This document shows positions 1 to 64,000 of a stretch of 64,000 nt of DNA, one piece after another. Made by a program: the position numbers and the translations under genes. The stretch is taken from positions 1,152,001 through 1,216,000 of the forward strand of contig OZ242005.1 in assembly GCA_965204725.1 (NCBI GenBank), written 5' to 3'. Source of the DNA: Candidatus Latescibacterota bacterium. Its GTDB lineage: Bacteria > Latescibacterota > UBA2968 > UBA8231. The notes under the pieces were generated by a model, which did not search any database, had not been told where the DNA came from, and worked only from the letters and a program-made list of their open reading frames with translations. Each line of letters opens with the position of its first letter. Position 1 is the first letter of the stretch.

Positions 1-2
1 AA

Positions 3-1424
3 GCCGGCATCGAAGGCGGTCACGCCTGGGTGCAAGACCCGCCGGTCGGCGTGCGCTTGGCCGTGCAAGAGGCGCGTAAATCGCCGGTCTTTATCGAGCC
101 GGAGCACCCGTGGGAAGCCGGTGGCCTGACGCCGCAAGTTGTGCTCTGCGATGGCGGTGTACTCAAGATGTGGTACATCGCGCGCGGCGCAGGCGATTCC
201 CCCTTTATTGCGTACGCCGAGAGCGCGGACGGCTTTTGTTGGCAACGCCCGGCCCTGCATTTGCAAGAGTATGGCGGCAGCACGACCAACAACCTGCTCT
301 TTCCCTTCGGCGACTTTGGGCTGCAATCCGCGTTTGTGGATCCAACAGCCCCGCCAGAGGCTCGGTACAAAGCCATGGCGCGCGATGCTATTGCCTATCA
401 CGAGGGTGTGCCGGTGCCCGGGATGACGCGGGAGCGCAAGTGGGCCATTCGCCGCGCCATGACAGAAGCGGGCTACACGCCCGAGCAGCGGGCCGAGGCC
501 CTGTATTTCGTCGGCTTGCTCAAAGGCGCGGTGTCGCCCGACGGCAAGCAGTGGACCTTCTTGGAGGAGCCGCTTTTGAACGTGGGCCGCACCGGACTCG
601 ACAGCCACAACATCGCCGCGTACGACGCGGAAGCCGGTCGGTATGTCGCCTATTTGCGCGGCCATCAGCAGCGCCGCCGCATCGTGCGCCGCACCGAGGG
701 GATGGCGTTTGGCCAATGGTCGCAGCCGCGCCCGGTATTCGGCGCGGACCCGCAAGACCCCATCGACGACGATGTGTACGCATCGGGCTATTGCCGCTAT
801 CCCCACGGCGGCTTCCACCTGATGTTCCCCGCCATGTACCATCGCTGGACGGCCACGGTGGATGTGCAGTTGGCGACTAGCCGCGATGGCTTGCTGTGGA
901 GCCGCCCCGAGCGCAAGCCCATCATCTCCTCCGAGCCTGAAGGGTACGGCATGATGTTTGCCTTCCCGGAATTGGTCCCGCTCGACCCGGATACGTGGGG
1001 CGTGATGTTCGTCGGCCAGTACGACTTGCACGACTGGGGCGAGCGGCACGACCCGGGCCGCCCGGCCGAATGGCGTTGGGCCACTTGGCAGCGCGACCGG
1101 CTGGTCGCGCTCGAAGTGCCGGTGGAGGGCCGCGTCACGCTGGTTGAACGCGAGTGCGAGGGCCGCGCACTGACGCTCAATTTCCAGACGCAAAAGGAAG
1201 GCGGCTGGATCAAGGCCGAGCTGGTCGAGCCGCCCGCTTCGCCGGCCGCGCCAGTGCAGGCCATAGCGGGCTTTGGGCTCGCGGAGGCAGACGCGCTGGC
1301 AGGCGACGAGTTGGCTGGAGTGGCGACGTGGCGGGGCCGCAGCGATTTGTCGGCCTTGCGCGGCCGACAGGTGGCCGTGTGCCTGCATCTAGCGCGGGCG
1401 AAGGTGTTTGCGGTGGAGATGTAG
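3..1424 (+). CDS. Glycoside-hydrolase-like five-bladed beta-propeller protein (GH32/43/130-like), 5'-truncated by the window edge
   Basis: Frame is open to the window start. Propeller-type repeats YAESADGFCW, AVSPDGKQW, LATSRDGLLW; EPEHPWE motif; C-terminal LTLN...GWIKAEL...LRGRQV domain. Related to 33491..34954. Confidence 0.65.
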   Translation, partial: AGIEGGHAWVQDPPVGVRLAVQEARKSPVFIEPEHPWEAGGLTPQVVLCDGGVLKMWYIARGAGDSPFIAYAESADGFCWQRPALHLQEYGGSTTNNLLFPFGDFGLQSAFVDPTAPPEARYKAMARDAIAYHEGVPVPGMTRERKWAIRRAMTEAGYTPEQRAEALYFVGLLKGAVSPDGKQWTFLEEPLLNVGRTGLDSHNIAAYDAEAGRYVAYLRGHQQRRRIVRRTEGMAFGQWSQPRPVFGADPQDPIDDDVYASGYCRYPHGGFHLMFPAMYHRWTATVDVQLATSRDGLLWSRPERKPIISSEPEGYGMMFAFPELVPLDPDTWGVMFVGQYDLHDWGERHDPGRPAEWRWATWQRDRLVALEVPVEGRVTLVERECEGRALTLNFQTQKEGGWIKAELVEPPASPAAPVQAIAGFGLAEADALAGDELAGVATWRGRSDLSALRGRQVAVCLHLARAKVFAVEM

Positions 1425-1504
1425 GGGGATTCGCTTGAAGTGATGCCGCCAAGGGCGTTTTTTATTGCTTGGAGCATGTAAGTCTCTTTTACTGCGGGAT
1501 GGGT

Positions 1505-3586
1505 ATGTCGCAACTCGAACACATTGAAGCTATTGAAAGACGCCTCTGGAGCGCGGCAGATACGCTCCGTGCCAACACCAGTCACGCCAGCAACGAGTAC
1601 TTTTTGCCGGTGATGGGACTGGTCTTTCTACGCCATGCCTACAGTCGCTATCTGGCCGTCAAGCCCGGCATTGAGGATGGTCTGCCCGATCGCGACGGCA
1701 TAAGGCGGGAACTTACCAAAGGAGATTTCTCGCAAAAGAGTGCTATTTTTCTCCGGCCCGAGGCGCAGTTCGACTACCTCGTCGCCTTGCCTGATGGAGC
1801 GGATCGGGCCGGGGCTATCATCGCGGCCATGGAGTCCATTGAGGAGGATTACGATAACCTGCGCGGCGTTCTACCCAAGAGCGAATACCGGGAATTGGAC
1901 AGTGCCGTCCTCGGCCAACTCCTGCGTACGCTCAACCCGGACGAGTTGAAGCAGGTCTCCGGCGATGTCTTCGGCCGCATCTACGAGTACTTCCTGACGC
2001 AGTTCGCCGATCAGAAGGCCCACGACGGCGGGGAGTTTTTCACGCCCGTGTCGCTGGTGTCGCTGATCGCCCATGTGCTCGATCCGCAGCGCGGCACTGT
2101 GCTGGACCCGGCGTGTGGTTCCGGTGGCATGTTCGTGCAGAGTGCCTGCACCATAGAGGAGCACGGCCAAAGTCCCACCGAGCGGCTCACGTTCCGCGGC
2201 TTGGAGAAAAACGCCACCACCATCCACCTCGCCAAGATGAATCTCGCTGTCCACGGACTCGAAGGCGACATCCAGCAGGCCATCACCTACTATGAGGATC
2301 CGCACGAACTGGTGGGACGGGCCGACTACGTCATGGCCAATCCGCCCTTTAATGTGGACGAGATTGACGCCGACAAGGTGAAGGTTGATCCGCGCTTGCC
2401 GTTTGGCCTGCCTAGTGTCAACAGGCAGGGCAAAGTCAGCAACGGCAACTACGTCTGGATCAGCTACTTCTATAGCTATCTGAATGAGCGAGGACGGGCG
2501 GGCTTTGTGATGTCATCACAGGCGTCTAGTGCTGGTAGTGGCGAGGCGCAGGTGCGGCGGAAGCTGGTGGAGAGCGGCGATGTGGACGCGATGATCGCCA
2601 TCCGTAGCAACTTCTTTTACACCCGCACCGTGCCGTGCGAGCTATGGTTTTTCAACCGCGACAAGCCCGAGGCACACCGCGACAAGGTGCTGATGATCGA
2701 CGCACGCACTGTGTACCGCCAAGTGACGCGCAAAATCTGCGACTTCAGCCCCGAACAGCAGCAGAACTTGCTGGCTATCGTCTGGCTCTACCGGGGCGAG
2801 AGTGAGCGTTTTGTCGAGTTGGTGTCGCGCTATTGCGTTCGCGCTCTCGACGAGGGGAAGCAGTGCTTCAGCGTCGAGGATGGACAAAGCCTGCCGAACT
2901 TTCTAACCTCGATCAACAGCCTACGGGACGTGCTGGTTCCTTTTCTCAATACGCTGGGTGCAGAAGATGCCCATGCCGAGGCGTCCGAGAAATTGGCGAA
3001 AGCCCTGCGTGAGTTTGAGGCTGATGGGGACGCTTTCCAAAAGTCCGTCGCCGCGCAGAGGGAGGCTTGGGCCGGACAGGGCATTGACTGTGGCACGATG
3101 CAAACAAGGGTTGACGGCCTCTCCCCGCTGGCTGAGAGCAGCCGCGATCTTGCCAAGCAGGCTGACCACCTGTACAAGCTGGCTACCCACCTCATTGAGA
3201 TTTGCGAGGAGGAGTGCGACGCCAAGTCCAGTGCCGTCACCCGCGCTCATAAGGCCGCCGACGAGGCCCGCCAGCAATCCGTTGAGCAACTCAAGCAGGT
3301 GCGCTACTTCTATCAGCAAGCCCACTGGCTCTCCGAGCGCTTTCCAGACGCTGAACTGCGCGATGTGGAAGGGCTGGTTAAGCTGGTGGATCGCGCCGAG
3401 ATTAAAGCCAACGACTGGAGCCTGACTCCGGGCCGCTACGTGGGGATCGCGCCCGAAGAAGAGGACGAGGACTTCGACTTTAGGGAGGCTCTGCGAGAGA
3501 TTCACGAGGAATTGGAAGGGCTTAACGCAGAGGCGGCGACGCTGGCAGTGACCATCAAGCATAACTTCAAGGCGTTGGGGATATGA
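1505..3586 (+). CDS. hsdM: Type I restriction-modification methyltransferase subunit M
   Basis: LWSAADTLR N-terminus, GEFFTP, motif I DPACGSGGM, motif IV NPPF, C-terminal WSLTPGRYVG. Start moved to ATG 1505 (1499 also possible). Confidence 0.95.
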   Translation: MSQLEHIEAIERRLWSAADTLRANTSHASNEYFLPVMGLVFLRHAYSRYLAVKPGIEDGLPDRDGIRRELTKGDFSQKSAIFLRPEAQFDYLVALPDGADRAGAIIAAMESIEEDYDNLRGVLPKSEYRELDSAVLGQLLRTLNPDELKQVSGDVFGRIYEYFLTQFADQKAHDGGEFFTPVSLVSLIAHVLDPQRGTVLDPACGSGGMFVQSACTIEEHGQSPTERLTFRGLEKNATTIHLAKMNLAVHGLEGDIQQAITYYEDPHELVGRADYVMANPPFNVDEIDADKVKVDPRLPFGLPSVNRQGKVSNGNYVWISYFYSYLNERGRAGFVMSSQASSAGSGEAQVRRKLVESGDVDAMIAIRSNFFYTRTVPCELWFFNRDKPEAHRDKVLMIDARTVYRQVTRKICDFSPEQQQNLLAIVWLYRGESERFVELVSRYCVRALDEGKQCFSVEDGQSLPNFLTSINSLRDVLVPFLNTLGAEDAHAEASEKLAKALREFEADGDAFQKSVAAQREAWAGQGIDCGTMQTRVDGLSPLAESSRDLAKQADHLYKLATHLIEICEEECDAKSSAVTRAHKAADEARQQSVEQLKQVRYFYQQAHWLSERFPDAELRDVEGLVKLVDRAEIKANDWSLTPGRYVGIAPEEEDEDFDFREALREIHEELEGLNAEAATLAVTIKHNFKALGI

Positions 3587-3590
3587 GGCG

Positions 3591-4115
3591 ATGGACGCCG
3601 ACCGGAAAATTATTATCATCGCCGGACCCAATGGCGCGGGAAAAACAACCTTTGCACTGGAGCATTTGCCGCACGAGGCTCAATGTCCATCCTTTGTCAA
3701 CGCCGACTTGATCGCAGCGGGTCTGTCCCCCTTTCAGCCGGACGCCGCTCTTTTTCGCGCCGGTCGGCTGATGTTGGAGGAAATCAAAAATCACGTGCAG
3801 CAGCGAAGAAGTTTTGCCTTTGAAACTACTTTGTCCGGTCGCGGCTATGCTAGGATGATCCCGCGCTGGCGTAGCGACGGTTATACGGTCAAGCTGATAT
3901 TTCTGTCGCTGGCAACGCCGGAAGAAGCGATTAAGCGGGTTGAATTGCGCGTAAGGCAAGGCGGCCACTATGTTCCACCGAATGTCATTCGACGCCGCTT
4001 TGCGGGTGGGTTGCAGAATTTTCAGAGTATATATCGCCGCATCGTCGATTATTGGCAGCGGTTTGATAATAGCGGTCGTATTCCTACATTGATTGATAAG
4101 GGAGAAAACCCGTGA
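3591..4115 (+). CDS. Zeta-toxin-like / AAA_33 P-loop kinase (COG4185-like)
   Basis: IIAGPNGAGKTT Walker A, FVNADLIA, FAFETTLSG, RVRQGGH, FDNSG. Confidence 0.85.
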   Translation: MDADRKIIIIAGPNGAGKTTFALEHLPHEAQCPSFVNADLIAAGLSPFQPDAALFRAGRLMLEEIKNHVQQRRSFAFETTLSGRGYARMIPRWRSDGYTVKLIFLSLATPEEAIKRVELRVRQGGHYVPPNVIRRRFAGGLQNFQSIYRRIVDYWQRFDNSGRIPTLIDKGENP

Positions 4116-4306
4116 CTGAGAAAAACCGAGATACCCCTGCCTCGAAACATGGCGACAAGGGAACGCAGGATGTCCTTAACGCGCTACACCGGGCCGCTAG
4201 ACGCGCACATAAGGTTGCCCATCAGCACAAGACCGGGGTAGTGGTTATGGAAAAAGGCGAGGTCATTGAGATTGAACCGGATCCCGAGATGTACGAGGAA
4301 GTGTAA
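4112..4306 (+). CDS. Small partner protein of the zeta-like ATPase (putative antitoxin)
   Basis: GTGA overlap with the upstream stop; 64 aa with ALHRAARRAH...VVVMEKGEVIEI, a pattern typical of these partners. Confidence 0.6.
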   Translation: MTEKNRDTPASKHGDKGTQDVLNALHRAARRAHKVAHQHKTGVVVMEKGEVIEIEPDPEMYEEV

Positions 4307-4468
4307 AAAAAATAGTGCAGCAGGTCTGCCACGCAAATTGTGCAAGAGGGGTTTATACAAATTAGGGAATGAACGGCATTTGTTCGCGGACAGGTAGTAC
4401 GGCGAATGAAATACCCGGGCGACTCCCTCGATGGCTGCCACCAACAATAAATTCAAAAAGTTGAGGAG

Positions 4469-5695
4469 ATGAAGACAATATCTCTAGCTGTATCAGAGTT
4501 CGCGGATGTGTATTCGGGTGGTACACCTTCGACCTCGAATCCCAACTGTTGGGATGGTGCAGTAGCATGGATTACACCCAAAGATATGTCTAGCCACTCA
4601 GGTATTTATATCGAGCACGGTGAACGGTCCCTAACTGAACAAGGATTGCGCGAGTCGTCAGCCTGCTTACTTCCGGTCAATACGGTCATTCTATCATCAA
4701 GAGCACCTGTGGGATATGTGGCTGTCTCCGGGGCTCCTCTTGCCACGAATCAAGGTTGCAAGAACCTGATATGTAAAAAAGAAGTGGCTCATCCCGTATT
4801 TATCTATTATCTGCTCAAACTCAACACAACTAAGCTCGAAGCACATGCTACCGGATCCACCTATAAAGAACTCTCGATATCAAGATTAAAGAACATTCCT
4901 TTCGACTTGCCGGAGAATGTGGGTACCCAAAAAAGAATCGCCTCCATCCTCTCCGCCTACGACGACCTGATAGGAAACAATCGGCGGCGAATCCGGTTGC
5001 TGGATCAGGCGGTGCGGCTGCTCTATAAGGAATGGTTTGTTCACCTTCGCTTCCCCGGCCATGAGCACATCAAGATCAAGGACGGTGTGCCGGAGGGGTG
5101 GGTACAGAAAAAAATAGCTGACGTATGTGATACTGTCGGAGGTGGCACTCCATCCACCAAAGTGGCAGAGTATTGGGAAGGCGACATCACTTGGGTCGTT
5201 CCAACAGACGTTACTAGAAACGACTGCTTGGTCTTACTTGAATCGGAACGCAAGATTACCGAGAAAGGACTTCGTGAATCGTCTGCACAACTGGTTCCAG
5301 CTAACACTATCCTGATGACAAGCCGGGCATCCGTGGGGTTTTTCGCGCTTATGGATGTTGAAGCCTGTACTAATCAGGGATTTATCAATATCATTCCTCA
5401 CGATGAGGCGATGAGGATGTTTCTGCTTTTTAACCTGATGAGTCGAGTCTCCGAGATCCGAAGCAACGCGAAGGGTACGACGTATCCCGAAATAAGCAAG
5501 GGAAGATTTCGTCAGATGGATATTATCATCCCATCTGAGTCCTTGGTTTCCGAATTTCGGAGATTAGCCGATGATATTATTCGGCAAGTGCGTTGTTTGA
5601 AGCAGGGAATATTACAACTCACCCAAGCCCGAGATATGCTTCTACCTCGATTGGTAGATGGAAAGATTAGATTATGTGACTTTTCAGGATTTTGA
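4469..5695 (+). CDS. hsdS: Type I R-M specificity subunit S
   Basis: Two TRDs (GGTPST...TNQG), central conserved QKRIASILSAYDDLI...LYKEWFV...VPEGW, terminal RDMLLPRLVDG; GAGGAG RBS. Confidence 0.95.
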   Translation: MKTISLAVSEFADVYSGGTPSTSNPNCWDGAVAWITPKDMSSHSGIYIEHGERSLTEQGLRESSACLLPVNTVILSSRAPVGYVAVSGAPLATNQGCKNLICKKEVAHPVFIYYLLKLNTTKLEAHATGSTYKELSISRLKNIPFDLPENVGTQKRIASILSAYDDLIGNNRRRIRLLDQAVRLLYKEWFVHLRFPGHEHIKIKDGVPEGWVQKKIADVCDTVGGGTPSTKVAEYWEGDITWVVPTDVTRNDCLVLLESERKITEKGLRESSAQLVPANTILMTSRASVGFFALMDVEACTNQGFINIIPHDEAMRMFLLFNLMSRVSEIRSNAKGTTYPEISKGRFRQMDIIIPSESLVSEFRRLADDIIRQVRCLKQGILQLTQARDMLLPRLVDGKIRLCDFSGF

Positions 5696-5698
5696 ATA

Positions 5699-6757
5699 AT
5701 GGCACACGATCCGATTACTCCAATAATTGCTTGTTCCGCCTGCTTTGCTGATCATGGTCTGCGCTTGGATGCCGAGCGACTTGGACTAGAAGAAACGGGT
5801 GCTTGCCCAAATTGTAATACAATAGACGGTAAGAAACTCACAAAAATAATCCTCCTCCAACTAGCACATCGTTTCTTTGTGTGGGGTTCACTGCATCGTT
5901 GTGAGTATGGAGCTGCGCCACAAATCCAATTCAACGAAAGTCAGAAAACATCTATCGACTTATCACCGTGGCTTGTACCTGATGTTGAATTGTTTGAATG
6001 TCTTCTCGGGATAGGTTTTTTCCACTATGGGCCGAGATTCTGGATGATTGGCGAAGTTGAGCCATTGAAGGCACTTCAGAATCGATTCACCCGAAAGGAT
6101 ATTGTCAACCGAGTTTTGCGCGATTACCCAATAAGGAATGTTGGACCAGAGCATCATTTCTATCGGGTTCGCAAAAAACCAAGTAATCCTGCCAAACCTT
6201 CGCAGTACGATAGTCCACCCAACTCTGCTATCGGTAAAGGACGCTTCGATTCGATAGATTTCCCTGTATTATACGCTTCACCGGACTTACAAGTATGTAT
6301 GCATGAATGTCGAGTAACAGCAGAAGATGATCTCTATGTGGCCACCCTGACTCCGAGCACCTCACTGCGCCTTCTTGATCTATCCGCCCTGTTAAGGGAC
6401 GAACATGTGACAGAATTTGAGAGTCTCGATATGGCAGTTCACATGCTTTTCTTGGCAGGAGAACATTCATATGAAATTACCCGCGAGATTGCCATTGCCG
6501 CATGTACTTCGGGATTCGATGGAATTATCTATCCTTCGTACTTTAGCCTTCTTCGGCTTGGTGTTATGCCTTTCGAGACTACGTATGGCATCTCGCATCG
6601 ACTTATCCCTCAGTATCAGGCGTACGAACAGAAAAAAAGTATCCCTAACTTGGCTATTTTCGGGTGGCCAATTAAGCAAGGCAGACTCTCCTTACAATGC
6701 GTCAATAGACTGATCGTGAGTCGAGTAGATTATGATTTTCACTTCGGCCCTGTCTAA
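5699..6757 (+). CDS. RES-domain protein (NAD+ phosphorylase family) with Cys-rich N-terminal domain
   Basis: FYRVR...YDSPP...GRFDS..FPVLYAS...HECR...LLDLS...GFDGIIYPS...NLAIF; N-terminal CSAC/CPNC; low GC. Confidence 0.85.
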   Translation: MAHDPITPIIACSACFADHGLRLDAERLGLEETGACPNCNTIDGKKLTKIILLQLAHRFFVWGSLHRCEYGAAPQIQFNESQKTSIDLSPWLVPDVELFECLLGIGFFHYGPRFWMIGEVEPLKALQNRFTRKDIVNRVLRDYPIRNVGPEHHFYRVRKKPSNPAKPSQYDSPPNSAIGKGRFDSIDFPVLYASPDLQVCMHECRVTAEDDLYVATLTPSTSLRLLDLSALLRDEHVTEFESLDMAVHMLFLAGEHSYEITREIAIAACTSGFDGIIYPSYFSLLRLGVMPFETTYGISHRLIPQYQAYEQKKSIPNLAIFGWPIKQGRLSLQCVNRLIVSRVDYDFHFGPV

Positions 6758-6890
6758 GGAACAGCTCCATAACCTTATCGCCCTCTGCGAAGGTTCCACC
6801 CCCGAGTTCAAACGGGCTATGCCCTCCGATCTCGGGCGAAAGATTTGCGCCTTCGTCCCTTTCTATATGCTTATCGTATATCTAAATTAA
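6750..6890 (+). pseudogene. Remnant 5' end of a Schlafen/AlbA_2-domain gene
   Basis: Manual translation (L)SKEQLHNLIALCEGSTPEFKRAMPSDLGRKICAFV... matches the AlbA_2 start LIxxGExxxxEFK...LxxxICAFAN; similarity then stops; CTG in place of ATG. Confidence 0.7.
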
Positions 6891-6909
6891 ATCGAAGCGA
6901 GGTTATAGC

Positions 6910-7011
6910 ATGGCAACAGCACACACGAAATTTTTTATGATCAACAAGAGCCAAGGGGTGCGGCTGCCCAAGGTCGTTGAACTGCCAGAGTCAGTGCGAG
7001 AGGTCGATTGA
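6910..7011 (+). pseudogene. vapB: Truncated VapB/VagC (AbrB-type) antitoxin
   Basis: MATAHTKFFMINKSQGVRLPKVVELPESVREVD* matches the VapB N-terminus FxxNxSQAVRLPK...PxxVxxV; GAGG upstream; only 33 aa, no vapC. Confidence 0.75.
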
Positions 7012-7021
7012 AACCCACCCA

Positions 7022-10000
7022 ATGACCCCCGCGCCCTACACTGAAGACATCCTCGTCCAGCGAACCACTGCTGATTACTTGGAGCACCAACTCGGCTGGG
7101 AATCCATCTCTGCCTATAACGTTGAGGACTTCGGCCCAAACAGCCTGCTGGGCCGCACTTCCGACCGCGAGGTAGTGCTGACGCGCCATCTATACGCTGC
7201 GCTACGCTCGCTAAATCCGGGCCTGCCGGACGCTGCTTATGACGACGCCGTGCAGCAGATTACCGCCACCGCCGCTTCGCAGACCCTCGTCGCCGCCAAC
7301 CGCAAGCAATATGACCTGATGCGCGACGGCGTCCCGGTTACCTTCCACGACGACAAGGGCGAGCGGATGCGGCAGCGGCTAAAGGTCTTCGACTTCGAGA
7401 CACCGGAGAACAACCACTTCCTCTGCGTACGCGAGTTGTGGGTGCGCGGCGACCTCTACCGCCGGCGAGCCGACATCGTGGGCTTCGTCAACGGCCTGCC
7501 CTTGCTGTTTATCGAGTGCAAGAACATCTACCGCAATCTCAAGGCCGCTTTTAAGCAAAACTTCTCGGATTACAAGACCACCATCCCCCATCTCTTTCAG
7601 CACAACGCAGTAGTGATGTTCGGCAACGGCGAGCAGGCGAAGATCGGCTCTATCACCAGCCAGTGGGAGCATTTCCACGAGTGGAAGCGGCTGGCCGAAG
7701 ATGAACCGGGCGTCGTGGATATGGAGACGCTGCTCAAGGGCGTCTGCAACAAGCGCAATTTCATGGATATCGTGGAGAACTTCATTCTCTTCGACGAGTC
7801 GTCCGGTGCGACGAGGAAAATCCTCGCCCGCAACCACCAGTTTTTGGGTGTGAACCGCGCCGTTGAAGCCGTATGCGAGCGCGAAAAGCGGGGGGGCAAA
7901 CTCGGCGTTTTCTGGCACACGCAGGGCGCGGGCAAGAGCTACTCCATGGTGATGTTCGCCCGCAAGGTGCATCGCAAGCTAGGCGGCAGTTTTACCTTTC
8001 TAGTGCTAACCGACCGCGACGACCTCGATAGGCAGATATATAAGACCTTCGCCGGTTGCGGCGTGGTGAATCACGACCGCGATCCTTGCCGAGCGTCCGA
8101 CGGACGACACCTGAGCCAGCTTTTGACCGAGCACAAGGCATACGTCTTTTCGCTGATTCAGAAGTTCAACGTGAACCCCAACACGGCGTACACCGACCGC
8201 GACGACATCATCGTCATCTCCGACGAAGCGCACCGTACTCAGTACGGTACGCTAGCGAGTAACATGCGCAACGCCCTGCCCAACGCCAGCTATATCGGCT
8301 TCACAGGTACGCCGCTGTTCAAGGACGATGAACTCACGCGGCGGGTTTTTGGCGAGTACGTCTCCACCTACGACTTCCAACGCGCAGTAGAAGACGAGGC
8401 CACTGTGCCGCTCTACTACGACGCCCGAGGCGACAAACTGAAGGTGACCATCGGAGACCTGAACGAGCGCATTGCCGCGAAATTAGAGGAGCTTGAAATC
8501 GACGATATTGACGTGCAGCAGCGCTTGGAGCAGGCACTTGCACAAGACTACCATGTCATCACCGCTAAACAGCGGCTCGATCAGATTGCGCGGGATTTTG
8601 TGCGGCATTATTCGACCGCTTGGGAGACCGGCAAGGCCATGCTGGTCTGCATCGACAAGATCACCTGTGTGCGGATGCACCGGCTAATTGAGTTCTATTG
8701 GGACGAGTACGCCAATGAACTGGAAGCCGAGCTTGAGCGGACACAGGACGAACAGACCGAAAAGCAGGTCGCATGGATGCGCGAGACGCGCATGGCCGTT
8801 GTGGTGAGCGAGGAACAGGGCGAAGTGGAGAAGTTCAGTAAGTGGGACTTAGACATTATACCGCATCGTCGGCTCATCAAGGAGGGCATGGAACTGCCCG
8901 CGTCCATGCGCGACAAGCCATCGTTCCGCAACAAGCAGCGCATGGACCTAGACGATGCCTTCAAGGAGTCAGAGCACCCGTTCCGCATCGCCATTGTCTG
9001 CGCCATGTGGCTGACCGGCTTTGACGTGCCCAGTCTCTCCACGCTCTACCTCGACAAGCCGCTCAAGGCACATACGCTGATGCAGGCCATTGCCCGCGCC
9101 AATCGAGTGAACGAGGGCAAAAACAACGGGCTGATCGTGGATTACTGCGGCATTCTCAAGCATCTGCGTCATGCACTGGCGACCTTTGCCGGCGCGGAAC
9201 CGGGCGGTGAAGGCCACGCAATTGACCCCACCAAACCGGAAGAGGACCTGCTTGCCGACTTGGCCGAGGCGATTGCGCTGGTGCGCGATTTTCTCGCCAA
9301 GGGCGGTGCGCCGTTCGACGACGTCATCGGGCGAACCGGCTTTGGGCGCACCGCCGCCATCGTCTCATGCAAGGAGATCGTCAACGAGAACGACGAGACC
9401 CGCCAGCGCTTTGAGGTGATGTGCCACGAGGTGTTCAGGAAGTTCAAGGCGTGCATCAACGCCCCCGCTGTCAACGACCACCGCACAGACCGCGACGCTA
9501 TTGACATCATTTATAAGAGTCTGCAACGGGACCGGGAGCAGGCCGACATCAGCGACATCCTCCGCACGTTAAGCGAGGTAGCCAGTGAAGCGGTCACGGT
9601 GCAGCCGGACACGGCGGTTGATCGGCCCCTCTACGACATCAGCCGCATTGATTTCGAGCGGCTCAAGCAGGAGTTCAAGCGCAGTGCCCGCCAGCGGACC
9701 AGTGTGCAGCGGCTTAAGGAGACTGTGGAGAAGAAGCTCCGGCGCATGTTGGCGAGGAACCCACTGCGTACGAATTTTCAGCGACGCTACGAGGAGATTG
9801 TCGTGGCCTACAACCGCGAGAAAGATCGCCCGACCATTGAACAGACCTTTGAGGAGTTGCTCGATCTGGTTCAGGAGTTGGACCAGGAGGAGAGGCGGGC
9901 GGCTCGCGAGGGCTTGGACGAGGAGTCGCTGGCGATCTTCGACCTGTTGCAGAAATCTAATCTGAGCGCACCTAAGCGCGAGCAGATCAAGCAAGTCGCC

Positions 10001-10240
10001 GTCAAATTGCTAAAAACGCTGAAGGCCGAGAAGCTGTGCGCGAGCCAGTGGCGCGACAAGCAAGCGACCCGAGATGCTGTCCGAGTTGCGATCTACGATT
10101 TCCTATGGGACGACAAGACCGGCTTACCCACAGGTGATTACTCGGAAGCCGAAGTCAAAACCAAGACAGACGATCTATTCCGGCACGTGTTCCGCGCCTA
10201 CCCAAAAGTGCCGTCCCCGTATTACGAAAACGCGGCGTGA
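7022..10240 (+). CDS. hsdR: Type I R-M restriction subunit R
   Basis: RADIVGFVNGLPLLFIECK nuclease motif, HTQGAGKS, DEAH, FTGTP, MWLTGFD, QAIARANR. Confidence 0.95.
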   Translation: MTPAPYTEDILVQRTTADYLEHQLGWESISAYNVEDFGPNSLLGRTSDREVVLTRHLYAALRSLNPGLPDAAYDDAVQQITATAASQTLVAANRKQYDLMRDGVPVTFHDDKGERMRQRLKVFDFETPENNHFLCVRELWVRGDLYRRRADIVGFVNGLPLLFIECKNIYRNLKAAFKQNFSDYKTTIPHLFQHNAVVMFGNGEQAKIGSITSQWEHFHEWKRLAEDEPGVVDMETLLKGVCNKRNFMDIVENFILFDESSGATRKILARNHQFLGVNRAVEAVCEREKRGGKLGVFWHTQGAGKSYSMVMFARKVHRKLGGSFTFLVLTDRDDLDRQIYKTFAGCGVVNHDRDPCRASDGRHLSQLLTEHKAYVFSLIQKFNVNPNTAYTDRDDIIVISDEAHRTQYGTLASNMRNALPNASYIGFTGTPLFKDDELTRRVFGEYVSTYDFQRAVEDEATVPLYYDARGDKLKVTIGDLNERIAAKLEELEIDDIDVQQRLEQALAQDYHVITAKQRLDQIARDFVRHYSTAWETGKAMLVCIDKITCVRMHRLIEFYWDEYANELEAELERTQDEQTEKQVAWMRETRMAVVVSEEQGEVEKFSKWDLDIIPHRRLIKEGMELPASMRDKPSFRNKQRMDLDDAFKESEHPFRIAIVCAMWLTGFDVPSLSTLYLDKPLKAHTLMQAIARANRVNEGKNNGLIVDYCGILKHLRHALATFAGAEPGGEGHAIDPTKPEEDLLADLAEAIALVRDFLAKGGAPFDDVIGRTGFGRTAAIVSCKEIVNENDETRQRFEVMCHEVFRKFKACINAPAVNDHRTDRDAIDIIYKSLQRDREQADISDILRTLSEVASEAVTVQPDTAVDRPLYDISRIDFERLKQEFKRSARQRTSVQRLKETVEKKLRRMLARNPLRTNFQRRYEEIVVAYNREKDRPTIEQTFEELLDLVQELDQEERRAAREGLDEESLAIFDLLQKSNLSAPKREQIKQVAVKLLKTLKAEKLCASQWRDKQATRDAVRVAIYDFLWDDKTGLPTGDYSEAEVKTKTDDLFRHVFRAYPKVPSPYYENAA

Positions 10241-10279
10241 AGTAGCGATGCGATGTTCCCGCCGCTCCAACCGAGTTTT

Positions 10280-11860
10280 ATGACGACGCGATTTTTCAAC
10301 ACGGCCGGTCCGGTCCGCCCGCAAAAGAACTACTGCATTCCGCCGCTTGACCGCTTGGAGCTCGACGATGTTCTCGCCCTCATCCGGGATGAGAAGTACT
10401 TCGTCTTGCATGCGCCGCGGCAGACGGGCAAGACATCCGCCCTCCTCGCGCTGCGCGATCTGCTGAACAGCAGGGGGACCTATCGCTGCGTGTACGCCAA
10501 CGTCGAGGCCGGCCAAGCGGCGCGGGAAGACATGGAGCGGGCGCTCCGCGCCGTTTTTTCGGAACTGGAGATACAGGCGAGTATAACCCTCGGCGACGAG
10601 TCGCTGGCTAGCTTGTGGCGCGAGGCACTGGACAGCGCCGGCCCGGTCGGTGCATTGCAACAGGTGCTGAGACACTGGGCGGTCGCCGACCCGAAGCCCC
10701 TCGTGCTGATGCTCGACGAAATCGACGCGCTCGTGGGCGACACGCTTTTGTCTGTCCTACGGCAATTGCGCGCGGGGTATCCGCAGCGGCCGACGCACTT
10801 CCCGCAAAGCGTGGTGCTGTGCGGCGTGCGCGATGTGCGCGACTACCGCATTCATTCGGGGGCGGAAAACGCGGTGATCGCCGGCGGCAGCGCGTTCAAC
10901 ATCAAGGCCGAGTCCCTGCGCTTGGGGGACTTCTCGGCCGGAGAAGTGCGGGCGCTGCTCGCCCAGCACACCGCGGCGACCGGACAGGCGTTCACCGCAG
11001 CCGCGGTGGATGCGGTGTGGGCGCGGACTCAAGGCCAGCCGTGGCTCGTCAATGCGCTGGCCTACGAAGCCTGTTTCCGCAATAAGGCAGGCCGCGACCG
11101 CGCTCGCCCGATTGCCGCGGACGACATCCTCGAAGCACAGGAACAACTCATCGCCAACCGCGAGACGCACCTCGACCAACTCGCCGACAAGCTGCAAGAA
11201 GACCGCGTGCGGCGCGTGGTTGAGCCGCTGTTGAGCGGCGGCGACGAGCGCGAGTTCACAATCCGCGACCTCGAATACGTGCGCGACCTAGGGCTAATCG
11301 CCCAAGGCGATCCGCTGCGCATCGCCAACCCCATCTACGCCGAGGTCGTGCCACGCGAACTGACCGCTGCGGCGCAGACCGGCTTGGTGCAGGACGCCGC
11401 TTGGTACATCGACGCCGCGGGCGGCTTAGAGGTCGATAAGCTGCTCGCCGCCTTCCAAGCGTTCTTCCGCGAACACTCGGAGCACTGGATAGCGCGTTTC
11501 GACTACCAAGAAGCGGGGCCGCAACTGCTCTTGCAGGCGTTTCTGCAAAGGATCGTCAACAGCGGCGGGCGCATTGAACGGGAGTACGGCTTGGGCCGGG
11601 GCCGTACCGACCTGCTCATTATCTGGCCGCAGGGTGGGCGGAAGCGCAAGTTCGTGGTCGAGTGCAAAATCCTGCGCCAGAGCTTGGAGCGAACCGTGCG
11701 CGACGGGCTGGCACAGACGGCCGGCTACATGGACCGCTGCGCGGCTGAGTCTGGGCACTTAGTCGTCTTTGACCGCACCGAAGGCCGACGCTGGGAAGAC
11801 AAGGTGTTCCGCCGGGAAGAGCCTGTGGTGGGCGGAACAATTACCGTGTGGGGGATGTAG
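10280..11860 (+). CDS. AAA-family ATPase with C-terminal PD-(D/E)XK nuclease-like domain
   Basis: RFFNTAGP, APRQTGKT Walker A, MLDEID Walker B, C-terminal REYGLGRGRTDL...VVECK; paralog of 27924..29501. Confidence 0.85.
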   Translation: MTTRFFNTAGPVRPQKNYCIPPLDRLELDDVLALIRDEKYFVLHAPRQTGKTSALLALRDLLNSRGTYRCVYANVEAGQAAREDMERALRAVFSELEIQASITLGDESLASLWREALDSAGPVGALQQVLRHWAVADPKPLVLMLDEIDALVGDTLLSVLRQLRAGYPQRPTHFPQSVVLCGVRDVRDYRIHSGAENAVIAGGSAFNIKAESLRLGDFSAGEVRALLAQHTAATGQAFTAAAVDAVWARTQGQPWLVNALAYEACFRNKAGRDRARPIAADDILEAQEQLIANRETHLDQLADKLQEDRVRRVVEPLLSGGDEREFTIRDLEYVRDLGLIAQGDPLRIANPIYAEVVPRELTAAAQTGLVQDAAWYIDAAGGLEVDKLLAAFQAFFREHSEHWIARFDYQEAGPQLLLQAFLQRIVNSGGRIEREYGLGRGRTDLLIIWPQGGRKRKFVVECKILRQSLERTVRDGLAQTAGYMDRCAAESGHLVVFDRTEGRRWEDKVFRREEPVVGGTITVWGM

Positions 11861-11901
11861 AGGCGGGTCTAGTGTCGCTGGTAACGGGAAGTAGCGTTAC
11901 A

Positions 11902-11935
11902 GCCAGAGTCGCGGCCAGAGTCGCGGCCAGAGTCG
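11902..11935 (+). repeat. 12-bp tandem repeat GCCAGAGTCGCG x2.8
   Basis: Read directly; translates as QPESRPESRPES* from 11900. Confidence 0.9.
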
Positions 11936-11966
11936 TAAATTATAACCAGCTAAAGGAGATTTTTCG

Positions 11967-12773
11967 ATGAGCACGAAAACTTTGTTCTTAGCATGGCAAG
12001 ATCAAGACAAAAGAAAGAAGATCCACCCATGGTTTCCGGTGGGCAGGTTGGACGTCGAGCCGTCGCTTTATCGATTCCGCTATATCGGCGGTGCGAAACG
12101 CGCAGAAAGGGAAATTGGATTTTCTCCATTAATCGATTTTCCTTGGTTGAGTAGCGATTATCGTTCCTCAGAGTTGTTTGCGTTGTTCAGGAATCGCGTC
12201 ATGGCGAAGGGAAGGCCAGACCGCATGGATTACCTGCGCTGCCTTGGTCTCTCGGAGGATGCGACCCCTGCTGAAATTCTATCGGTCAATGGCGGTACGC
12301 GCGTCACGGACGCCTACGAGGTATTCCCCAAACTCGAAAAGGACGCCGATGGCTGTTTTGCCTGTCGCTTCTTCCTGCACGGTTGGCAACGTGTCAGTGA
12401 AGCGGCTCAAAAGCGGATTGATGAACTCAAGCCAGAAGACGAACTGTACGTAACCCTCGAATTGACCAATCCGGCGACCAAGCTGGCCGTGCAACTCCAG
12501 ACGACGGACTATTGTATGATCGGCTGGACGCCGCGCTATCTCGTGAACGACTTGGCCCTAGCGATGACCGAAGGCCCCAATGACTACACCGCGAAAGTAG
12601 TGCGCGTTAATCCGATGCCAGCGCCGTCAAGGCAGCGCGTTTTGATTGAGATGCGCGGTTGTTGGAAAAAGCACGAGCCGATGAGCGGCGAAGATTTCCA
12701 GCCTTTGGTCTCTGACCGCATCGCGGTAGATCCAACTGTTGACGATCCAAGACGTTATCGCGTCGCCTTGTAA
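11967..12773 (+). CDS. HIRAN-domain protein with HipA-N-like N-terminal domain
   Basis: LFLAWQD..WFPVGRLD..YRFRY..LFALFRNRVM..RPD..GGTRVTDAYEVFP, then FFLHG..LE.TNP...AVQL...IGWTPRYLV; AAGGAG RBS. Confidence 0.75.
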   Translation: MSTKTLFLAWQDQDKRKKIHPWFPVGRLDVEPSLYRFRYIGGAKRAEREIGFSPLIDFPWLSSDYRSSELFALFRNRVMAKGRPDRMDYLRCLGLSEDATPAEILSVNGGTRVTDAYEVFPKLEKDADGCFACRFFLHGWQRVSEAAQKRIDELKPEDELYVTLELTNPATKLAVQLQTTDYCMIGWTPRYLVNDLALAMTEGPNDYTAKVVRVNPMPAPSRQRVLIEMRGCWKKHEPMSGEDFQPLVSDRIAVDPTVDDPRRYRVAL

Positions 12774-12984
12774 TTTCCAGCAGCGTTGCGCCATTCGTCG
12801 TCTCCTGTGCATTTTGTACAAGCGGTGCTTGCTTATACTGGTTCGACAATTTCTGTGGTTGCCCGCTCTACGGGGCGATATATTACCCATCGTTCCCACT
12901 GCGCGCCGAGAAAGGAGGGGCTTTAGCACAGGCGAGCGGCAGGCTTTTTGTCGAGTTGTTTTACTCTAAAACGAGGGAAATCGC

Positions 12985-13914
12985 ATGAGAACGCATGCAC
13001 AGATGCTGTTGGGAGGGGCCTTGGCGCTCCTCGTCAGTGCGACCGCTTGGGGGCACGTGGGGGTTGAGTATTTTTATCCGCAAGTGCCCGATCCAGCCGC
13101 TATGGTCATGGACGGCAAAGACGACGACTGGGGCTGGCTCGACCAAGATGAGTTTGCCATTACCACTGAGCAGATGTTTGGCCAGCAAGGCGAGGAGATT
13201 TCGCGCGACGATATCGACGTGGCCTTCTGGATGGCGTGGAGCGCGCCGCCGGACAATCGGCTCTACTTCTATGCGGTGGTGACCGACGACACGCTCAAGT
13301 TGCTCGAATCCGATCAGAAGCGCTGGTGGTCGGACGACATCATCCAGATCACGTTTGATGCCGATCACTCGGGCGGCGACTTCTTAGGCGAAAACTTGGA
13401 CCATGTGCTCAATGGTCAGCGCTACCACCTCCGCATCAATCCAGGACCGGGCCAGCCGGTGGCGTACAACAGCCAACTCGAATACATCGACCTGCCGGAG
13501 ATCGGCTGGAGCTCGGATGTGTTCAACGGCGAGCCAACGCCTTGGTTCGAGGTGGGCTGGACCCTGCTGCCATCGGGGGCCGGGCACGGATCGACCAATG
13601 TCACGTGGACCATGGAGTTCCGCTGCGCTCTGTGGGACAGCTATGCGACGACGCCCGAGGAGAGCGTGCGCCACGTGTTCGAGGAAAATCAGGTGATACA
13701 CATAGGCCCCAAGTTCAACGACCGCGAGCCTGTGGCCTCGGACGAAGCGTCGCCGTTCCGGCACAACTTGCTGCCCTTGGGATCGGCCGCCGCGCAAGAC
13801 CAAAAGGGCGATCAAATGCCCGATTGGATCGGCTTGGGCACCGACGAGCCGACGTCCGTGGCGGACAACTCGTGGGGGCGGATTAAGAGCCACTTGCAAG
13901 GCCAGTTGGATTGA
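12985..13914 (+). CDS. Secreted protein with CBM9/DOMON-like sugar-binding fold and C-terminal WGRIK motif
   Basis: Signal peptide (ATAWG), MDGKDDDW, RLYFYAVVTDD, DIIQITFDADHSGG, WTMEFR; ends TSVADNSWGRIK. Confidence 0.65.
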   Translation: MRTHAQMLLGGALALLVSATAWGHVGVEYFYPQVPDPAAMVMDGKDDDWGWLDQDEFAITTEQMFGQQGEEISRDDIDVAFWMAWSAPPDNRLYFYAVVTDDTLKLLESDQKRWWSDDIIQITFDADHSGGDFLGENLDHVLNGQRYHLRINPGPGQPVAYNSQLEYIDLPEIGWSSDVFNGEPTPWFEVGWTLLPSGAGHGSTNVTWTMEFRCALWDSYATTPEESVRHVFEENQVIHIGPKFNDREPVASDEASPFRHNLLPLGSAAAQDQKGDQMPDWIGLGTDEPTSVADNSWGRIKSHLQGQLD

Positions 13915-14008
13915 GAAGCGAAAACCTCAACCTGCTAACGCAAGCGGTGTCGGCCGGAGCATGCCGACACCGCTTTGCTGTTGGGTGTCCTTGGAAGGGT
14001 CGGTTCCA

Positions 14009-15640
14009 ATGAACATCTCCGCGCTCGATGGGGCGATCATCGCGGCCTTCCTGATTGGGGTCGTCGGCATCGCGGTTGCGAGCAGCCGCCGGGTCCGCGG
14101 CCCGAGCGACTTCTTCCTCGCTGGGCGCAGTATGCGCTGGCCCTTTGTCGGCGCATCCCTGTTTGCCACCAACATTTCCGCCGAGCAGTTCGTCGGGCAA
14201 GCGGGTTTGGCCTTTGTCGTCGGCTTGGCGGTCGCCAATTACCAGCTTGCCGGCGTCTTGGCCTTCGTGGCGATGGGGGCGGTTTTTCTGCCTATATACA
14301 TGCGGCTGGGGCTGTACACCACACCGGAGTTCTTGGAGCGGCGCTACGGCCCAGAAAGCCGCCGCTTCTTCTCTTTAATCACCCTCGTGACCATTGCCTT
14401 TGCCGGCATCCCCGGGTCCCTGTACGCCGGCGGGCGGGTGATGGAGGTGCTCTTTGGCTTTGAGTCGATTGTGCCGGGGGTGCTAATTTTGGCACTGGCG
14501 GTCGGCCCATACGCCATGGCGGGCGGGTTGCGCACCGTCATCTTGACGGATTTTGTCCAGTGCTTGCTGCTGGTGGTCGGGGGCGCGGCCATGCTCTATG
14601 TGGGCTTGGATTATCTGGGGGGCTGGGGTGCTTTTGCGGCCCGGATGCAGGCGTTGCAGGGGGCCGGCGATTGGGACATGCTGTCGCTGGTGCAGCCGCT
14701 CGATCATCCCAACGTGCCTTGGACCGGCGTGGTGCTGGGCCTGACGGTCCATGCCTTGGCCTTTGGTGCGACGAGTCACGTCATGGTGCAACGCGCCTTG
14801 GCGGCCCGTAGCGTCCACGAGGCGCGCATGGGGGGGCTGCTGGCCGGGCTGCTCAAGGTGGTCGCGGTCTTTATCGTGCTGATTCCCGGGCTGATAGGGT
14901 ATGTCATGGCGCAGGGGCCGCAGCCGCTGCTCGAAGTCGCCAGCCCGGATCAGCTCTATCCGGCGATGGTGCAAACCTTGCTGCCGACCGGCTTGGTGGG
15001 CTTGGTGTTGGCCGGGCTGATCGCGGCCCTGATGAGCTCGTTGGACTCGGAGATTTGCGCGGCCTCGGGCCTGTTTGCCATGGATTGGTATCAGCCGTAT
15101 CGGCCGGCGGCAACGCAGCAGCGCGTGGTGTGGGCGGGGCGCGTCTTGGCGGGCGTCGTGGTCGCCATCGGCGTGGTGTGGGCGATTGTGGTCATTCCGC
15201 AGTTCCGCTTCCTCTACGAGTATCTGGCCAAATTTGCCTCGTACCTACCCGGGGCGGTTGTGGCCTGCTTTTTGTGGGGCATCCTGTCGCAGCGGCCCAC
15301 GCGCAAAGCGGCCTTTGCCACCCTCATCACCGGGTCGCTCTTAGGAGTCTTGTTGTGGCTGGCCCACGACTCGGAGACCGTCCATCGGCTCGTCTGCGGA
15401 GACGCGGGCCTCGGCTGGGCCTTTTTGGATATGCACTTCCTACACGCGGCCTTCGTCGTTTTCGCGGTGTCGAGTGCGTTGCTTTTTGGCTTTAGCTTCG
15501 CGTTTGGTGACGAGGGGTCGGCGCTCTTAGAGCAAGGGGACGCGGCATGGATGCCGAGCCGGAAGCAGGATCGAGTGTATTGGCTGGGCGCGGCGGGGTT
15601 GGTGGTGATCTACGGCGCGGTGTATTGGTACTTTTTTTAG
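14009..15640 (+). CDS. Sodium:solute symporter (SSS/SLC5 family)
   Basis: DFFLAGRSM, SLFATNIS, TTPEFLERRY, GGLRTVILTD, VQRALAA, AALMSSLDS; many TM segments. Confidence 0.93.
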   Translation: MNISALDGAIIAAFLIGVVGIAVASSRRVRGPSDFFLAGRSMRWPFVGASLFATNISAEQFVGQAGLAFVVGLAVANYQLAGVLAFVAMGAVFLPIYMRLGLYTTPEFLERRYGPESRRFFSLITLVTIAFAGIPGSLYAGGRVMEVLFGFESIVPGVLILALAVGPYAMAGGLRTVILTDFVQCLLLVVGGAAMLYVGLDYLGGWGAFAARMQALQGAGDWDMLSLVQPLDHPNVPWTGVVLGLTVHALAFGATSHVMVQRALAARSVHEARMGGLLAGLLKVVAVFIVLIPGLIGYVMAQGPQPLLEVASPDQLYPAMVQTLLPTGLVGLVLAGLIAALMSSLDSEICAASGLFAMDWYQPYRPAATQQRVVWAGRVLAGVVVAIGVVWAIVVIPQFRFLYEYLAKFASYLPGAVVACFLWGILSQRPTRKAAFATLITGSLLGVLLWLAHDSETVHRLVCGDAGLGWAFLDMHFLHAAFVVFAVSSALLFGFSFAFGDEGSALLEQGDAAWMPSRKQDRVYWLGAAGLVVIYGAVYWYFF

Positions 15641-15673
15641 ATTTTTGGCTGTCATCAACCCAAGGAGAAATCA

Positions 15674-16726
15674 ATGGAAAATCGTCCGCAAGTACTCATC
15701 GCTTGTAGCGAGCGGGTGCGCCATGGCTACCTGCCGCCCGAGGAACTGACGCGCCTAGGGCAGGTTGCCGACTGGGCGTGGTTTGCCTGCGAAGGCGGCA
15801 ACATTTACCGCGCCAGCGAAGACGCCGCGGCCACCGCGCAGTTGGCAGGGGAAATGGCGGCCGTAGATGCGCTCGTGGTCTGCCACGGTGCCCCGAGGAT
15901 TGGGGCCGCCGTGTTGGCAGCGGCCCCTCGGCTGCGCTTCATCGGCGAACTGGAAGGCGACCGCTTTGCCACCCGCATTGACTTAGACGCGGCGTGGGCG
16001 CGGGACATCCGCACGGTGGATACGACGAATGGCTCGTCCTATCCGGTGGCCGAGTGGGCCTTGGCGCTGACGCTGATTGCCATGCGCAACGCCGGTGCGC
16101 TCTTCCGCCGCATCCTCGCGGGGAATACCCAAAACCGCTCCACCCTTGAGCCGATGGCCGGCATGCTCACCGGCAAGCGGGTGGGGTTGATCGGCGGCGG
16201 CCATCTAGGGCGGCGGCTGATGAAACTGTTGCGGCCCTTTGAGGTCGAGCTGTGGGTCTGCGATCCGTACTTGCCGCAGGAGCTGGCCGAGGCGTTGGGC
16301 TTTTTGCAAACGTCGCTGGACAACGTGCTGTCGCAATGCGATGCCATTGTCTGCGTCGCGCCCCTGACGCCGCAGACTAAGGGCCTGATTGGCCGCCGCG
16401 AGTTGGAGCTCATTCCGGCGGGAGCGGCTTTGGTCAACGTGTCGCGCGGCCCCATTTTCGACTCCGCCGCCCTGATTGAGCGGCTCAAGCGCGGCGACAT
16501 TGCCGCCGGCTTGGATGTATTCGACCCGGAGCCGATCCCGGCCGATAGCGAGATTATCAGCCTGCCCAACGTGTTTTTGACTCCGCACTTTTCCGGGCGC
16601 ACCGGCGACGAATACCCGCACTTCTTCCGCCTCATGGTCGATGAATTAGAGCGTTTTTTCGCGGGCCACGAGACCTACTTCGACCTGACGCCGCGCTCGC
16701 GTGCCAACCGCGAGGGACGCCCGTGA
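15674..16726 (+). CDS. D-isomer-specific 2-hydroxyacid dehydrogenase family protein
   Basis: VGLIGGGHLG, LVNVSRG, GLDVFDPEP, LTPHFSG. Confidence 0.92.
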   Translation: MENRPQVLIACSERVRHGYLPPEELTRLGQVADWAWFACEGGNIYRASEDAAATAQLAGEMAAVDALVVCHGAPRIGAAVLAAAPRLRFIGELEGDRFATRIDLDAAWARDIRTVDTTNGSSYPVAEWALALTLIAMRNAGALFRRILAGNTQNRSTLEPMAGMLTGKRVGLIGGGHLGRRLMKLLRPFEVELWVCDPYLPQELAEALGFLQTSLDNVLSQCDAIVCVAPLTPQTKGLIGRRELELIPAGAALVNVSRGPIFDSAALIERLKRGDIAAGLDVFDPEPIPADSEIISLPNVFLTPHFSGRTGDEYPHFFRLMVDELERFFAGHETYFDLTPRSRANREGRP

Positions 16727-18168
16727 AACGCCCCAACGTCCTCTACATCTTCACGGATCAGCAGCGCGTGGATACGCTGCGCTGCTACGGCAACACCCAG
16801 ATCGAGACCCCGGCCCTCGACTCGCTAGCCGCCAGCGGCTTTGTCTTTGAAAACGCCTATGTGAGCCAGCCGGTGTGCAGCCCGGCGCGGGCCACCATGC
16901 TGACCGGGCTGTGGCCACACGCGGCCGGTGTGCCGGCGTGCAATGTGCCGCTGGCCGCGGAGGTGCCGACCTTTGCCGAGATGCTGCCGCCGGACTACCA
17001 GACGGCCTTTATGGGCAAATGGCACTTGGGGGATGAGATTTTTCCCCAGCACGGCTTTACCACGTGGGTCGGCAGCGAAGACTCGTACCGGCGTTCCTAC
17101 TCCGCGCCGGAGCGGCTAGCGGTGCTCAGCCCGTATCACCACTTCTTGGTTGAGCAGGGGTTCGCGCCCGATGCGGAAAGCCTCGGCCAGCGCGTGTTCT
17201 CGCGCCACGCCCAAGCGTCCATGCCGGAGGAATACACCAAGGCGGTGTTTTTGGGCGAGCAGGCCGCCGAGTACATCCGCCAGAGCGGCGACGCGCCGTT
17301 CGCGCTGTGCGTCAGCTATCTGGAGCCGCATCCGCCGCACACTGGGCCGCTCAACGACTATTACGCCCCAGCGGTGCTGCCGACCGGGCCGAGCTTTCGG
17401 CAGCCTCCGCCGGCCGACGCGCCTTTGATCGTGCGGCTGATGGCGTCCTTTTACTCGGCCTCGGAAAACTACGGGTTGGACTTGCAGACGGAGGCTGGCT
17501 GGCGCGGGCTGATGGCCCGCTATTGGGGCAATGTGACGCTGGTAGATCGCTCGGTAGCCCGGATCCTCGCGGCTTTGGACGACAGCGGCAAGGCCGACGA
17601 TACCGTGGTGATTTTTACGTCGGATCACGGCGAACTCATGGGCGATCACGGCATTTTGGGCAAGACCCTGATGTACGAGGAGTCGATCAAGGTGCCGCTG
17701 CTGCTGCGTGCGCCCATGCTCGGCGTGGGGCATCGGCGCATCGGCGGCCGGTTCAGCCACATCGACTTGGTGCCCACGCTGCTCGACTTGCTGGGGATAG
17801 AAGCACCGGACCATTTGCAGGGGCAGAGCCGGGTGCCGGTGCTGCGCGGCCGCTCGGACTTGGCGGCCAACGACGTGTTTGTCGAGTGGAGCGGCACCGA
17901 CGGCCACCCGCCGGCCTCGATTGGCGAAGCCGAGCCGAACCGCAGCTTCGTCCATCCCCTCCGCACCCTTGTCGCAGCCGATGGCTGGAAGCTCAATCTG
18001 TACGGCGAGGGCCAAGGCGAGCTATACGACCTGAACGCCGACCCCCACGAGTTGGAGAATCTATACTACCGGCCCGAGCAGCGAGCGCGGATCGGCGAAT
18101 TGAGCGAGCGGATTCGCGCTTGGCAGGCGCAGACTGGGGACGAGGTAGCGCTGCCCGGCCTCGATTGA
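16723..18168 (+). CDS. Formylglycine-dependent sulfatase
   Basis: PNVLYIFTDQQR, CSPAR, GKWHLG, FTSDHG, ELYDLNADPHE; GTGA overlap. Confidence 0.93.
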   Translation: MKRPNVLYIFTDQQRVDTLRCYGNTQIETPALDSLAASGFVFENAYVSQPVCSPARATMLTGLWPHAAGVPACNVPLAAEVPTFAEMLPPDYQTAFMGKWHLGDEIFPQHGFTTWVGSEDSYRRSYSAPERLAVLSPYHHFLVEQGFAPDAESLGQRVFSRHAQASMPEEYTKAVFLGEQAAEYIRQSGDAPFALCVSYLEPHPPHTGPLNDYYAPAVLPTGPSFRQPPPADAPLIVRLMASFYSASENYGLDLQTEAGWRGLMARYWGNVTLVDRSVARILAALDDSGKADDTVVIFTSDHGELMGDHGILGKTLMYEESIKVPLLLRAPMLGVGHRRIGGRFSHIDLVPTLLDLLGIEAPDHLQGQSRVPVLRGRSDLAANDVFVEWSGTDGHPPASIGEAEPNRSFVHPLRTLVAADGWKLNLYGEGQGELYDLNADPHELENLYYRPEQRARIGELSERIRAWQAQTGDEVALPGLD

Positions 18169-18182
18169 AGGAAACAGTGGGG

Positions 18183-18671
18183 CTAACTACAGCCGGCGTA
18201 CAAACTCTTCAATACGTCTTTGAACCCTTCCATTTCTTCGTGGAATTTTTCCCAGACGTCCTCCATCTCGGTGGCCAATCCGCGGCACAACTCCCAGCGC
18301 AATTGTGTACCGTATATATTCCTAAAAAGATGGCGGAAGCGCAGATAGGGGCGCAGTGCGTCTGCGAGGTCTGGGCTAAGGACGGCCGGGCGCACCGACT
18401 CTATTTCGCTCGTCATCCGGCCTAAAAGTTGCGTGTGCCAATAGGCACCGACAGGTAGTTCGCCATCGAGCTCGCTGGCGATGTGCTCTAGGAGCTGTTC
18501 CATGCCGGTATAGAAGTCGTGGAGGATGCTGCCAATGCCGCGCAGTTCCAGAGTGGTGGGCGATCCGTTGATTTTTTTGAGGGTCTCCCGACCTTCCGCC
18601 ACCACGGCGGCGAGCTGTTCTAGTGCGCGGTCAATGTCGGCCCGCAGCAGCAGGAACTTCTGTGCGCTCAT
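18183..18671 (-). CDS. HEPN-domain toxin (HepT/DUF86-like)
   Basis: LHDFYTGME..L..IA, WHTQLL, FRHLFRNIYG; overlaps the MNT gene; start set at ATG 18671. Confidence 0.85.
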   Translation of the reverse strand: MSAQKFLLLRADIDRALEQLAAVVAEGRETLKKINGSPTTLELRGIGSILHDFYTGMEQLLEHIASELDGELPVGAYWHTQLLGRMTSEIESVRPAVLSPDLADALRPYLRFRHLFRNIYGTQLRWELCRGLATEMEDVWEKFHEEMEGFKDVLKSLYAGCS

Positions 18672-19023
18672 GCAGTAGCACTCCCTCGTTGGCAACGCAC
18701 TTGAGCAGGGCTGGCGTCGCTGACTCAAGTAGAATCAAATCGACCTCGCGGCCTGCTAGCTCGGCGACTTCTGCTAACACCGCAAAGTAGCGTTCCGGTG
18801 CCAAGCCCGCGACGACCAAGTCGATATCCGAACGCGAGTGAAAACCGCGACCTCTGGCCAGCGAGCCGATTAGATACACGCGCTCGGCCCCGTACTCCTC
18901 GACTAAGGCTGTGGCGCAGACCTGCGCTTGCGCCCGCGCTTGGCGTGCGGCTTGGTCGAGTGCTTCCCGCTCTTGGCGCAGACGCTTTTGCCAAGCCTCG
19001 ATATACGATCTGTCGGTGTGCAT
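18631..19023 (-). CDS. Minimal nucleotidyltransferase (MNT) antitoxin
   Basis: VYLIGSLARG...SDIDLVV...VDLI (GSx10DxD motif). Confidence 0.9.
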   Translation of the reverse strand: MHTDRSYIEAWQKRLRQEREALDQAARQARAQAQVCATALVEEYGAERVYLIGSLARGRGFHSRSDIDLVVAGLAPERYFAVLAEVAELAGREVDLILLESATPALLKCVANEGVLLHERTEVPAAAGRH

Positions 19024-19071
19024 ACGTCGAAGTATAACAGAAGCCGGGGCCGGAATCCACTGTACGCACGG

Positions 19072-20145
19072 CTAAGGAAAAAGCGTCCCTTCGAGCGCCT
19101 CGGCGTAGGTTTGTGGACGCCCGGAGTGGTCGCCGCCGAGCCAGCGATAGGCGCGCGGGTAGAGCGCGAGTGAGCGGTCGGCGAGCGGCAGGTTGAGCGG
19201 CACATTGCCCCACAGGGCCGAGTACTTGGCGGCGATGGCGACTTCGAGGGCTTGGCGCAGGTCGTGGCCGGAGATGGAGAGTGTGCCGCCGTTTCTTACG
19301 ACATCCAAAAACGACAGCACCGAAGTCCCTAGGTAGGAGAAGCGGGGGTATGCGAGCGGAGTATAGGGGCGGTTGCTCTTTGTGCGGATGCCCTGCGCGT
19401 TGCGGCCTTGGAAAATTTCGGGGGGTCCCCAATCCCAGCGGACGAGCGCGTCGTCGGTCCACACCGCTACGCCGCGGCCGGGTGTCGGTTGGCCAAAAAC
19501 CGGACAGGCGAGGCCGTTGCTGAGCAGAAATTGCCCGTTGATGATCAAGCCCTCGTCGTCGGCGCGTGCGAGGGCCTCCGGTGGGGTGCCCCAAGCGATG
19601 ACTTGGGTGATCTCGGCTTGGGTGAAAAGCCGCAAAACCGCGATGTGCTGGCAGCCCCCCCCGGAAATCTCGCCGCCCCAGCCGTGGACGCTGGCCCCGC
19701 GCAACGGGCCGTACTCGCCAGCGCGCAGCCAGCCGGCTGCTTCTTGCACCTCGCCCATAGCCCGTTGCAGGTTGCCGCCGGCAAAGACTACGCCGCGCCT
19801 TTCGCATTCCTCGATCATGGCATCTACATCTGACAGGCGGGCCTCAATGGGCTTGTCCGTGGAGACGCCCTTGACGCCCGCTTGCGCGGCGGCGATGACG
19901 GCCTCCTTGATATACTGGCCGGGCAGCACGACGACCGCGATGTCCGGGACGATGTGCTGGAAGAGGTCTTGCGCGTCCCGATAGAGTGCGCGGATGCCGA
20001 AGCGCTCGCCGACAGCTTGACGTCGCTCGGGGTTGTACTCGGCGATGGCGACTAGCTCGGTGTGAGGCAAGGTTTGATAGACTTCGGCGTAGTGCTGGCC
20101 GAGGCGACCGCAGCCAATGATGGCGACTGTGTATTTTTCGTCCAT
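19072..20145 (-). CDS. Gfo/Idh/MocA family oxidoreductase
   Basis: VAIIGCGRLG Rossmann motif, DKP motif. Confidence 0.9.
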   Translation of the reverse strand: MDEKYTVAIIGCGRLGQHYAEVYQTLPHTELVAIAEYNPERRQAVGERFGIRALYRDAQDLFQHIVPDIAVVVLPGQYIKEAVIAAAQAGVKGVSTDKPIEARLSDVDAMIEECERRGVVFAGGNLQRAMGEVQEAAGWLRAGEYGPLRGASVHGWGGEISGGGCQHIAVLRLFTQAEITQVIAWGTPPEALARADDEGLIINGQFLLSNGLACPVFGQPTPGRGVAVWTDDALVRWDWGPPEIFQGRNAQGIRTKSNRPYTPLAYPRFSYLGTSVLSFLDVVRNGGTLSISGHDLRQALEVAIAAKYSALWGNVPLNLPLADRSLALYPRAYRWLGGDHSGRPQTYAEALEGTLFP

Positions 20146-20160
20146 GGATGGGGTGCTCCT

Positions 20161-21849
20161 TTAGGTGGGTGGGCCGGCGTGGTAGGTTGCTGCGACCCAA
20201 GCGGCACTTTGGGCTACCGGCGATAGATACACCTCGGCGATGGTGCCTTGGAAGCGGGCGCTGCCGCCGGCGATGTGGCCGATGGTCAGGGGGATGGTCG
20301 TCTGTTGCAACGGGCGGCCCCCGGCCGAGCGCGAGGCCGCGAGTGTGCCGTCGATGTAGAGCTGGATGCGCACGCCGTCGTACACGCCGGCGAGGTGATG
20401 GACGCCGGGGGCGAGGGTTTGGTGCGCGGCCACGCTGACCGCGCCGGCCGTGGTGTTGACGATGAAGCAGGGGCCGGGCACGGCCGCGCACAGCCCGCCG
20501 TTGTGCCCCACATCGCCGTAGCGCAGGGAGAACGCGCCATCGGTCCCGAGCGTGTCGTAGCGGAGGACCCGGCCATGGGCGTGGTCGCCGTCGCGGTCGC
20601 CGCGCCAAGGAGCGGTGTAGAAATAGCGACCGTCGAACGCGCCGGCGTTGTACGCGGTGGTGTGCAGGCCGTCGGTATAGCTGGCGTCGTGGGTTTGCCA
20701 CGCGGCAGGGTCGTCAAACGGCGCGGCCGTGTCGTAGCGCAGCCAAGAGCCGTGGAAGACGCTCTCGCCAGCCGCCGCGGCGCGGGTGAAGGGCACGTAG
20801 TATATATAGCGTCCGTCGAAGAAGCCGCCGTCAAAGCCGCTGTTCGCCACGGGAACGTGGGTTTGCCACGCGGCGGGGTCGTCAAACGGGGCGGCCGTGT
20901 CGTAGCGCACCATCGAGCTGTTGCCGTACGCGCAAAAATAGAGGTGCCGCCCGTCGAACACGGCCCCGACGTTCATCTGCATCCCCAAAGGACGGGCGTC
21001 GTATAGGTCCCAGCTTTGCGGGTCGGCGAAATCCTCGGCGACTGCGTAGCGGAGGACGTGGCCGCTGGTCAGGGGCGCGAAATAGATGTGGCGTCCGTCG
21101 AACGCAGCGCCGTCGAAACAGGCCGCCTCCGGGCTGAGTTTTTGGGCGTTGAAGACGGCATAGCTCGCGGGGTCCTTCAGGGGCGCGGTCGTGTCGTAGC
21201 GGAGGATATGCCCGCTGGGCTCGTCGTCCAAACCGCCGGTCGCCGACCGCGTGTATCCCGGGCAGCAGTAGAGGTAGCGACCGTCCGAAGCGAGTCCCTG
21301 TCCCGAGTGGGGCACTTGGGCGTCGTGAGCGGCCCAAGCGGCCGGGTCTTTGAAGTCGGCGTGGGTGTCGTAGCGCAAGAGCCGCGTGTGATGGACAATG
21401 CCGTCGTCGTGCGGGTTGAAGTACACGTAGCGGCCGTCAAAGGCCCCGCCGTAGAAGCCCGCGGTGTGCAAGCCGTCGGTCTGGCTGGCGTCGTAGGCGG
21501 CCCAAGCGGCTGGGTCTTTGAATTCGGCGTGGGTGTCGAGGCGGAGGACGCGACCGTGGACGGAAGTGCGGTCATTCCGGTCGCGGATGGGGCAGAAGTA
21601 CGCGTAGCGGCCGTCGAACACTGCGCCGAAGTAGCCTTGGGTCACCAAGCCGTCTGTGTGGCCGGCGTCATAGGCGTCAAACGCATCAAAGGCGGCGCGG
21701 GGCCGCCACTGCGAGACGAGCGGCTGCATGGCTTCGGCGCGGGCCGTGGAGCTTTCGACCCAAGCGGCGACCGTCAGCGCGTTGTCAAAGGGGCGATCGA
21801 GCGCGAAGGGGGCGTTGGCCCGGATGCGGTATTCGGGGGTTTCGGACAT
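20161..21849 (-). CDS. Seven-repeat (FDGRYxY) beta-propeller protein with LamG/ConA-like domain
   Basis: Seven GxxFDGR(Y/H)xY...LRYDT repeats; C-terminal HHLAGVYDG..IQLYIDG...LTIG...FQGTIAEV LamG motifs; N-terminal LTVAAWV. Confidence 0.75.
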   Translation of the reverse strand: MSETPEYRIRANAPFALDRPFDNALTVAAWVESSTARAEAMQPLVSQWRPRAAFDAFDAYDAGHTDGLVTQGYFGAVFDGRYAYFCPIRDRNDRTSVHGRVLRLDTHAEFKDPAAWAAYDASQTDGLHTAGFYGGAFDGRYVYFNPHDDGIVHHTRLLRYDTHADFKDPAAWAAHDAQVPHSGQGLASDGRYLYCCPGYTRSATGGLDDEPSGHILRYDTTAPLKDPASYAVFNAQKLSPEAACFDGAAFDGRHIYFAPLTSGHVLRYAVAEDFADPQSWDLYDARPLGMQMNVGAVFDGRHLYFCAYGNSSMVRYDTAAPFDDPAAWQTHVPVANSGFDGGFFDGRYIYYVPFTRAAAAGESVFHGSWLRYDTAAPFDDPAAWQTHDASYTDGLHTTAYNAGAFDGRYFYTAPWRGDRDGDHAHGRVLRYDTLGTDGAFSLRYGDVGHNGGLCAAVPGPCFIVNTTAGAVSVAAHQTLAPGVHHLAGVYDGVRIQLYIDGTLAASRSAGGRPLQQTTIPLTIGHIAGGSARFQGTIAEVYLSPVAQSAAWVAATYHAGPPT

Positions 21850-21930
21850 AGCATGAGAATCCTAAGAGAAAATCCTGCATGGCGAAAGCTAATGAAGGCG
21901 GCGGTCGAAAACCACGAGATGTCGGCTGTA

Positions 21931-23925
21931 TCACCGGCCCGGCGAAAACTCCGCTTTCCAGAGGGTGCGGTTCTCTTTGGAAATCCACTGGCCGGTATGG
22001 ATGCGGTCGATGGCGTAGGTGGGGAGATGGGCGATCTTGATGCACTGATCGCCCAGCCGGAAGCTAGGGGATTTCCGCCGATAGTCCCTGAAATAGAAGT
22101 CGAGATTCTCCGAACCGTACTGTTGGCGGTGGGCGGGCAGGTCGGCCGGGTCGGCGGGGACGATGTGTAAAACGAACTTCGCCTGCACGTCGGCGGGAGC
22201 GCATGGCTCTTTGCGGTAAATCAGCTTGCGTCCGGTGCGGTACACGGTCCAGCCGGCGCGAACCACTTGCTCGCTGGCCTGTTGGATGAGTTGGTCCACG
22301 TAGCGTTGTTTCCGGGCGCGATGCCCGCCTTCGTCGAGGGGTTCGGACGCTGTGCGGCGGAGTACGAGGCCGTCGGCCAATTCGGCCACGATTTCTATGC
22401 CGGGCAAGAGACGGAGGTCCAAGTCGTCGTAGCCGAGACGTTCTCGACTCTCATAATAGAACTCATCAAGCCAAACGATATGCGCCCCAGCCTCGATCTC
22501 GGCCCACCCCATCTTGTGCGGGATCATTCGGTGGGTTCTCAACTTAGCGGCGGTCCGATCCCCAAGCAAAGCAAACGTTGCCTTGTTGCTGTAAACCCTG
22601 CCGACGATATGGCTGTCCCGGATGTACTTCAGGGTCGCGGAATGTTGCCAGCGGACGCACTTTCTCGGCGTATTTCCGTACCCGGCGACATAAGCTTGGG
22701 TGGTACGGAGGTTTTCTCGCGCCGAGAAGCCGACGTGGGCGAGAAAACCCAGCCCGACGAGGGACGCTACAACGTACCGGACAGCAGCCACCCGACTCGC
22801 CGCCTCGATGGACAGGAAGCGATCGAGCAAAAACGCCCCAACCAACAGCAGCGGCACGTATATCGGCAGCAGGTAGCGGCTGTCGATTTTCTGACCAACC
22901 GTGAAGGGCACGACGACGATGAGGAATACGAGGTAGATCACGGAGAACGTCCCGAATGGGATCGCCAGCCCCAAGCGGACATACACCGGCGCGGTCTCTG
23001 AGTCAGGCCGGCGACTGCGAAGGCCGACCGCGCCGGCGGCGAGGCTGACCGCCACGACCGTCAGGCACAGCAGATACGCCAACCCATCCGGCGTTGGGGG
23101 ACGACCCCACTCGCGGAACACTTCGATGGCTTGGCTCATCCCATCGGATAGAGACTGCCCCCTAGGATTATCCCTGTTTCCTGTTGCCCGGGTCAGGTTG
23201 CCGGTGACCGCCCAATTGTGCGCCAATACGGCCAGCAAGGGCAGAGACGAGACCGCGCCAAAGACGAGGGTCTGTCTTAGCCGAGCGAGGGGGAGCAGCA
23301 GCAGGACGCCGGTGCCGATCAGGGCCACGCCCGGATAGCGGGTTATCGCGGCCAACGCGGTGAACACCGCCGCCCACCACAGGGGCGCGGCCGTCCGCCA
23401 GTTGAGGAAGGCCCCCAACTGCATCAAGGCGAGGAGCGTAAACAAGACGAAGAGGGCGTCGGTCATGAAGTGTGACGCCCAACGGCTCAAGGGCAGGGAG
23501 GCCGCGAGGGTCGCGGTGGCCGCCAGTGCCAGCCACTGCGACCGGAGATTGGAGCGCAGCCAACACCCGGCGGCGAGGATAGTCAGCCCGAAGGCGGTGG
23601 CGTTGATCCACCGACCCGCGGCCAGCGGGTCGATGCCAACCCAACCGCTGGCCGCCAACAACAGGGGGAACAAGGGCGGCCATAATACCAGCGGATCGCC
23701 CTTGAAATCCCGCCAGCCCTCTCCGGCGAGGAAGTTCAGGGCCGTAGAAAGGTAAAATACGGAGTCCGGGCCGACCGCGGCGCCGCAGGGGGCGGTGCGG
23801 ACGAGGATGTGCGCGGTGCCCAGCCCGGCGAGGACGACGATGAGCAGCGCGATGCGGTCGCGCCAGAACCGGGCGAGCCACGCGAATGGGGTAGTTCCCC
23901 CCCCCTCCCCCCCCCCCATCTTCAT
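21931..23925 (-). CDS. GT-C-fold (ArnT/PMT, GT39-like) polytopic membrane glycosyltransferase, paralog 1
   Basis: DSVFYLSTA, WPPLFPLLL, TDALF, TRYPG, RYLLPIY, many TMs; soluble C-terminal LIYRKEPC..AKFVLH..NLDFYF..RIHTGQW domain; poly-G right after the start. Confidence 0.7.
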   Translation of the reverse strand: MKMGGGEGGGTTPFAWLARFWRDRIALLIVVLAGLGTAHILVRTAPCGAAVGPDSVFYLSTALNFLAGEGWRDFKGDPLVLWPPLFPLLLAASGWVGIDPLAAGRWINATAFGLTILAAGCWLRSNLRSQWLALAATATLAASLPLSRWASHFMTDALFVLFTLLALMQLGAFLNWRTAAPLWWAAVFTALAAITRYPGVALIGTGVLLLLPLARLRQTLVFGAVSSLPLLAVLAHNWAVTGNLTRATGNRDNPRGQSLSDGMSQAIEVFREWGRPPTPDGLAYLLCLTVVAVSLAAGAVGLRSRRPDSETAPVYVRLGLAIPFGTFSVIYLVFLIVVVPFTVGQKIDSRYLLPIYVPLLLVGAFLLDRFLSIEAASRVAAVRYVVASLVGLGFLAHVGFSARENLRTTQAYVAGYGNTPRKCVRWQHSATLKYIRDSHIVGRVYSNKATFALLGDRTAAKLRTHRMIPHKMGWAEIEAGAHIVWLDEFYYESRERLGYDDLDLRLLPGIEIVAELADGLVLRRTASEPLDEGGHRARKQRYVDQLIQQASEQVVRAGWTVYRTGRKLIYRKEPCAPADVQAKFVLHIVPADPADLPAHRQQYGSENLDFYFRDYRRKSPSFRLGDQCIKIAHLPTYAIDRIHTGQWISKENRTLWKAEFSPGR
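23897..23917 (-). repeat. Interrupted homopolymer G11-A-G9 in the first codons of paralog 1 (in frame)
   Basis: Plus strand C9-T-C11; encodes MGGGEGGG. Confidence 0.9.
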
Positions 23926-23950
23926 AAGTATATTAAAAACAATCACTTAT
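23923..23950. promoter_or_regulatory. AT-rich imperfect palindrome with IHF-like site
   Basis: CATAAGTATATTAAAAACAATCACTTAT; arms ATAAGT/ACTTAT; AAACAATCACTTA is one mismatch from WATCAANNNNTTR; 21/28 identical to 54101..54128. Confidence 0.55.
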
Positions 23951-23977
23951 GTATTTATCATTTTGGATCGCCGGTGA

Positions 23978-25999
23978 TCACCGGCCCGGCGAAAACTCCG
24001 CTTCCCAGAGGGTGCGGTTCTCTTTGGCAATCCACTGGCCGACATGGATGCGGTCGATGGCGTAGGCGGGGAGATGGGCGATCGCGACACACTGGTCGTC
24101 CAGCCGGAAGCTAGGGGATTTCCGACGATAGTCCCTGAAATAGAAGTCGAGATTCTCCGAACCGTACTGTTGGCGGTGGGCGGGCAGGTCGGCTAGATCA
24201 GCCGGGACGACGTGCAAGACGAACTTCGCCTGCACGTCGGCGGAAGTGCATGGCTCTTTGCGGTAGATCAGCTTGCGTCCGGTGTGGTACACGGTCCAGC
24301 CGGCGCGGCGTACTTGCTCGCTGGCCTGTTGGATGAGTTGGTCCACGTAGCGTTGTTTGCGGGCGCGATGCCTCGACGCATCGAAGGGTTCGGCAGCCGT
24401 GCGGCGGAACACGACGCCGTCGGCCAATTCGGCCACGACTTCTATGCCGGGCAGGACCCGGAGGTCCAAGTCGTGGAAGCCGAGATGTTCTCGATCATAG
24501 GGCCTATCAAACCAAACGATATGCGCCCCGACCTCGATCTCGGCCCACCCCATCTTGTTTGCGATTTCTCGGTACTTTCTCTGCTTTCTTAGGGCGGCGG
24601 TCCGATCCCAAAACCAAGCAAGACCTCCATAGTCGCTGTAAATCCTGCCCTCGATATGGTTGTCCCGGATATAATTCAGGGTCTCGGACTGTTGCCAGCG
24701 GGCGGCATTGTACGACCCGTATCTGACATGAGCTTGGTCGGTACGACGGAGGTTTTCTCGTGCCGAGAAGCCGATGTGGGCGAGAGCGCCTAGCACGACG
24801 AGGGACGCCAACCCGTAGCGGGCGGCTACCGTCCAGCCCGCCGCCTCAACGGACAGGAACCGATCCAGCAGCAGCACCGCCACCAACAGCAACGGCACAT
24901 ACACCGGCAGCAGGAATCGGAGGGGCATTCCACTTTCATAAGGAGGAATCGTGAAGGGCACGATGGCGACGATGAATACGAGGTAGCCAACGGCGAACAC
25001 CCCGAATGGGAGAGCCGGCCCCAACCCGAAGGAGGGCGACGCCGTCCGATCCGTTCCCTTATTTCCGCCCCTTCGTCCTGCCCGTCCATGCCTAACGACG
25101 ACTGCCCCCGCTGCTAGAACTAGCCCGGCCGCCATCCACAGGAGGTAACCCAACCCGTCCGGTGCATTCGGGGGAATCATCCACCCCCGGAATCCATCCG
25201 CCATTCGGCTCAGCAAATCGGACAGAGACTCCCCCGACCCGCTTCTCGGCCCGGTCAGGGTCCCGGAGACGACCCAGTTGCGCGTCAGCACCCCCGCGAG
25301 GGGCATGGATGAGACCGCACCAAATACGATGGCGTCTTTCAACCGGGCGGCCAGCGGTCGGGCGCGACGCACCAGCAGCACGAGGACGCCGACGCCGATC
25401 AGGACCACGCCCGGATAGCGGGTTAGCACGGCCAACGCGGTGAAAACCGCCGCCCACCACAGGGGCGCGTCCGTCTTGCGGTGGAGGAAGGCCGCCAACT
25501 GGATCAAGGCGAGGAGCGCAAGCAGGACGAAGAGGGGCTCGGTCATGAAGTGGGCTGCCCAATGGCTCAAGGGCAAGGAGGCCACGAGGGTCGCGGTGGC
25601 CGCCAGTGCCAGCAGCCGCGACCGGAGATGGGAGCGCAGCCAGCCGCCGGCGGCAAGGATGGTCAGCCCGAAGGCGGTGGCGTTGACCCACCGACCCGCT
25701 TCTAGCGGCTCGATGCCGACCCAACCGAAGGCTGCCAGCAACAGGGGGAACAAGGGCGGCCATAACGTCAGCGGGCTGCCCTCGAAATTCCGCCAGCCCT
25801 CTCCGGCGAGGAAGTTCAGGGCCGTAGAAAGGAAATTTACGGAGTCCGCGGTAACTGCGGTGCCGTAGGTGGCGGTGCGGACGAGGATGTGCGCGGTGCC
25901 CAGCCCGGCGAGGACGACGATGAGCAGGGTGGTGCGGGCGCGCCCAAACCGGGCGAGCCACGCGATGGCGCCGCGGCCATATCGGGCGTCTGGTATCAC
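23978..25999 (-). CDS. GT-C-fold membrane glycosyltransferase, paralog 2
   Basis: Same motifs as paralog 1 (DSVNFLSTA, TEPLF, TRYPG). The nearest in-frame start is GTG 25999, overlapping the paralog 3 stop (GTGA). Confidence 0.7.
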   Translation of the reverse strand: MIPDARYGRGAIAWLARFGRARTTLLIVVLAGLGTAHILVRTATYGTAVTADSVNFLSTALNFLAGEGWRNFEGSPLTLWPPLFPLLLAAFGWVGIEPLEAGRWVNATAFGLTILAAGGWLRSHLRSRLLALAATATLVASLPLSHWAAHFMTEPLFVLLALLALIQLAAFLHRKTDAPLWWAAVFTALAVLTRYPGVVLIGVGVLVLLVRRARPLAARLKDAIVFGAVSSMPLAGVLTRNWVVSGTLTGPRSGSGESLSDLLSRMADGFRGWMIPPNAPDGLGYLLWMAAGLVLAAGAVVVRHGRAGRRGGNKGTDRTASPSFGLGPALPFGVFAVGYLVFIVAIVPFTIPPYESGMPLRFLLPVYVPLLLVAVLLLDRFLSVEAAGWTVAARYGLASLVVLGALAHIGFSARENLRRTDQAHVRYGSYNAARWQQSETLNYIRDNHIEGRIYSDYGGLAWFWDRTAALRKQRKYREIANKMGWAEIEVGAHIVWFDRPYDREHLGFHDLDLRVLPGIEVVAELADGVVFRRTAAEPFDASRHRARKQRYVDQLIQQASEQVRRAGWTVYHTGRKLIYRKEPCTSADVQAKFVLHVVPADLADLPAHRQQYGSENLDFYFRDYRRKSPSFRLDDQCVAIAHLPAYAIDRIHVGQWIAKENRTLWEAEFSPGR

Positions 26000-27936
26000 C
26001 GGCTGGCCGAAAGCTCCGCATCCCAGAGGGTGCGGTTGTCTTTGGAAATCCACTGGCCGACCCGGATGCGGTCAATGGTGTAGGCGGGAAGTTGGGCGAT
26101 CGCGATGCACTGGTCGCCGACCCGGAAGCCGCGGAAGTAGAAATAGAAGCCGAGGCTGTCAAAGCCGTGCCGCTGGCGGTGAGCTGGCAGGTCGGCCGGA
26201 TTGGCGGGGGTGACTTGCAAAACAAACTTCGCCTGCACGTCGGCGGGGACGCACGGCTCTTTGCGGTAAATTAGCGTGCGTCCGGTGCGATGCACGCCCC
26301 AGCCAGCGCGGACCACTCGCTCGCTGGCCTGTTGGATGAGTTGGTCTATGTAGCGTTGTTTCTGGGCGCGATGCCTTTCCGCATCGAAGGGTTCGGCGGC
26401 CGTGCGGCGGAACACGACGCCGTCGGCTAGTTCGGCCACGATTTCCATACCGGGCAGGACCCGGAGGTCAAGGTCGTCGAAGCCATACCAAGATCGATTA
26501 TAGTACCTATAAAACCAAACGATACGCGCCCCGGCCTCGAGCTCGGCCCACCCCATCTTGTGCGGGACTAATCGGTACTTTCCCAACTTATCTTGGGCGG
26601 CGGCCCGATCCGCAAACCAAGCAAGGTTTCTCTTGTTGCTGTAAATCCTGCCCTCAATAGGGTTGTCTCGGATATAGTTCAGGAGCTCGGAATGTTGCCA
26701 ACGGGCGGTATTGTACGACCAGTATCTGTATCCGGCGACATGAGCTTGGGTGGTAAGACGGAGGTTTTCTCGCGCCGAGAAGCCGACGTGGGTGAGGGTG
26801 CCCAGCAAGACGAGGGACGCTACAACGTACCGGACGGCAACTACCCGACTCGCCGCCTCGCTGGACAGGAACCGATCCAGCAGCAACACCGCCGCCAACA
26901 GCAACGGCACGTATATCGGCAGCAGGTAGCGGCTGTCGATTATCTGACCAACCGTGAGGGGCACGACGGCGACCAAGAATGCGATATAGCCCACGGTGAA
27001 CGCCCCGAATGGGATAGCCCCTTCTGGGCCATGCCTGCGACCGCGAAGGATGATCGCTGCGCCGGCTAGCCCGATCGCCGCGACTGCCAACCACAGCAGA
27101 TACGCAAGTCCATCCGGCGTTTTCGGGGGAACGACCCACTTGCAGAACACCTCGACGATCTGGTTTAGCCCACCGGATAGGGACTGTCCCGAAGGCTCTC
27201 TGTTTCCTGTCGCCCGGGCCAGGTTGCCGGTGACCACCCAATTACGCGCCAATACTGCCAGCAAGGGCAGGGACGAGACCGCGCCAAAGACGAGGGTGTG
27301 CTTCAGTCGGGCGAGAGGCAGCAGAATGAGGATGCCGACGCCGATTAAGACCACGCCCGGATAGCGGGTTAGCGCGGCCAACGCGGTGAAAACCGTCGCC
27401 CACCACAGGGGTGCGTCCGTCCGCCGGTTGAGGAAGGTCGCTAACTGGATCAAGGCGAGGAGCGCAAGCAGGACGAAGAGGGGCTCGGTCAAGAAGTGGG
27501 CTGCCCAATGGCTCAAGGGCAAGGAGGCCACGAGGGTCGCGGTGGCCGCTAGTGCCAGCAGCCGCGACCGGAGATTCGAGCGCAGCCAGCACCCGGCGGC
27601 GAGAATGGTCAGCCCGAAGGCGGTGGCGTTGATCCACCGACCCGCTTCTAGCGGCTCGATACCGACCCAACCGAAGGCCGTCAGCAACAGGGGGAACAAG
27701 GGCGGCCATAACGTCAGCGGACTGCCCTCGAAATCTCGCCAGCCCTCTCCGGCGAGGAAGTTCAGGGCCGTAGAAAGGAAAATTACGGAGTCGTAGTTGA
27801 CCGCGGCACCGTAGGTGGCGGTGCGGACGAGGATGTGGGCGGTGCCCAGCCCGGCGAGGACGACGATGAGCAGCGTGAAGCGGTCGCGCCAGAACCGGGC
27901 GAGCCACTCAAATGCGGAGCGGTTCACATCCCCCAT
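25996..27936 (-). CDS. GT-C-fold membrane glycosyltransferase, paralog 3
   Basis: Same motifs (DSVIFLSTA, TEPLF, DSRYLLPIY); start ATG 27936 or coupled GTG 27927 overlapping the AAA gene stop. Confidence 0.7.
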   Translation of the reverse strand: MGDVNRSAFEWLARFWRDRFTLLIVVLAGLGTAHILVRTATYGAAVNYDSVIFLSTALNFLAGEGWRDFEGSPLTLWPPLFPLLLTAFGWVGIEPLEAGRWINATAFGLTILAAGCWLRSNLRSRLLALAATATLVASLPLSHWAAHFLTEPLFVLLALLALIQLATFLNRRTDAPLWWATVFTALAALTRYPGVVLIGVGILILLPLARLKHTLVFGAVSSLPLLAVLARNWVVTGNLARATGNREPSGQSLSGGLNQIVEVFCKWVVPPKTPDGLAYLLWLAVAAIGLAGAAIILRGRRHGPEGAIPFGAFTVGYIAFLVAVVPLTVGQIIDSRYLLPIYVPLLLAAVLLLDRFLSSEAASRVVAVRYVVASLVLLGTLTHVGFSARENLRLTTQAHVAGYRYWSYNTARWQHSELLNYIRDNPIEGRIYSNKRNLAWFADRAAAQDKLGKYRLVPHKMGWAELEAGARIVWFYRYYNRSWYGFDDLDLRVLPGMEIVAELADGVVFRRTAAEPFDAERHRAQKQRYIDQLIQQASERVVRAGWGVHRTGRTLIYRKEPCVPADVQAKFVLQVTPANPADLPAHRQRHGFDSLGFYFYFRGFRVGDQCIAIAQLPAYTIDRIRVGQWISKDNRTLWDAELSASR

Positions 27937-29501
27937 ACGTCAATCTCCATTCCGCCGTCCGCCACCCGACGGTCGTGAAACACTTTGTCCGCCCAACGCC
28001 GACCTTCGCCCCGGTCGAAAACCACCAGATGACCGGCGTTTGCCCCGCACCGATCCATGTACTCGGCCGTCTGTTCCACCCCCTCGGCGAGGGTCTGCTC
28101 CAAGCTCTTGTGCAGCATTTTACACTCGACCACTACCTTGCGCGTCTGCTCGCCCTGCGGCCACAAAATCAGCAGATCCGTGCGCATCCGCCCGAGGCCA
28201 TATTCGCGCTCGATCCGCCCGCCGCTGTTGACGATCCGCTGTAAGAAAGCCTGCAATAGCAACTGCGGCCCCGCTTCTTTGTACGCGAACCGCTCGACCC
28301 AGTGCTCGGAATGCGCGCGAAAGAATGCTTGGAACGCCGTTAGCAGTTTGTCCATCTCCAAATGGCCTTCGTCGTCCACGTACCACGCGGTCTCCTGCTC
28401 GAACTCCTCTTGCACCACCCAGGTCAGTTCGCGCGGCACCACCTCGGCGTAGATTGGATTGGCTAGGCGCAACGGGCGACTTTGAGCGACCAAACCCAAA
28501 TCCCGCACATACTCCAAGTCGCGGTCGGCAAAGTGGCGCACCTCGCTTCCGCTCAACAGCGGCTCGACCACCCGGCGCACCCGCTCTTCCTTGAGCTTGT
28601 CGGCCAACTGGTCCAGATGCGTCTCGCGCCGCAGGATGAGTTGCTCTTGCGCGGCGAGGATCGCCTCGGCGGTGACGGGGCGATGCCACGCTTCGGCCAA
28701 CGCACCGGCAAAGCAGGTTTCGTAGGCCAGCGCATTGACCAGCCACGGTTGCCCTTGCGTCTGTCGCCAGATCGTCGCTAAGGTGTCGCCGGTAAAGGTC
28801 TGTCCGGTCGCCGCGGTGTGCTGCTCCAGCAGTGCCGTGACCTCGGCCTGAGAAAAGTCGCCCAGACGCAGCGACCGCGCCTTGATGTTGAACGCGCTGC
28901 CCCCGGCGATAATCGCCTGCTCCGCAGCAGATTGAATCCGGTAATCGCGCACATCCCGCACCCCGCACAGCACCACGCTCTGCGGAAACCCCGCTGGCCG
29001 CAAATCGTAGCCGGCGCGCAACTGCCGCAGCACCGACAGCAGCGCGTCGCCCATCAGCGCGTCGATTTCGTCGATCAGCAGGACCAAGGGCTTGGGATTG
29101 GCCGCGGCCCAGCGCGTCAGGGCGACTTGCAGAGCCGCGTGCGGCCCGAACTCGGCCAAGATGCCCGACCAGACCTCGAGCAGAAATTCGTCGTCCAGCG
29201 TCGCGCTCGCCCGCAACGCCAAGGTTCCCAAAAGGGTGCGTACCACCTGTTGGGCATCCTCGCGCCCGGCCTGCCCGCCTTCCACGTTGACATAGACGCA
29301 GCGATAATCCCCTTCGGCGTTGAGCAGGTCGCGCAGCGTCAGCAAGACCGATGTCTTGCCGGTCTGTCGCGGCGCGTGTAGGACAAAGTAGCGTTTTTCG
29401 CGGACGAACCGGCGCACCGCGGAAAGGTTCAGTCGGTCCAAGGGCGGAATGCAGTAGTGATCGTCGGCGACCACCGGACCGCTCGTATTAAAAAACCGCA
29501 T
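27924..29501 (-). CDS. AAA-family ATPase with C-terminal PD-(D/E)XK nuclease-like domain
   Basis: MRFFNTSGP, APRQTGKT, LIDEID, REYGLGRMRTDL...VVECK; close paralog of 10280..11860. Confidence 0.85.
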   Translation of the reverse strand: MRFFNTSGPVVADDHYCIPPLDRLNLSAVRRFVREKRYFVLHAPRQTGKTSVLLTLRDLLNAEGDYRCVYVNVEGGQAGREDAQQVVRTLLGTLALRASATLDDEFLLEVWSGILAEFGPHAALQVALTRWAAANPKPLVLLIDEIDALMGDALLSVLRQLRAGYDLRPAGFPQSVVLCGVRDVRDYRIQSAAEQAIIAGGSAFNIKARSLRLGDFSQAEVTALLEQHTAATGQTFTGDTLATIWRQTQGQPWLVNALAYETCFAGALAEAWHRPVTAEAILAAQEQLILRRETHLDQLADKLKEERVRRVVEPLLSGSEVRHFADRDLEYVRDLGLVAQSRPLRLANPIYAEVVPRELTWVVQEEFEQETAWYVDDEGHLEMDKLLTAFQAFFRAHSEHWVERFAYKEAGPQLLLQAFLQRIVNSGGRIEREYGLGRMRTDLLILWPQGEQTRKVVVECKMLHKSLEQTLAEGVEQTAEYMDRCGANAGHLVVFDRGEGRRWADKVFHDRRVADGGMEIDVWGM

Positions 29502-29515
29502 GGCGGAAGCGCCGC

Positions 29516-30778
29516 TCACTCCGCGCGCCAGACGGGCCAGTCGCGTTCTTGGAGGGTGCGCCAGAGCCGATCGAAGTCTGCGCTGCCGTCGTCTTCGCGC
29601 TCGGTGAGGCGGACGCCGGGAGCGAAGGCTTCGTCAACGCCTTGTTTCATAAGGCGCTCGGCTTGGCGCAGGTCGCGGTAGTAGTGTTTGAGACCGCCGG
29701 GTAGGGTTACGACCGAGAAATGGCGCGGCCAAGGCGGCGCGGGCATGTCGCGGTAGCGTGCGATGGCGTCCTCGTTGAGTTCCACCCCCAAGCCTCGGCC
29801 GGTGGGCACCTGCATAAAGCCGCGCTGGACCGGATGCGGCTCGACGATCAGGTCGTCGGCGTAGGTGTGATGGGCCGTTACGCCCGGCAGGGTGGCCGTG
29901 TGCATGACCGCGCCGAGGTGGCCGGCGAAGGCCGCGGTGATGCCGGTGCCGACGTATTGCAAGAGGATCGGGGTATTGGCCGCGGCAAAGGCCCAAGAAG
30001 CGGCCAGCGCGTTGCGGACGGTCTCGTGGCTACAGAGGGCGCCGTCGAAATCGCCGGCGCGCAGCCCGAGCCACGGGCCAGAAGGCTGGCGCGAAGGGCC
30101 GTCGAAGATCGTGCTGACGCCGTGGAGATAGAAGGGAATGCGGATCTGTTGGTGTAGGCGTCGCCAGCCCTCGATGTCGTAGGCGAAGATCGGCTCTTCA
30201 ATGCCTTTGACTATTGGGATCTGCTCTAGCTGGCGCAGGATGGGCAAGGCTCTTTCGACGTTGACGAGCGCGCCGTTGAAGTCGAATTCAATGCGGAAGT
30301 CGGGCGGGGCCGCCTCCTGCATCGCTTGGGCTTGCTCGACCACGTCGTAGAAGGCGCGGGCCTTGCACTTCAGGCCGCGATAGCCGCGAGACGCCGCTTC
30401 GCGCACCTCGGCGGCCGAGTCCGCGGGCGACATGCTGGGCATCCACCACCCCATGCTCACCCACTCCCGCCGCTGTTGGCCCATCAGCTTGTGGGCCGGC
30501 AGCCCGAGGTGTTTGCCCATCAGGTCGTAACAGGCCATGTCGAGGTTGAAGCGGCCAGTGCCCATGACGTGGTCGAAAGGATTGGTGCCGAGATAGGCGT
30601 CGAGCACGCCCTGCTCAAAGGGCGGGCCGGGGTTTTCGCCCAAGCCGACCAGCCCGGTATCGGTGTGCAACTTGTACACGGTCAGCTCTTCGGTCATGCC
30701 GAAGTGGTAGAACGCTTTGCGGATGCGATCTTCGTAGGGAAGGCGCAGGGGAATGACTTCAATGGCGGTGATTTTCAC
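29516..30778 (-). CDS. Mandelate racemase/muconate lactonizing enzyme family protein
   Basis: KITAIEVIP, LHTDTGLVGLGE, KCK, DFN, EEP, PTGRGLGVELN; GTG start after AGGAG. Confidence 0.88.
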   Translation of the reverse strand: MKITAIEVIPLRLPYEDRIRKAFYHFGMTEELTVYKLHTDTGLVGLGENPGPPFEQGVLDAYLGTNPFDHVMGTGRFNLDMACYDLMGKHLGLPAHKLMGQQRREWVSMGWWMPSMSPADSAAEVREAASRGYRGLKCKARAFYDVVEQAQAMQEAAPPDFRIEFDFNGALVNVERALPILRQLEQIPIVKGIEEPIFAYDIEGWRRLHQQIRIPFYLHGVSTIFDGPSRQPSGPWLGLRAGDFDGALCSHETVRNALAASWAFAAANTPILLQYVGTGITAAFAGHLGAVMHTATLPGVTAHHTYADDLIVEPHPVQRGFMQVPTGRGLGVELNEDAIARYRDMPAPPWPRHFSVVTLPGGLKHYYRDLRQAERLMKQGVDEAFAPGVRLTEREDDGSADFDRLWRTLQERDWPVWRAE

Positions 30779-30889
30779 GACGTGGCTCCTGTCTGCAATG
30801 GCCCCATCCTCGGTGGCGGCAAAGGTCGGGGGAAGGTACGATTCCTTGACTTTGGATGCAAAAAAGCGATGATAGAGAAAGGGCTTAAA

Positions 30890-32842
30890 ATGCGAAAAAT
30901 TTGTCTCATGCTTTTGTGGTGGCCGGTCGCGGCATGGGGGGCCGAAGTGCCGTTTAGCCGGGGCGTCAACCTGACCAATTGGCTGCAAGCGTCGAGGGCG
31001 CAGAGCGTACACTTTGCCAAGTTTAGCCGGGCCGACTTCGCGCAAATCCAACAACTCGGTTGCGACGTGGTGCGCCTGCCGATCAATCTACACGCCATGA
31101 CCAACGGCCCGCCAGACTACCGCATAGACCCCTTGCTCTACGTTTTTCTCGATCAAATCGCAGATTGGGCCGACGAGTTGGGGCTGCATCTTATTTTGGA
31201 CAACCACTCGTTTGACCCGGCGGTGAGCACCTCCCCGGAGATCGGCGCGGTACTGGTGCCGATGTGGACCCAACTCGCCGCCCACTTTGCCGCGCATCCA
31301 GCCCGGCTCTACTACGAGATACTCAACGAGCCGCACGGCCTCAGCGACGCGGCTTGGAACGCGATTCAGCAGCAGGTGATTGACGCGATCCGGCAGGTGG
31401 ATCAGCACCACGCGATTGTCGTCGGCCCGGCCAACTGGAACAGCTTCCGCAACCTGCACCAGATGCCGGTCTTTGCCGACGACAACCTCGTGTACACGTT
31501 TCACTTCTACGAGCCTTTCGTCTTTACCCACCAAGGCGCTAGCTGGGTCAATCCCTCCCTGGTCCCGTTGCGCGGCGTGCCCTTTCCCTACGAGCGGGCG
31601 CGCATGCCGGCGTTGCCCTCGTCCTTGCTGGGCACTTGGGTCGAGCGGGCACTGGGCAACTACAGCCAAGAGGGCTCCATCGCGCAGGTGCGCCTGCTGC
31701 TTGACGAGGCCGCGGCCTTTCGGAAGGATCGCGGTGTGCCGCTGTTTTGTGGGGAATTTGGGGTGTACAGCCCCAACAGCGACCCCCGCGACCGCGTCTT
31801 GTGGTACGAGGTGGTGCGGCAGCACTTGGAGGACCGCGGCATCGCGTGGACCACTTGGGATTACCGCGGCGGTTTTGGGCTGTTTGAGCACGGGTCGAGC
31901 GAGTTATTCGAGTTTGACCTGAACGTGCCGCTGTTGGAGGCGTTGGGGCTGACCGTGCCGCAGCAACGGGATTTTGTCGCCGCGCCCGCCCCGCAGGGGT
32001 TCGTGCTCTACGACGATTTCCTCGGCCCGCATATCGCTGAGTCCAACCACCTCGGCCCGGGCATGGTGGATTACTACGCCGAGGCCGCGCCTGCGGTGGG
32101 CCGCTACTGCATTCGCTGGGCCGAAGTGCCGCTCTACGGGTTCATTGGCTTCGACTTCAAGCCTTTTAAGGATCTGTCCGCGTTGGCCGCAACGGACTAT
32201 GCGATTGAGTTCTGGGTGCGAGGGGATACGCCCGGCTCGTCGTTTGACATTCGCTTGGTCGATACCGATACGGAAGACCCGGACGACCGCCCGTGGCGCG
32301 TGCGCTACACCCTAGACGAGCACGTCGTGCCGTGGGACGGCGCGTGGCACGCGGTGCGCATCCCCTTGCGCGACTTCGCCGAGCACGGAGCTTGGGAGAA
32401 CGAGTGGTTCGAGCCGATGGGCGCGTTCGACTGGCAGGCGGTCGATCGCTTCGACATCGTGGCCGAGCACCATCCGCTAGACGGAATCCAGTTCTGGTTC
32501 GACGAGTTGCGGATTGTGGGACCGGTCCCGACGGCCGTGCGCTCTGAGGCCGCGTCTCAGCCGGTCGCGCTGGCGTTGGCCGCCAATTATCCCAACCCGT
32601 TCAACGCGACGACCGCGATCGGCTACGCGCTACCGGCCGCCGAGCCGATGCACTTGGCGGTCTATGCGCTGAACGGCCAGCCGGTGCGGACCCTCGTGCA
32701 GGGCGTGGTCGCTCCGGGGTGGCACGAGGCGCGATGGGATGGGCGCGACGACGCCGGGCGGGCCGTGGCCAGCGGCGTGTACTTGTATCGCTTGGCCACT
32801 GTAGGCGAGGTGCGGACCGGAAAGATGACGTTGGTGCGCTGA
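30890..32842 (+). CDS. Secreted GH5 glycoside hydrolase with CBM11/CIA30-like module and FlgD-Ig/T9SS-like C-terminal domain
   Basis: Signal peptide, RGVNL, VRLPI, LDNH, NEP acid/base, HFYEP, GEFG nucleophile, WTTW; tail NYPNPFN...WDGRDDAGRAVASGVYLYRL. Confidence 0.9.
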   Translation: MRKICLMLLWWPVAAWGAEVPFSRGVNLTNWLQASRAQSVHFAKFSRADFAQIQQLGCDVVRLPINLHAMTNGPPDYRIDPLLYVFLDQIADWADELGLHLILDNHSFDPAVSTSPEIGAVLVPMWTQLAAHFAAHPARLYYEILNEPHGLSDAAWNAIQQQVIDAIRQVDQHHAIVVGPANWNSFRNLHQMPVFADDNLVYTFHFYEPFVFTHQGASWVNPSLVPLRGVPFPYERARMPALPSSLLGTWVERALGNYSQEGSIAQVRLLLDEAAAFRKDRGVPLFCGEFGVYSPNSDPRDRVLWYEVVRQHLEDRGIAWTTWDYRGGFGLFEHGSSELFEFDLNVPLLEALGLTVPQQRDFVAAPAPQGFVLYDDFLGPHIAESNHLGPGMVDYYAEAAPAVGRYCIRWAEVPLYGFIGFDFKPFKDLSALAATDYAIEFWVRGDTPGSSFDIRLVDTDTEDPDDRPWRVRYTLDEHVVPWDGAWHAVRIPLRDFAEHGAWENEWFEPMGAFDWQAVDRFDIVAEHHPLDGIQFWFDELRIVGPVPTAVRSEAASQPVALALAANYPNPFNATTAIGYALPAAEPMHLAVYALNGQPVRTLVQGVVAPGWHEARWDGRDDAGRAVASGVYLYRLATVGEVRTGKMTLVR

Positions 32843-32944
32843 AGATAGGGCTGCTGGCCCGCATTTTGCTTTTGCTAAACAGCGAAGCCCCTATCTATTG
32901 AAGGGGTATCCGTCGGCGAGTATATTGAACCTACCCAGAAGGAG

Positions 32945-33292
32945 ATGGCAGGCATGGCAGAACGTTCCCCCCTCAACTACGGCGACCGCATTGGCCGCCT
33001 AGAAGGAATCATTGAGCAAATCAACGACCGCCTCGGCAGCTTGGAGGCTCGCGTGAGCGACTTGGAGGCCCGCATGAGTCGCTTGGAGGCTCGCATGAGT
33101 CGCTTGGAGGCCTGCATGAGCAGCTTGAAGAGCAGCTTAGAGGCCCGCATGAGCGACTTAGAGGCTCGCATGAGTCGTTTGGAGAGCAGTCACCGGCGGG
33201 ACTTTCGCTGGCTAGTCGGCACGATGATAGGAATGTGGGTGACGACGATGGGCCTGCTCTTGACGATAACGATCAAGGTATTTGCAGGTTAG
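32945..33292 (+). CDS. Small coiled-coil protein with C-terminal membrane anchor (CCDC90/DUF1640-like)
   Basis: Heptad repeats SRLEARM, then DFRWLVG and a hydrophobic helix; AAGGAG RBS. Confidence 0.75.
   Translation: MAGMAERSPLNYGDRIGRLEGIIEQINDRLGSLEARVSDLEARMSRLEARMSRLEACMSSLKSSLEARMSDLEARMSRLESSHRRDFRWLVGTMIGMWVTTMGLLLTITIKVFAG
33038..33187 (+). repeat. 21-bp coding tandem repeat (six full units and two 12-bp partial units)
   Basis: Unit like CGCTTGGAGGCTCGCATGAGT, read directly. Confidence 0.9.
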
Positions 33293-33305
33293 CCGAAAGC
33301 GTCCG

Positions 33306-33332
33306 GGACGGAGGGCGTCTCGCCCTCCATCC
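33306..33332. repeat. REP-like hairpin / possible terminator
   Basis: GGAGGGCG-TCT-CGCCCTCC 8-bp stem just after the 33292 stop, between convergent genes. Confidence 0.55.
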
Positions 33333-33490
33333 TCGGCAGACTAGGGGGCGCGTAGTACGAGCCGAAACTGTTACCGTCGAGACCCCGAGCGTTACCTTTC
33401 CTTCACAATTCCCCCTACGGATTTCCAGCACTGCAAAATCAGGTCGCGGCGACGATGGGCCGCCGTGAGAACGCAGGTCGATACAGATTC

Positions 33491-34954
33491 CTATTCAGCA
33501 GGTCGTGCATGGGTGCGGTCTTCGAGCCAGTAGGCGTAGAGACGCGCTTGGTGCAGGTAGAACTTCAGGCGCACTGGTCGTTCAAATACTAGGTCGTGCG
33601 GGTGCTTCCACACGTATTTGGCCCGCAGGCTGTCGCCGGTAAAGGGCGGCGGTTCCTCGCCCGGCACCCAGAAGTTGGGGAGGGGCTTGCCGGTCTCGGC
33701 GTCTTGGATCTCGGCGTAGATTTCGCCCCAGCGGGCGTTGGCGTTGAGGTAGAGGTCTTCGCCGCGCCAGTGGAAGGGCTGGGTGACGACGGTGGCGATT
33801 TCGTCTCCGTTGATGGAGACGAAGCGGTCGGGCGGCAGCTTGGCCAGGCAGAGGGCACCCGGATCGGCGAAGTGGCGATCTTCTACGCCGAGCCGGAACA
33901 ACTCCTTGTAGCGGTTGAAGCGCCGGTACATTTCCACGCTGCCCGGCATGCGGAGGGCATTGTAGTAAATCCAAATCTCGCCATCTTTGCGGATCAGCGG
34001 CGCACCGGCCATGAGGAGCTGGCTGGTGCCGTAGTTTTCCCCGTCAAAAGGTTCGATGCCAATAAAGGGCGTGCGGTCGGCCACGCGATCCCAAGTGTGC
34101 AGATCGCGCGAGACGGCCATTTCGATCTGATTGATGCGGGTGAAATTGGTGGCTGGCGGCGGGATGGCGCCAATCGGGTTGAAAACCGTGGGGAAGCCGA
34201 TGTACAGCCCCTGATAGGGCATGACGGCCATGTTGTAGATCTCGGCGGGATAGGCTTCGTCGTCGAGTATCGGCGGCGCGATGTACGCGGGGTCGTCGAT
34301 GAGGGTGCGGACGCGCTGGCGGGCGTTTTTCGAGTCGGTTTCGTCGGCGTGGAAGATGAGTTCGGGCGCGGTGAAGTGATCAAAGTCGCGGCTGGTCGCC
34401 AGCCAGACCGAGCGGCCCCACTCGGTGGGCTGCTTGACCATGGCGAGAAATTGCTCGGTGTAGGGATCGTACGCGAACTGGGACTCGTCTTGGCTGGGGA
34501 TGAAGGAGTGGGGCAGCGCGGTCCAGGCAAAGCCGTCGGGCGAGGTGGCGCCGCAGCGGCCGTCGGGCGCGGCGAACAGGGCCTTGTAGCGGCGGTTCGG
34601 GTCTGGGTCGCGCTCATCGCGGACGATGTGGTATAGGCCCGGGCCGTTGGGGGCGCAGGCGATGTTGTTGTCTTTGTTGCCGTTCCACTCGTATAGCCCG
34701 AGGGAGGGTTGTTCCCAGTGCTCGCCGTCGCCAGAGACGGCAAAGCGGGCCTGCGGGCCGTTGTACCACCACTCGTAGCGCGCCTCGTCCGGGTTCCACA
34801 AGGGCGCACTGCGGCTTTGGATGCCGCCGGTGATGAGGGGGCCGCACCTTTTGGGAGAATGCAGGGTGCGGGTGGTGCCTTGCTCGGCGACTAAGGCGCG
34901 GCTGTCGAGGAAGAGCTGGCGGTGCTTTTTGGGGTCGATGAGTGCGGTGGCCAT
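33491..34954 (-). CDS. Glycoside-hydrolase-like five-bladed beta-propeller protein
   Basis: RQLFLD, FAVSGDGEHWEQPSLG, RRYKA, SPDGFAW, AVSRDLHTWDR, IWIYY, LYLNA; related to 3..1424. Confidence 0.65.
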   Translation of the reverse strand: MATALIDPKKHRQLFLDSRALVAEQGTTRTLHSPKRCGPLITGGIQSRSAPLWNPDEARYEWWYNGPQARFAVSGDGEHWEQPSLGLYEWNGNKDNNIACAPNGPGLYHIVRDERDPDPNRRYKALFAAPDGRCGATSPDGFAWTALPHSFIPSQDESQFAYDPYTEQFLAMVKQPTEWGRSVWLATSRDFDHFTAPELIFHADETDSKNARQRVRTLIDDPAYIAPPILDDEAYPAEIYNMAVMPYQGLYIGFPTVFNPIGAIPPPATNFTRINQIEMAVSRDLHTWDRVADRTPFIGIEPFDGENYGTSQLLMAGAPLIRKDGEIWIYYNALRMPGSVEMYRRFNRYKELFRLGVEDRHFADPGALCLAKLPPDRFVSINGDEIATVVTQPFHWRGEDLYLNANARWGEIYAEIQDAETGKPLPNFWVPGEEPPPFTGDSLRAKYVWKHPHDLVFERPVRLKFYLHQARLYAYWLEDRTHARPAE

Positions 34955-34959
34955 CGGTA

Positions 34960-35232
34960 TCAGGTGTCGCCCATAGCGTATTCCCGGATGTTCACTTCCG
35001 TTCGCTGGATAGCATAGCCGTTTTTACTAATTTGTCTCAGAATTTTGTCAACATTCGCCCCAATCCGCTTTTCCCCAGGCCTCATATCAAGGTGCTTAAA
35101 TTCCACGAGTTCCCCGAGCTTGTTGCGAATGTTGGCCGGAACACTGTCCGCATCTTTCTCTATAGGAATGACGAGAAAGGTGAATTTACCTGGTACTTGA
35201 GGCGTTCGTGCTTTGAAAATTTTTACGTGCAT
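34960..35232 (-). CDS. YcgL-domain-like small protein
   Basis: IFKA...FLVIP...VPANIRNKLG.L.....L..GEKRIGANVDKILRQISKNGYAIQ follows the YcgL pattern; low GC. Confidence 0.55.
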   Translation of the reverse strand: MHVKIFKARTPQVPGKFTFLVIPIEKDADSVPANIRNKLGELVEFKHLDMRPGEKRIGANVDKILRQISKNGYAIQRTEVNIREYAMGDT

Positions 35233-35454
35233 AACGATACCTCTTGCGGTTAGAACGTTTGGTGATTATCGAAAAACGATCTAGCGACGTAGTTTCCTGT
35301 GTCTGGCAAAGCCCACCGCGTATTCATCCAAGTAAGCATATGCACAAACATCAAGAACAATTGATTCGACTGACGCGCAAGGATACCTCCTCCCCTCTAC
35401 TTCTGTCATAACTGGTGGCGTTTGGGCGAGCAGGTTTGATTCTAAATTTGTCGC

Positions 35455-36456
35455 TCATAGCGCGAATGGCGGAATGCGGAGGAACGCGCCCCCTTGTCGG
35501 GCCGACTCTTGGGCCAGCAGGCAGGCTTGGGCGGTGGCGAACACCGAGCGGGTGGGGATGAATGGGTCGGTGCCGCGTTCAATGGCGTCGATCAGGTTGG
35601 CGACGAACGCGCCGCTTTGGTCTGTGGGCAAATCGGGTGTGTACGGGCTGCGCTCGTTGGTGGCGATGAGCAAGTGGTCAGCGGCATAGGCCCGTAGGTG
35701 GGCCGAGCCGGCCGTGCCCATGATGATGAAGCGGGTGTCGCCAAACGAGGGCGCGGCTTGGGGCGTGAGCCAGTCGGCGGTGAGGGTTGCCAACGCGCCG
35801 TCGGATAACGCGAAGGAAGCCTGTACGTGGTCGTCTAAGCGCGGCTCAGCCGTGAACCGCTTGCAGGTGGCGAGGGCGTGGACGCCGACGCATTCGGCGC
35901 CGGTGAGCCAGCGGACTTGATCGACGCCGTGGCACGCTAGGTCGTGGAACGCACCTGTGTACTGATTGGGGTCGAAATACCAAGCCGGGGCGGTGGCGCG
36001 GCCGAGCTTGTGCGGGTGCGTGGAAATGAGGCTGGCGATGGTCCCGAGGGCGTCGTCGAGGATGGCTTGGCGCAGGGCGATGAACGGCGGATAGCTGCGC
36101 GAGGTGAACCACATAGATACGTGGATTGTACTGGCGGCGACCGCACGGCGCATGCGCTCCCAGTCGTCGAGTGTGCGGCACAGGGGTTTGTCGAGGAGCA
36201 GGTGAATGCCGGCGCGGGCGCAGGTTTCTACGAGCGCGGTTTTCTCGGGGTGGATCAAGCCTTCGAGGATTAGCTCGGGTTGGGCGCGGTCGATTAGGTC
36301 CGCCAAGGTGGCGAAGCGGGGGATGGATGCGTAGCGGGCGCAGAGCGCGTCGTCGGCTTCGACCAAGCCGACGATCTGGCCGTTTGACGCCTGCACGGCG
36401 GATTGGATCATGCCGCCGATGTGCCCATAGTGAACGCCCACGATGCCGATGCGCAT
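35455..36456 (-). CDS. Gfo/Idh/MocA family oxidoreductase
   Basis: MRIGIVG, HLLLDKP, DLACHGVD. Confidence 0.9.
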   Translation of the reverse strand: MRIGIVGVHYGHIGGMIQSAVQASNGQIVGLVEADDALCARYASIPRFATLADLIDRAQPELILEGLIHPEKTALVETCARAGIHLLLDKPLCRTLDDWERMRRAVAASTIHVSMWFTSRSYPPFIALRQAILDDALGTIASLISTHPHKLGRATAPAWYFDPNQYTGAFHDLACHGVDQVRWLTGAECVGVHALATCKRFTAEPRLDDHVQASFALSDGALATLTADWLTPQAAPSFGDTRFIIMGTAGSAHLRAYAADHLLIATNERSPYTPDLPTDQSGAFVANLIDAIERGTDPFIPTRSVFATAQACLLAQESARQGGAFLRIPPFAL

Positions 36457-36540
36457 GATAAACTCTCCGGGTGAAGCCGATGGGATGGATGGGGTGCGCG
36501 AAAAAATAAGACGCGGCCGCTTAACGCGCTACGATAGCAA

Positions 36541-38307
36541 TCAGGGAACCGACAACTTCCGCACATACACGTAATAAGGGGCGATGGTCCGCTCGGCGCG
36601 ATCGTAGAACGAGGCGTAGAGCCGATCGGGGCCAGCGGCGAGGTCGAGCTCAAAGCAGACGCTCGGCGCGTGGGGATCGACTTCGCGCTGGAGATTCTGG
36701 CCGCCGATTGTTAGCTGCGCCCAGCCGAGGGCGAGGGCGACCCCACCTTCGTAGGCCGGGGCCTCTTTGGGCAGGATGCCGGCGCGGTACCAGCCGCTGT
36801 CGTCGCCCTCAATGCCCGCCGCCAGCGCGTAGTCGGTTTCCTCGGGCCAGCGCCGCAGCTCAATCTGGTAGCGGCCCGCCTCTTTGACCTCAACGGCCCA
36901 AAAACCACTCGTGACCTGCCCGGCGCGGACTTGGCGCTGATTCCAGACGGCACTACACGCCTCATTGCGGATGTCGTGGGTGGTGAGTTTGACCGGTTGG
37001 TCGTCCCCGCCCAAGGCCATGGGTTCGTCGCGGTCGAACTGCGCGGACACGAGCGTCCACCAGTCATCGTACGCAGCGCGCAGGTCGGCGACCCTGTCGG
37101 GATGCGCTGCGGCGACATCTTGCCGCTGGCCGGGATCGGCGTCGAGATCGTAGAGCGCGCGGCCGTCAATGAGCCGCCACTTGCCCTTCATCACCGCGCT
37201 CTTGCGCCACTTGACCGGATTGGCCACGCGCTGGGTGTCGCAGACGTTGACGCGCTCGGCCCAAGCGGCCTCATCTGCGCCGCGCAGCAGCGGCCCTAAG
37301 CTCTGGCCGTGGAAGGTGCGGCCGGCCGGGACTTCCACCTCGCACAAGTCGAGCAGGGTCGGCATGAAATCCACGTAGCTGGTCAGCGCGTCGATGTCGC
37401 GGCCGCCGGCGATGTGCCCGCTGGGGTAGCGGATGAGAAAGGGCACGCGATGACCGCCTTCGTAAGGGGACCCTTTTTTGCCGCGCATTCCAGCGTTGTA
37501 GCTACCCGGCCCTTCGCAAGGGAACTGATCGGCGTCTAATTCGACGCCCGTGGCTGTGCCGTTGTCGGTCATAAAGACGAGGATGGTATGATCGGCGATT
37601 CCGAGCGCGTCGAGTGCGTCCTGCAAGCGGCCAAAGTTTTCGTCGATGTTGGTGATCATGCCGTAGAACCGGGCGCGGTCTTCGTGCGGAGTGACGTCGC
37701 GGTAGGGCTCGACGTAGCGCGGCTCGACGTTGAGCGGCCCGTGCGGCGCGTTGGTCGCGATGTAACAGAAAAAGGGCTGGTCGGCGTTTTCTGCGATAAA
37801 GCGCCGGCCCTCGCGGAAGAACACGTCCGTACAGTAGCCCTCATATCGAGTGGGGACGCCGTTTTTGAAATAGGTGTCGTCAAAGTAGTCGTTGCCCCAA
37901 GCGTCGCCGGTGTTGCCGATGCCGCCGCCGGCGTGATAGATGGATTCGGCAAAGCCGCGCTCGTGCGGACGATAAGGGGGGCTGTCGCCGAGGTGCCACT
38001 TGCCGAAGTGCCCGGTGCGGTAGCCGGTGCCCGCGAGCGCGTCCGCGAGGGTCCACTCGTCGCGGCGCAATAGGGAGCGCCCGCCGATGGTGTGCCAAAC
38101 GCCCGCGCTGTTGCAATAGTGCCCGGTGAGCAGGCCGGCGCGGGTGGGGGCGCAGGTGGAGCCGACGTGGTAATCGGTGAAGCGCACGGCGTCTTGGTGG
38201 AAGCGGTCGAGGCAGGGCGTGCGGATTGCGCTGTTGCCGTGGCAGCCCAAGTCGCCGTAGCCTTGGTCGTCGGTGAGCACGAAGACGATGTTGGGGCGTG
38301 GGGCCAT
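36541..38307 (-). CDS. Arylsulfatase
   Basis: PNIVFVLTDDQGYGD, CAPTR, GKWHLG, TDNG, GKKGSPYEGGHRVP. Confidence 0.95.
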   Translation of the reverse strand: MAPRPNIVFVLTDDQGYGDLGCHGNSAIRTPCLDRFHQDAVRFTDYHVGSTCAPTRAGLLTGHYCNSAGVWHTIGGRSLLRRDEWTLADALAGTGYRTGHFGKWHLGDSPPYRPHERGFAESIYHAGGGIGNTGDAWGNDYFDDTYFKNGVPTRYEGYCTDVFFREGRRFIAENADQPFFCYIATNAPHGPLNVEPRYVEPYRDVTPHEDRARFYGMITNIDENFGRLQDALDALGIADHTILVFMTDNGTATGVELDADQFPCEGPGSYNAGMRGKKGSPYEGGHRVPFLIRYPSGHIAGGRDIDALTSYVDFMPTLLDLCEVEVPAGRTFHGQSLGPLLRGADEAAWAERVNVCDTQRVANPVKWRKSAVMKGKWRLIDGRALYDLDADPGQRQDVAAAHPDRVADLRAAYDDWWTLVSAQFDRDEPMALGGDDQPVKLTTHDIRNEACSAVWNQRQVRAGQVTSGFWAVEVKEAGRYQIELRRWPEETDYALAAGIEGDDSGWYRAGILPKEAPAYEGGVALALGWAQLTIGGQNLQREVDPHAPSVCFELDLAAGPDRLYASFYDRAERTIAPYYVYVRKLSVP

Positions 38308-38308
38308 G

Positions 38309-39049
38309 CTATTGTTCCTGTTGGGCGCGCCACGCTTCGTATTCGGCGCGGGCTTCTTCGCTGAGGGGGTAGTACTTGCGCAGGTGTCCCCCCTCGGCCA
38401 GCTTCATGCGGCTAAAGTCCTCCCACTCGGCGTGGGCTTGGGCCTTTTCGGTGAGTTCGGGGGCGAGCTGGGCCGGGACGACGGTGGCGCCGTCGTCGTC
38501 GGCGACGATGATGTCGCCGGGCATAACTAAGGTGTCGCCGCAAGCGATGGGCACGTTGACGGCAAAGGGGAAGATGTTGGTTTGGGTGTGGAAGTTGGGC
38601 GTTGTGCCGCGCAGCCAAAGCCCGAGGTCGAGGTCTTTGAGCACCTTGGGAAAGTCGCGGATGCAGCCATCGATGACTGCGCCTTGGCCGCCGCGCCCCA
38701 TGAAGAAGGTAAGCATCATCTCGCCGAAAACCCCGCTGTGCATGTCGCCGCGTGCATCGACGACGATGATGTCGCCGGGTTGGGTGTGGTAGAGCGCGTG
38801 GCGGTGGAGCTGTTTTTCCGGGTCGGCGTATTCGTCAACCGAGTATTGGTCTTCGCGCTTGGGCATGAACTGCAAGGTCAGAGCCGGGCCGACGACGTGC
38901 TTGCCTAAGGTGCGGGCGACCGGGCCTTGGATATGGGGGTCGCGGATGCCCAAGCGGGCTAGTTCGCCGGCCGCAGTCGCGCTGGAGATGGGGGCGAGGG
39001 CGTCGATGAGGTCTTTGGGGGGGCGTTGGATGTCGTTCGTTTGGACCAT
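38309..39049 (-). CDS. RraA-like / HMG-CHA aldolase family protein
   Basis: VGPALTL, PGDIIVVDA, GVFGE, IDGCIRD, PGDIIVADDDG; AGGAG RBS. Confidence 0.9.
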   Translation of the reverse strand: MVQTNDIQRPPKDLIDALAPISSATAAGELARLGIRDPHIQGPVARTLGKHVVGPALTLQFMPKREDQYSVDEYADPEKQLHRHALYHTQPGDIIVVDARGDMHSGVFGEMMLTFFMGRGGQGAVIDGCIRDFPKVLKDLDLGLWLRGTTPNFHTQTNIFPFAVNVPIACGDTLVMPGDIIVADDDGATVVPAQLAPELTEKAQAHAEWEDFSRMKLAEGGHLRKYYPLSEEARAEYEAWRAQQEQ

Positions 39050-39132
39050 GATAGCTCCTGTTTGGTCAATGAGGTTTGGGCACAATTTATACTCTTTGGC
39101 GTTAGAGGCAAATTTTAACTAGGAGGAAGATT

Positions 39133-40227
39133 ATGACGGTGGAAGATCGCGGCTCGGCCATTCGGGTTGAGCACCTGACGGCTATTCCGGTGGGGGGCAA
39201 AGGCTACGTGAAGGTGGAGACGAATATGGGGGTGGTCGGCTGGGGCGAAATCAACAATGTGGAGACTAAGGTCGCCTGCGCCTTGGCCGAGTCGCTGGGC
39301 TCGCTCATCATCGGAGAAAACCCGACGCGCATTGAGTTCCACTGGCAGCGGCTGTTCCGCGCGCACCGCAACCTGCGCGGCGGCGGGCTGATGATGCACG
39401 TGATTGCGGCCATTGACATGGCGCTGTGGGACCTTGCCGGCAAGCTCTATCAGGTGCCGGTGTATCGCTTGTTGGGCGGTCCCTGCCGCGACAAGGTGTG
39501 GATGTACCCGAGTTCCAAGGCGATCAAGGTCAGCCCCGGCGGCGCACGCTATCACGCGGGTACGCCCGCTGAGGTGGCGGAACTGGTGCAGCGCGTGGCC
39601 GCTGCCCGTGCCAAGGTGGGGCCGGATGGCGCCGTGATGTTCGATGCCCACAGCATGTTGCCGCTGCCGCTGGTCAAGCAATTTTCCGGTTATCTCAAGC
39701 CGGACGATTTGCTTTTTTTGGAAGAGGCGTGGGTGCCGGGCAACATTGAGGCCATGCACAAGCTGCGCGCGGCCGTGCCCGTGCCGTTGGCAACTGGGGA
39801 GCGCGACCGCACCATTTGGGAGGTGCGCGAGATTTTGGAGGCCCAAGTCGTCGATATCCTACAGCCCGACTGCGGCCACGGCGGCGGCATCAGCCAGATG
39901 CAGAAGGTCGCCGCTTTGTGCGAGGCGCATCACGTGCCGATTGCCCCGCATTGCACCATGTCGTTTTTGGGCTTGACGGCGAGCTTACACGTGGCGGCAT
40001 CGGTGGCGTTTTTCCTCATCCACGAGGGGTACGAGCACCAGTTGCCGGAAGGCGTGGCGCACAAGACGTGGACTTTGGACGCGGAGGGCTATGCGTCGCT
40101 GCCAGAGGGGCCGGGGTTGGGGGTGGAGATCGACGAGGAACGGGCGATTGCCGTGGGGCAGGAGCGCGCACGGCAGTTTAAGTGGCCGGATAATCGGCTG
40201 CGGGACGGGTCGGTGGCGGATTACTAA
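39133..40227 (+). CDS. Enolase-superfamily acid-sugar dehydratase (galactonate dehydratase-like)
   Basis: VKVETNMGVVGWGE, IDMALWDL, DAH, EE, ATGER, QPD, APH, PGLGVEID. Confidence 0.88.
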   Translation: MTVEDRGSAIRVEHLTAIPVGGKGYVKVETNMGVVGWGEINNVETKVACALAESLGSLIIGENPTRIEFHWQRLFRAHRNLRGGGLMMHVIAAIDMALWDLAGKLYQVPVYRLLGGPCRDKVWMYPSSKAIKVSPGGARYHAGTPAEVAELVQRVAAARAKVGPDGAVMFDAHSMLPLPLVKQFSGYLKPDDLLFLEEAWVPGNIEAMHKLRAAVPVPLATGERDRTIWEVREILEAQVVDILQPDCGHGGGISQMQKVAALCEAHHVPIAPHCTMSFLGLTASLHVAASVAFFLIHEGYEHQLPEGVAHKTWTLDAEGYASLPEGPGLGVEIDEERAIAVGQERARQFKWPDNRLRDGSVADY

Positions 40228-40232
40228 GGCCC

Positions 40233-40275
40233 GCCCCCTTAGCTCCCTTGTGCCGCGAAAGGGAGCTAAGGGGGC
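40233..40275. terminator. 17-bp perfect inverted repeat between convergent genes
   Basis: GCCCCCTTAGCTCCCTT-N9-AAGGGAGCTAAGGGGGC; no U-tract. Confidence 0.65.
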
Positions 40276-40290
40276 AGGTAATTCGGTCTG

Positions 40291-42522
40291 CTAGTCTTCT
40301 TCTTCTACTTCTACTACTTCTATCTCAAGAGTTTGCACCCCTTCGAGCAGTAAATCGACGTCCTCTTGCGTAGAAATGGGCGCGGGAGGGGCAAAAGGCG
40401 GAAACGCATCTTCGGGTTCTTCTTCTCCTGCAAATTCCCCCTCCTCGCCTTCTCCTGCAAACTCCCCCTCCTCGCCTTCTCCTGCAAATTCTCCCTCCTC
40501 GCCTTCTCCTGCAAATTCTCCCTCCTCGCCTTCTCCTGCAGGCGGCTCGGGAAAGAATTCTGGCTCGGGTGGCGAGAAAAACGTCAGGCGAGCTTTTAAG
40601 AGGACGTTTTCGTCGGGTCTGTTGAGTCGTGCAAAAACATCGTCGAGCGTTTGTGCTCCCTCAAAACCGTCAAAGCCCCAACCATTAGGATCGTCAAAGC
40701 CCCAATCGTCAGGCCCTAAGACTGCGGCAGACCCCACTTCGAGTTGGTAAAAGCCGGGGGGCAGTGTGTCCGGTACGCTGAGGGCCAGCTCGACTTGCTG
40801 GTCATTGCGTCGTCCCACGCGCAGCGAAGTGGTAATCGCCAGTGTGCTGCCCAGACTGACGACCGTGTCGGCCTCAACCTCCGCTACGATGGCAAAACGA
40901 GTCTCGGGAATCACTTCGACATGCACCTCGGCGGAGCGCACCTGCAAGGCGTAATCGTTGCGCGTCATAAGCTCCCCGAGTGCGAAGCCCACGTCGTCAT
41001 AGGCATTATAGACGGAAGCCAAAAGCTGGCCTCCCGGCGAGGAGTAGAGCCGGGAACGAGCGAGCGTTGAATCGGTGCCGACAAAAGAAATATCCGTCGC
41101 CACGCGGACGCTGTGCTCAGGATCGTTGTCGATCCGGTTGAGCAAGGGAGAAAAGAATGCCCGGGAGACGAGGGCCTGCGAGGTATATGGACCGATGCTG
41201 ACGGCCATCCGGTGCGCGAGTTCGAGTTCGCTTCCCGAAGGAAACGCATAGACGCTCTTAATCGGTATTAATTCCGGGTCCTCGCCCAGTACGCCGCGCA
41301 CGGCCGGCAAACGGTCTTCGGTCAGGGTGCCGCGCACCGTTGGATTCAGGGTCGAGTACTTGAACGGGGCGGCCCAGTGGGAAATTTCCCCGAGGACCCG
41401 GGCTTCGATTATGGGAAGCTCGACCGGCCCCGCACTAGACATTGGATGCCCAAACCCATATACCCGGTTGCCGTCCATGTACGATACGGTTCCCAACGAA
41501 CCCAGCGTAATCTCCCCGAGCAACAACCCAACGGTCAGGGGCCGGCCGGCCTCAAAGCTCGCTTGGCGCTCTTGGGTTATGCCAGCGGAACTAGCTTGGC
41601 TCAGGATGGACGCTTTCCCTTCAGGCAGCGGATGGACGCTATTGAGTCCCGTGCTTAGCAAGGGAATTTCCAAGGGCGTTATGCGGTTCCCGGTCCACGT
41701 GGTCGCGGGTTTGGCCACGGGCACCGTTCCCCGCGTGCCGATGACCCACTCTATGGGGGTGGCAAAAAAGTAGTACGGCGGGCTGTCTTGGCCATCAAAA
41801 CTATAAGCCGCGGCCCCCCAAGTGCCCTGCTCGGTAAAAATGGGCGAACCGCTCATCCCCGCAGCAATGCCCCCGAGCTGGATCAAAACGGGATCGGAGG
41901 CTTCTAACATGTAAATCGGCATGGGGGCCAAGAAATCATCAACCACTTGGACGAACTTCACTGCAAAATCGGCCAGTTCGCCGTGGGCAAATTCAGTGCG
42001 CAGGAATGCGGGCGTCCCCACGGGCATGGAGCGGACCTCGTCAGCCGAGACAATGGACGACAGATCCCAAGGCTTTAACTCCCCGGTGGGCCGCACAACC
42101 GCTTCGGCTGGGTCCCGCAGCGAATGGGCCGCGGCCAGCATGGAATCGGCGGCCGCGAGCATGGTCTGGGCGGCGGCGAGCATGGAGTCGGCATCGGCGG
42201 CGACCGTTGAATCGGCGTCGGCCGCGACCATGGCGTTGGCCGCCGTCAGCATCGAGCTCGCGTTAGCCTTCATAGTTTGGGCGGCGGCGAGCATGGAGTC
42301 GGCGTCGGCGGCTACTGTCGAATCGGCGTCGGCGGCGACCATGGCATTGGCCGCCGTCAGCATGGAATCGGCCGTGGCTAGCATGGTCTGGGCGGTGGCC
42401 ATCATGGCATCGGCTCTGGCGATCATCGAATCGACGGCCGCCGCTGTGGGGGCAGAATCGTCGTCGTCTCCACAACTCCACAGACCGAGGGCGAGGGCGA
42501 ATAGGGCTAAACGGATCGACAT
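40291..42522 (-). CDS. Lipoprotein with SpoIVB peptidase S55 domain and low-complexity repeats
   Basis: Lipobox LWSC; GGIAAGMSGSPI catalytic-Ser motif; GTVSYMDGNRVYGFGHPM. Confidence 0.85.
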   Translation of the reverse strand: MSIRLALFALALGLWSCGDDDDSAPTAAAVDSMIARADAMMATAQTMLATADSMLTAANAMVAADADSTVAADADSMLAAAQTMKANASSMLTAANAMVAADADSTVAADADSMLAAAQTMLAAADSMLAAAHSLRDPAEAVVRPTGELKPWDLSSIVSADEVRSMPVGTPAFLRTEFAHGELADFAVKFVQVVDDFLAPMPIYMLEASDPVLIQLGGIAAGMSGSPIFTEQGTWGAAAYSFDGQDSPPYYFFATPIEWVIGTRGTVPVAKPATTWTGNRITPLEIPLLSTGLNSVHPLPEGKASILSQASSAGITQERQASFEAGRPLTVGLLLGEITLGSLGTVSYMDGNRVYGFGHPMSSAGPVELPIIEARVLGEISHWAAPFKYSTLNPTVRGTLTEDRLPAVRGVLGEDPELIPIKSVYAFPSGSELELAHRMAVSIGPYTSQALVSRAFFSPLLNRIDNDPEHSVRVATDISFVGTDSTLARSRLYSSPGGQLLASVYNAYDDVGFALGELMTRNDYALQVRSAEVHVEVIPETRFAIVAEVEADTVVSLGSTLAITTSLRVGRRNDQQVELALSVPDTLPPGFYQLEVGSAAVLGPDDWGFDDPNGWGFDGFEGAQTLDDVFARLNRPDENVLLKARLTFFSPPEPEFFPEPPAGEGEEGEFAGEGEEGEFAGEGEEGEFAGEGEEGEFAGEEEPEDAFPPFAPPAPISTQEDVDLLLEGVQTLEIEVVEVEEED
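40423..40540 (-). repeat. 27-bp coding tandem repeat x4.4 (GEGEEGEFA)
   Basis: TTCTCCTGCAAATTCYCCCTCCTCGCC units read directly. Confidence 0.92.
42160..42395 (-). repeat. 111-bp coding duplication built from 7-8 aa AADSM sub-repeats
   Basis: Units start at 42160, 42271 and 42382 (partial); SMLTAANAMVAADADSTVAADADSMLAAAQTM occurs twice. Confidence 0.85.
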
Positions 42523-42665
42523 AATAGGTGTTCTCCTAAGTTGGTGTATGCGATGGGTGCAGTTCGATGTTCTCCAGTTCCGTCGGGAAAATCCGCCCTG
42601 CGTGGAGTAGCGGGAATTCTAAACGCAACCTCCTCTTTGTGCAAAGTTAGCCCGCGACGTGGTTA

Positions 42666-43430
42666 TCAGACGCAGCCTGGGTGCTCGCGCCCGCGCAACA
42701 GAGGGTATTCGGGCTTGTCCTCGGGGCGGCCCGTCCAGTGCGAGCGCGCACTCATGTAATGAGTGGCCATGCCGCGGCGGCGCGTAGTGGTCTGGTTGGG
42801 ACCGGAGCGGTGCAAGAGCAGGCTGTGGTGGAAGGAGCAGTCGCCCGCTTGCAACAGGATGGGCCGTTCGCGCTGGCGATCGATGGCGGCATCGGGAACC
42901 TTTTTGTCTTGTCGCGGGCCGACCATCCACACCTCGCTGTGGTCCACTAGCCCCTCGCGGTGGCTGCCCGGCACGACCCACAAGCAGCCGTTTTCAAGGG
43001 TGACATCGTCTAAGGCGACCCAAGCGGTGGCCAGAGCCATCGGCGCGATGTGGAAGTACGCGGAGTCTTGGTGATAGGTTTTTTCAACGCCGCCCGGTCC
43101 CTTGATAAAAACTTGGTCGCCGAAGAGCTTGACGTCCGGGCCGAGTAGTTCGACGACTGCGGTGAGGAGAGGTTCCCGCGCTGCGTGGTCGCGGAAGAAG
43201 GCATCGCATTGGGAGGGGCCGTTGATCTTGCGCAAGTGATCGATGTGGCGTTGCCGCGGCGCGTTGGGATCGAACTCAATGCGCGCCTCGGGGAAGGGCA
43301 AGACGCCCGAGGCGATCCCCTCTAGGTGGGCGCGGAGTGCGCTCACGTCTGCGGCGGAGAGGGCGTTTTTCAAGATGGTGTACCCGTCTTGCTGGTACTG
43401 GGCGATTTGTTCGGGGCTGAGCGCGGACAT
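42666..43430 (-). CDS. Phytanoyl-CoA dioxygenase (PhyH) family Fe/2OG enzyme
   Basis: YHQD, WVALDD..LENGCL.VVPGSH, LHRSGPN; GGAGG RBS. Confidence 0.92.
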   Translation of the reverse strand: MSALSPEQIAQYQQDGYTILKNALSAADVSALRAHLEGIASGVLPFPEARIEFDPNAPRQRHIDHLRKINGPSQCDAFFRDHAAREPLLTAVVELLGPDVKLFGDQVFIKGPGGVEKTYHQDSAYFHIAPMALATAWVALDDVTLENGCLWVVPGSHREGLVDHSEVWMVGPRQDKKVPDAAIDRQRERPILLQAGDCSFHHSLLLHRSGPNQTTTRRRGMATHYMSARSHWTGRPEDKPEYPLLRGREHPGCV

Positions 43431-43441
43431 GGTCCTCCAAT

Positions 43442-44773
43442 TTAGGTGATCTCTGCCAGCGCGTTCCCCACAGCGGCAACTAACCCGTCGATATGCCCAG
43501 CGTCCATGGGCGTAGAAAGGGCACACATGCCAAGCCCCGGGCCGAGGAAGTACCCTTGCTCGATGAGCGAGAGAAAGAGCGGTTGAACGAGGGTTTGGTC
43601 GGCCACGGCGAGGTCGCGGTAGTTGGCGATGGGAGTGCCAGCAAAGTGGATGCTAAAGACCGATCCCGTGCAGACCGCTTGGGCGGCGACCGCGCGGGCG
43701 GCAAAGAGCGCGTTGAGCTGGTCCTTTAAGCGCGCTCCGAGTGCGTTGAGGTGGGCGATGGCTTGCGGCGTCAGCTCGCTCAAGGTCGCCATACCAGCGG
43801 CCATGGCCACGGGATGGGCACTAAAGGTGCCGCTCTGGAAAAAGCCGGTGGATTGCTGCGAGTTGTCGAATAGGTCCATCAGGTCGGCCCGGCCGCCAAA
43901 GGCCCCCACCGGAAAGCCGCCGCCGATGATCTTGCCAAAGCAACTCAAGTCTGGGTCGATGCCGTACCGGCCCTGCAAGCCGCCCGTGCCCACGCGGAAC
44001 CCCACGATTTCGTCGAAGATGAGCAAGACCTCGTGGCGGCGGGTGATGTCGCGCACGGCGCGGGCAAAGTCCGGCTGTACGTCTAGGATGCCGGCCTTGG
44101 GGTCAAAGAGGACGCAGGCGAGCTCGCCCGCATGCGCGGCGACGAGCCGCTCGACGGCCTCGGGGTCGTGATAGGGGAGGATGAGGGCTTCGGACGCGGC
44201 CGACGGGGACATGCCGGCGACCCCGGGCAGCGCGGCGGGCGCGGCGGCTGGGCCGGCTTGGTCTAGGGGCGGGGCCACGCTGATCTCTACGGCGTCGTGG
44301 CTGCCGTGGTAGCCGCCCTCGAACTTGGCGATCTTGCCGCGCTGCGTAAAGCCTCGCGCCAAGCGAATCGCGTGTAGGGTAGCCTCGGTGCCGGAGTTGA
44401 CAAAGCGAATCCGCTCCAGCGCATCCACCCGGCTGCACATCGCGCGGGCGATCTCGCTCTCAATGCCGGTGGGGGTGCCCAAGGCAATGCCCTGTTGCAT
44501 CTGCTCGCGCACGGCCGCCTCCACGCGCTCGTGCCCGTGCCCGAGGACTTGGGCCGTGTGGTGGTTGGCGCAATCGACGTAGCGGTGCCCATCGACATCC
44601 CACAGGTAGCAGCCCTTGCCGCGGGCCATGGCGAGCGGATAAGGCGGGTAGTAATACGCGCCTTTGGCCGCACCGGCCGTATAGACGCGGCCCTGCTCAA
44701 AAAGGGCGCGGGAACGAGGGTTTGCGCAGCGATAGCGCGCTTGGCACACTTCTATCAATCGAGCTGAATCCAA
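43442..44773 (-). CDS. Class III PLP aminotransferase (glutamate-1-semialdehyde aminomutase-like); start uncertain
   Basis: LWDVDG, NSGTEA, YHG, LIFDEIVGFR, FGKIIGGGFPVGAFGG, GTF. Confidence 0.9.
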   Translation of the reverse strand: MDSARLIEVCQARYRCANPRSRALFEQGRVYTAGAAKGAYYYPPYPLAMARGKGCYLWDVDGHRYVDCANHHTAQVLGHGHERVEAAVREQMQQGIALGTPTGIESEIARAMCSRVDALERIRFVNSGTEATLHAIRLARGFTQRGKIAKFEGGYHGSHDAVEISVAPPLDQAGPAAAPAALPGVAGMSPSAASEALILPYHDPEAVERLVAAHAGELACVLFDPKAGILDVQPDFARAVRDITRRHEVLLIFDEIVGFRVGTGGLQGRYGIDPDLSCFGKIIGGGFPVGAFGGRADLMDLFDNSQQSTGFFQSGTFSAHPVAMAAGMATLSELTPQAIAHLNALGARLKDQLNALFAARAVAAQAVCTGSVFSIHFAGTPIANYRDLAVADQTLVQPLFLSLIEQGYFLGPGLGMCALSTPMDAGHIDGLVAAVGNALAEIT

Positions 44774-45489
44774 TTTTTCTGGTAATTGATGGTCTGTAGA
44801 ATAGCGTTTTCAGGGACAGAGGGGACATTCTTTTTGATCCTAAAACGACGAGCCGATCCCGGTACATCGCGTATGATAGTAAATTGACCTCCGTGAAACT
44901 GCCAAGTAAAACAATGTCTGTCGTCCGCCACTCGGTGCCCTTGGATATTACTGTTTTCATTTAATTGCCAAGCGTAGTCCCCCGGGACGTACTGTCTCGC
45001 CTCATCCTCAAACAAGACAAATTCTTTTGACTCCATATTGCGGATCAACACTAGTACGCGCATGTCAGCGTGAGCGCGCCGACTCGCGTTCAAGCGACTG
45101 TTCCATATAGTTAGGACCGCGGCCCCCGTCTTTTGGATATCAGCGCGGGGGTCTGATATACCAAAAGAGTAATCTGGCGAATTCCGTCCAGATATGAGGC
45201 GAACCTTAGATTGATCGACCGGCCTTTTGGCCTTGATAGTTTTGACCGACCAGCCAGAATCATTGAGGGCTACATCGGTCAGTCCGACGGGGCTGTCGTA
45301 GTGGGTTCCCTTGATCGCAGCGGCGAACATATCCCCGAAGTCGTTGCCGGATAGGTCGTTGCGACCAATGGCGTAGCAGTGAACCAAACGCTTGCCAAAC
45401 TCATAGAGAATCTCGTCCGGTATTTGGCCGACGGGCCAAGGCCCTTGTTGAGCTCCGCTGCTTCCGCGTAATCGGGGGGTATTAGACAT
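44755..45489 (-). CDS. Putative type II restriction endonuclease
   Basis: Overlaps the C5-MTase stop by 8 nt; lower GC; PD-(D/E)XK-like LTDV...WSVKT; specificity unknown. Confidence 0.65.
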   Translation of the reverse strand: MSNTPRLRGSSGAQQGPWPVGQIPDEILYEFGKRLVHCYAIGRNDLSGNDFGDMFAAAIKGTHYDSPVGLTDVALNDSGWSVKTIKAKRPVDQSKVRLISGRNSPDYSFGISDPRADIQKTGAAVLTIWNSRLNASRRAHADMRVLVLIRNMESKEFVLFEDEARQYVPGDYAWQLNENSNIQGHRVADDRHCFTWQFHGGQFTIIRDVPGSARRFRIKKNVPSVPENAILQTINYQKNWIQLD

Positions 45490-46474
45490 TGGACAACCGC
45501 TCTAGCACGGAGCGAACTATCGGCACTGGAACCGAGTTCCCAGCCTGCTTGCGGCATTGACCGTCCGTTGTATGTAGCTTAAAACTGTCGGGAAAGCCCT
45601 GTAATCGGAACATCTCTCGGGGCGTGAGGCGACGCTCGCCATCGACGAGAAGATAATTGTAGCTGGCACCTGCTCGCAGGGCACATGAAAACGGATGACT
45701 GGATATGTTGCCGCCTTTATTTTCATGCCATATAGAGGGTCGCACATTTGCAGTATGCGCGTTCTTGCGTTTCTGCCTGATATAGGGCGACGCAAAATGT
45801 CTTGCCGCAGGAGACTTCTCCAACACTTTGGATAGAGGCTTCATTGGTTCACTTCCTTGGGGCCACCTAAAGCTACCCAAGCCGTCCAGTCTGCCAACTA
45901 TAAATACGCGTTCGCGCTTTTGGGGCAGGCCGTAATCGAGTGCATTTAACACTCGATAGTCCACGTCGTATCCAAGCCCACGTAAGGTGCTGAGAATTTT
46001 CTCCATGACTCGGCCTTTTTGGGCTGTCACTAATTGCTTGACGTTCTCCAAAATGAACGCCGTTGGCTGTTTAGCCTTGAGCACTCGCACAATGTGGAAA
46101 AACAAGGTTCCCCGCTCATCGGCAAAACCCGCTCGGTCGCCAATGATACTAAAGGGCTGACAGGGGAAGCCGGCGCAGAGTAGGTCATGGTCTGGGATGT
46201 CCTCTGCCGCGATGCGAGTAATATCGCCTTGCGGTACGATGCCAAAGTTGCTGAAATAGACCTCGCAGGCTGGCGCATCAATGTCGCACGCAAAGACGCA
46301 TTGCAGCCCATGTGCTACCGCCGCAAGATGAAAGCCACCGACACCGCAGAACAGGTCCGTGAAGGTCTGTAAACGCTGCGGCTTCTTTGTACTTTTTGGA
46401 AAGACCAAAGACGACTGAATGGACCTGTTCTGCGGAAAAGTTTCTGGCTCAGTCTGGATAGGGGTATCAACCAT
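45482..46474 (-). CDS. DNA (cytosine-5)-methyltransferase
   Basis: DLFCGVGG, GFPCQPFS, ENV, QKRERVFIVG, RRLTPRE..RLQGFP, GNSV; GGAGG before ATG 46474. Confidence 0.95.
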   Translation of the reverse strand: MVDTPIQTEPETFPQNRSIQSSLVFPKSTKKPQRLQTFTDLFCGVGGFHLAAVAHGLQCVFACDIDAPACEVYFSNFGIVPQGDITRIAAEDIPDHDLLCAGFPCQPFSIIGDRAGFADERGTLFFHIVRVLKAKQPTAFILENVKQLVTAQKGRVMEKILSTLRGLGYDVDYRVLNALDYGLPQKRERVFIVGRLDGLGSFRWPQGSEPMKPLSKVLEKSPAARHFASPYIRQKRKNAHTANVRPSIWHENKGGNISSHPFSCALRAGASYNYLLVDGERRLTPREMFRLQGFPDSFKLHTTDGQCRKQAGNSVPVPIVRSVLERLSNV

Positions 46475-46620
46475 CCAAAACCTCCTCGTAGCTTGATCAT
46501 ATAAACATGCACCAATAGAGTACAAGCGCAATAGGTGCGCCCGCGGCCCCGCTAATTTCGTGGCTGCCGAAGCCCCGGGGAGTTGACGCGGCCCCGGTTC
46601 GCACCCATTCTTCTCAGGTC

Positions 46621-46655
46621 GCTCACCATTCACCACTCACCACTCACCGCTCACC
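46621..46655 (+). repeat. Heptamer tandem repeat (RYTCACC)x5
   Basis: GCTCACC ATTCACC ACTCACC ACTCACC GCTCACC, then ATCGCC and ATG 46662. Confidence 0.85.
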
Positions 46656-46661
46656 ATCGCC

Positions 46662-47756
46662 ATGTCCCAAACCGAATACGCTGTCGAAGTCGCGTCCGCG
46701 GCTGAGGTTTCGCTGATCGACTGCGACGTCCACAACTACCCGAATTCCATTGACGACCTCATGCCCTTTTTGTCGGCGCGCTGGCAGGCGTATGTGCGGC
46801 AATCTGGGTTTAGTGGCCCGCCCGGGCCGACCTATCCCAAGGGGTTTGCCCAAGCGGCGCGGCGCGATGCTTGGCCGCCGTCGGGCCTGCGGCCGGGAGG
46901 CGACCCGGATTTTGCGCGCACTCAGTTGCTCGACGCTTGGGGCATTGACGTGGCCGTGCTCAACCCGCTCTACGGCATGACGGCCCTGCACAACCTCGAC
47001 TTTGCCAATGCGCTGATGCGGGCGGTCAACGAGTGGACCGCGCACACTTGGCTCGACCACGACCCGCGCTGGCGCGGCTCGATTGTGGTCAATGCCAACG
47101 ACCCAGCGCGGGCCGCCGCAGAAATTGAGCGGGTCGCGGCCGATCCGCGCTTTGTGCAGGTGTTGCTCTTGGTGCGGTCGAGCGCGCCGTACGGCAAGCG
47201 GCAGTTTAGGCCGATTTTTGCCGCGGCCTGCGAGGTCGGTCTGCCGGTGGGGATCCACTTTGGCGGCAGCGGCCAGCCGATCACGGCCTGCGGTTGGCCT
47301 TCCTATTACATCGAAGACCACACGGCCATGTCGCAGGCCTTTGAGGCGCAGGTCATCAGCCTCGTTTGCGAGGGGGTGTTCTGCGAATTCCCCGCGCTGC
47401 GCGTCGCGCTCATTGAGGGAGGGTTCGCGTGGTTGCCTGGGCTGATGTGGCGGCTGGACAAAAACTACCGAGGCTTGCGCAGCGAGGTGCCGTGGCTGAA
47501 GAAGCGGCCCAGCGAGTACATCCGCCTGCACTGCCGCGCCACGACCCAGCCCATGGAGGAGCCGGACGATCCCCGGCACTTATTGCACCTCATCGACATG
47601 ATCGGCTGCGAGGATTTCCTGATGTTCGCTACGGATTATCCGCACTGGGACTTTGACTCGCCGGCCCGCGCGCTGCCGCCGGTGCTCGACGACGCGCTGC
47701 GCCGGGGTATCATGGTCGATAATGCCGAGGCATTCTATGGGTTTGCGGCGCGTTGA
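46662..47756 (+). CDS. Amidohydrolase_2 family metalloenzyme
   Basis: [35 protein letters not shown]. Confidence 0.92.
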
Positions 47757-48102
47757 CGTAGGGCCGGTGGATGCCTTTGCCGATGGCGCGGTCCGCCGGG
47801 TCGAGGTCGCGGGGCGTGGCTTGGCCATCGTGCGGCAGGGGGATGCTTGGTACGCGCTCCGCGATGTGTGCCCTCACCAAGGGGCGCGTCTGTCGGATGG
47901 GCGGGTCGGGGGTACGGTGCTGGCGCGTCGCCCGGGGGACGAGATCGTCTTGGGGCGCGTGGGCGAGGTTTTGAGCTGCCCGTGGCACGGCTGGGAATAC
48001 GATGTGCGCACGGGCCGGTCGCTTTGCGAGCCTGAGCGGGTGCGGGTGCGGACTTATCCGGTGCGGGTGGAGGATGGGCGGGTGGTTGTGGAGATGGACT
48101 AG
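47737..48102 (+). CDS. Rieske (2Fe-2S) ferredoxin
   Basis: CPHQG and CPWHGWEYD motifs. Confidence 0.93.
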
Positions 48103-48111
48103 GGGGATGGC

Positions 48112-48138
48112 CACAAGAGGCACAAAGGGCACAAGAGG
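48112..48138 (+). repeat. 9-bp tandem repeat CACAARRGG x3
   Basis: CACAAGAGG CACAAAGGG CACAAGAGG. Confidence 0.7.
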
Positions 48139-48194
48139 GGGGCTTTGCGCTGGGGCGGGTTAGGGCGTGTTGAACAAGCCGTAGAGACAGGATC

Positions 48195-48222
48195 CGTCAT
48201 TCCCGCGAACGCGGGAATCCAG
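48195..48222. repeat. dRS3/REP-like palindromic element, copy 1
   Basis: CGTCATTCCCGCGAACGCGGGAATCCAG contains ATTCCC-N8-GGGAAT. Confidence 0.85.
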
Positions 48223-48261
48223 CCGGGATCGTTTAGACCACCAGAGTTTGCAGACCGCTTC

Positions 48262-49740
48262 TTAGAGGTCAGTGGAGCGCCAAGTATTCAGTCCGCTCAC
48301 CAAGCACTCTTCGAGCCAAACGCGGAATCGCTCTTCTATAGACGCTAGGTCTTCCCGATAGTTGATCTGAAACAGGCTGCGCGCAAGCACGTGGGCCGAA
48401 CCCGTCTCCCGTTCTTCGCGGTCCATCTGAACTCGCTGAAAGAATACGGCCGAACAGGCCAGTACCCCTCGGAATTCGCGTCCGATGCCATGGAAGGAAA
48501 GCAGAATCTGGCTCTGGTTCGCATTGTGGATGACGAGACGCACCCAAGCGCGATAGGACTCTAGATTGGCGAAGTAGTCGAGTGCCTGTGCCCCGGCCAC
48601 GATCTGCGGCCGGAAATAGTGGCTGCGTTCGCCGTGGTCGGATTCTCCGTCAACAAATACCTGAACGTGATCGAGGATGGTGCCCAGATGGGTCTCTATT
48701 GCCGTCCTCAGTTCGTTCATCCGCGTCTCGGCACCCTGCCGCAGATATTCCGCCTTATCCCTGACTGTGTTCCATTCATCCGTGAGGACCTTGCGACGAT
48801 GCTCCAATTCTCGGCGCGTGGCGCGGATCAAATCCTCGGCGCGGAAGTCCTTCTCAACTTCGTGGGACAAACCGAGTGCCCGCACGAATTCGCGTTTCTG
48901 GATTTCCGCAAAAAAGCCGATGAGTGGGTTTAGATCGCCGCGATCTGCTGCTTGCAAAGCGTCCAAATAGTCGCCTTTCGCCTTGCTCCGCACGACCAGA
49001 GGAAAGCGGTGTGCCTTGACGAGAACGAGCGTGGCGAGTGCTCTTACTACCCGGCCATTGCCATCCTGAAACGGATGGATCTGCGTGAAGCGGTGGTGGA
49101 GCCAAGCGGCTTCGACTTCGGGCGCGACCTTTTCGTGGGCGCGGTGCATTTCGATTAGCCGGTCCATCTCGGAAGCGACCTGCTCGGGTGGACAGTATTC
49201 GTGGATTGCACCGCCGCGGCCGAGCGGATTGTTCGGTCGTTTCTTATAAGTGCCGCGTAGCAGCGGAATCCGCACTCGTTTCCCGAGCCGGTCCCTGCCC
49301 TCTGCGGTCTCCTGATTCTGCGTCAGCAGTTGGTGAAGCTCCTTGATGTAACTCGTGGAGAGTGTGCGCTCGTCCTTGACGAAGGCGAATACATACTCGA
49401 TAGCCGCCTCGTGATCCTGAATCATGGAGGCAATCCGTTCCGGGTCGTCGCCAGAGCCGTGCGGGATTAAGGTCGCGTCAATGCCGCGCTCAATCAGGAG
49501 TTCTGTGACGCCGCGGTCGAAGTCGTACACCCGTTCTATCAATCCGGTCTCGACCGCCCATTCCCGGTGTAGTTTCCGGTTAAACTCGGACAGGGCCTCC
49601 GAATCTGCTAGCTGGCTGCGCTCTGTTTCCCATACCGCAGCGAGCGAATCGAGTTCCTTCTGCGCCAAGGTCGCCGGGTCGTTCTCATAGTCGAGAATCG
49701 GAGTCCACTTGTACTCGCTGTCCATACTATTTCTCGCCAT
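48262..49740 (-). CDS. Fic-domain protein with long C-terminal extension
   Basis: Canonical HPFQDGNGRVVR motif; IKELHQLL. Confidence 0.92.
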   Translation of the reverse strand: MARNSMDSEYKWTPILDYENDPATLAQKELDSLAAVWETERSQLADSEALSEFNRKLHREWAVETGLIERVYDFDRGVTELLIERGIDATLIPHGSGDDPERIASMIQDHEAAIEYVFAFVKDERTLSTSYIKELHQLLTQNQETAEGRDRLGKRVRIPLLRGTYKKRPNNPLGRGGAIHEYCPPEQVASEMDRLIEMHRAHEKVAPEVEAAWLHHRFTQIHPFQDGNGRVVRALATLVLVKAHRFPLVVRSKAKGDYLDALQAADRGDLNPLIGFFAEIQKREFVRALGLSHEVEKDFRAEDLIRATRRELEHRRKVLTDEWNTVRDKAEYLRQGAETRMNELRTAIETHLGTILDHVQVFVDGESDHGERSHYFRPQIVAGAQALDYFANLESYRAWVRLVIHNANQSQILLSFHGIGREFRGVLACSAVFFQRVQMDREERETGSAHVLARSLFQINYREDLASIEERFRVWLEECLVSGLNTWRSTDL

Positions 49741-49836
49741 GACTTCGTCGTTGAGGCACTACGCCGCGAACTGTTAAGGTGGGTTCTGCAAAAAAATAGG
49801 CGTTGAGGAACGATTAGCGACTAACCGCCGACGCTT

Positions 49837-49869
49837 TCACGGAATATCCTCATCAAGAAGCACTTGCAT
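49837..49869 (-). pseudogene. Stub of a DUF5615 (PIN-like) toxin
   Basis: MQVLLDEDIP* followed by KRRRL; overlaps the DUF433 3' end as intact partners do; typical start is MxVLLDExIPxxL. Confidence 0.7.
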
Positions 49870-50101
49870 CTTGCGTTCTCAAGTAATCCAGTCCTTGGGG
49901 CGAAAGCTCAAGATAAGACTCTAACTGCCACCGCTCGACCGTGGGGTAATCTTGGAGAAATTCCTCGACAGAGTGCCCCCCTTTGAGATAACTCACTAAA
50001 TTGTCCACCGGGACCCGCGTACCGGTGAAAACCAGATCGCCGCTGTGGATTTCAGGATCTCGTTGGACCACCTTCTCCAGTACAATATCGTTCTGCCCCA
50101 T
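49853..50101 (-). CDS. DUF433 family antitoxin
   Basis: DPEIHSGDLVFTGTRVPV..L...L.GG.SVEEFLQDYPTV. Confidence 0.92.
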   Translation of the reverse strand: MGQNDIVLEKVVQRDPEIHSGDLVFTGTRVPVDNLVSYLKGGHSVEEFLQDYPTVERWQLESYLELSPQGLDYLRTQDASAS

Positions 50102-50103
50102 TC

Positions 50104-51090
50104 CTACCTCGGCACCGGGATGGGCACCGGCACGTTGCCCTGTTTTTGCGACGTTAAAAACCCGATGATCAGCTCTACCACGAGGTGCCCGGCTCGGCCC
50201 GGCGACACCGACTCAACCCCTTGGTCTAAGGCGGCGATGAGTTCGTGGATGCCGGCCGGAATGCCCTCGACCGGCCAAGCCGGCGACGCGAGGGGTTCGG
50301 CCTCTTCGCCGCGATACAGGGTGCCGCCGTCGTTGCCGAGGCGTACTCGCCCGGTGGTGCCGACCACTTCGATTTGCTGCTTGGGCGCGGGCGTGGTCTT
50401 GGAGCCGCCGATGTAAAAGCCCCGCACGCCCTCGGCAAAGTGGATGTACCCATTGGCCCCCGGCTCAGTGGCCGGCACGTGGCCGCCGTCGCCGCGGTAC
50501 TCGGCGTACTCGGCGTATCCTTCCTCCAGCTCGGCCACCACCCACTGCGGCTGCGCGCCCGCGTAGTAGCAAATCGCATCGAGGGTGTGGGTGCCGTTGC
50601 GGAAGAGCATGGCGCGGGGGCCGGCGAGCGTGCCGATGACGTATTGCACCGGGCCGATGACGCCGCGATCGACGATGGCTTCTTTGGCGTGCCGCCACAG
50701 GGGGATAAAGCGCCGGGTGTGATCGACCGACAGGGTGGTGCTGTTGGCGTCGCAAGCGGCGATCATGCGGTCGGCGTCGGCGAGGTTGGTCGCCAGCGGC
50801 TTTTCGCAGAAGATGCCCTTGGCCCCGGCGTTGGCCGCATCGACGACCAAGTCGGCGTGGCGGTGATCCGAGGTGGCGACGGTGACGATGTCCAGCGCTT
50901 CGCGGGCGAGCATCTCGCGGTGGTCGCGGTATAGGGCAGGGGGCGCGTCCGGCCAGCGTTGCTCAAACTCGTGGAGGGTCGCTTCGTCGAGGTCGCAAGC
51001 CGCCACGAGGCGGGCGCGGTCCGACCCGACGATTCCGGTGGCGTGGGCCGTGCCAATGCCGCGGCAGCCAATAACTCCAGCTCGATACAT
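50104..51090 (-). CDS. Gfo/Idh/MocA family oxidoreductase
   Basis: AGVIGCRGIG, CEKP, NGTHTLD; GGAG RBS. Confidence 0.92.
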   Translation of the reverse strand: MYRAGVIGCRGIGTAHATGIVGSDRARLVAACDLDEATLHEFEQRWPDAPPALYRDHREMLAREALDIVTVATSDHRHADLVVDAANAGAKGIFCEKPLATNLADADRMIAACDANSTTLSVDHTRRFIPLWRHAKEAIVDRGVIGPVQYVIGTLAGPRAMLFRNGTHTLDAICYYAGAQPQWVVAELEEGYAEYAEYRGDGGHVPATEPGANGYIHFAEGVRGFYIGGSKTTPAPKQQIEVVGTTGRVRLGNDGGTLYRGEEAEPLASPAWPVEGIPAGIHELIAALDQGVESVSPGRAGHLVVELIIGFLTSQKQGNVPVPIPVPR

Positions 51091-51146
51091 GATTGTGCTC
51101 CTTGTGAAGGGATTTGTGCTGCGAGCAATCCGCCCGAAGCGCTCGA

Positions 51147-52196
51147 TTACCAAGCGCTCTTGAGCTTGCCCCACGTCGCCGGGCGCACGGCCGTCGAAGG
51201 GTCCCACTGCTCGGCGCGCTGCATGAACACCGTGGGGTCGGCGCGCCAATCGCCGTAGCCAATGCGCTGGTTGTCGGTGAGATAGTTGATCTTGTCGTCA
51301 ATGCAGGCCGCGAGGCCGGCGTCCCCTGCGGAGAGGGTGAACCCGCCCTGCTCGGCGCTGGCGTCGAGGGCTGTGACCGCAAACGCGCCGTTGGAAGCGT
51401 GGCTCGCGTCGCGGTTGCCGATTTCGCCGCGGGCGACCGCGTCGATGCGGCCGGCGCCGAGGGCGTCTAGCAGTTCGATCTCGCCGGTCTCTTGCCCGAG
51501 GTACATCACTTGCGGCATGTTGGCCGCGGGCGGGTCCAGCCGCAGCCGCCCTTCGAGGTTGGGCGACGCGCCGGCCGCGGTGATGGTGTAATCGGCCGTG
51601 CCGTCGGCCACGAGCTCGCTGTCGGCTGTTGCGATGCGCGTACCGGCCGCGAGCACGCCGTTGGCATCGACCAAGCCCGTTAGCTCCAGCAGGCGGAACT
51701 CGCCCGTGGTGCCGCTCAGCGCACCCACCCGATCGTCGCTCGTCAGGTCGCTGTGGCGGGCGAGGCGCTCGGCGTCTTCGGCCCGCACCAGCAGCGATTG
51801 CCGAAAGGCTATGTGCCCGGACGTGAAGTTCACGACGTGTTCACCGGCTGCATTGCGGGTGCGAGAGTCGAGGATGGTGATGCCGCCGCCGACCAAGTCG
51901 TACTCCGGCCCGGCCGATTGCAACCATATATCGGGCCACTCGGCGATGGCCCGGCGTTCAAAGGACAATCCCGCGCCGTCCATGGCCTCTAAGGCGGTCA
52001 ACAAGTCCGCTTCGTACCCGCGATGTTCGTTGAACCCGGCCGCGCTCGGCTCTGGGTCTGCGCTGTAGCTGACCGGCTCGAAAAAGGCGTAGAACCCGAC
52101 TTGGAGCACCTGTCCGTCGCCGCAAGCGGCGGCTGAGGACGAGCGAGCCGCCAGCACTAGGAGGAAGAGGGATAGGTAGGAGAAGGATGAGGGCAT
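51147..52196 (-). CDS. Family 3 (amino-acid type) substrate-binding protein with C-terminal WGKLK motif
   Basis: Signal peptide, LQVGF..FEPVSY, GYEADLL, GGITILDSR, VGALSGTTGE; ends TAVRPATWGKLK. Confidence 0.8.
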   Translation of the reverse strand: MPSSFSYLSLFLLVLAARSSSAAACGDGQVLQVGFYAFFEPVSYSADPEPSAAGFNEHRGYEADLLTALEAMDGAGLSFERRAIAEWPDIWLQSAGPEYDLVGGGITILDSRTRNAAGEHVVNFTSGHIAFRQSLLVRAEDAERLARHSDLTSDDRVGALSGTTGEFRLLELTGLVDANGVLAAGTRIATADSELVADGTADYTITAAGASPNLEGRLRLDPPAANMPQVMYLGQETGEIELLDALGAGRIDAVARGEIGNRDASHASNGAFAVTALDASAEQGGFTLSAGDAGLAACIDDKINYLTDNQRIGYGDWRADPTVFMQRAEQWDPSTAVRPATWGKLKSAW

Positions 52197-52263
52197 GTAG
52201 GATACCTCGTTTTTGGCGTGATAAGTAGGAATATGGGCCGGGGAAAGAGGCGGAGCAAACCCT

Positions 52264-53619
52264 TTACTCGGCGTAGGGAACGGTGCCTCGGGCATCTACT
52301 TGGTAGCCCCAGCGTTTGAGGTAGGCGGGGCCGGGGAGGAAGGAGTCGTCGGCTGCGGTGAGGCGGCGCGTTAGATGAGCGTCTAGTTCGTCGAGCACGC
52401 CCTGCTGGCCGGGCTGTCCCACGAGGTTGTCCTGTTGGAAGGGGTCGGCTTCGTTGTCGTAGAGCAGCCACGGCCTCTCTAAGGCGCGCACGTAGGTGTG
52501 GCGGCGGGTGCGCAAGCCCCGGTAGGACCGGCCGCCCACGCCGGTCCACCACTGCCCAAAGGGCTGGGGACACTGCAAGAGCGCGGTGCCGTCTGAGGGA
52601 TCGGGGCCGCCTTGCAGATACCCGGAGAAGTCGATTCCCTCCACGGTGGAAGGAATGGGGAGGCCGCACAGGCCCAACAGGGTCGGCATGATGTCTGGTA
52701 GGTCAATCGGCGCGTCGAGTTGCCGTCCGGCGTCTCCCATCCCTGGGTAGCGCAGCAGGAACGGTACGCGGATGGACTCTTCGTAGGGCTTTTGCTTTTT
52801 GTCCATGCCCTGCGAGCCGAGCATGTCGCCGTGATCCGAGAAGAACAAAAAGATGGTCTCCTGCTCAAGTGCTTCCTCCTGCAAGGTTTGGAGCAACGCG
52901 CCGACGCAGTCGTCTAGGGCCGTGCAATGGGCGTAGTACCCGGCGAGCCATTGCCGGGCACGATCGGCCCAATCGGCCGGCACATTGGGCCGCAGGGCGA
53001 TAGCCGCCGGATCGTATTGGGCTTGGTACGCTTGGGGGGCCGTGTGATAGGGGGCGTGCGGCGGCCCCCACGACAGGACCAGCAAAAAGGGCTTGGTCTC
53101 GCCTGAAGTCCCGCGCTGGCGGATATAGGCTTGGGCGTCGCGGGTCTGGGCCAAGGCGTCGTAGCCTTCCCACACGAGTTGCTCGTCTGAGTCGCCGGCA
53201 TAGTACGCCGAGTGGTTGTAGTTGTGGGTGCATTCGAGGACCTTCCAGTACTCAAAGCCCTGCCGCTGCTCGGGCGGAATATAGCGGCTCCGGCCCCGGC
53301 CATGGACGTGCCACTTGCCGATATAGGCCGTGTCGTACCCGCCCGCGCCAAAAGCCTGCGCGAGGCTCGGAGCGTCTTGGCCCAGCGTTACGTCGTTGAC
53401 GAAGACGCCGTGCGTGAGGGGGTATTGCCCGGTCAGGAGCGAGGCGCGCGCCGGCGAGCACACCGAGCAGCCAGACACCGCGTGGGTGCAGTTGACGCTA
53501 CGGCGGGCGAGCGCGTCTAAGTTGGGGGTTTGCACGTTGGGGTCGCCAGCGTACCCAAAGGCTTGGGCACGCCATTGGTCGGCGAATACGAGGACGACAT
53601 TCGGCGGTTTGCGGGGCAC
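52264..53619 (-). CDS. Formylglycine-dependent sulfatase
   Basis: PNVVLVFADQWR, CSPAR, GKWH, FSDHG, LYDNEADPFQ. Confidence 0.93.
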   Translation of the reverse strand: MPRKPPNVVLVFADQWRAQAFGYAGDPNVQTPNLDALARRSVNCTHAVSGCSVCSPARASLLTGQYPLTHGVFVNDVTLGQDAPSLAQAFGAGGYDTAYIGKWHVHGRGRSRYIPPEQRQGFEYWKVLECTHNYNHSAYYAGDSDEQLVWEGYDALAQTRDAQAYIRQRGTSGETKPFLLVLSWGPPHAPYHTAPQAYQAQYDPAAIALRPNVPADWADRARQWLAGYYAHCTALDDCVGALLQTLQEEALEQETIFLFFSDHGDMLGSQGMDKKQKPYEESIRVPFLLRYPGMGDAGRQLDAPIDLPDIMPTLLGLCGLPIPSTVEGIDFSGYLQGGPDPSDGTALLQCPQPFGQWWTGVGGRSYRGLRTRRHTYVRALERPWLLYDNEADPFQQDNLVGQPGQQGVLDELDAHLTRRLTAADDSFLPGPAYLKRWGYQVDARGTVPYAE

Positions 53620-53730
53620 GGCGCGTCTCCTGCTTGAATGATGTAGGATTGCTATATTATCAACCGTCTAGAACAGCCAATGGGCTGCCACCCATCCACA
53701 TTCTAACTGAGTCAAACGAAACAAAGGAAA

Positions 53731-54105
53731 ATGGCTAACGTCAACGACACGGGGCTTACTCCCTCAACTATCAAACTCAAACGGATAATGGGCACCTCGC
53801 CCGCTTATCGGATGCTGACGCCATACGAAATCGAGCTGCTGCGGAAAAGTCAGGAGGAGGTCGCCGAGGTCGTGGGCCAAATCCTCGCTAAGAAGAACAA
53901 TAACAATAAGGAACCAATGGTGCTAGTGGTTTACAATCCGAACCCCGCGATAGACAACGCGACGAATCCGTTTGCATCGGGTTGTAATTCGTTAGTTATT
54001 AGAGAGAAGCGAGAGCAAATCGACGCAAGCGCGAAAGCCTACCAAGCACCATGGCATAACCCGGTTGTACCCCTTTGGAGTAGTAATGTTAAAAAATTTC
54101 CATAA
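53731..54105 (+). CDS. Small hypothetical protein
   Basis: AAGGA RBS; the first half (MLTPYEIELLRKSQEEVAEVV) looks protein-like, the part after KKNNNNK may be read-through. Confidence 0.4.
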   Translation: MANVNDTGLTPSTIKLKRIMGTSPAYRMLTPYEIELLRKSQEEVAEVVGQILAKKNNNNKEPMVLVVYNPNPAIDNATNPFASGCNSLVIREKREQIDASAKAYQAPWHNPVVPLWSSNVKKFP

Positions 54106-54128
54106 GTTATTGAAAAACAATAAGTTAC
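54101..54128. promoter_or_regulatory. AT-rich palindrome with IHF-like sites on both strands
   Basis: TAAGTTATTG-AAAAA-CAATAAGTTA (9/10 arm complementarity); 21/28 identical to 23923..23950. Confidence 0.55.
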
Positions 54129-54142
54129 CTCCCCCTCCCCCC
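54128..54142 (+). repeat. Interrupted homopolymer CC-T-C5-T-C6 at the frame break between ATG 54086 and the dehydrogenase ORF
   Basis: One extra C joins MLKNFHKLLKNNKLPPPPP to RKIRSRVSAFALLVMLLASAGC. Confidence 0.8.
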
Positions 54143-54177
54143 GCAAAATCCGCTCCCGAGTTTCGGCGTTTGCGCTC

Positions 54178-56361
54178 TTGGTCATGCTGTTGGCATCCGC
54201 TGGCTGCCTGTACGTCAAAAGCCCCCTCGACAAGGTAGAAGCGCGGCGCATCGAATCACCTGCGCTTGGTAGGCCCACCGAAGTCGCCGTTGGTGCTGCC
54301 AACAGACGATTGACCGTCACTTGGCGCGAAATGCCCGGCGCGGCGAGTTACAAGATCGCCGTCAGACCCAAAAACGAACTCGTCCCTACATGGCGCGAAT
54401 ACACGGCGACTTCTGCGCCCTATATTGCGGATAGGTGGGCGATGAGCGGGATAGAGTATGAGGTGCGGGTGGCCACGGTCAACGCCCACGGTCAGTCCGA
54501 GTGGTCGAGCACGGTTTCGATAACAGTCCCCGTACTCCAAGCGGCTCCGTCCGATGCGATTGACATCGCCTCGTCCCCGTTGGTGGGAGAATTCATAGTC
54601 GTTGACTTGCACAGCCAGCGTCCATTTGAGAATAGGTCGGTGTGGCATTGGTTTATTTGCAGCGCGGACGGGCTTGATTGCAAGCTATTGCCGAGGCGTC
54701 GACCCTATCAATCTCAACCGACTTGGGAGTATTTCATGGAGCCGGCCTATGAAGGGAAGCACCTGTCGGTTCAGGTTGACTACGACAAAGAGGGGGGGTC
54801 GTACTCGGCGACGGCGGGGTTAGGCGTCGTCGGGGCCGCCCAGGACCGGGAGCTTACGACGCGGGAGCTTGCGACACCCGACGATGAAGGTGTACAGGGC
54901 CGGGAGCTTGCGACGCACTTGTATGCTCTCGATCTCAATGGGGTCTATTTCCGCTCATGGGAAGGCGAGAGCCGCGGCGCCATCGCGCCGTTGGGCAACG
55001 ACTTGCTCGTGGCCTCGCCGTGGGGGATGCTCGCGCTGGTGCGCCCCAACCGAGCGGTAGCGTATCTCGATGGGAACGTGCCGATGAATGGGGCCGAGTT
55101 CCAAGCGCACCCGGACAAAGCAAATCTCCGCTTACACCAGTTTCGAGTAGCCGACATTTTGTTGAAACAGCACTCGGTGGGGCGGTATGAACTGTTTGTG
55201 ACACATCACTATTTCACCGGCGAGTGCATCCGGTTCCGGTTGTCTGCTACGACGCTCCTGCAACAAGGCGCGGACATTTCGGTATCGCCGGCGTGGAGAA
55301 CGATATTTGATGCGGATCCGTGTGTGAGTGCCGCATCCGAGCAAGCGGGGGGCCGGATGTTGACGGACGGTCCCGACCACTTGTTGGTCGTAATTGGAAC
55401 TCATGGTCAAGACCACTATGCTCAAGATCCGGCCTCGCACTTGGGCAAGCTCGTCCGCATTGAAATCGAGACGGGGCGGGCGTTGATACTGGCCTCCGGC
55501 CTTCGCAATCCGCAGGGGCTAACCCGGGACGCGGCCGGCACCTTGTGGGAGACCGAGCACGGACCGCACGGCGGCGATGAACTCAACATACTGGAACTGG
55601 GTGGCAATTACGGTTGGCCGCAGGTTACGTATGGCATTGAGTCTGGAAGCTGGGTCAAAGTGTCCCGAGTCGAAAAGCTAGGCCGACACGATGGTTTCAC
55701 AAAGCCTGTTTTTTCTTGGCTGCCGTCCATCGGCATCTCCAACCTCGTCGTCAATGACGAGCGATGGTTCCCGCTGTGGGAAGACGACCTGCTGATCGGT
55801 TCGCTTGTCGGCAACGCGCTCTTTCGGGTTCGTCTCGACGGCGCGGCTGTGCAATACGTCGAGCGCATTAAAGTTGGCTATCGGATCCGGGATCTCGCGC
55901 ACATGCCGGACGGACGTATCGCGCTATTAGGCGACGGTGAAAAGGTCTATTTCCTGAGCCGATCCTACGCCTACTGCAACGACGAGGATACGTTGAACCT
56001 CCGCCCCGTCTATGCGGTTGACTGTGCGGCTACGGTGGGGAGCGGTGTTGCGGCTACGGTGGGGGCGGTTGCGGCTACGGGTGCTCAGTTATACGGCACA
56101 CATTGCAGCGGTTGTCACAGCCTGACGGTCGAGAAGCACGGCATAGGGCCGCATCTTGTCGGCGTGGTTGGCCGGCGTGCGGGCGAAGTCAGCGGCTACC
56201 TGTTCTCAGGTGCCCTCCGCTCACTGGACTTGGCGTGGACGCCGACCCACTTGGAACAGTTCTTGGCTGATCCCAAGCAGTTTGCTCCGGGCACATCCAA
56301 GTCGTTGCACATCACCCAAGCCGAAGCCCGCGCCATCGTAGATTTCATCGAGGGCGATTGA
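54178..56361 (+). CDS. FN3 + PQQ-dependent glucose/sorbosone dehydrogenase + cytochrome c fusion; the probable true start (54086) is out of frame
   Basis: FN3 (LTVTW..YEVRVATVNAHGQSEWS), GLRNPQGL, ETEHGPHGGDELN, GNYGWP, RIRDL, heme motif CSGCH..GPHL. Confidence 0.85.
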   Translation: MVMLLASAGCLYVKSPLDKVEARRIESPALGRPTEVAVGAANRRLTVTWREMPGAASYKIAVRPKNELVPTWREYTATSAPYIADRWAMSGIEYEVRVATVNAHGQSEWSSTVSITVPVLQAAPSDAIDIASSPLVGEFIVVDLHSQRPFENRSVWHWFICSADGLDCKLLPRRRPYQSQPTWEYFMEPAYEGKHLSVQVDYDKEGGSYSATAGLGVVGAAQDRELTTRELATPDDEGVQGRELATHLYALDLNGVYFRSWEGESRGAIAPLGNDLLVASPWGMLALVRPNRAVAYLDGNVPMNGAEFQAHPDKANLRLHQFRVADILLKQHSVGRYELFVTHHYFTGECIRFRLSATTLLQQGADISVSPAWRTIFDADPCVSAASEQAGGRMLTDGPDHLLVVIGTHGQDHYAQDPASHLGKLVRIEIETGRALILASGLRNPQGLTRDAAGTLWETEHGPHGGDELNILELGGNYGWPQVTYGIESGSWVKVSRVEKLGRHDGFTKPVFSWLPSIGISNLVVNDERWFPLWEDDLLIGSLVGNALFRVRLDGAAVQYVERIKVGYRIRDLAHMPDGRIALLGDGEKVYFLSRSYAYCNDEDTLNLRPVYAVDCAATVGSGVAATVGAVAATGAQLYGTHCSGCHSLTVEKHGIGPHLVGVVGRRAGEVSGYLFSGALRSLDLAWTPTHLEQFLADPKQFAPGTSKSLHITQAEARAIVDFIEGD

Positions 56362-56480
56362 CCTTTTATAGAAAGCCCCTAAGTTCACGACAGGCGGTCA
56401 TGTCGCTGTGCTTGTTTCTATCGTGGTCATGGGGACGCTCCGTAGCTGAAAGGTGGGATACCCTCAGCGTAGGAACTACC

Positions 56481-56494
56481 TTGACCACGGTCAA
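56481..56494. promoter_or_regulatory. Operator-like palindrome upstream of cas3
   Basis: TTGACC-AC-GGTCAA, 33 nt before ATG 56528; the left arm is also -35-like. Confidence 0.45.
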
Positions 56495-56527
56495 CATACT
56501 AGCACCATTAGTTAAGGAATAGGGCAC

Positions 56528-57597
56528 ATGACCTTCGATCAATTTTTCTCCGCAGCATTCGGCAAAGACCTTAGCCCTTTTGCCTATCAGCAAGCACTCG
56601 CAAATCGGGCTTGGCCGGACGCGCTCATCGCTCCGACTGGACTTGGCAAGACCGCCGCAGTGGTGCTCGGCTGGGCTTGGCAGCACATCGTTGACGAACA
56701 CGCGCCTCCGCGTCGCTTGGTCTATTGCCTGCCCATGCGTACGCTCGTTGATCAGACAGAGCGGAATGTCAAAGAATGGTTGCGCCGGCTAGGTGAGGCC
56801 GACCCGCACTGGAAATCGCGCCTCCCGGGTCCCAACACCGGAGTCCATGTCCTTATGGGGGGATGGGGGGCATGGATGAGCCGCGCTGGTTTGAAAAACC
56901 CGAACATCCGGCCATCCTGATTGGGACCCAAGACATGCTGCTCAGTCGCGCCCTGATGCGGGGGTACGCCATGAGTCGCTTCCGCTGGCCGGTAGATTTC
57001 GCGTTGCTGCACAATGACGCGCAGTGGGTCTTTGACGAGGTGCAACTCATGGGCTCGGGGTTGGCGACCTCCACGCAACTTGAAGGTTTTCGCCGCAAAT
57101 TGGGGATGGAGATTGCCTCGCGCAGTCTCTGGGTGTCGGCAACCCTTCATCCAGACTGGCTAGACACGGTTGATTTCAAGCAAAGTCCGAAGGTTTGGCG
57201 CGTTCCAGACGACTTCCCCGAAGACGCGCAATCGCCGCATGTCCGCAAGCTGATTGACGCGCCCAAGCCGATTCAGCAGGCGTCCGTTGCGCCAGTGAGT
57301 GCCAAGAAGGCCGATCTGGCTGCTTACGCTACGGCATTGGCGGATGAAACGCTGCGGCTGCATCGAGAAAACCGCACGACGCTCGTGGTGGTCAACACCG
57401 TCGCCCGCGCTCAAGCTGTGCATAAGGCTCTCCAGAAAAAGGAGCCGCCCGCTCACCTCGCCCTCATTCACTCGCGTTTTCGGCCCCAAGATCGCAAAGC
57501 GCAGATGGACAAGCTGCCAGAGCCTGGGGAGGCGAAAGACTTGATCGTCGTTGCGACACAGGCGATTGAAGCGGGTGTCGATCTTTCGGCGGCGGTA
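56528..57597 (+). pseudogene. cas3: Type I-G (I-U) Cas3 helicase, frameshifted and 3'-truncated
   Basis: APTGLGKT, PRRLVYCLPMRTLV, GTQDMLLSRAL.RGY.MSR.RWP..F.LL.NDA.WVFDEVQLM, VVVNTV, HSRFR, VATQAIEAGVDLS. An 8-bp duplication ATGGGGGG (56855-56870) shifts the frame; motif VI and the HD domain are missing. Confidence 0.88.
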
Positions 57598-57650
57598 GCT
57601 TGCGCCGACGCGGGACGAGCTTTGTGCAGTTCCGATAAGGCGAGCCCGGG

Positions 57651-57686
57651 ATTTCCGGGGAGGAAACGTCCCGGCCTCATTGAATT
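57651..57686 (+). CRISPR. Solitary type I-G-like CRISPR repeat 1
   Basis: ATTTCCGGGGAGGAAACGTCCCGGCCTCATTGAATT: 36 nt, CCGGG/CCCGG stem, 3' end GGCCTCATTGAA as recalled for I-G repeats; about 55 nt from the cas3 break. Confidence 0.72.
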
Positions 57687-57830
57687 TGACCAAATCAATA
57701 AACCCCAAGATGCTGGACCAAGCCCTTTGCTAAACGGATTTGTTCAAGATTGATGGGAGTGTTAGGTTATAAAATCACCTAGGCTCAAGAATTTATAGAA
57801 CCTCAATTAAAAAAGTCGTAGATAGCAAAA

Positions 57831-60434
57831 ATGGAACATTTCGAGGAGTACCTTGATAGCCTCGGCTCAAGTAAATTTCGGCAGCTCTGGCCAACTCAGA
57901 AGCATGTCTTGGACGACTATAGTACTCAGTTCTTGGATGCTAAGGATGTCGCCATCGAGCTCCCAACGGGGGCTGGAAAGACGTTGATAGCATTGCTCGT
58001 TGGGGGGAAATGGCTCGAAAAAGGGAAGAAAGTAGTCATCTTGTCGGCGAACAAGACTCTAGCTCGCCAAATGAATGCGGAGGCCGAAGCACTTGGGCTG
58101 AAGGTAGCGTACATGGAAGGACGTGGTGAAGATATTCCGGCTAAAAAACGGCGGTCTTATCAGCGTGCCAAAGCGATCGGAATCATGAACTACTGGGTCT
58201 ATTTCAATCAGAGCCCAGTAGTTGACCCTGCCGACCTTGTAGTGATGGACGACGCGCATCTAGCGGAGCATTGTCTAGATTCGCTTTACTCCATCATGAT
58301 TAGCCGGAAGTACCATAAGGATCTCTTTGAGCAGCTCGTCCGAGAACTTCACGAGCGCTTTCCTGACTATGCTATCTTGGCAGACGCGGTTGCGGATGAC
58401 GTGCCGCCGGATACGCCAGCAGACCTGCTTTCGTTCATTGACCATGCAGAGTTTGTGGGTCGTCTCAAAGAAAATATCGATGCATCTCCGTTGTTAAGTT
58501 CAGACACAGACCTGAATTTTCGCTGGAATCGTCTTCGCAAAAGAGTCCACATTGCGAATTTCTATATTGGACGGGATGCCCTCTGGCTGCGCCCATACGT
58601 CTATCCGCTTATCGAAAACGAATACTATCAAGACACGACGCAAGTTCTCTATATGAGTGCCACAATTGGCGACCCAGGTGATTTGGCACGTCGCTTGGGA
58701 ACTCGACCAATCCAGAAGATCCAGGTTCCGGCACACTTAGCGGACCGCAGTTCCGGTAGACGCCTAATCGTGATGAATAAAACAAGTGACGACTCGGACA
58801 TTCCGGATCAGATGGCTCTTGCGCTTCTCAACGCCATCCGCGTTCATCGCAAAAGCGTTTGGCTGTGTACGAGTGAACGCGAGGCAAGCCATTTCAGCAA
58901 AGTAGTGAAGGAGTGGCTTAAAAAAAACAGTTGTACCGACCATCCGACATGGATTTTGACGCCACTCGGAGATGAGATTGATCGATTCCGTCAGGCACCC
59001 ATTGGTCATCTTTTCGTAGCAGGACGTTTCGATGGAATGGACTTCAAAGACGATGAATGTCGGATCGTCGTTATAGCCACTATACCAAGGGCTATCAACC
59101 TTCAGGAGGAATTCATTACGAGCCATCTGCGCGATAGCGGCTTCATGCGCCAACGCCTCAATCAGCGTATTGTTCAGGGTCTCGGGAGATGCACAAGGGC
59201 TGAAGGTGATTTTGGAGTCTATTTTTTAGCCGACCAGAGATTTGCTACTCATTTCTCTCGCGAGGCCAACCGAGGTGGAATTCCTCAACACATCGCGACA
59301 GAGTTGGACCTCGCCCAAGATTTAGCTGAGCTAGGAGAACACGAACTCGTGACGTACGTCACGACATTTCTCAGTGGCGATTTCACCACTTACGATGACG
59401 AACTCGCTGAGCTCCAAGAAGAGGCTATACCACCTCAAGAAAAGGGTACTATTTCCGACACATCCAAAGACGAGGTGATTGGTTGGTCTGCGCTGTTTGA
59501 AAGCGAGAATTTCGAGGTTGCCCAGCAGTGCTTTGAGCGATGCTGGGAAACTGCTAAGGCAGATGACAATCTCCTCGAAATAGCGGCTCTACACGGATGG
59601 CATCGAGCTAAGGCGATTTATCTTGAAGGACTTCGTGGGAATCGAGGAGCTTTGGAACAAGCTTTCCGAGTGCTGGAAGAGGCAATTCAACGCGGGGGGC
59701 AAAGGCCTTGGTTCAACCGGATGCGCGGCTCGCTCAATCGAGTACGCAATCAAGAAAATGCTGACGAAACTGTCATTAAGCGAGAATACGCTGAGGAAGT
59801 GATTCATCGTTTCGATGAACAGCTTGAACGCTGTGGGACGTCGGGGCCAAAGTTCCAAAAATTTGTTAAACGCCTCGAATCAAGACTGAAATCAGAAAGT
59901 CACGCAGAGTATCAGGAGGGCCTAGAGACTCTCGGATCTCTGCTTGGTTTCCGAGCACAACGCCCCCAACGTGGTACGCTAGCCGATTGCACATGGCGCG
60001 GCGACTTCGGTAACTCTCGGGAGTTGATTATTTTCGAGGCGAAGATCGAGCACGAGCCTTCAAACTCGATCACGCTCGGCCACTTGGGGCAGGCCCATGG
60101 ACAGTTCAGTAGAGCCAAAGAAAGATATGAGACGTTGGGCTATTCAGTCCGAGCAGTGGTGGTCACCCATCTCAATCAGTTAGCTTCCGATGCTCAATCA
60201 TCTGTGGGGCCGATCAAATTTCTCCAGAAGGATATTGTGCTAGCACTCTGGAGTAGGGTTAGTGGCATCCTGACGGCGTATCGTTCTCGCTGGAGCGTCG
60301 ATGATGTTCGAGCACAGAGAGACGCTGCGACGACTATCAGACCTCGTCTTCCCGATACTGGCTGGATTTTGCGGGCCTTAGATAGTGCGGATCCTTGGCT
60401 CTCGAAAGCTGACATCCTGAAGGAATGGGGCTAA
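57831..60434 (+). CDS. SF2 (DinG/Rad3-like) helicase with C-terminal PD-(D/E)XK nuclease; Hna-like antiphage protein
   Basis: LPTGAGKT, DDAH, MSAT, RFDGMDF, QGLGRCTR, C-terminal ADCTW...IIFEAK; 867 aa; lower GC. Confidence 0.75.
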   Translation: MEHFEEYLDSLGSSKFRQLWPTQKHVLDDYSTQFLDAKDVAIELPTGAGKTLIALLVGGKWLEKGKKVVILSANKTLARQMNAEAEALGLKVAYMEGRGEDIPAKKRRSYQRAKAIGIMNYWVYFNQSPVVDPADLVVMDDAHLAEHCLDSLYSIMISRKYHKDLFEQLVRELHERFPDYAILADAVADDVPPDTPADLLSFIDHAEFVGRLKENIDASPLLSSDTDLNFRWNRLRKRVHIANFYIGRDALWLRPYVYPLIENEYYQDTTQVLYMSATIGDPGDLARRLGTRPIQKIQVPAHLADRSSGRRLIVMNKTSDDSDIPDQMALALLNAIRVHRKSVWLCTSEREASHFSKVVKEWLKKNSCTDHPTWILTPLGDEIDRFRQAPIGHLFVAGRFDGMDFKDDECRIVVIATIPRAINLQEEFITSHLRDSGFMRQRLNQRIVQGLGRCTRAEGDFGVYFLADQRFATHFSREANRGGIPQHIATELDLAQDLAELGEHELVTYVTTFLSGDFTTYDDELAELQEEAIPPQEKGTISDTSKDEVIGWSALFESENFEVAQQCFERCWETAKADDNLLEIAALHGWHRAKAIYLEGLRGNRGALEQAFRVLEEAIQRGGQRPWFNRMRGSLNRVRNQENADETVIKREYAEEVIHRFDEQLERCGTSGPKFQKFVKRLESRLKSESHAEYQEGLETLGSLLGFRAQRPQRGTLADCTWRGDFGNSRELIIFEAKIEHEPSNSITLGHLGQAHGQFSRAKERYETLGYSVRAVVVTHLNQLASDAQSSVGPIKFLQKDIVLALWSRVSGILTAYRSRWSVDDVRAQRDAATTIRPRLPDTGWILRALDSADPWLSKADILKEWG

Positions 60435-60612
60435 TATGCTGGTCAGAAAGCAGGAGGTAATAAGGGCAAGCGGTTTGGACTTTTGTTGTCTTTAGAGGTG
60501 GAAGAAGTTGTGAATGAATATACGTTCTGGTTTGAGGTACGAGACATGTCGGCGTCGAGTTCCTCTTGCATGGAGGAGTTGATTGTTAAGGTACTGCATT
60601 CCAGAAACACTG

Positions 60613-60648
60613 ATTTCTGGATCAGTCCCGCCTCGCCTTCATTGAAGC
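60613..60648 (+). CRISPR. Degenerate type I-G-like CRISPR repeat 2
   Basis: ATTTCTGGATCAGTCCCGCCTCGCCTTCATTGAAGC: 36 nt, same orientation, 22/36 ungapped identity to repeat 1, canonical ATTGAAGC end, stem lost. Confidence 0.5.
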
Positions 60649-60720
60649 GTGCGATAGGTCTGGCTATATTGGAGGCCGCTTTGCAATCGCCAAAATTGCG
60701 CCACCCGCGCCTCATTCGCC

Positions 60721-61512
60721 ATGAACGACCTCGAAACGCTACAATACCTATTCGATGTGCAGGGCTATCTGGTGCTCGAAAATGTCCTCGACGCCGGGGA
60801 AGTGGCCGCCCTCAACGACTTGCTCGACGCGCACCTGCCGCCGGCCAAGGGCAACCGCTTTGGGGCCGCCCCCAGCGGCTCGGGCTTTTTGGACTGGGGC
60901 CAGCCCTTCATTGACCTGCTCGACCATCCCCAAATCATGCCCGTGTTGCGCTTCCGCTTGGGCGATTGCTTTCGCCTCGACCGGATCTACGGCTTGTGCC
61001 TGCGCCACGGCATGGCCAGAGGCAGCTTGCACTGCGACTACGGCCCCACGTCGCCCACCTCCGGGGCGCAGCCGGGCCAGTACCACCCCCTGCGCGACAA
61101 CCAAATCCTCAACGGCTTTGTCGTGGCAACTTGGAACTTGACCGACGCCGGGCCGGACTACGGCGGCTTTTGCTGCATTCCCGGTAGCCACAAGAGCCAT
61201 TTCAAACTGCCGCAACCCATTGCCGACGCGCCTGAACAAGCCCCCTGCGTGATCATCCCCTCGGCCCCGGCTGGCTCTGTTACTTTGTTTTCCGAAGCCC
61301 TGACCCACGGGACGACCGCTTGGCGCGGGCACCACCAGCGACGCGCCTTGCTCTACAAATACTGCGTCTCGCAAATGGCTTGGACCAACAGGCGCGTACA
61401 ACGGCCGGCCGACCTAACCCAGCGGCAGCACCTGCTCTTTGGCGAGCCGGCGGATCCGCACCGCTTTTTCCCCTCGCTCTTTGCCGGCGTAGATGAGGGG
61501 CCGAGCGCGTGA
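60721..61512 (+). CDS. PhyH family dioxygenase
   Basis: FDVQGYLVL, LHCD, GGFCCIPGSHK, EALTHG. Confidence 0.9.
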   Translation: MNDLETLQYLFDVQGYLVLENVLDAGEVAALNDLLDAHLPPAKGNRFGAAPSGSGFLDWGQPFIDLLDHPQIMPVLRFRLGDCFRLDRIYGLCLRHGMARGSLHCDYGPTSPTSGAQPGQYHPLRDNQILNGFVVATWNLTDAGPDYGGFCCIPGSHKSHFKLPQPIADAPEQAPCVIIPSAPAGSVTLFSEALTHGTTAWRGHHQRRALLYKYCVSQMAWTNRRVQRPADLTQRQHLLFGEPADPHRFFPSLFAGVDEGPSA

Positions 61513-61577
61513 GGTCAAGGCCGCTCCCCATCCGATCAAATTAGCACACTGCCTTCACCCATTTCGACGAGGTTCCA

Positions 61578-62363
61578 ATGACCCCCGAACAAGCCCTAGC
61601 AAAACGCCAACAGTTATTGCGCGACGGATTCTGCGTCGTCGATCACATTCTCAGCGACGAATTCCTAGGGGAATTGCGCGACGAGACCGAGCGCATGATG
61701 GAGGACTGGGTGCCGCCGCCCGACTTCAAGTACCAAGGCCAGCACGTCACCGCACGCGGCGAGGACAACCCGACTATCCAGAAATTGCTCGACTGGCCCC
61801 CCACGCGCCGCGCCCTCGACCAAATGGGCTTGGGCGACTTTGCCAGCACGGGCGGCATTATTCTGCTAACGAAAGACCCGGGCGAACCGGCCCTGTATTG
61901 GCACCAAGATTGGATGCAGTGGAACGATCCGTTGAGTTGTTCGCCGTGGCCGCAGATCATTTTTGTGTCCTACTACTTGAGCGATACCTCGCCGGAAAAC
62001 GGCTGTCTCAAAGTCATCCCCGGTACGCACCACAAGCGCGTCCCGCTGCACGATGAAATGGTGCCGGCCCACGAGCAAGGGGCGCGTTTTATAGAAGAAG
62101 ACCACCCAACCATGTTCAGCGATCACCCCGACCAAGTCGATGTCTGCGTCAAGGCCGGCGACTTGGTGCTGGCCGACGCCCGCGTCCTGCACTCGGCGTA
62201 TCGCAACCAGACGGACGAGCGCCGCACGTTGGTGCTGGCTTGGCACCGACGCCCCGAGACCGTTCCCGCTTATTGGACCGACCCCGTGCCGGCCATCATC
62301 GCCGCCCGCGATCCGAAAAAGGAATACCCCGGCTCGCGCATCCCCGGCGAGCTCTTGCAATAG
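61578..62363 (+). CDS. PhyH family dioxygenase
   Basis: RDGFCVV, WHQD, ENGCLKVIPGTH, LHSAYRN. Confidence 0.92.
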   Translation: MTPEQALAKRQQLLRDGFCVVDHILSDEFLGELRDETERMMEDWVPPPDFKYQGQHVTARGEDNPTIQKLLDWPPTRRALDQMGLGDFASTGGIILLTKDPGEPALYWHQDWMQWNDPLSCSPWPQIIFVSYYLSDTSPENGCLKVIPGTHHKRVPLHDEMVPAHEQGARFIEEDHPTMFSDHPDQVDVCVKAGDLVLADARVLHSAYRNQTDERRTLVLAWHRRPETVPAYWTDPVPAIIAARDPKKEYPGSRIPGELLQ

Positions 62364-62384
62364 CAAAATCCAACATGGCCTCTT

Positions 62385-63185
62385 ATGAATCGGTATTCTG
62401 TTGGATACGATGAGCGCACGGTCCGTTTCTTGGCGGACCGCACCGCCGATACGCACGCTCAGTTCCTGCTGGAGTACCTCGCTCCCGGGATGGACCTCTT
62501 GGACGGTGGCTGTGGGCCTGGGACCATAACCAAGGGGCTGGCGGCGATCGTGGCCCCGGGGCGCGTCGTAGGCGTGGACCGAGAACAGAGCCAAATTGCT
62601 CGTGCCCAGTCCCTCGCCGATAGGTCCGCCGCGATTGAGTTCAGAACCGACGATCTGTGCCGCCTGACTGCGGACGACGAGTCGTTTGATGTCGTCTTTG
62701 TCCACGGAGTCCTAGAGCACATCGCCAACCCAGCAGAAGCCCTCCTTGAGATGCGCCGAGTGCTAAAATCGGGCGGACTGGTCGGCTCAAGACACGCCGA
62801 CTTCGGGGGGTTCCTGCTCGAACCCACGCCAGAGCCGCTCGGGCAATTCGCGCCGTTGTTCATTGAGTTGATGAAACGAAATGGGGGCGACCCGTACTTT
62901 GGCCGTCGCCAGTTGGGGCTATTCCGCGAGGCGGGATTCGAGATACTCAAGGTTTCCGCGTCGTACGACTGTTGGACATCGGATGCGGACGCCACGCGGA
63001 AAAACGCGCGCTTTCTTGCGGAGTTGTGCGGGGACTCTGAATTCTCTGATCAGCTTGTGGAATACGGACTAGCGGACAAACGAACCTTGGAGCAGCTAAA
63101 GTCCTCGTTCCTCAGATGGGGGGCGATGCCAGAGGCGTTTGCGGCCGAAGCATGGGGGGAGATCGTCGCTAAGAAGCGTTCTTAA
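62385..63185 (+). CDS. Class I SAM-dependent methyltransferase
   Basis: LLDGGCGPG, SFDVV, VLEH, EMRRVLKSGG. Confidence 0.92.
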   Translation: MNRYSVGYDERTVRFLADRTADTHAQFLLEYLAPGMDLLDGGCGPGTITKGLAAIVAPGRVVGVDREQSQIARAQSLADRSAAIEFRTDDLCRLTADDESFDVVFVHGVLEHIANPAEALLEMRRVLKSGGLVGSRHADFGGFLLEPTPEPLGQFAPLFIELMKRNGGDPYFGRRQLGLFREAGFEILKVSASYDCWTSDADATRKNARFLAELCGDSEFSDQLVEYGLADKRTLEQLKSSFLRWGAMPEAFAAEAWGEIVAKKRS

Positions 63186-63228
63186 CACTCCTGTTGCTCT
63201 TGGCTCGTCTTGCCTGACGACGCGAGGG

Positions 63229-63255
63229 GTCATTCTCGCGAAAGCGGGAATCCAG
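63229..63255. repeat. dRS3/REP-like palindromic element, copy 2
   Basis: GTCATTCTCGCGAAAGCGGGAATCCAG. Confidence 0.8.
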
Positions 63256-63287
63256 CGCCTTGGCCAATCCGCCCTTGGTCGGCCTGT

Positions 63288-63315
63288 CGTCATTCCCGCG
63301 CACGCGGGAATCCAG
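63288..63315. repeat. dRS3/REP-like palindromic element, copy 3
   Basis: CGTCATTCCCGCGCACGCGGGAATCCAG. Confidence 0.85.
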
Positions 63316-63356
63316 TCTTGAAGGATGTAGGATGGCTATAGGTACGCGTTTAAGGG

Positions 63357-63641
63357 GTGAATATGAAGACTCTATGGGACATTGTATGGGAGATTGTCGG
63401 CAGAATAGCGTTTGATGGTGTTCCTTCTCTTTTTAGGCGCGACCTGCCCAAACCCATTCATCGACTGCGGCTAGCAGCATGGACCGTCGTGATTGCTGGC
63501 GCAGTATTATTTTTTTTAACGGATGTGCCCTCATTAGCGGCGCATAGACGCTTGCTCAAAAGCGCGGTCCTTGGCGGCTTGGTCCTTTTTGTCGCGCTCT
63601 TGGTAGCCATGACTCTTCTCGGCAAAAGGTGGAAGCGATAA
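63357..63641 (+). CDS. Small hypothetical membrane protein (2 TM)
   Basis: Two hydrophobic stretches and a basic C-terminus; start 63357 or 63363. Confidence 0.55.
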   Translation: MNMKTLWDIVWEIVGRIAFDGVPSLFRRDLPKPIHRLRLAAWTVVIAGAVLFFLTDVPSLAAHRRLLKSAVLGGLVLFVALLVAMTLLGKRWKR

Positions 63642-63740
63642 GGGCGTTTCCAACTCAATAGCAAGTGGGCTACGGCCAAGCGTGTGCATTTTTCGGGGCA
63701 CCCCGACCCAAGACGAAGACATGAGCTGTCAGGCGTACGC

Positions 63741-63797
63741 AAAGGCGTGGTCGTCCAGACTGCTTTGAGGTTCGCAGCGTAGGACAACCACGCCTTT
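63741..63797. terminator. Long hairpin between convergent genes, probable bidirectional terminator
   Basis: AAAGGCGTGGTCGTCC ... GGACAACCACGCCTTT (15/16 complementary). Confidence 0.6.
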
Positions 63798-63824
63798 CTC
63801 GTCGAAGCGGCTGGCGCGCTCAAC

Positions 63825-63998
63825 TTACTCTGCGTTGGCCTCGATCAAGACCTGAATTTTTACTTCATCCCCGAGCACGGCGCTGAAGCGTTCCCAACTA
63901 TTGACTCCGTAGTCGGAGCAGAGCACTGAAAAATTCGTTTCTAGGCCGATCTGCGCCTTGCCGTTGCGCGGATTGGTGCCGGTGCCGAGGATCTCGAC
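63825..63998 (-). CDS. YceI family protein, C-terminal part (5' end outside the window)
   Basis: Manual translation ...IGLETNFSVLCSDYGV...LGDEVKIQVLIEANAE* matches the YceI C-terminus. Confidence 0.7.
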   Translation of the reverse strand, partial: VEILGTGTNPRNGKAQIGLETNFSVLCSDYGVNSWERFSAVLGDEVKIQVLIEANAE

Positions 63999-64000
63999 GG

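Follow-up and report, generated by a model that had tools for sequence, protein, structure and literature searches.

An Hna-like helicase-nuclease gene in the slot of a decayed type I-G CRISPR-Cas locus

An intact gene for a helicase-nuclease lies between two solitary CRISPR-like repeats, next to a broken cas3, in the 64-kb window analyzed here (the whole 64,000-nucleotide stretch), which raises the question of whether the repeats brought the gene in, once controlled it, or are debris of the system that stood there before. The broken cas3, the two 36-nt repeats, and the helicase-nuclease open reading frame were all found at the positions given in the first-pass annotation, and the identity of the two repeats, R1 and R2, recounted from the sequence, was 22/36 as it had stated. 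The locus comprises the following features:

52264-53619, minus strand: sulfatase gene, left syntenic anchor of a variable slot (Pfam Sulfatase, E 5.2e-52)
54178-56361, plus strand: glucose/sorbosone dehydrogenase (GSDH)-cytochrome c gene (Pfam GSDH, E 6.6e-51, and Cytochrom_C)
56422-56515, no strand given: dispersed repeat element of about 93 nt, directly before the cas3 start (nine BLAST hits in its own genome, including itself)
56528-57651, plus strand: cas3g pseudogene, residues 1-356 of 819, with a duplication, an internal deletion, and a truncation
57651-57686, plus strand: R1, true array repeat (32/36 to the genus consensus)
57677-60450, plus strand: putatively acquired cassette, including an upstream (promoter) region of about 150 nt (82% to islands in genomes G013 and G002; query 2178-4951)
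57831-60434, plus strand: intact Hna-like/PDC-S28 helicase-nuclease gene (PADLOC, Pfam, and Hna chain 10uj_A)
60435-60612, no strand given: stretch of 178 nt between the helicase-nuclease gene and R2
60613-60648, plus strand: R2, fossil repeat with its hairpin lost (25/36 to the consensus)
60649-60686, plus strand: fossil spacer of 38 nt, conserved
60687-60720, plus strand: R3, further repeat remnant ending at the PhyH start codon, recognized by alignment only
60721-61512, plus strand: PhyH-family dioxygenase gene, right syntenic anchor (Pfam PhyH, E 9.4e-13)

Both anchors recur in relatives: the sulfatase gene borders the slot in seven of them and in genome G019, and the PhyH protein is 90 to 94% identical in 16. 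Comparison of the locus across relatives bore out the reading of a destroyed type I-G locus, since intact type I-G cas genes and an array fill the same slot there. In G019, for example, the order is sulfatase, glyoxalase, cas3g, cas8g, cas7g, cas5/6g, cas10, csm2, csm3, csm4, csx1, cas4/1g, cas2g, 13 repeats, and PhyH; in several relatives, the type I-G locus is joined to a type III-A module. The repeat family is present in 13 of the 31 genus genomes, as arrays in nine and as single copies in four. Here, the spot of the relatives' glyoxalase gene, which was not found in 48000-64000, is occupied by the GSDH-cytochrome c gene, which has paralogues at 78 to 83% elsewhere in its own genome. The dispersed element also has copies in several relatives and is without an Rfam match. 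The sulfatase-PhyH slot is a hotspot for defence and toxin-antitoxin genes in this genus.

What remains of cas3g could be followed step by step. PADLOC Cas3g matched 56528-56920 (E 2.2e-35) and 56863-57753 (E 2.6e-94), and between them these matches account for positions 1-325 of the 733-position profile and no more, confirming that cas3 is broken. The remnant consists of residues 1-114, an 8-nt duplication, residues 112-356, a deletion of 405 nt, another 55 nt of cas3, and the truncation. The frameshift results from a tandem duplication of ATGGGGGG at 56855-56870 (relative to G019), which is missing from the strains in public runs X4 and X5. The internal deletion has its junction at 57596/57597: 56513-57596 is 93.6% identical to G019 cas3 at the nucleotide level, while 57597-57651 maps 405 nt further along cas3 in both G019 and G013. 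The junction between cas3 and R1 coincides exactly with the first base of R1, where random deletion ends would fall in only about 3% of cases. In the remainder of the genome, tblastn with 11 G019 Cas proteins retrieved the cas3 remnant only; the type I-G components cas8g, cas7g (csb1), cas5/6g (csb2), and the adaptation module were not found, nor was a Pfam Cas1 domain, a CRISPR array (k-mer scan), or a further copy of R1 at up to three mismatches. The claim that there are no further cas genes and no spacer array was thus upheld in its own genome, although, as this genome is 94% complete, an unassembled cas locus is a formal possibility.

We compared both repeats with a consensus built from the arrays of G013, G023, G001, and G019, which adjoin cas3g, cas8g, cas7g, cas5/6g, cas4/1g, and cas2g. 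Both belong, as had been proposed, to this type I-G array family, the repeats of which end in CCTCATTGAAGC. The family repeat is a stem-loop followed by an 8-nt handle, ATTGAAGC. R1 has a hairpin weakened by two changes in the stem and the handle ATTGAATT, its last two bases being TT and not GC, while R2 has the handle and no hairpin (energies of -11.4 kcal/mol for R1, -1.7 for R2, and -16.9 for the consensus). R1 was the sole Rfam hit in 56400-60800, to CRISPR-DR16 (RF01330), at 22.9 bits (E 0.059) against a gathering cut-off of 35 bits; all 13 repeats of G019 match the same model at 29.2 to 35.7 bits, two of them at or above 35. R2 gave no Rfam hit. Among the 36-mers of the window, the next best after R1 and R2 reached 22/36 to the consensus, and when the window was shuffled 100 times by a Markov model, 25/36 was never attained. 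The two lie 2962 nt apart and do not form a regular repeat-spacer array. R2 stands exactly where the G019 array has its last repeat, degenerate solitary repeats occur at the same spot in G022, G011, G020, G006, G003, and G010, and R2 is conserved even in genomes without cas genes. R3 is barely recognizable here (less than 19/36 to the consensus), the aligned stretch in relatives reaching 22 to 26/36. R1 is probably a relic without present function, and R2 is an older, genus-wide fossil, not a duplicated repeat.

The persistence of R2 across much of the genus would be explained by its apparently now being part of the neighboring promoter. Its 3' end, TTGAAG (60642-60647), resembles a -35 box, and the fossil spacer holds a -10-like TATATT (60665-60670); TTGAAG-N17-TATATT is found 79 to 83 nt upstream of the PhyH ATG in 11 of 17 genomes examined. 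The call is a 9/12 match to the promoter consensus, in a region not enriched for such matches (4 versus 3.0 expected). Judged by these motifs, PhyH probably draws its -35 box from the 3' end of R2 and its -10 box from the spacer beside it. A repeat and a spacer of CRISPR origin would thus have taken on a new role as the promoter of a neighboring gene, which would explain how a lone repeat outlived its system.

The cassette stands out from its surroundings by a GC content of 0.45 to 0.53, versus 0.57 to 0.65 in the flanks. Close orthologues of the gene (81% amino acid identity) were found in just two other genomes of the 31, G013 and G002, where they lie after a dus gene in a 5.1-kb island that has the same upstream region and no repeat. 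Homology to this island begins within the last 10 nt or so of R1. The dS to these orthologues is 0.52 to 0.56, compared to 0.26 for PhyH versus G019, and dN/dS is 0.20 to 0.22. On the other side of the gene, 60435-60612 had no match among the other 30 genus genomes, and its open reading frames gave no Pfam hit. Among 79 homologue loci from many phyla, none had an array within 6 kb, in a scan that detected five of five control arrays, and PADLOC matches, including BREX, Septu, Menshen, Shedu, and AbiE, flanked the gene at 12 of 16 homologue loci.

The 867-aa open reading frame is free of stops, and PADLOC gave PDC-S28 (PDLC04987) as its best-fitting family model (E 1.9e-88; residues 13-824 on profile positions 31-813 of 846), with PDLC04986 at E 2.6e-72. 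Pfam placed DEAD, ResIII, and Helicase_C_2 in the protein. Hna was its best match of solved structure (chain 10uj_A, E 2.6e-21, and E 7.5e-33 for the helicase half). In the helicase part, GxGKT (G47-G49-K50-T51) and DDAH (D140-D141-A142-H143) are invariant. As a lone single sequence, the C-terminal domain gave no hit; with the C-terminal profile A2, Hna 664-781 was the top structure-bank match (E 0.0011). D719, E736, and K738, invariant in 28/28 and 17/17 sequences, align with Hna D713, E727, and K729, so that the catalytic lysine is aligned and the label "Hna-like" is fair; substitution K729A abolishes the exonuclease activity of Hna (PMC13381803). By sequence, the 867-aa protein is a distant, colinear homologue of Hna across its helicase part as well as at its D/ExK nuclease motif. 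A rhizobial plasmid protein scoring 1111 bits on PDC-S28 is related to Hna at E 6.9e-53, and PDC-S28 and Hna are therefore members of a single superfamily. The PDC families are predictions drawn from the context of defence islands and are not known to have been tested. PDC-S28, an untested PADLOC candidate, is hereby linked to the biochemically solved Hna, and hundreds of uniform proteins of about 867 aa from many phyla are thereby given a testable mechanism.

Taking every step together, we consider it likely that the locus reflects defence-gene turnover in this hotspot and that the repeats are relics. The slot would ancestrally have held a type I-G CRISPR-Cas locus with an array reaching the PhyH promoter. 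In the present lineage, a horizontally acquired cassette would have entered the trailer-proximal part of this array, bringing a single gene together with its promoter; the encoded protein would join a DinG-type helicase to a PD-(D/E)XK nuclease. A deletion of at least 13 kb would have removed everything from mid-cas3 to the first base of R1, and the cas3 stump would have decayed further afterwards. By analogy with Hna, the gene may act alone, as an ATP-restrained 3'-5' ssDNA exonuclease, and its release by a phage factor such as SSB would, if homology is a guide, lead to abortive infection. On this reading, the locus is a well-preserved but ordinary replacement of one defence system by another, which overturns no current views. 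It is of value as a dated series of steps, their order readable through strain variants, in which an adaptive immune locus gave way to an innate and probably abortive-infection gene within one slot.

We weighed whether the cassette arrived through the repeats themselves, namely, as kilobase-sized DNA inserted like a spacer by the Cas4/1-Cas2 integrase, or by recombination or site-specific integration at the repeat 3' end (TCATTGAA); R1 and R2 would then mark the mechanism of arrival and not mere debris. We regard this as unlikely, though toxin-antitoxin cassettes between repeats in relatives keep it in play. In G023, a 765-nt toxin-antitoxin cassette fits without gaps between two repeats in an array of 93, and G011 carries two inserts between three repeats, one with a fragment of the small open reading frame that follows the G013 orthologue. 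Besides this recurring cargo, the exact cas3/R1 junction hints at repeat-linked arrival, as do a second repeat-boundary junction, where R2 begins, and CCTGATTGAATC (10/12 to the repeat 3' end) in the empty dus site of the own genome; the junction between R1 and the cassette also falls inside TCATTGAA, and the orthologous island begins with CTTCATTTAAC. For foreign DNA that targets arrays, precedents exist in phage PhiAP1.1 (10.1101/2020.10.09.333658) and Tn7-like elements (PMC11837452). Neither the 2.9 kb here nor the 5.1-kb island was found to contain an integrase or transposase, however, and no direct repeats were found to flank the dus island. The opening 40 nt of the G023 cassette belong to cassette DNA that G014 also has, not at the edge of a repeat there, and in G021, G006, and G014, other junctions run through R2 itself. 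New spacers integrate at the leader end of an array, not beside the terminal repeat, and R1 and R2 share only 22/36 positions, R2 being older than the event, unlike a duplicate made by spacer integration. The first-pass picture of a 2.9-kb spacer fits the layout but is not a demonstrated mechanism: the last two bases of R1 are not repeat bases, island homology starts inside R1, and R2 is an old fossil. It seems to us quite improbable that the CRISPR repeats of this genus serve, in general, as places where kilobase-sized cassettes of defence and toxin-antitoxin genes land or are exchanged, somewhat like integron attC sites, through Cas4/1-Cas2 or repeat-3'-end recombination. If they were, the Hna-like gene between R1 and R2, the G011 inserts, and the 765-nt unit in the working array of G023 would be products of one process. 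The recurrence of inter-repeat cassettes in relatives is the sole point here that could open something new.

Compared to turnover with relic repeats, it is disfavored and very improbable that the gene outlived a CRISPR supervisor, in the manner of CRISIS or CreTA, a crRNA-like RNA from R1 or R2 having once let Cascade repress its promoter. This had been the other proposal of the first-pass annotation, and it was not borne out. The order cas3, defence gene, solitary repeat does resemble the type I-C CRISIS layout of cas3, defence genes, SRU, and cas5c (10.1101/2024.12.27.630466); here, however, the adjacency of cas3 and the gene is a deletion product, because cas8g follows cas3g in the intact operon. 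G013 has a degenerate mini-array within its cas operon, but the spacer of this mini-array is unmatched in the promoter of the G013 gene copy. The effector (Cascade) genes were not found in the 94% complete genome, and the spacer-like sequences that follow R1 and lie on either side of R2 match 57560-57860 at no more than 9 to 10 of 15 seed positions, a chance level (shuffles averaged 9.3 to 9.4, with a maximum of 12). In Cascade-bearing G013 and G002, the orthologues lie elsewhere without repeats, and the weakened hairpin of R1, the absent hairpin of R2, and the conservation of R2 where cas genes are lacking also argue against supervision.

An assembly chimera joining gene and CRISPR remnants in this assembly only has a probability close to nil, in spite of an estimated contamination of 10% in the source genome and GC steps at both cassette edges, since independent assemblies of sequencing runs from other studies contain contigs that bridge every junction. 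The arrangement is genuine and does not stem from assembly: contigs cover 57227-61600 with 69 differences (X5), 57622-61600 (X4), and 56858-58148 with zero differences (X3), and strains diverged by about 1.5% share identical junctions.

Among known systems, Hna of Sinorhizobium meliloti (PDB 10UJ/9YKJ) is, at about 850 aa, likewise a single-gene system and shares the architecture that we read here from sequence, namely, a pair of DinG-like SF2 helicase domains at the N-terminus and a PD-(D/E)XK nuclease at the C-terminus. With 78.7 bits across 472 aligned residues, it is a weak match, and a rhizobial relative showed 21.8% identity by tblastn. Hna is described as an abortive-infection phage defence and an ATP-inhibited 3'-5' ssDNA exonuclease (PMC13381803). 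CRISIS (type I-C) and CreTA resemble the locus in that a defence gene adjoins cas3 and a solitary repeat; they differ in that Cascade, a spacer-to-promoter match, and a PAM-flanked target were not found here, and the CreTA toxins are small RNAs, not proteins (PMC9458426). Array-inserting mobile elements (PhiAP1.1 and array-targeting Tn7-like transposons) also place kilobases of foreign DNA between repeats, but have their own integrase or transposase and defined ends, neither of which was found for this cassette. The repeats themselves resemble degenerate terminal repeats and the orphan repeats that decayed CRISPR loci leave behind. R2 and R3 come from the trailer end and have mutated, and R1 alone survives of a deleted array; unlike such repeats, R2 has been kept across much of the genus, also in members that have lost all their cas genes.

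The first-pass annotation had read this part of the window as the relic of a type I-G CRISPR locus holding an Hna-like gene. The observation is confirmed and both identities were right, while the coupling that it drew between the gene and CRISPR is wrong or unproven. The broken cas3 gene consists of two overlapping open reading frames, 56528-56920 and 56863-57753, which match the PADLOC Cas3g model (E 2.2e-35 and 2.6e-94, respectively) and jointly correspond only to profile positions 1-325 of 733. Its lesions, referred to the intact 819-aa cas3g of the related genome G019, and the features that follow are listed here.

cas3g stump, part 1: residues 1-114, ended by a frameshift from the 8-nt tandem duplication ATGGGGGG (56855-56870)
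cas3g stump, part 2: residues 112-356
cas3g stump, part 3: internal 405-nt deletion, junction at 57596/57597
cas3g stump, part 4: 55 further cas3 bases, running gapless into the CRISPR repeat at 57651
57651-57686: first repeat, R1
57677-60450: acquired cassette
57831-60434, plus strand: Hna-like gene, 867 aa, within the cassette
60613-60648: second repeat, R2
60687-60720: repeat remnant, R3
60721-61512: PhyH gene

The 867-aa frame is open throughout, as had been stated, and the 178 nt 3' of it gave zero matches in the 30 other genomes of the genus. GC content is 0.45 to 0.53 over about 57600-60750 and 0.57 to 0.65 in the flanks on either side. Downstream of the PhyH gene, at 61578-63185, genes for another PhyH-family protein and for a class I methyltransferase look like a small metabolic operon apart from defence.

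That a type I-G locus was destroyed here is borne out by relatives that hold intact I-G genes and an array before PhyH. In G019, the order from the sulfatase gene is glyoxalase, cas3g, cas8g, cas7g, cas5/6g, short cas10, csm2, csm3, csm4, csx1, cas4/1g, cas2g, 13 repeats and PhyH. Such hybrid loci (L013, which is G019 2007-17295, and also L014, L015 and L029) consist of type I-G effector genes, then genes like those of a type III-A set (a short cas10 of 519 aa, csm2, csm3, csm4 and csx1) and, after that, a single cas4/1-cas2 pair and a single array, apparently used by both effector types. Between cas5/6g and cas10, G013 (L014, reverse strand, 6982-7900) and G014 (L029, 1698-2600) have a mini-array of two degenerate repeats and one spacer, after which come a fragment of an HTH gene and a pair of antitoxin and PIN genes; this mini-array could be a crRNA-like regulatory unit.

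The slot between the sulfatase and PhyH genes is variable: in cas-less relatives its content comprises a glyoxalase gene, PIN and Gp49/HTH toxin-antitoxin pairs, and an AAA-ATPase/PDDEXK_9 gene. Our genome is without the glyoxalase gene and has in its place a dehydrogenase-cytochrome c gene (54178-56361) and a dispersed repeat of about 93 nt (56422-56515). The former has several paralogues at 78 to 83% nucleotide identity, some of them tandem-clustered (contig C1, 3.20 Mb and 4.54 Mb); the latter has 9 BLAST hits in the same genome, further copies in relatives, high contig depth in other sequencing runs and no match in an Rfam search. The absence of other cas genes and of a spacer array, noted from the window, extends to the whole genome (94% complete): tblastn with 11 Cas proteins of G019 returned the cas3 stump only, a domain search found no Cas1, and the candidates from a k-mer scan for arrays were LRR and ankyrin coding repeats.

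When 40 relatives were searched at the DNA level, several genomes proved to contain the R1 sequence many times at a spacing of about 73 nt, and these copies invariably lay directly upstream of the PhyH orthologue. The arrays of G019, G013, G023 and G001 (13, 25, 93 and 19 repeats) have the 36-nt consensus ATTTCCGGGGTGGAAACGCCCCGGCCTCATTGAAGC, and G014 and G002 likewise carry arrays. When the genus was surveyed with a 31-nt core at no more than 2 mismatches, 13 of 31 genomes had it, nine as arrays and four, ours included, as a single copy. The claim of two CRISPR-like repeats in the same orientation thus holds against this consensus, with 32/36 identities for R1 and 25/36 for R2; the best other 36-mer of the window has 22 identities, 25/36 was not reached in any of 100 Markov shuffles of the window, and 36-mers scoring at least 22 averaged 1.6 per shuffle (20 shuffles). 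The sole Rfam match in 56400-60800 was that of R1 to CRISPR-DR16, at 22.9 bits and under the 35-bit cut-off, a family that 13 of 13 G019 repeats match at 29 to 36 bits. The R1 hairpin (-11.4 kcal/mol) is weaker than that of the consensus (-16.9) because two substitutions fall in the stem, and the fold of R2 is lost (-1.7). Homology to the array trailer of G013, G002, G014 and G011 was looked for directly after R1, and the alignment showed none.

When the DNA upstream of PhyH was aligned for ten relatives, R2 coincided exactly with the terminal repeat of the array in G019, and the next 38 nt (GTGCGATAGGTCTGGCTATATTGGAGG...) are conserved between the two. Degenerate solitary repeats occupy this spot in G022, G011, G020, G006, G003 and G010, and the 3' half alone remains in G021, G006 and G014. 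Relatives carry one more degenerate repeat (R3, 22 to 26/36) about 74 nt beyond this spot, ending at the PhyH start codon; its counterpart in our genome scores below 19/36 and is traceable by alignment alone. The apparent trailer is thus itself a fossil spacer, with a fossil repeat on either side. Scanning for consensus elements gave a sigma-70-like promoter with its -35 element, TTGAAG (60642-60647), in the 3' end of R2 and, after 17 nt, its -10 element, TATATT (60665-60670), in the fossil spacer. This pair lies 79 to 83 nt before the PhyH ATG in 11 of the 17 genomes examined and is absent from G013, G023, G001, G007, G002 and G008. R2 was probably retained through becoming part of the predicted PhyH promoter, for which the scan, with 4 sites in the region against 3.0 expected, is weak evidence. 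In the window, the promoter-like pair (60642-60670) stands 50 nt before the PhyH start, and the 5' untranslated region, as far as 60720, is taken up by the repeat remnant.

The order of events could be read from contigs of other public sequencing runs (X3 to X5); of 16 runs listed as holding this sequence, none was of RNA. The X5 contig (57227-61600, 69 differences, 2 gaps) takes in the internal cas3 deletion, the join of cas3 to R1, the cassette and R2; the X4 contig spans 57622-61600 with 58 differences and the X3 contig 56858-58148 with zero. The 8-nt duplication is polymorphic: the X4 and X5 strains are without it, yet they share the truncation. Arrival of the cassette, the large deletion and the 405-nt deletion therefore predate the strain split, and the frameshift is recent. 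Since dN/dS of the stump against G019 is still 0.15, cas3 was inactivated recently relative to its divergence from G019.

The 867-aa protein matches the PADLOC model PDC-S28 (E 1.9e-88, residues 13-824), and none of the matching PADLOC models was named Hna. Pfam gave DEAD, ResIII and Helicase_C_2, and NCBIfam only weak DinG, XPD and Csf4 helicase matches, far under their cut-offs. A protein database yielded 569 relatives at E <= 1e-10 of 8000 scored; among the 120 listed, nearly all are 863 to 884 aa long and align end to end. Invariant in an alignment of 28 sequences are G47, G49, K50 and T51 of Walker A, D140-D141-A142 (with H143 almost invariant), and D719, E736 and K738. Compared with solved structures, the profile of this alignment found one strong relative, 10uj_A (E 7.5e-33, positions 22-510). 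The depositors of 10UJ and 9YKJ identify the protein as the 845-aa Hna of Sinorhizobium meliloti, in which a PD-(D/E)XK nuclease accompanies two SF2 helicase domains; it is a 3'-5' ssDNA exonuclease held as an ATP-bound auto-inhibited dimer, released by phage SSB and made nuclease-dead by K729A (PMC13381803). Pairwise alignment to Hna (E 2.6e-21) included a weak second stretch that pairs D719, E736 and K738 with its D713, E727 and K729. Searched as one sequence and not as a profile, the last 367 aa had no significant match in the structure bank or Pfam; a C-terminal profile of 17 sequences, taking in relatives at 20 to 23% identity, had Hna 664-781 as top match in the whole structure bank (E 0.0011), and a PD-(D/E)XK fold is predicted. 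A rhizobial plasmid protein scores 1111 bits on PDC-S28 and is related to Hna at E 6.9e-53. Together these comparisons place PDC-S28 and Hna, as judged from sequence, in one superfamily and justify the name Hna-like.

Close orthologues (81% amino acid identity) occur elsewhere only in G002 and G013 among the 76 genomes searched in the family, and G001 and G010 have relatives at 26%. In G013 and G002, the orthologue shares its upstream region of about 150 nt with our gene and is part of a 5.1-kb island that follows a dus gene; at the corresponding site our genome has a 47-nt intergenic stretch. A defined mobile element was considered at this site and rejected, as the island replaces the 47-nt stretch without direct repeats; Pfam gave no significant family for two small ORFs and a 519-aa ORF of the G013 island. 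Between the gene copies dN/dS is 0.20 to 0.22 and dS 0.52 to 0.56, twice the 0.26 of PhyH against G019, suggesting that each copy was acquired separately and is under selection. Searched within 6 kb, none of 79 loci of gene relatives from many phyla had an array, control arrays being recovered in 5 of 5 cases. PADLOC, given 114 of 132 flank ORFs (the other 18 were short, 94 to 156 aa), found no cas effector genes around 16 homologue loci and other defence matches (E <= 1e-8) around 12, including NsnB/C and PtuA; DrmD, PglZ and BrxL; SduA; AbiEi/Eii; and PDC-M33A-C; four had none. The Hna-like gene is thus a typical wandering defence-island gene. Distant relatives (<31% identity) occur on 151 plasmid records; viral contigs gave 1 weak relative among 35 pattern matches, and a phage-borne origin is not evident. 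On a record labelled Ktedonobacteraceae, one homologue (L038, 8695-14533) adjoins TnsB/TnsC/TniQ-like genes and may be cargo of a Tn7-like transposon.

Whether the repeats themselves took part in capturing the cassette has to be weighed against a plain island swap. The join of cas3 to R1 is exact to one base, and cas-less G011 (L022, 15022-16190) keeps three repeats spaced by two inserts, one of 317 nt holding the 3' part of a small ORF that comes after the orthologous gene in G013, and one of 743 nt holding a Gp49/HTH toxin-antitoxin pair. In G023 (L015, 16470-17306), a 765-nt antitoxin-PIN unit sits flush between repeats 90 and 91 of 93; this unit recurs directly beside R2 in G003 and G012, and G013 and G014 have it in the interval between their mini-array and cas10. 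At the empty dus site of our genome (C1:739715-739763), the sequence CCTGATTGAATC agrees with the 3' end of the repeat at 10 of 12 positions (p about 0.003, a rough post-hoc estimate). The exact join, these inserts and the dus-site match keep the explanation in play. Foreign DNA is known to enter arrays by way of a repeat-integrating phage (10.1101/2020.10.09.333658) and Tn7-like elements (PMC11837452), but these are reported to carry their own recombinases. We therefore regard repeat-linked capture as unlikely, and its boldest form, in which CRISPR repeats are landing sites for cassettes, as slightly more doubtful still. The G023 unit lies near the trailer end of its array, which has cas genes beside it, and G001 shares terminal spacers with G023 without having the unit. 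A decayed repeat at the left end of the G013/G002 island was also sought: no 36-mer of L003 or L004 reached 22/36, the last 10 nt or so alone being repeat-like.

The proposal that the gene sits between its repeats like a 2.9-kb spacer fits the layout; against it speak the end of R1, where the last two bases are TT instead of GC, the start of the homology to the G013/G002 island at 57677, inside TCATTGAA, and the age of R2, which predates the arrival of the cassette. A Cascade-supervised cargo was the other proposal. In CRISPR-supervised immunity (CRISIS), the defence genes lie between cas3 and a solitary repeat, with cas5c after the repeat, and the spacer-like portion of the repeat unit base-pairs with the promoter of the defence genes at a site flanked by a PAM (10.1101/2024.12.27.630466). 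Here, three stretches of 36 to 38 nt, one following R1 and one on each side of R2, were compared with 57560-57860 and match at 9 to 10 of 15 seed positions (shuffled spacer-like sequences: average 9.3 to 9.4, maximum 12), and the G013 mini-array spacer does no better against the promoter of that genome's own gene copy. With no Cascade in the genome, R1 damaged and R2 hairpin-less, present-day supervision is excluded and past supervision unsupported.

What remains is a wandering defence gene set into a dead CRISPR locus. Set beside Hna (845 aa), the 867-aa protein matches strongly in the helicase part and, in the C-terminal part, at the E value of 0.0011 obtained with the profile; by analogy it may work by an Hna-type mechanism. 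The case adds to kinds already known, namely decayed CRISPR loci, swaps within defence islands and genes of the Hna superfamily.
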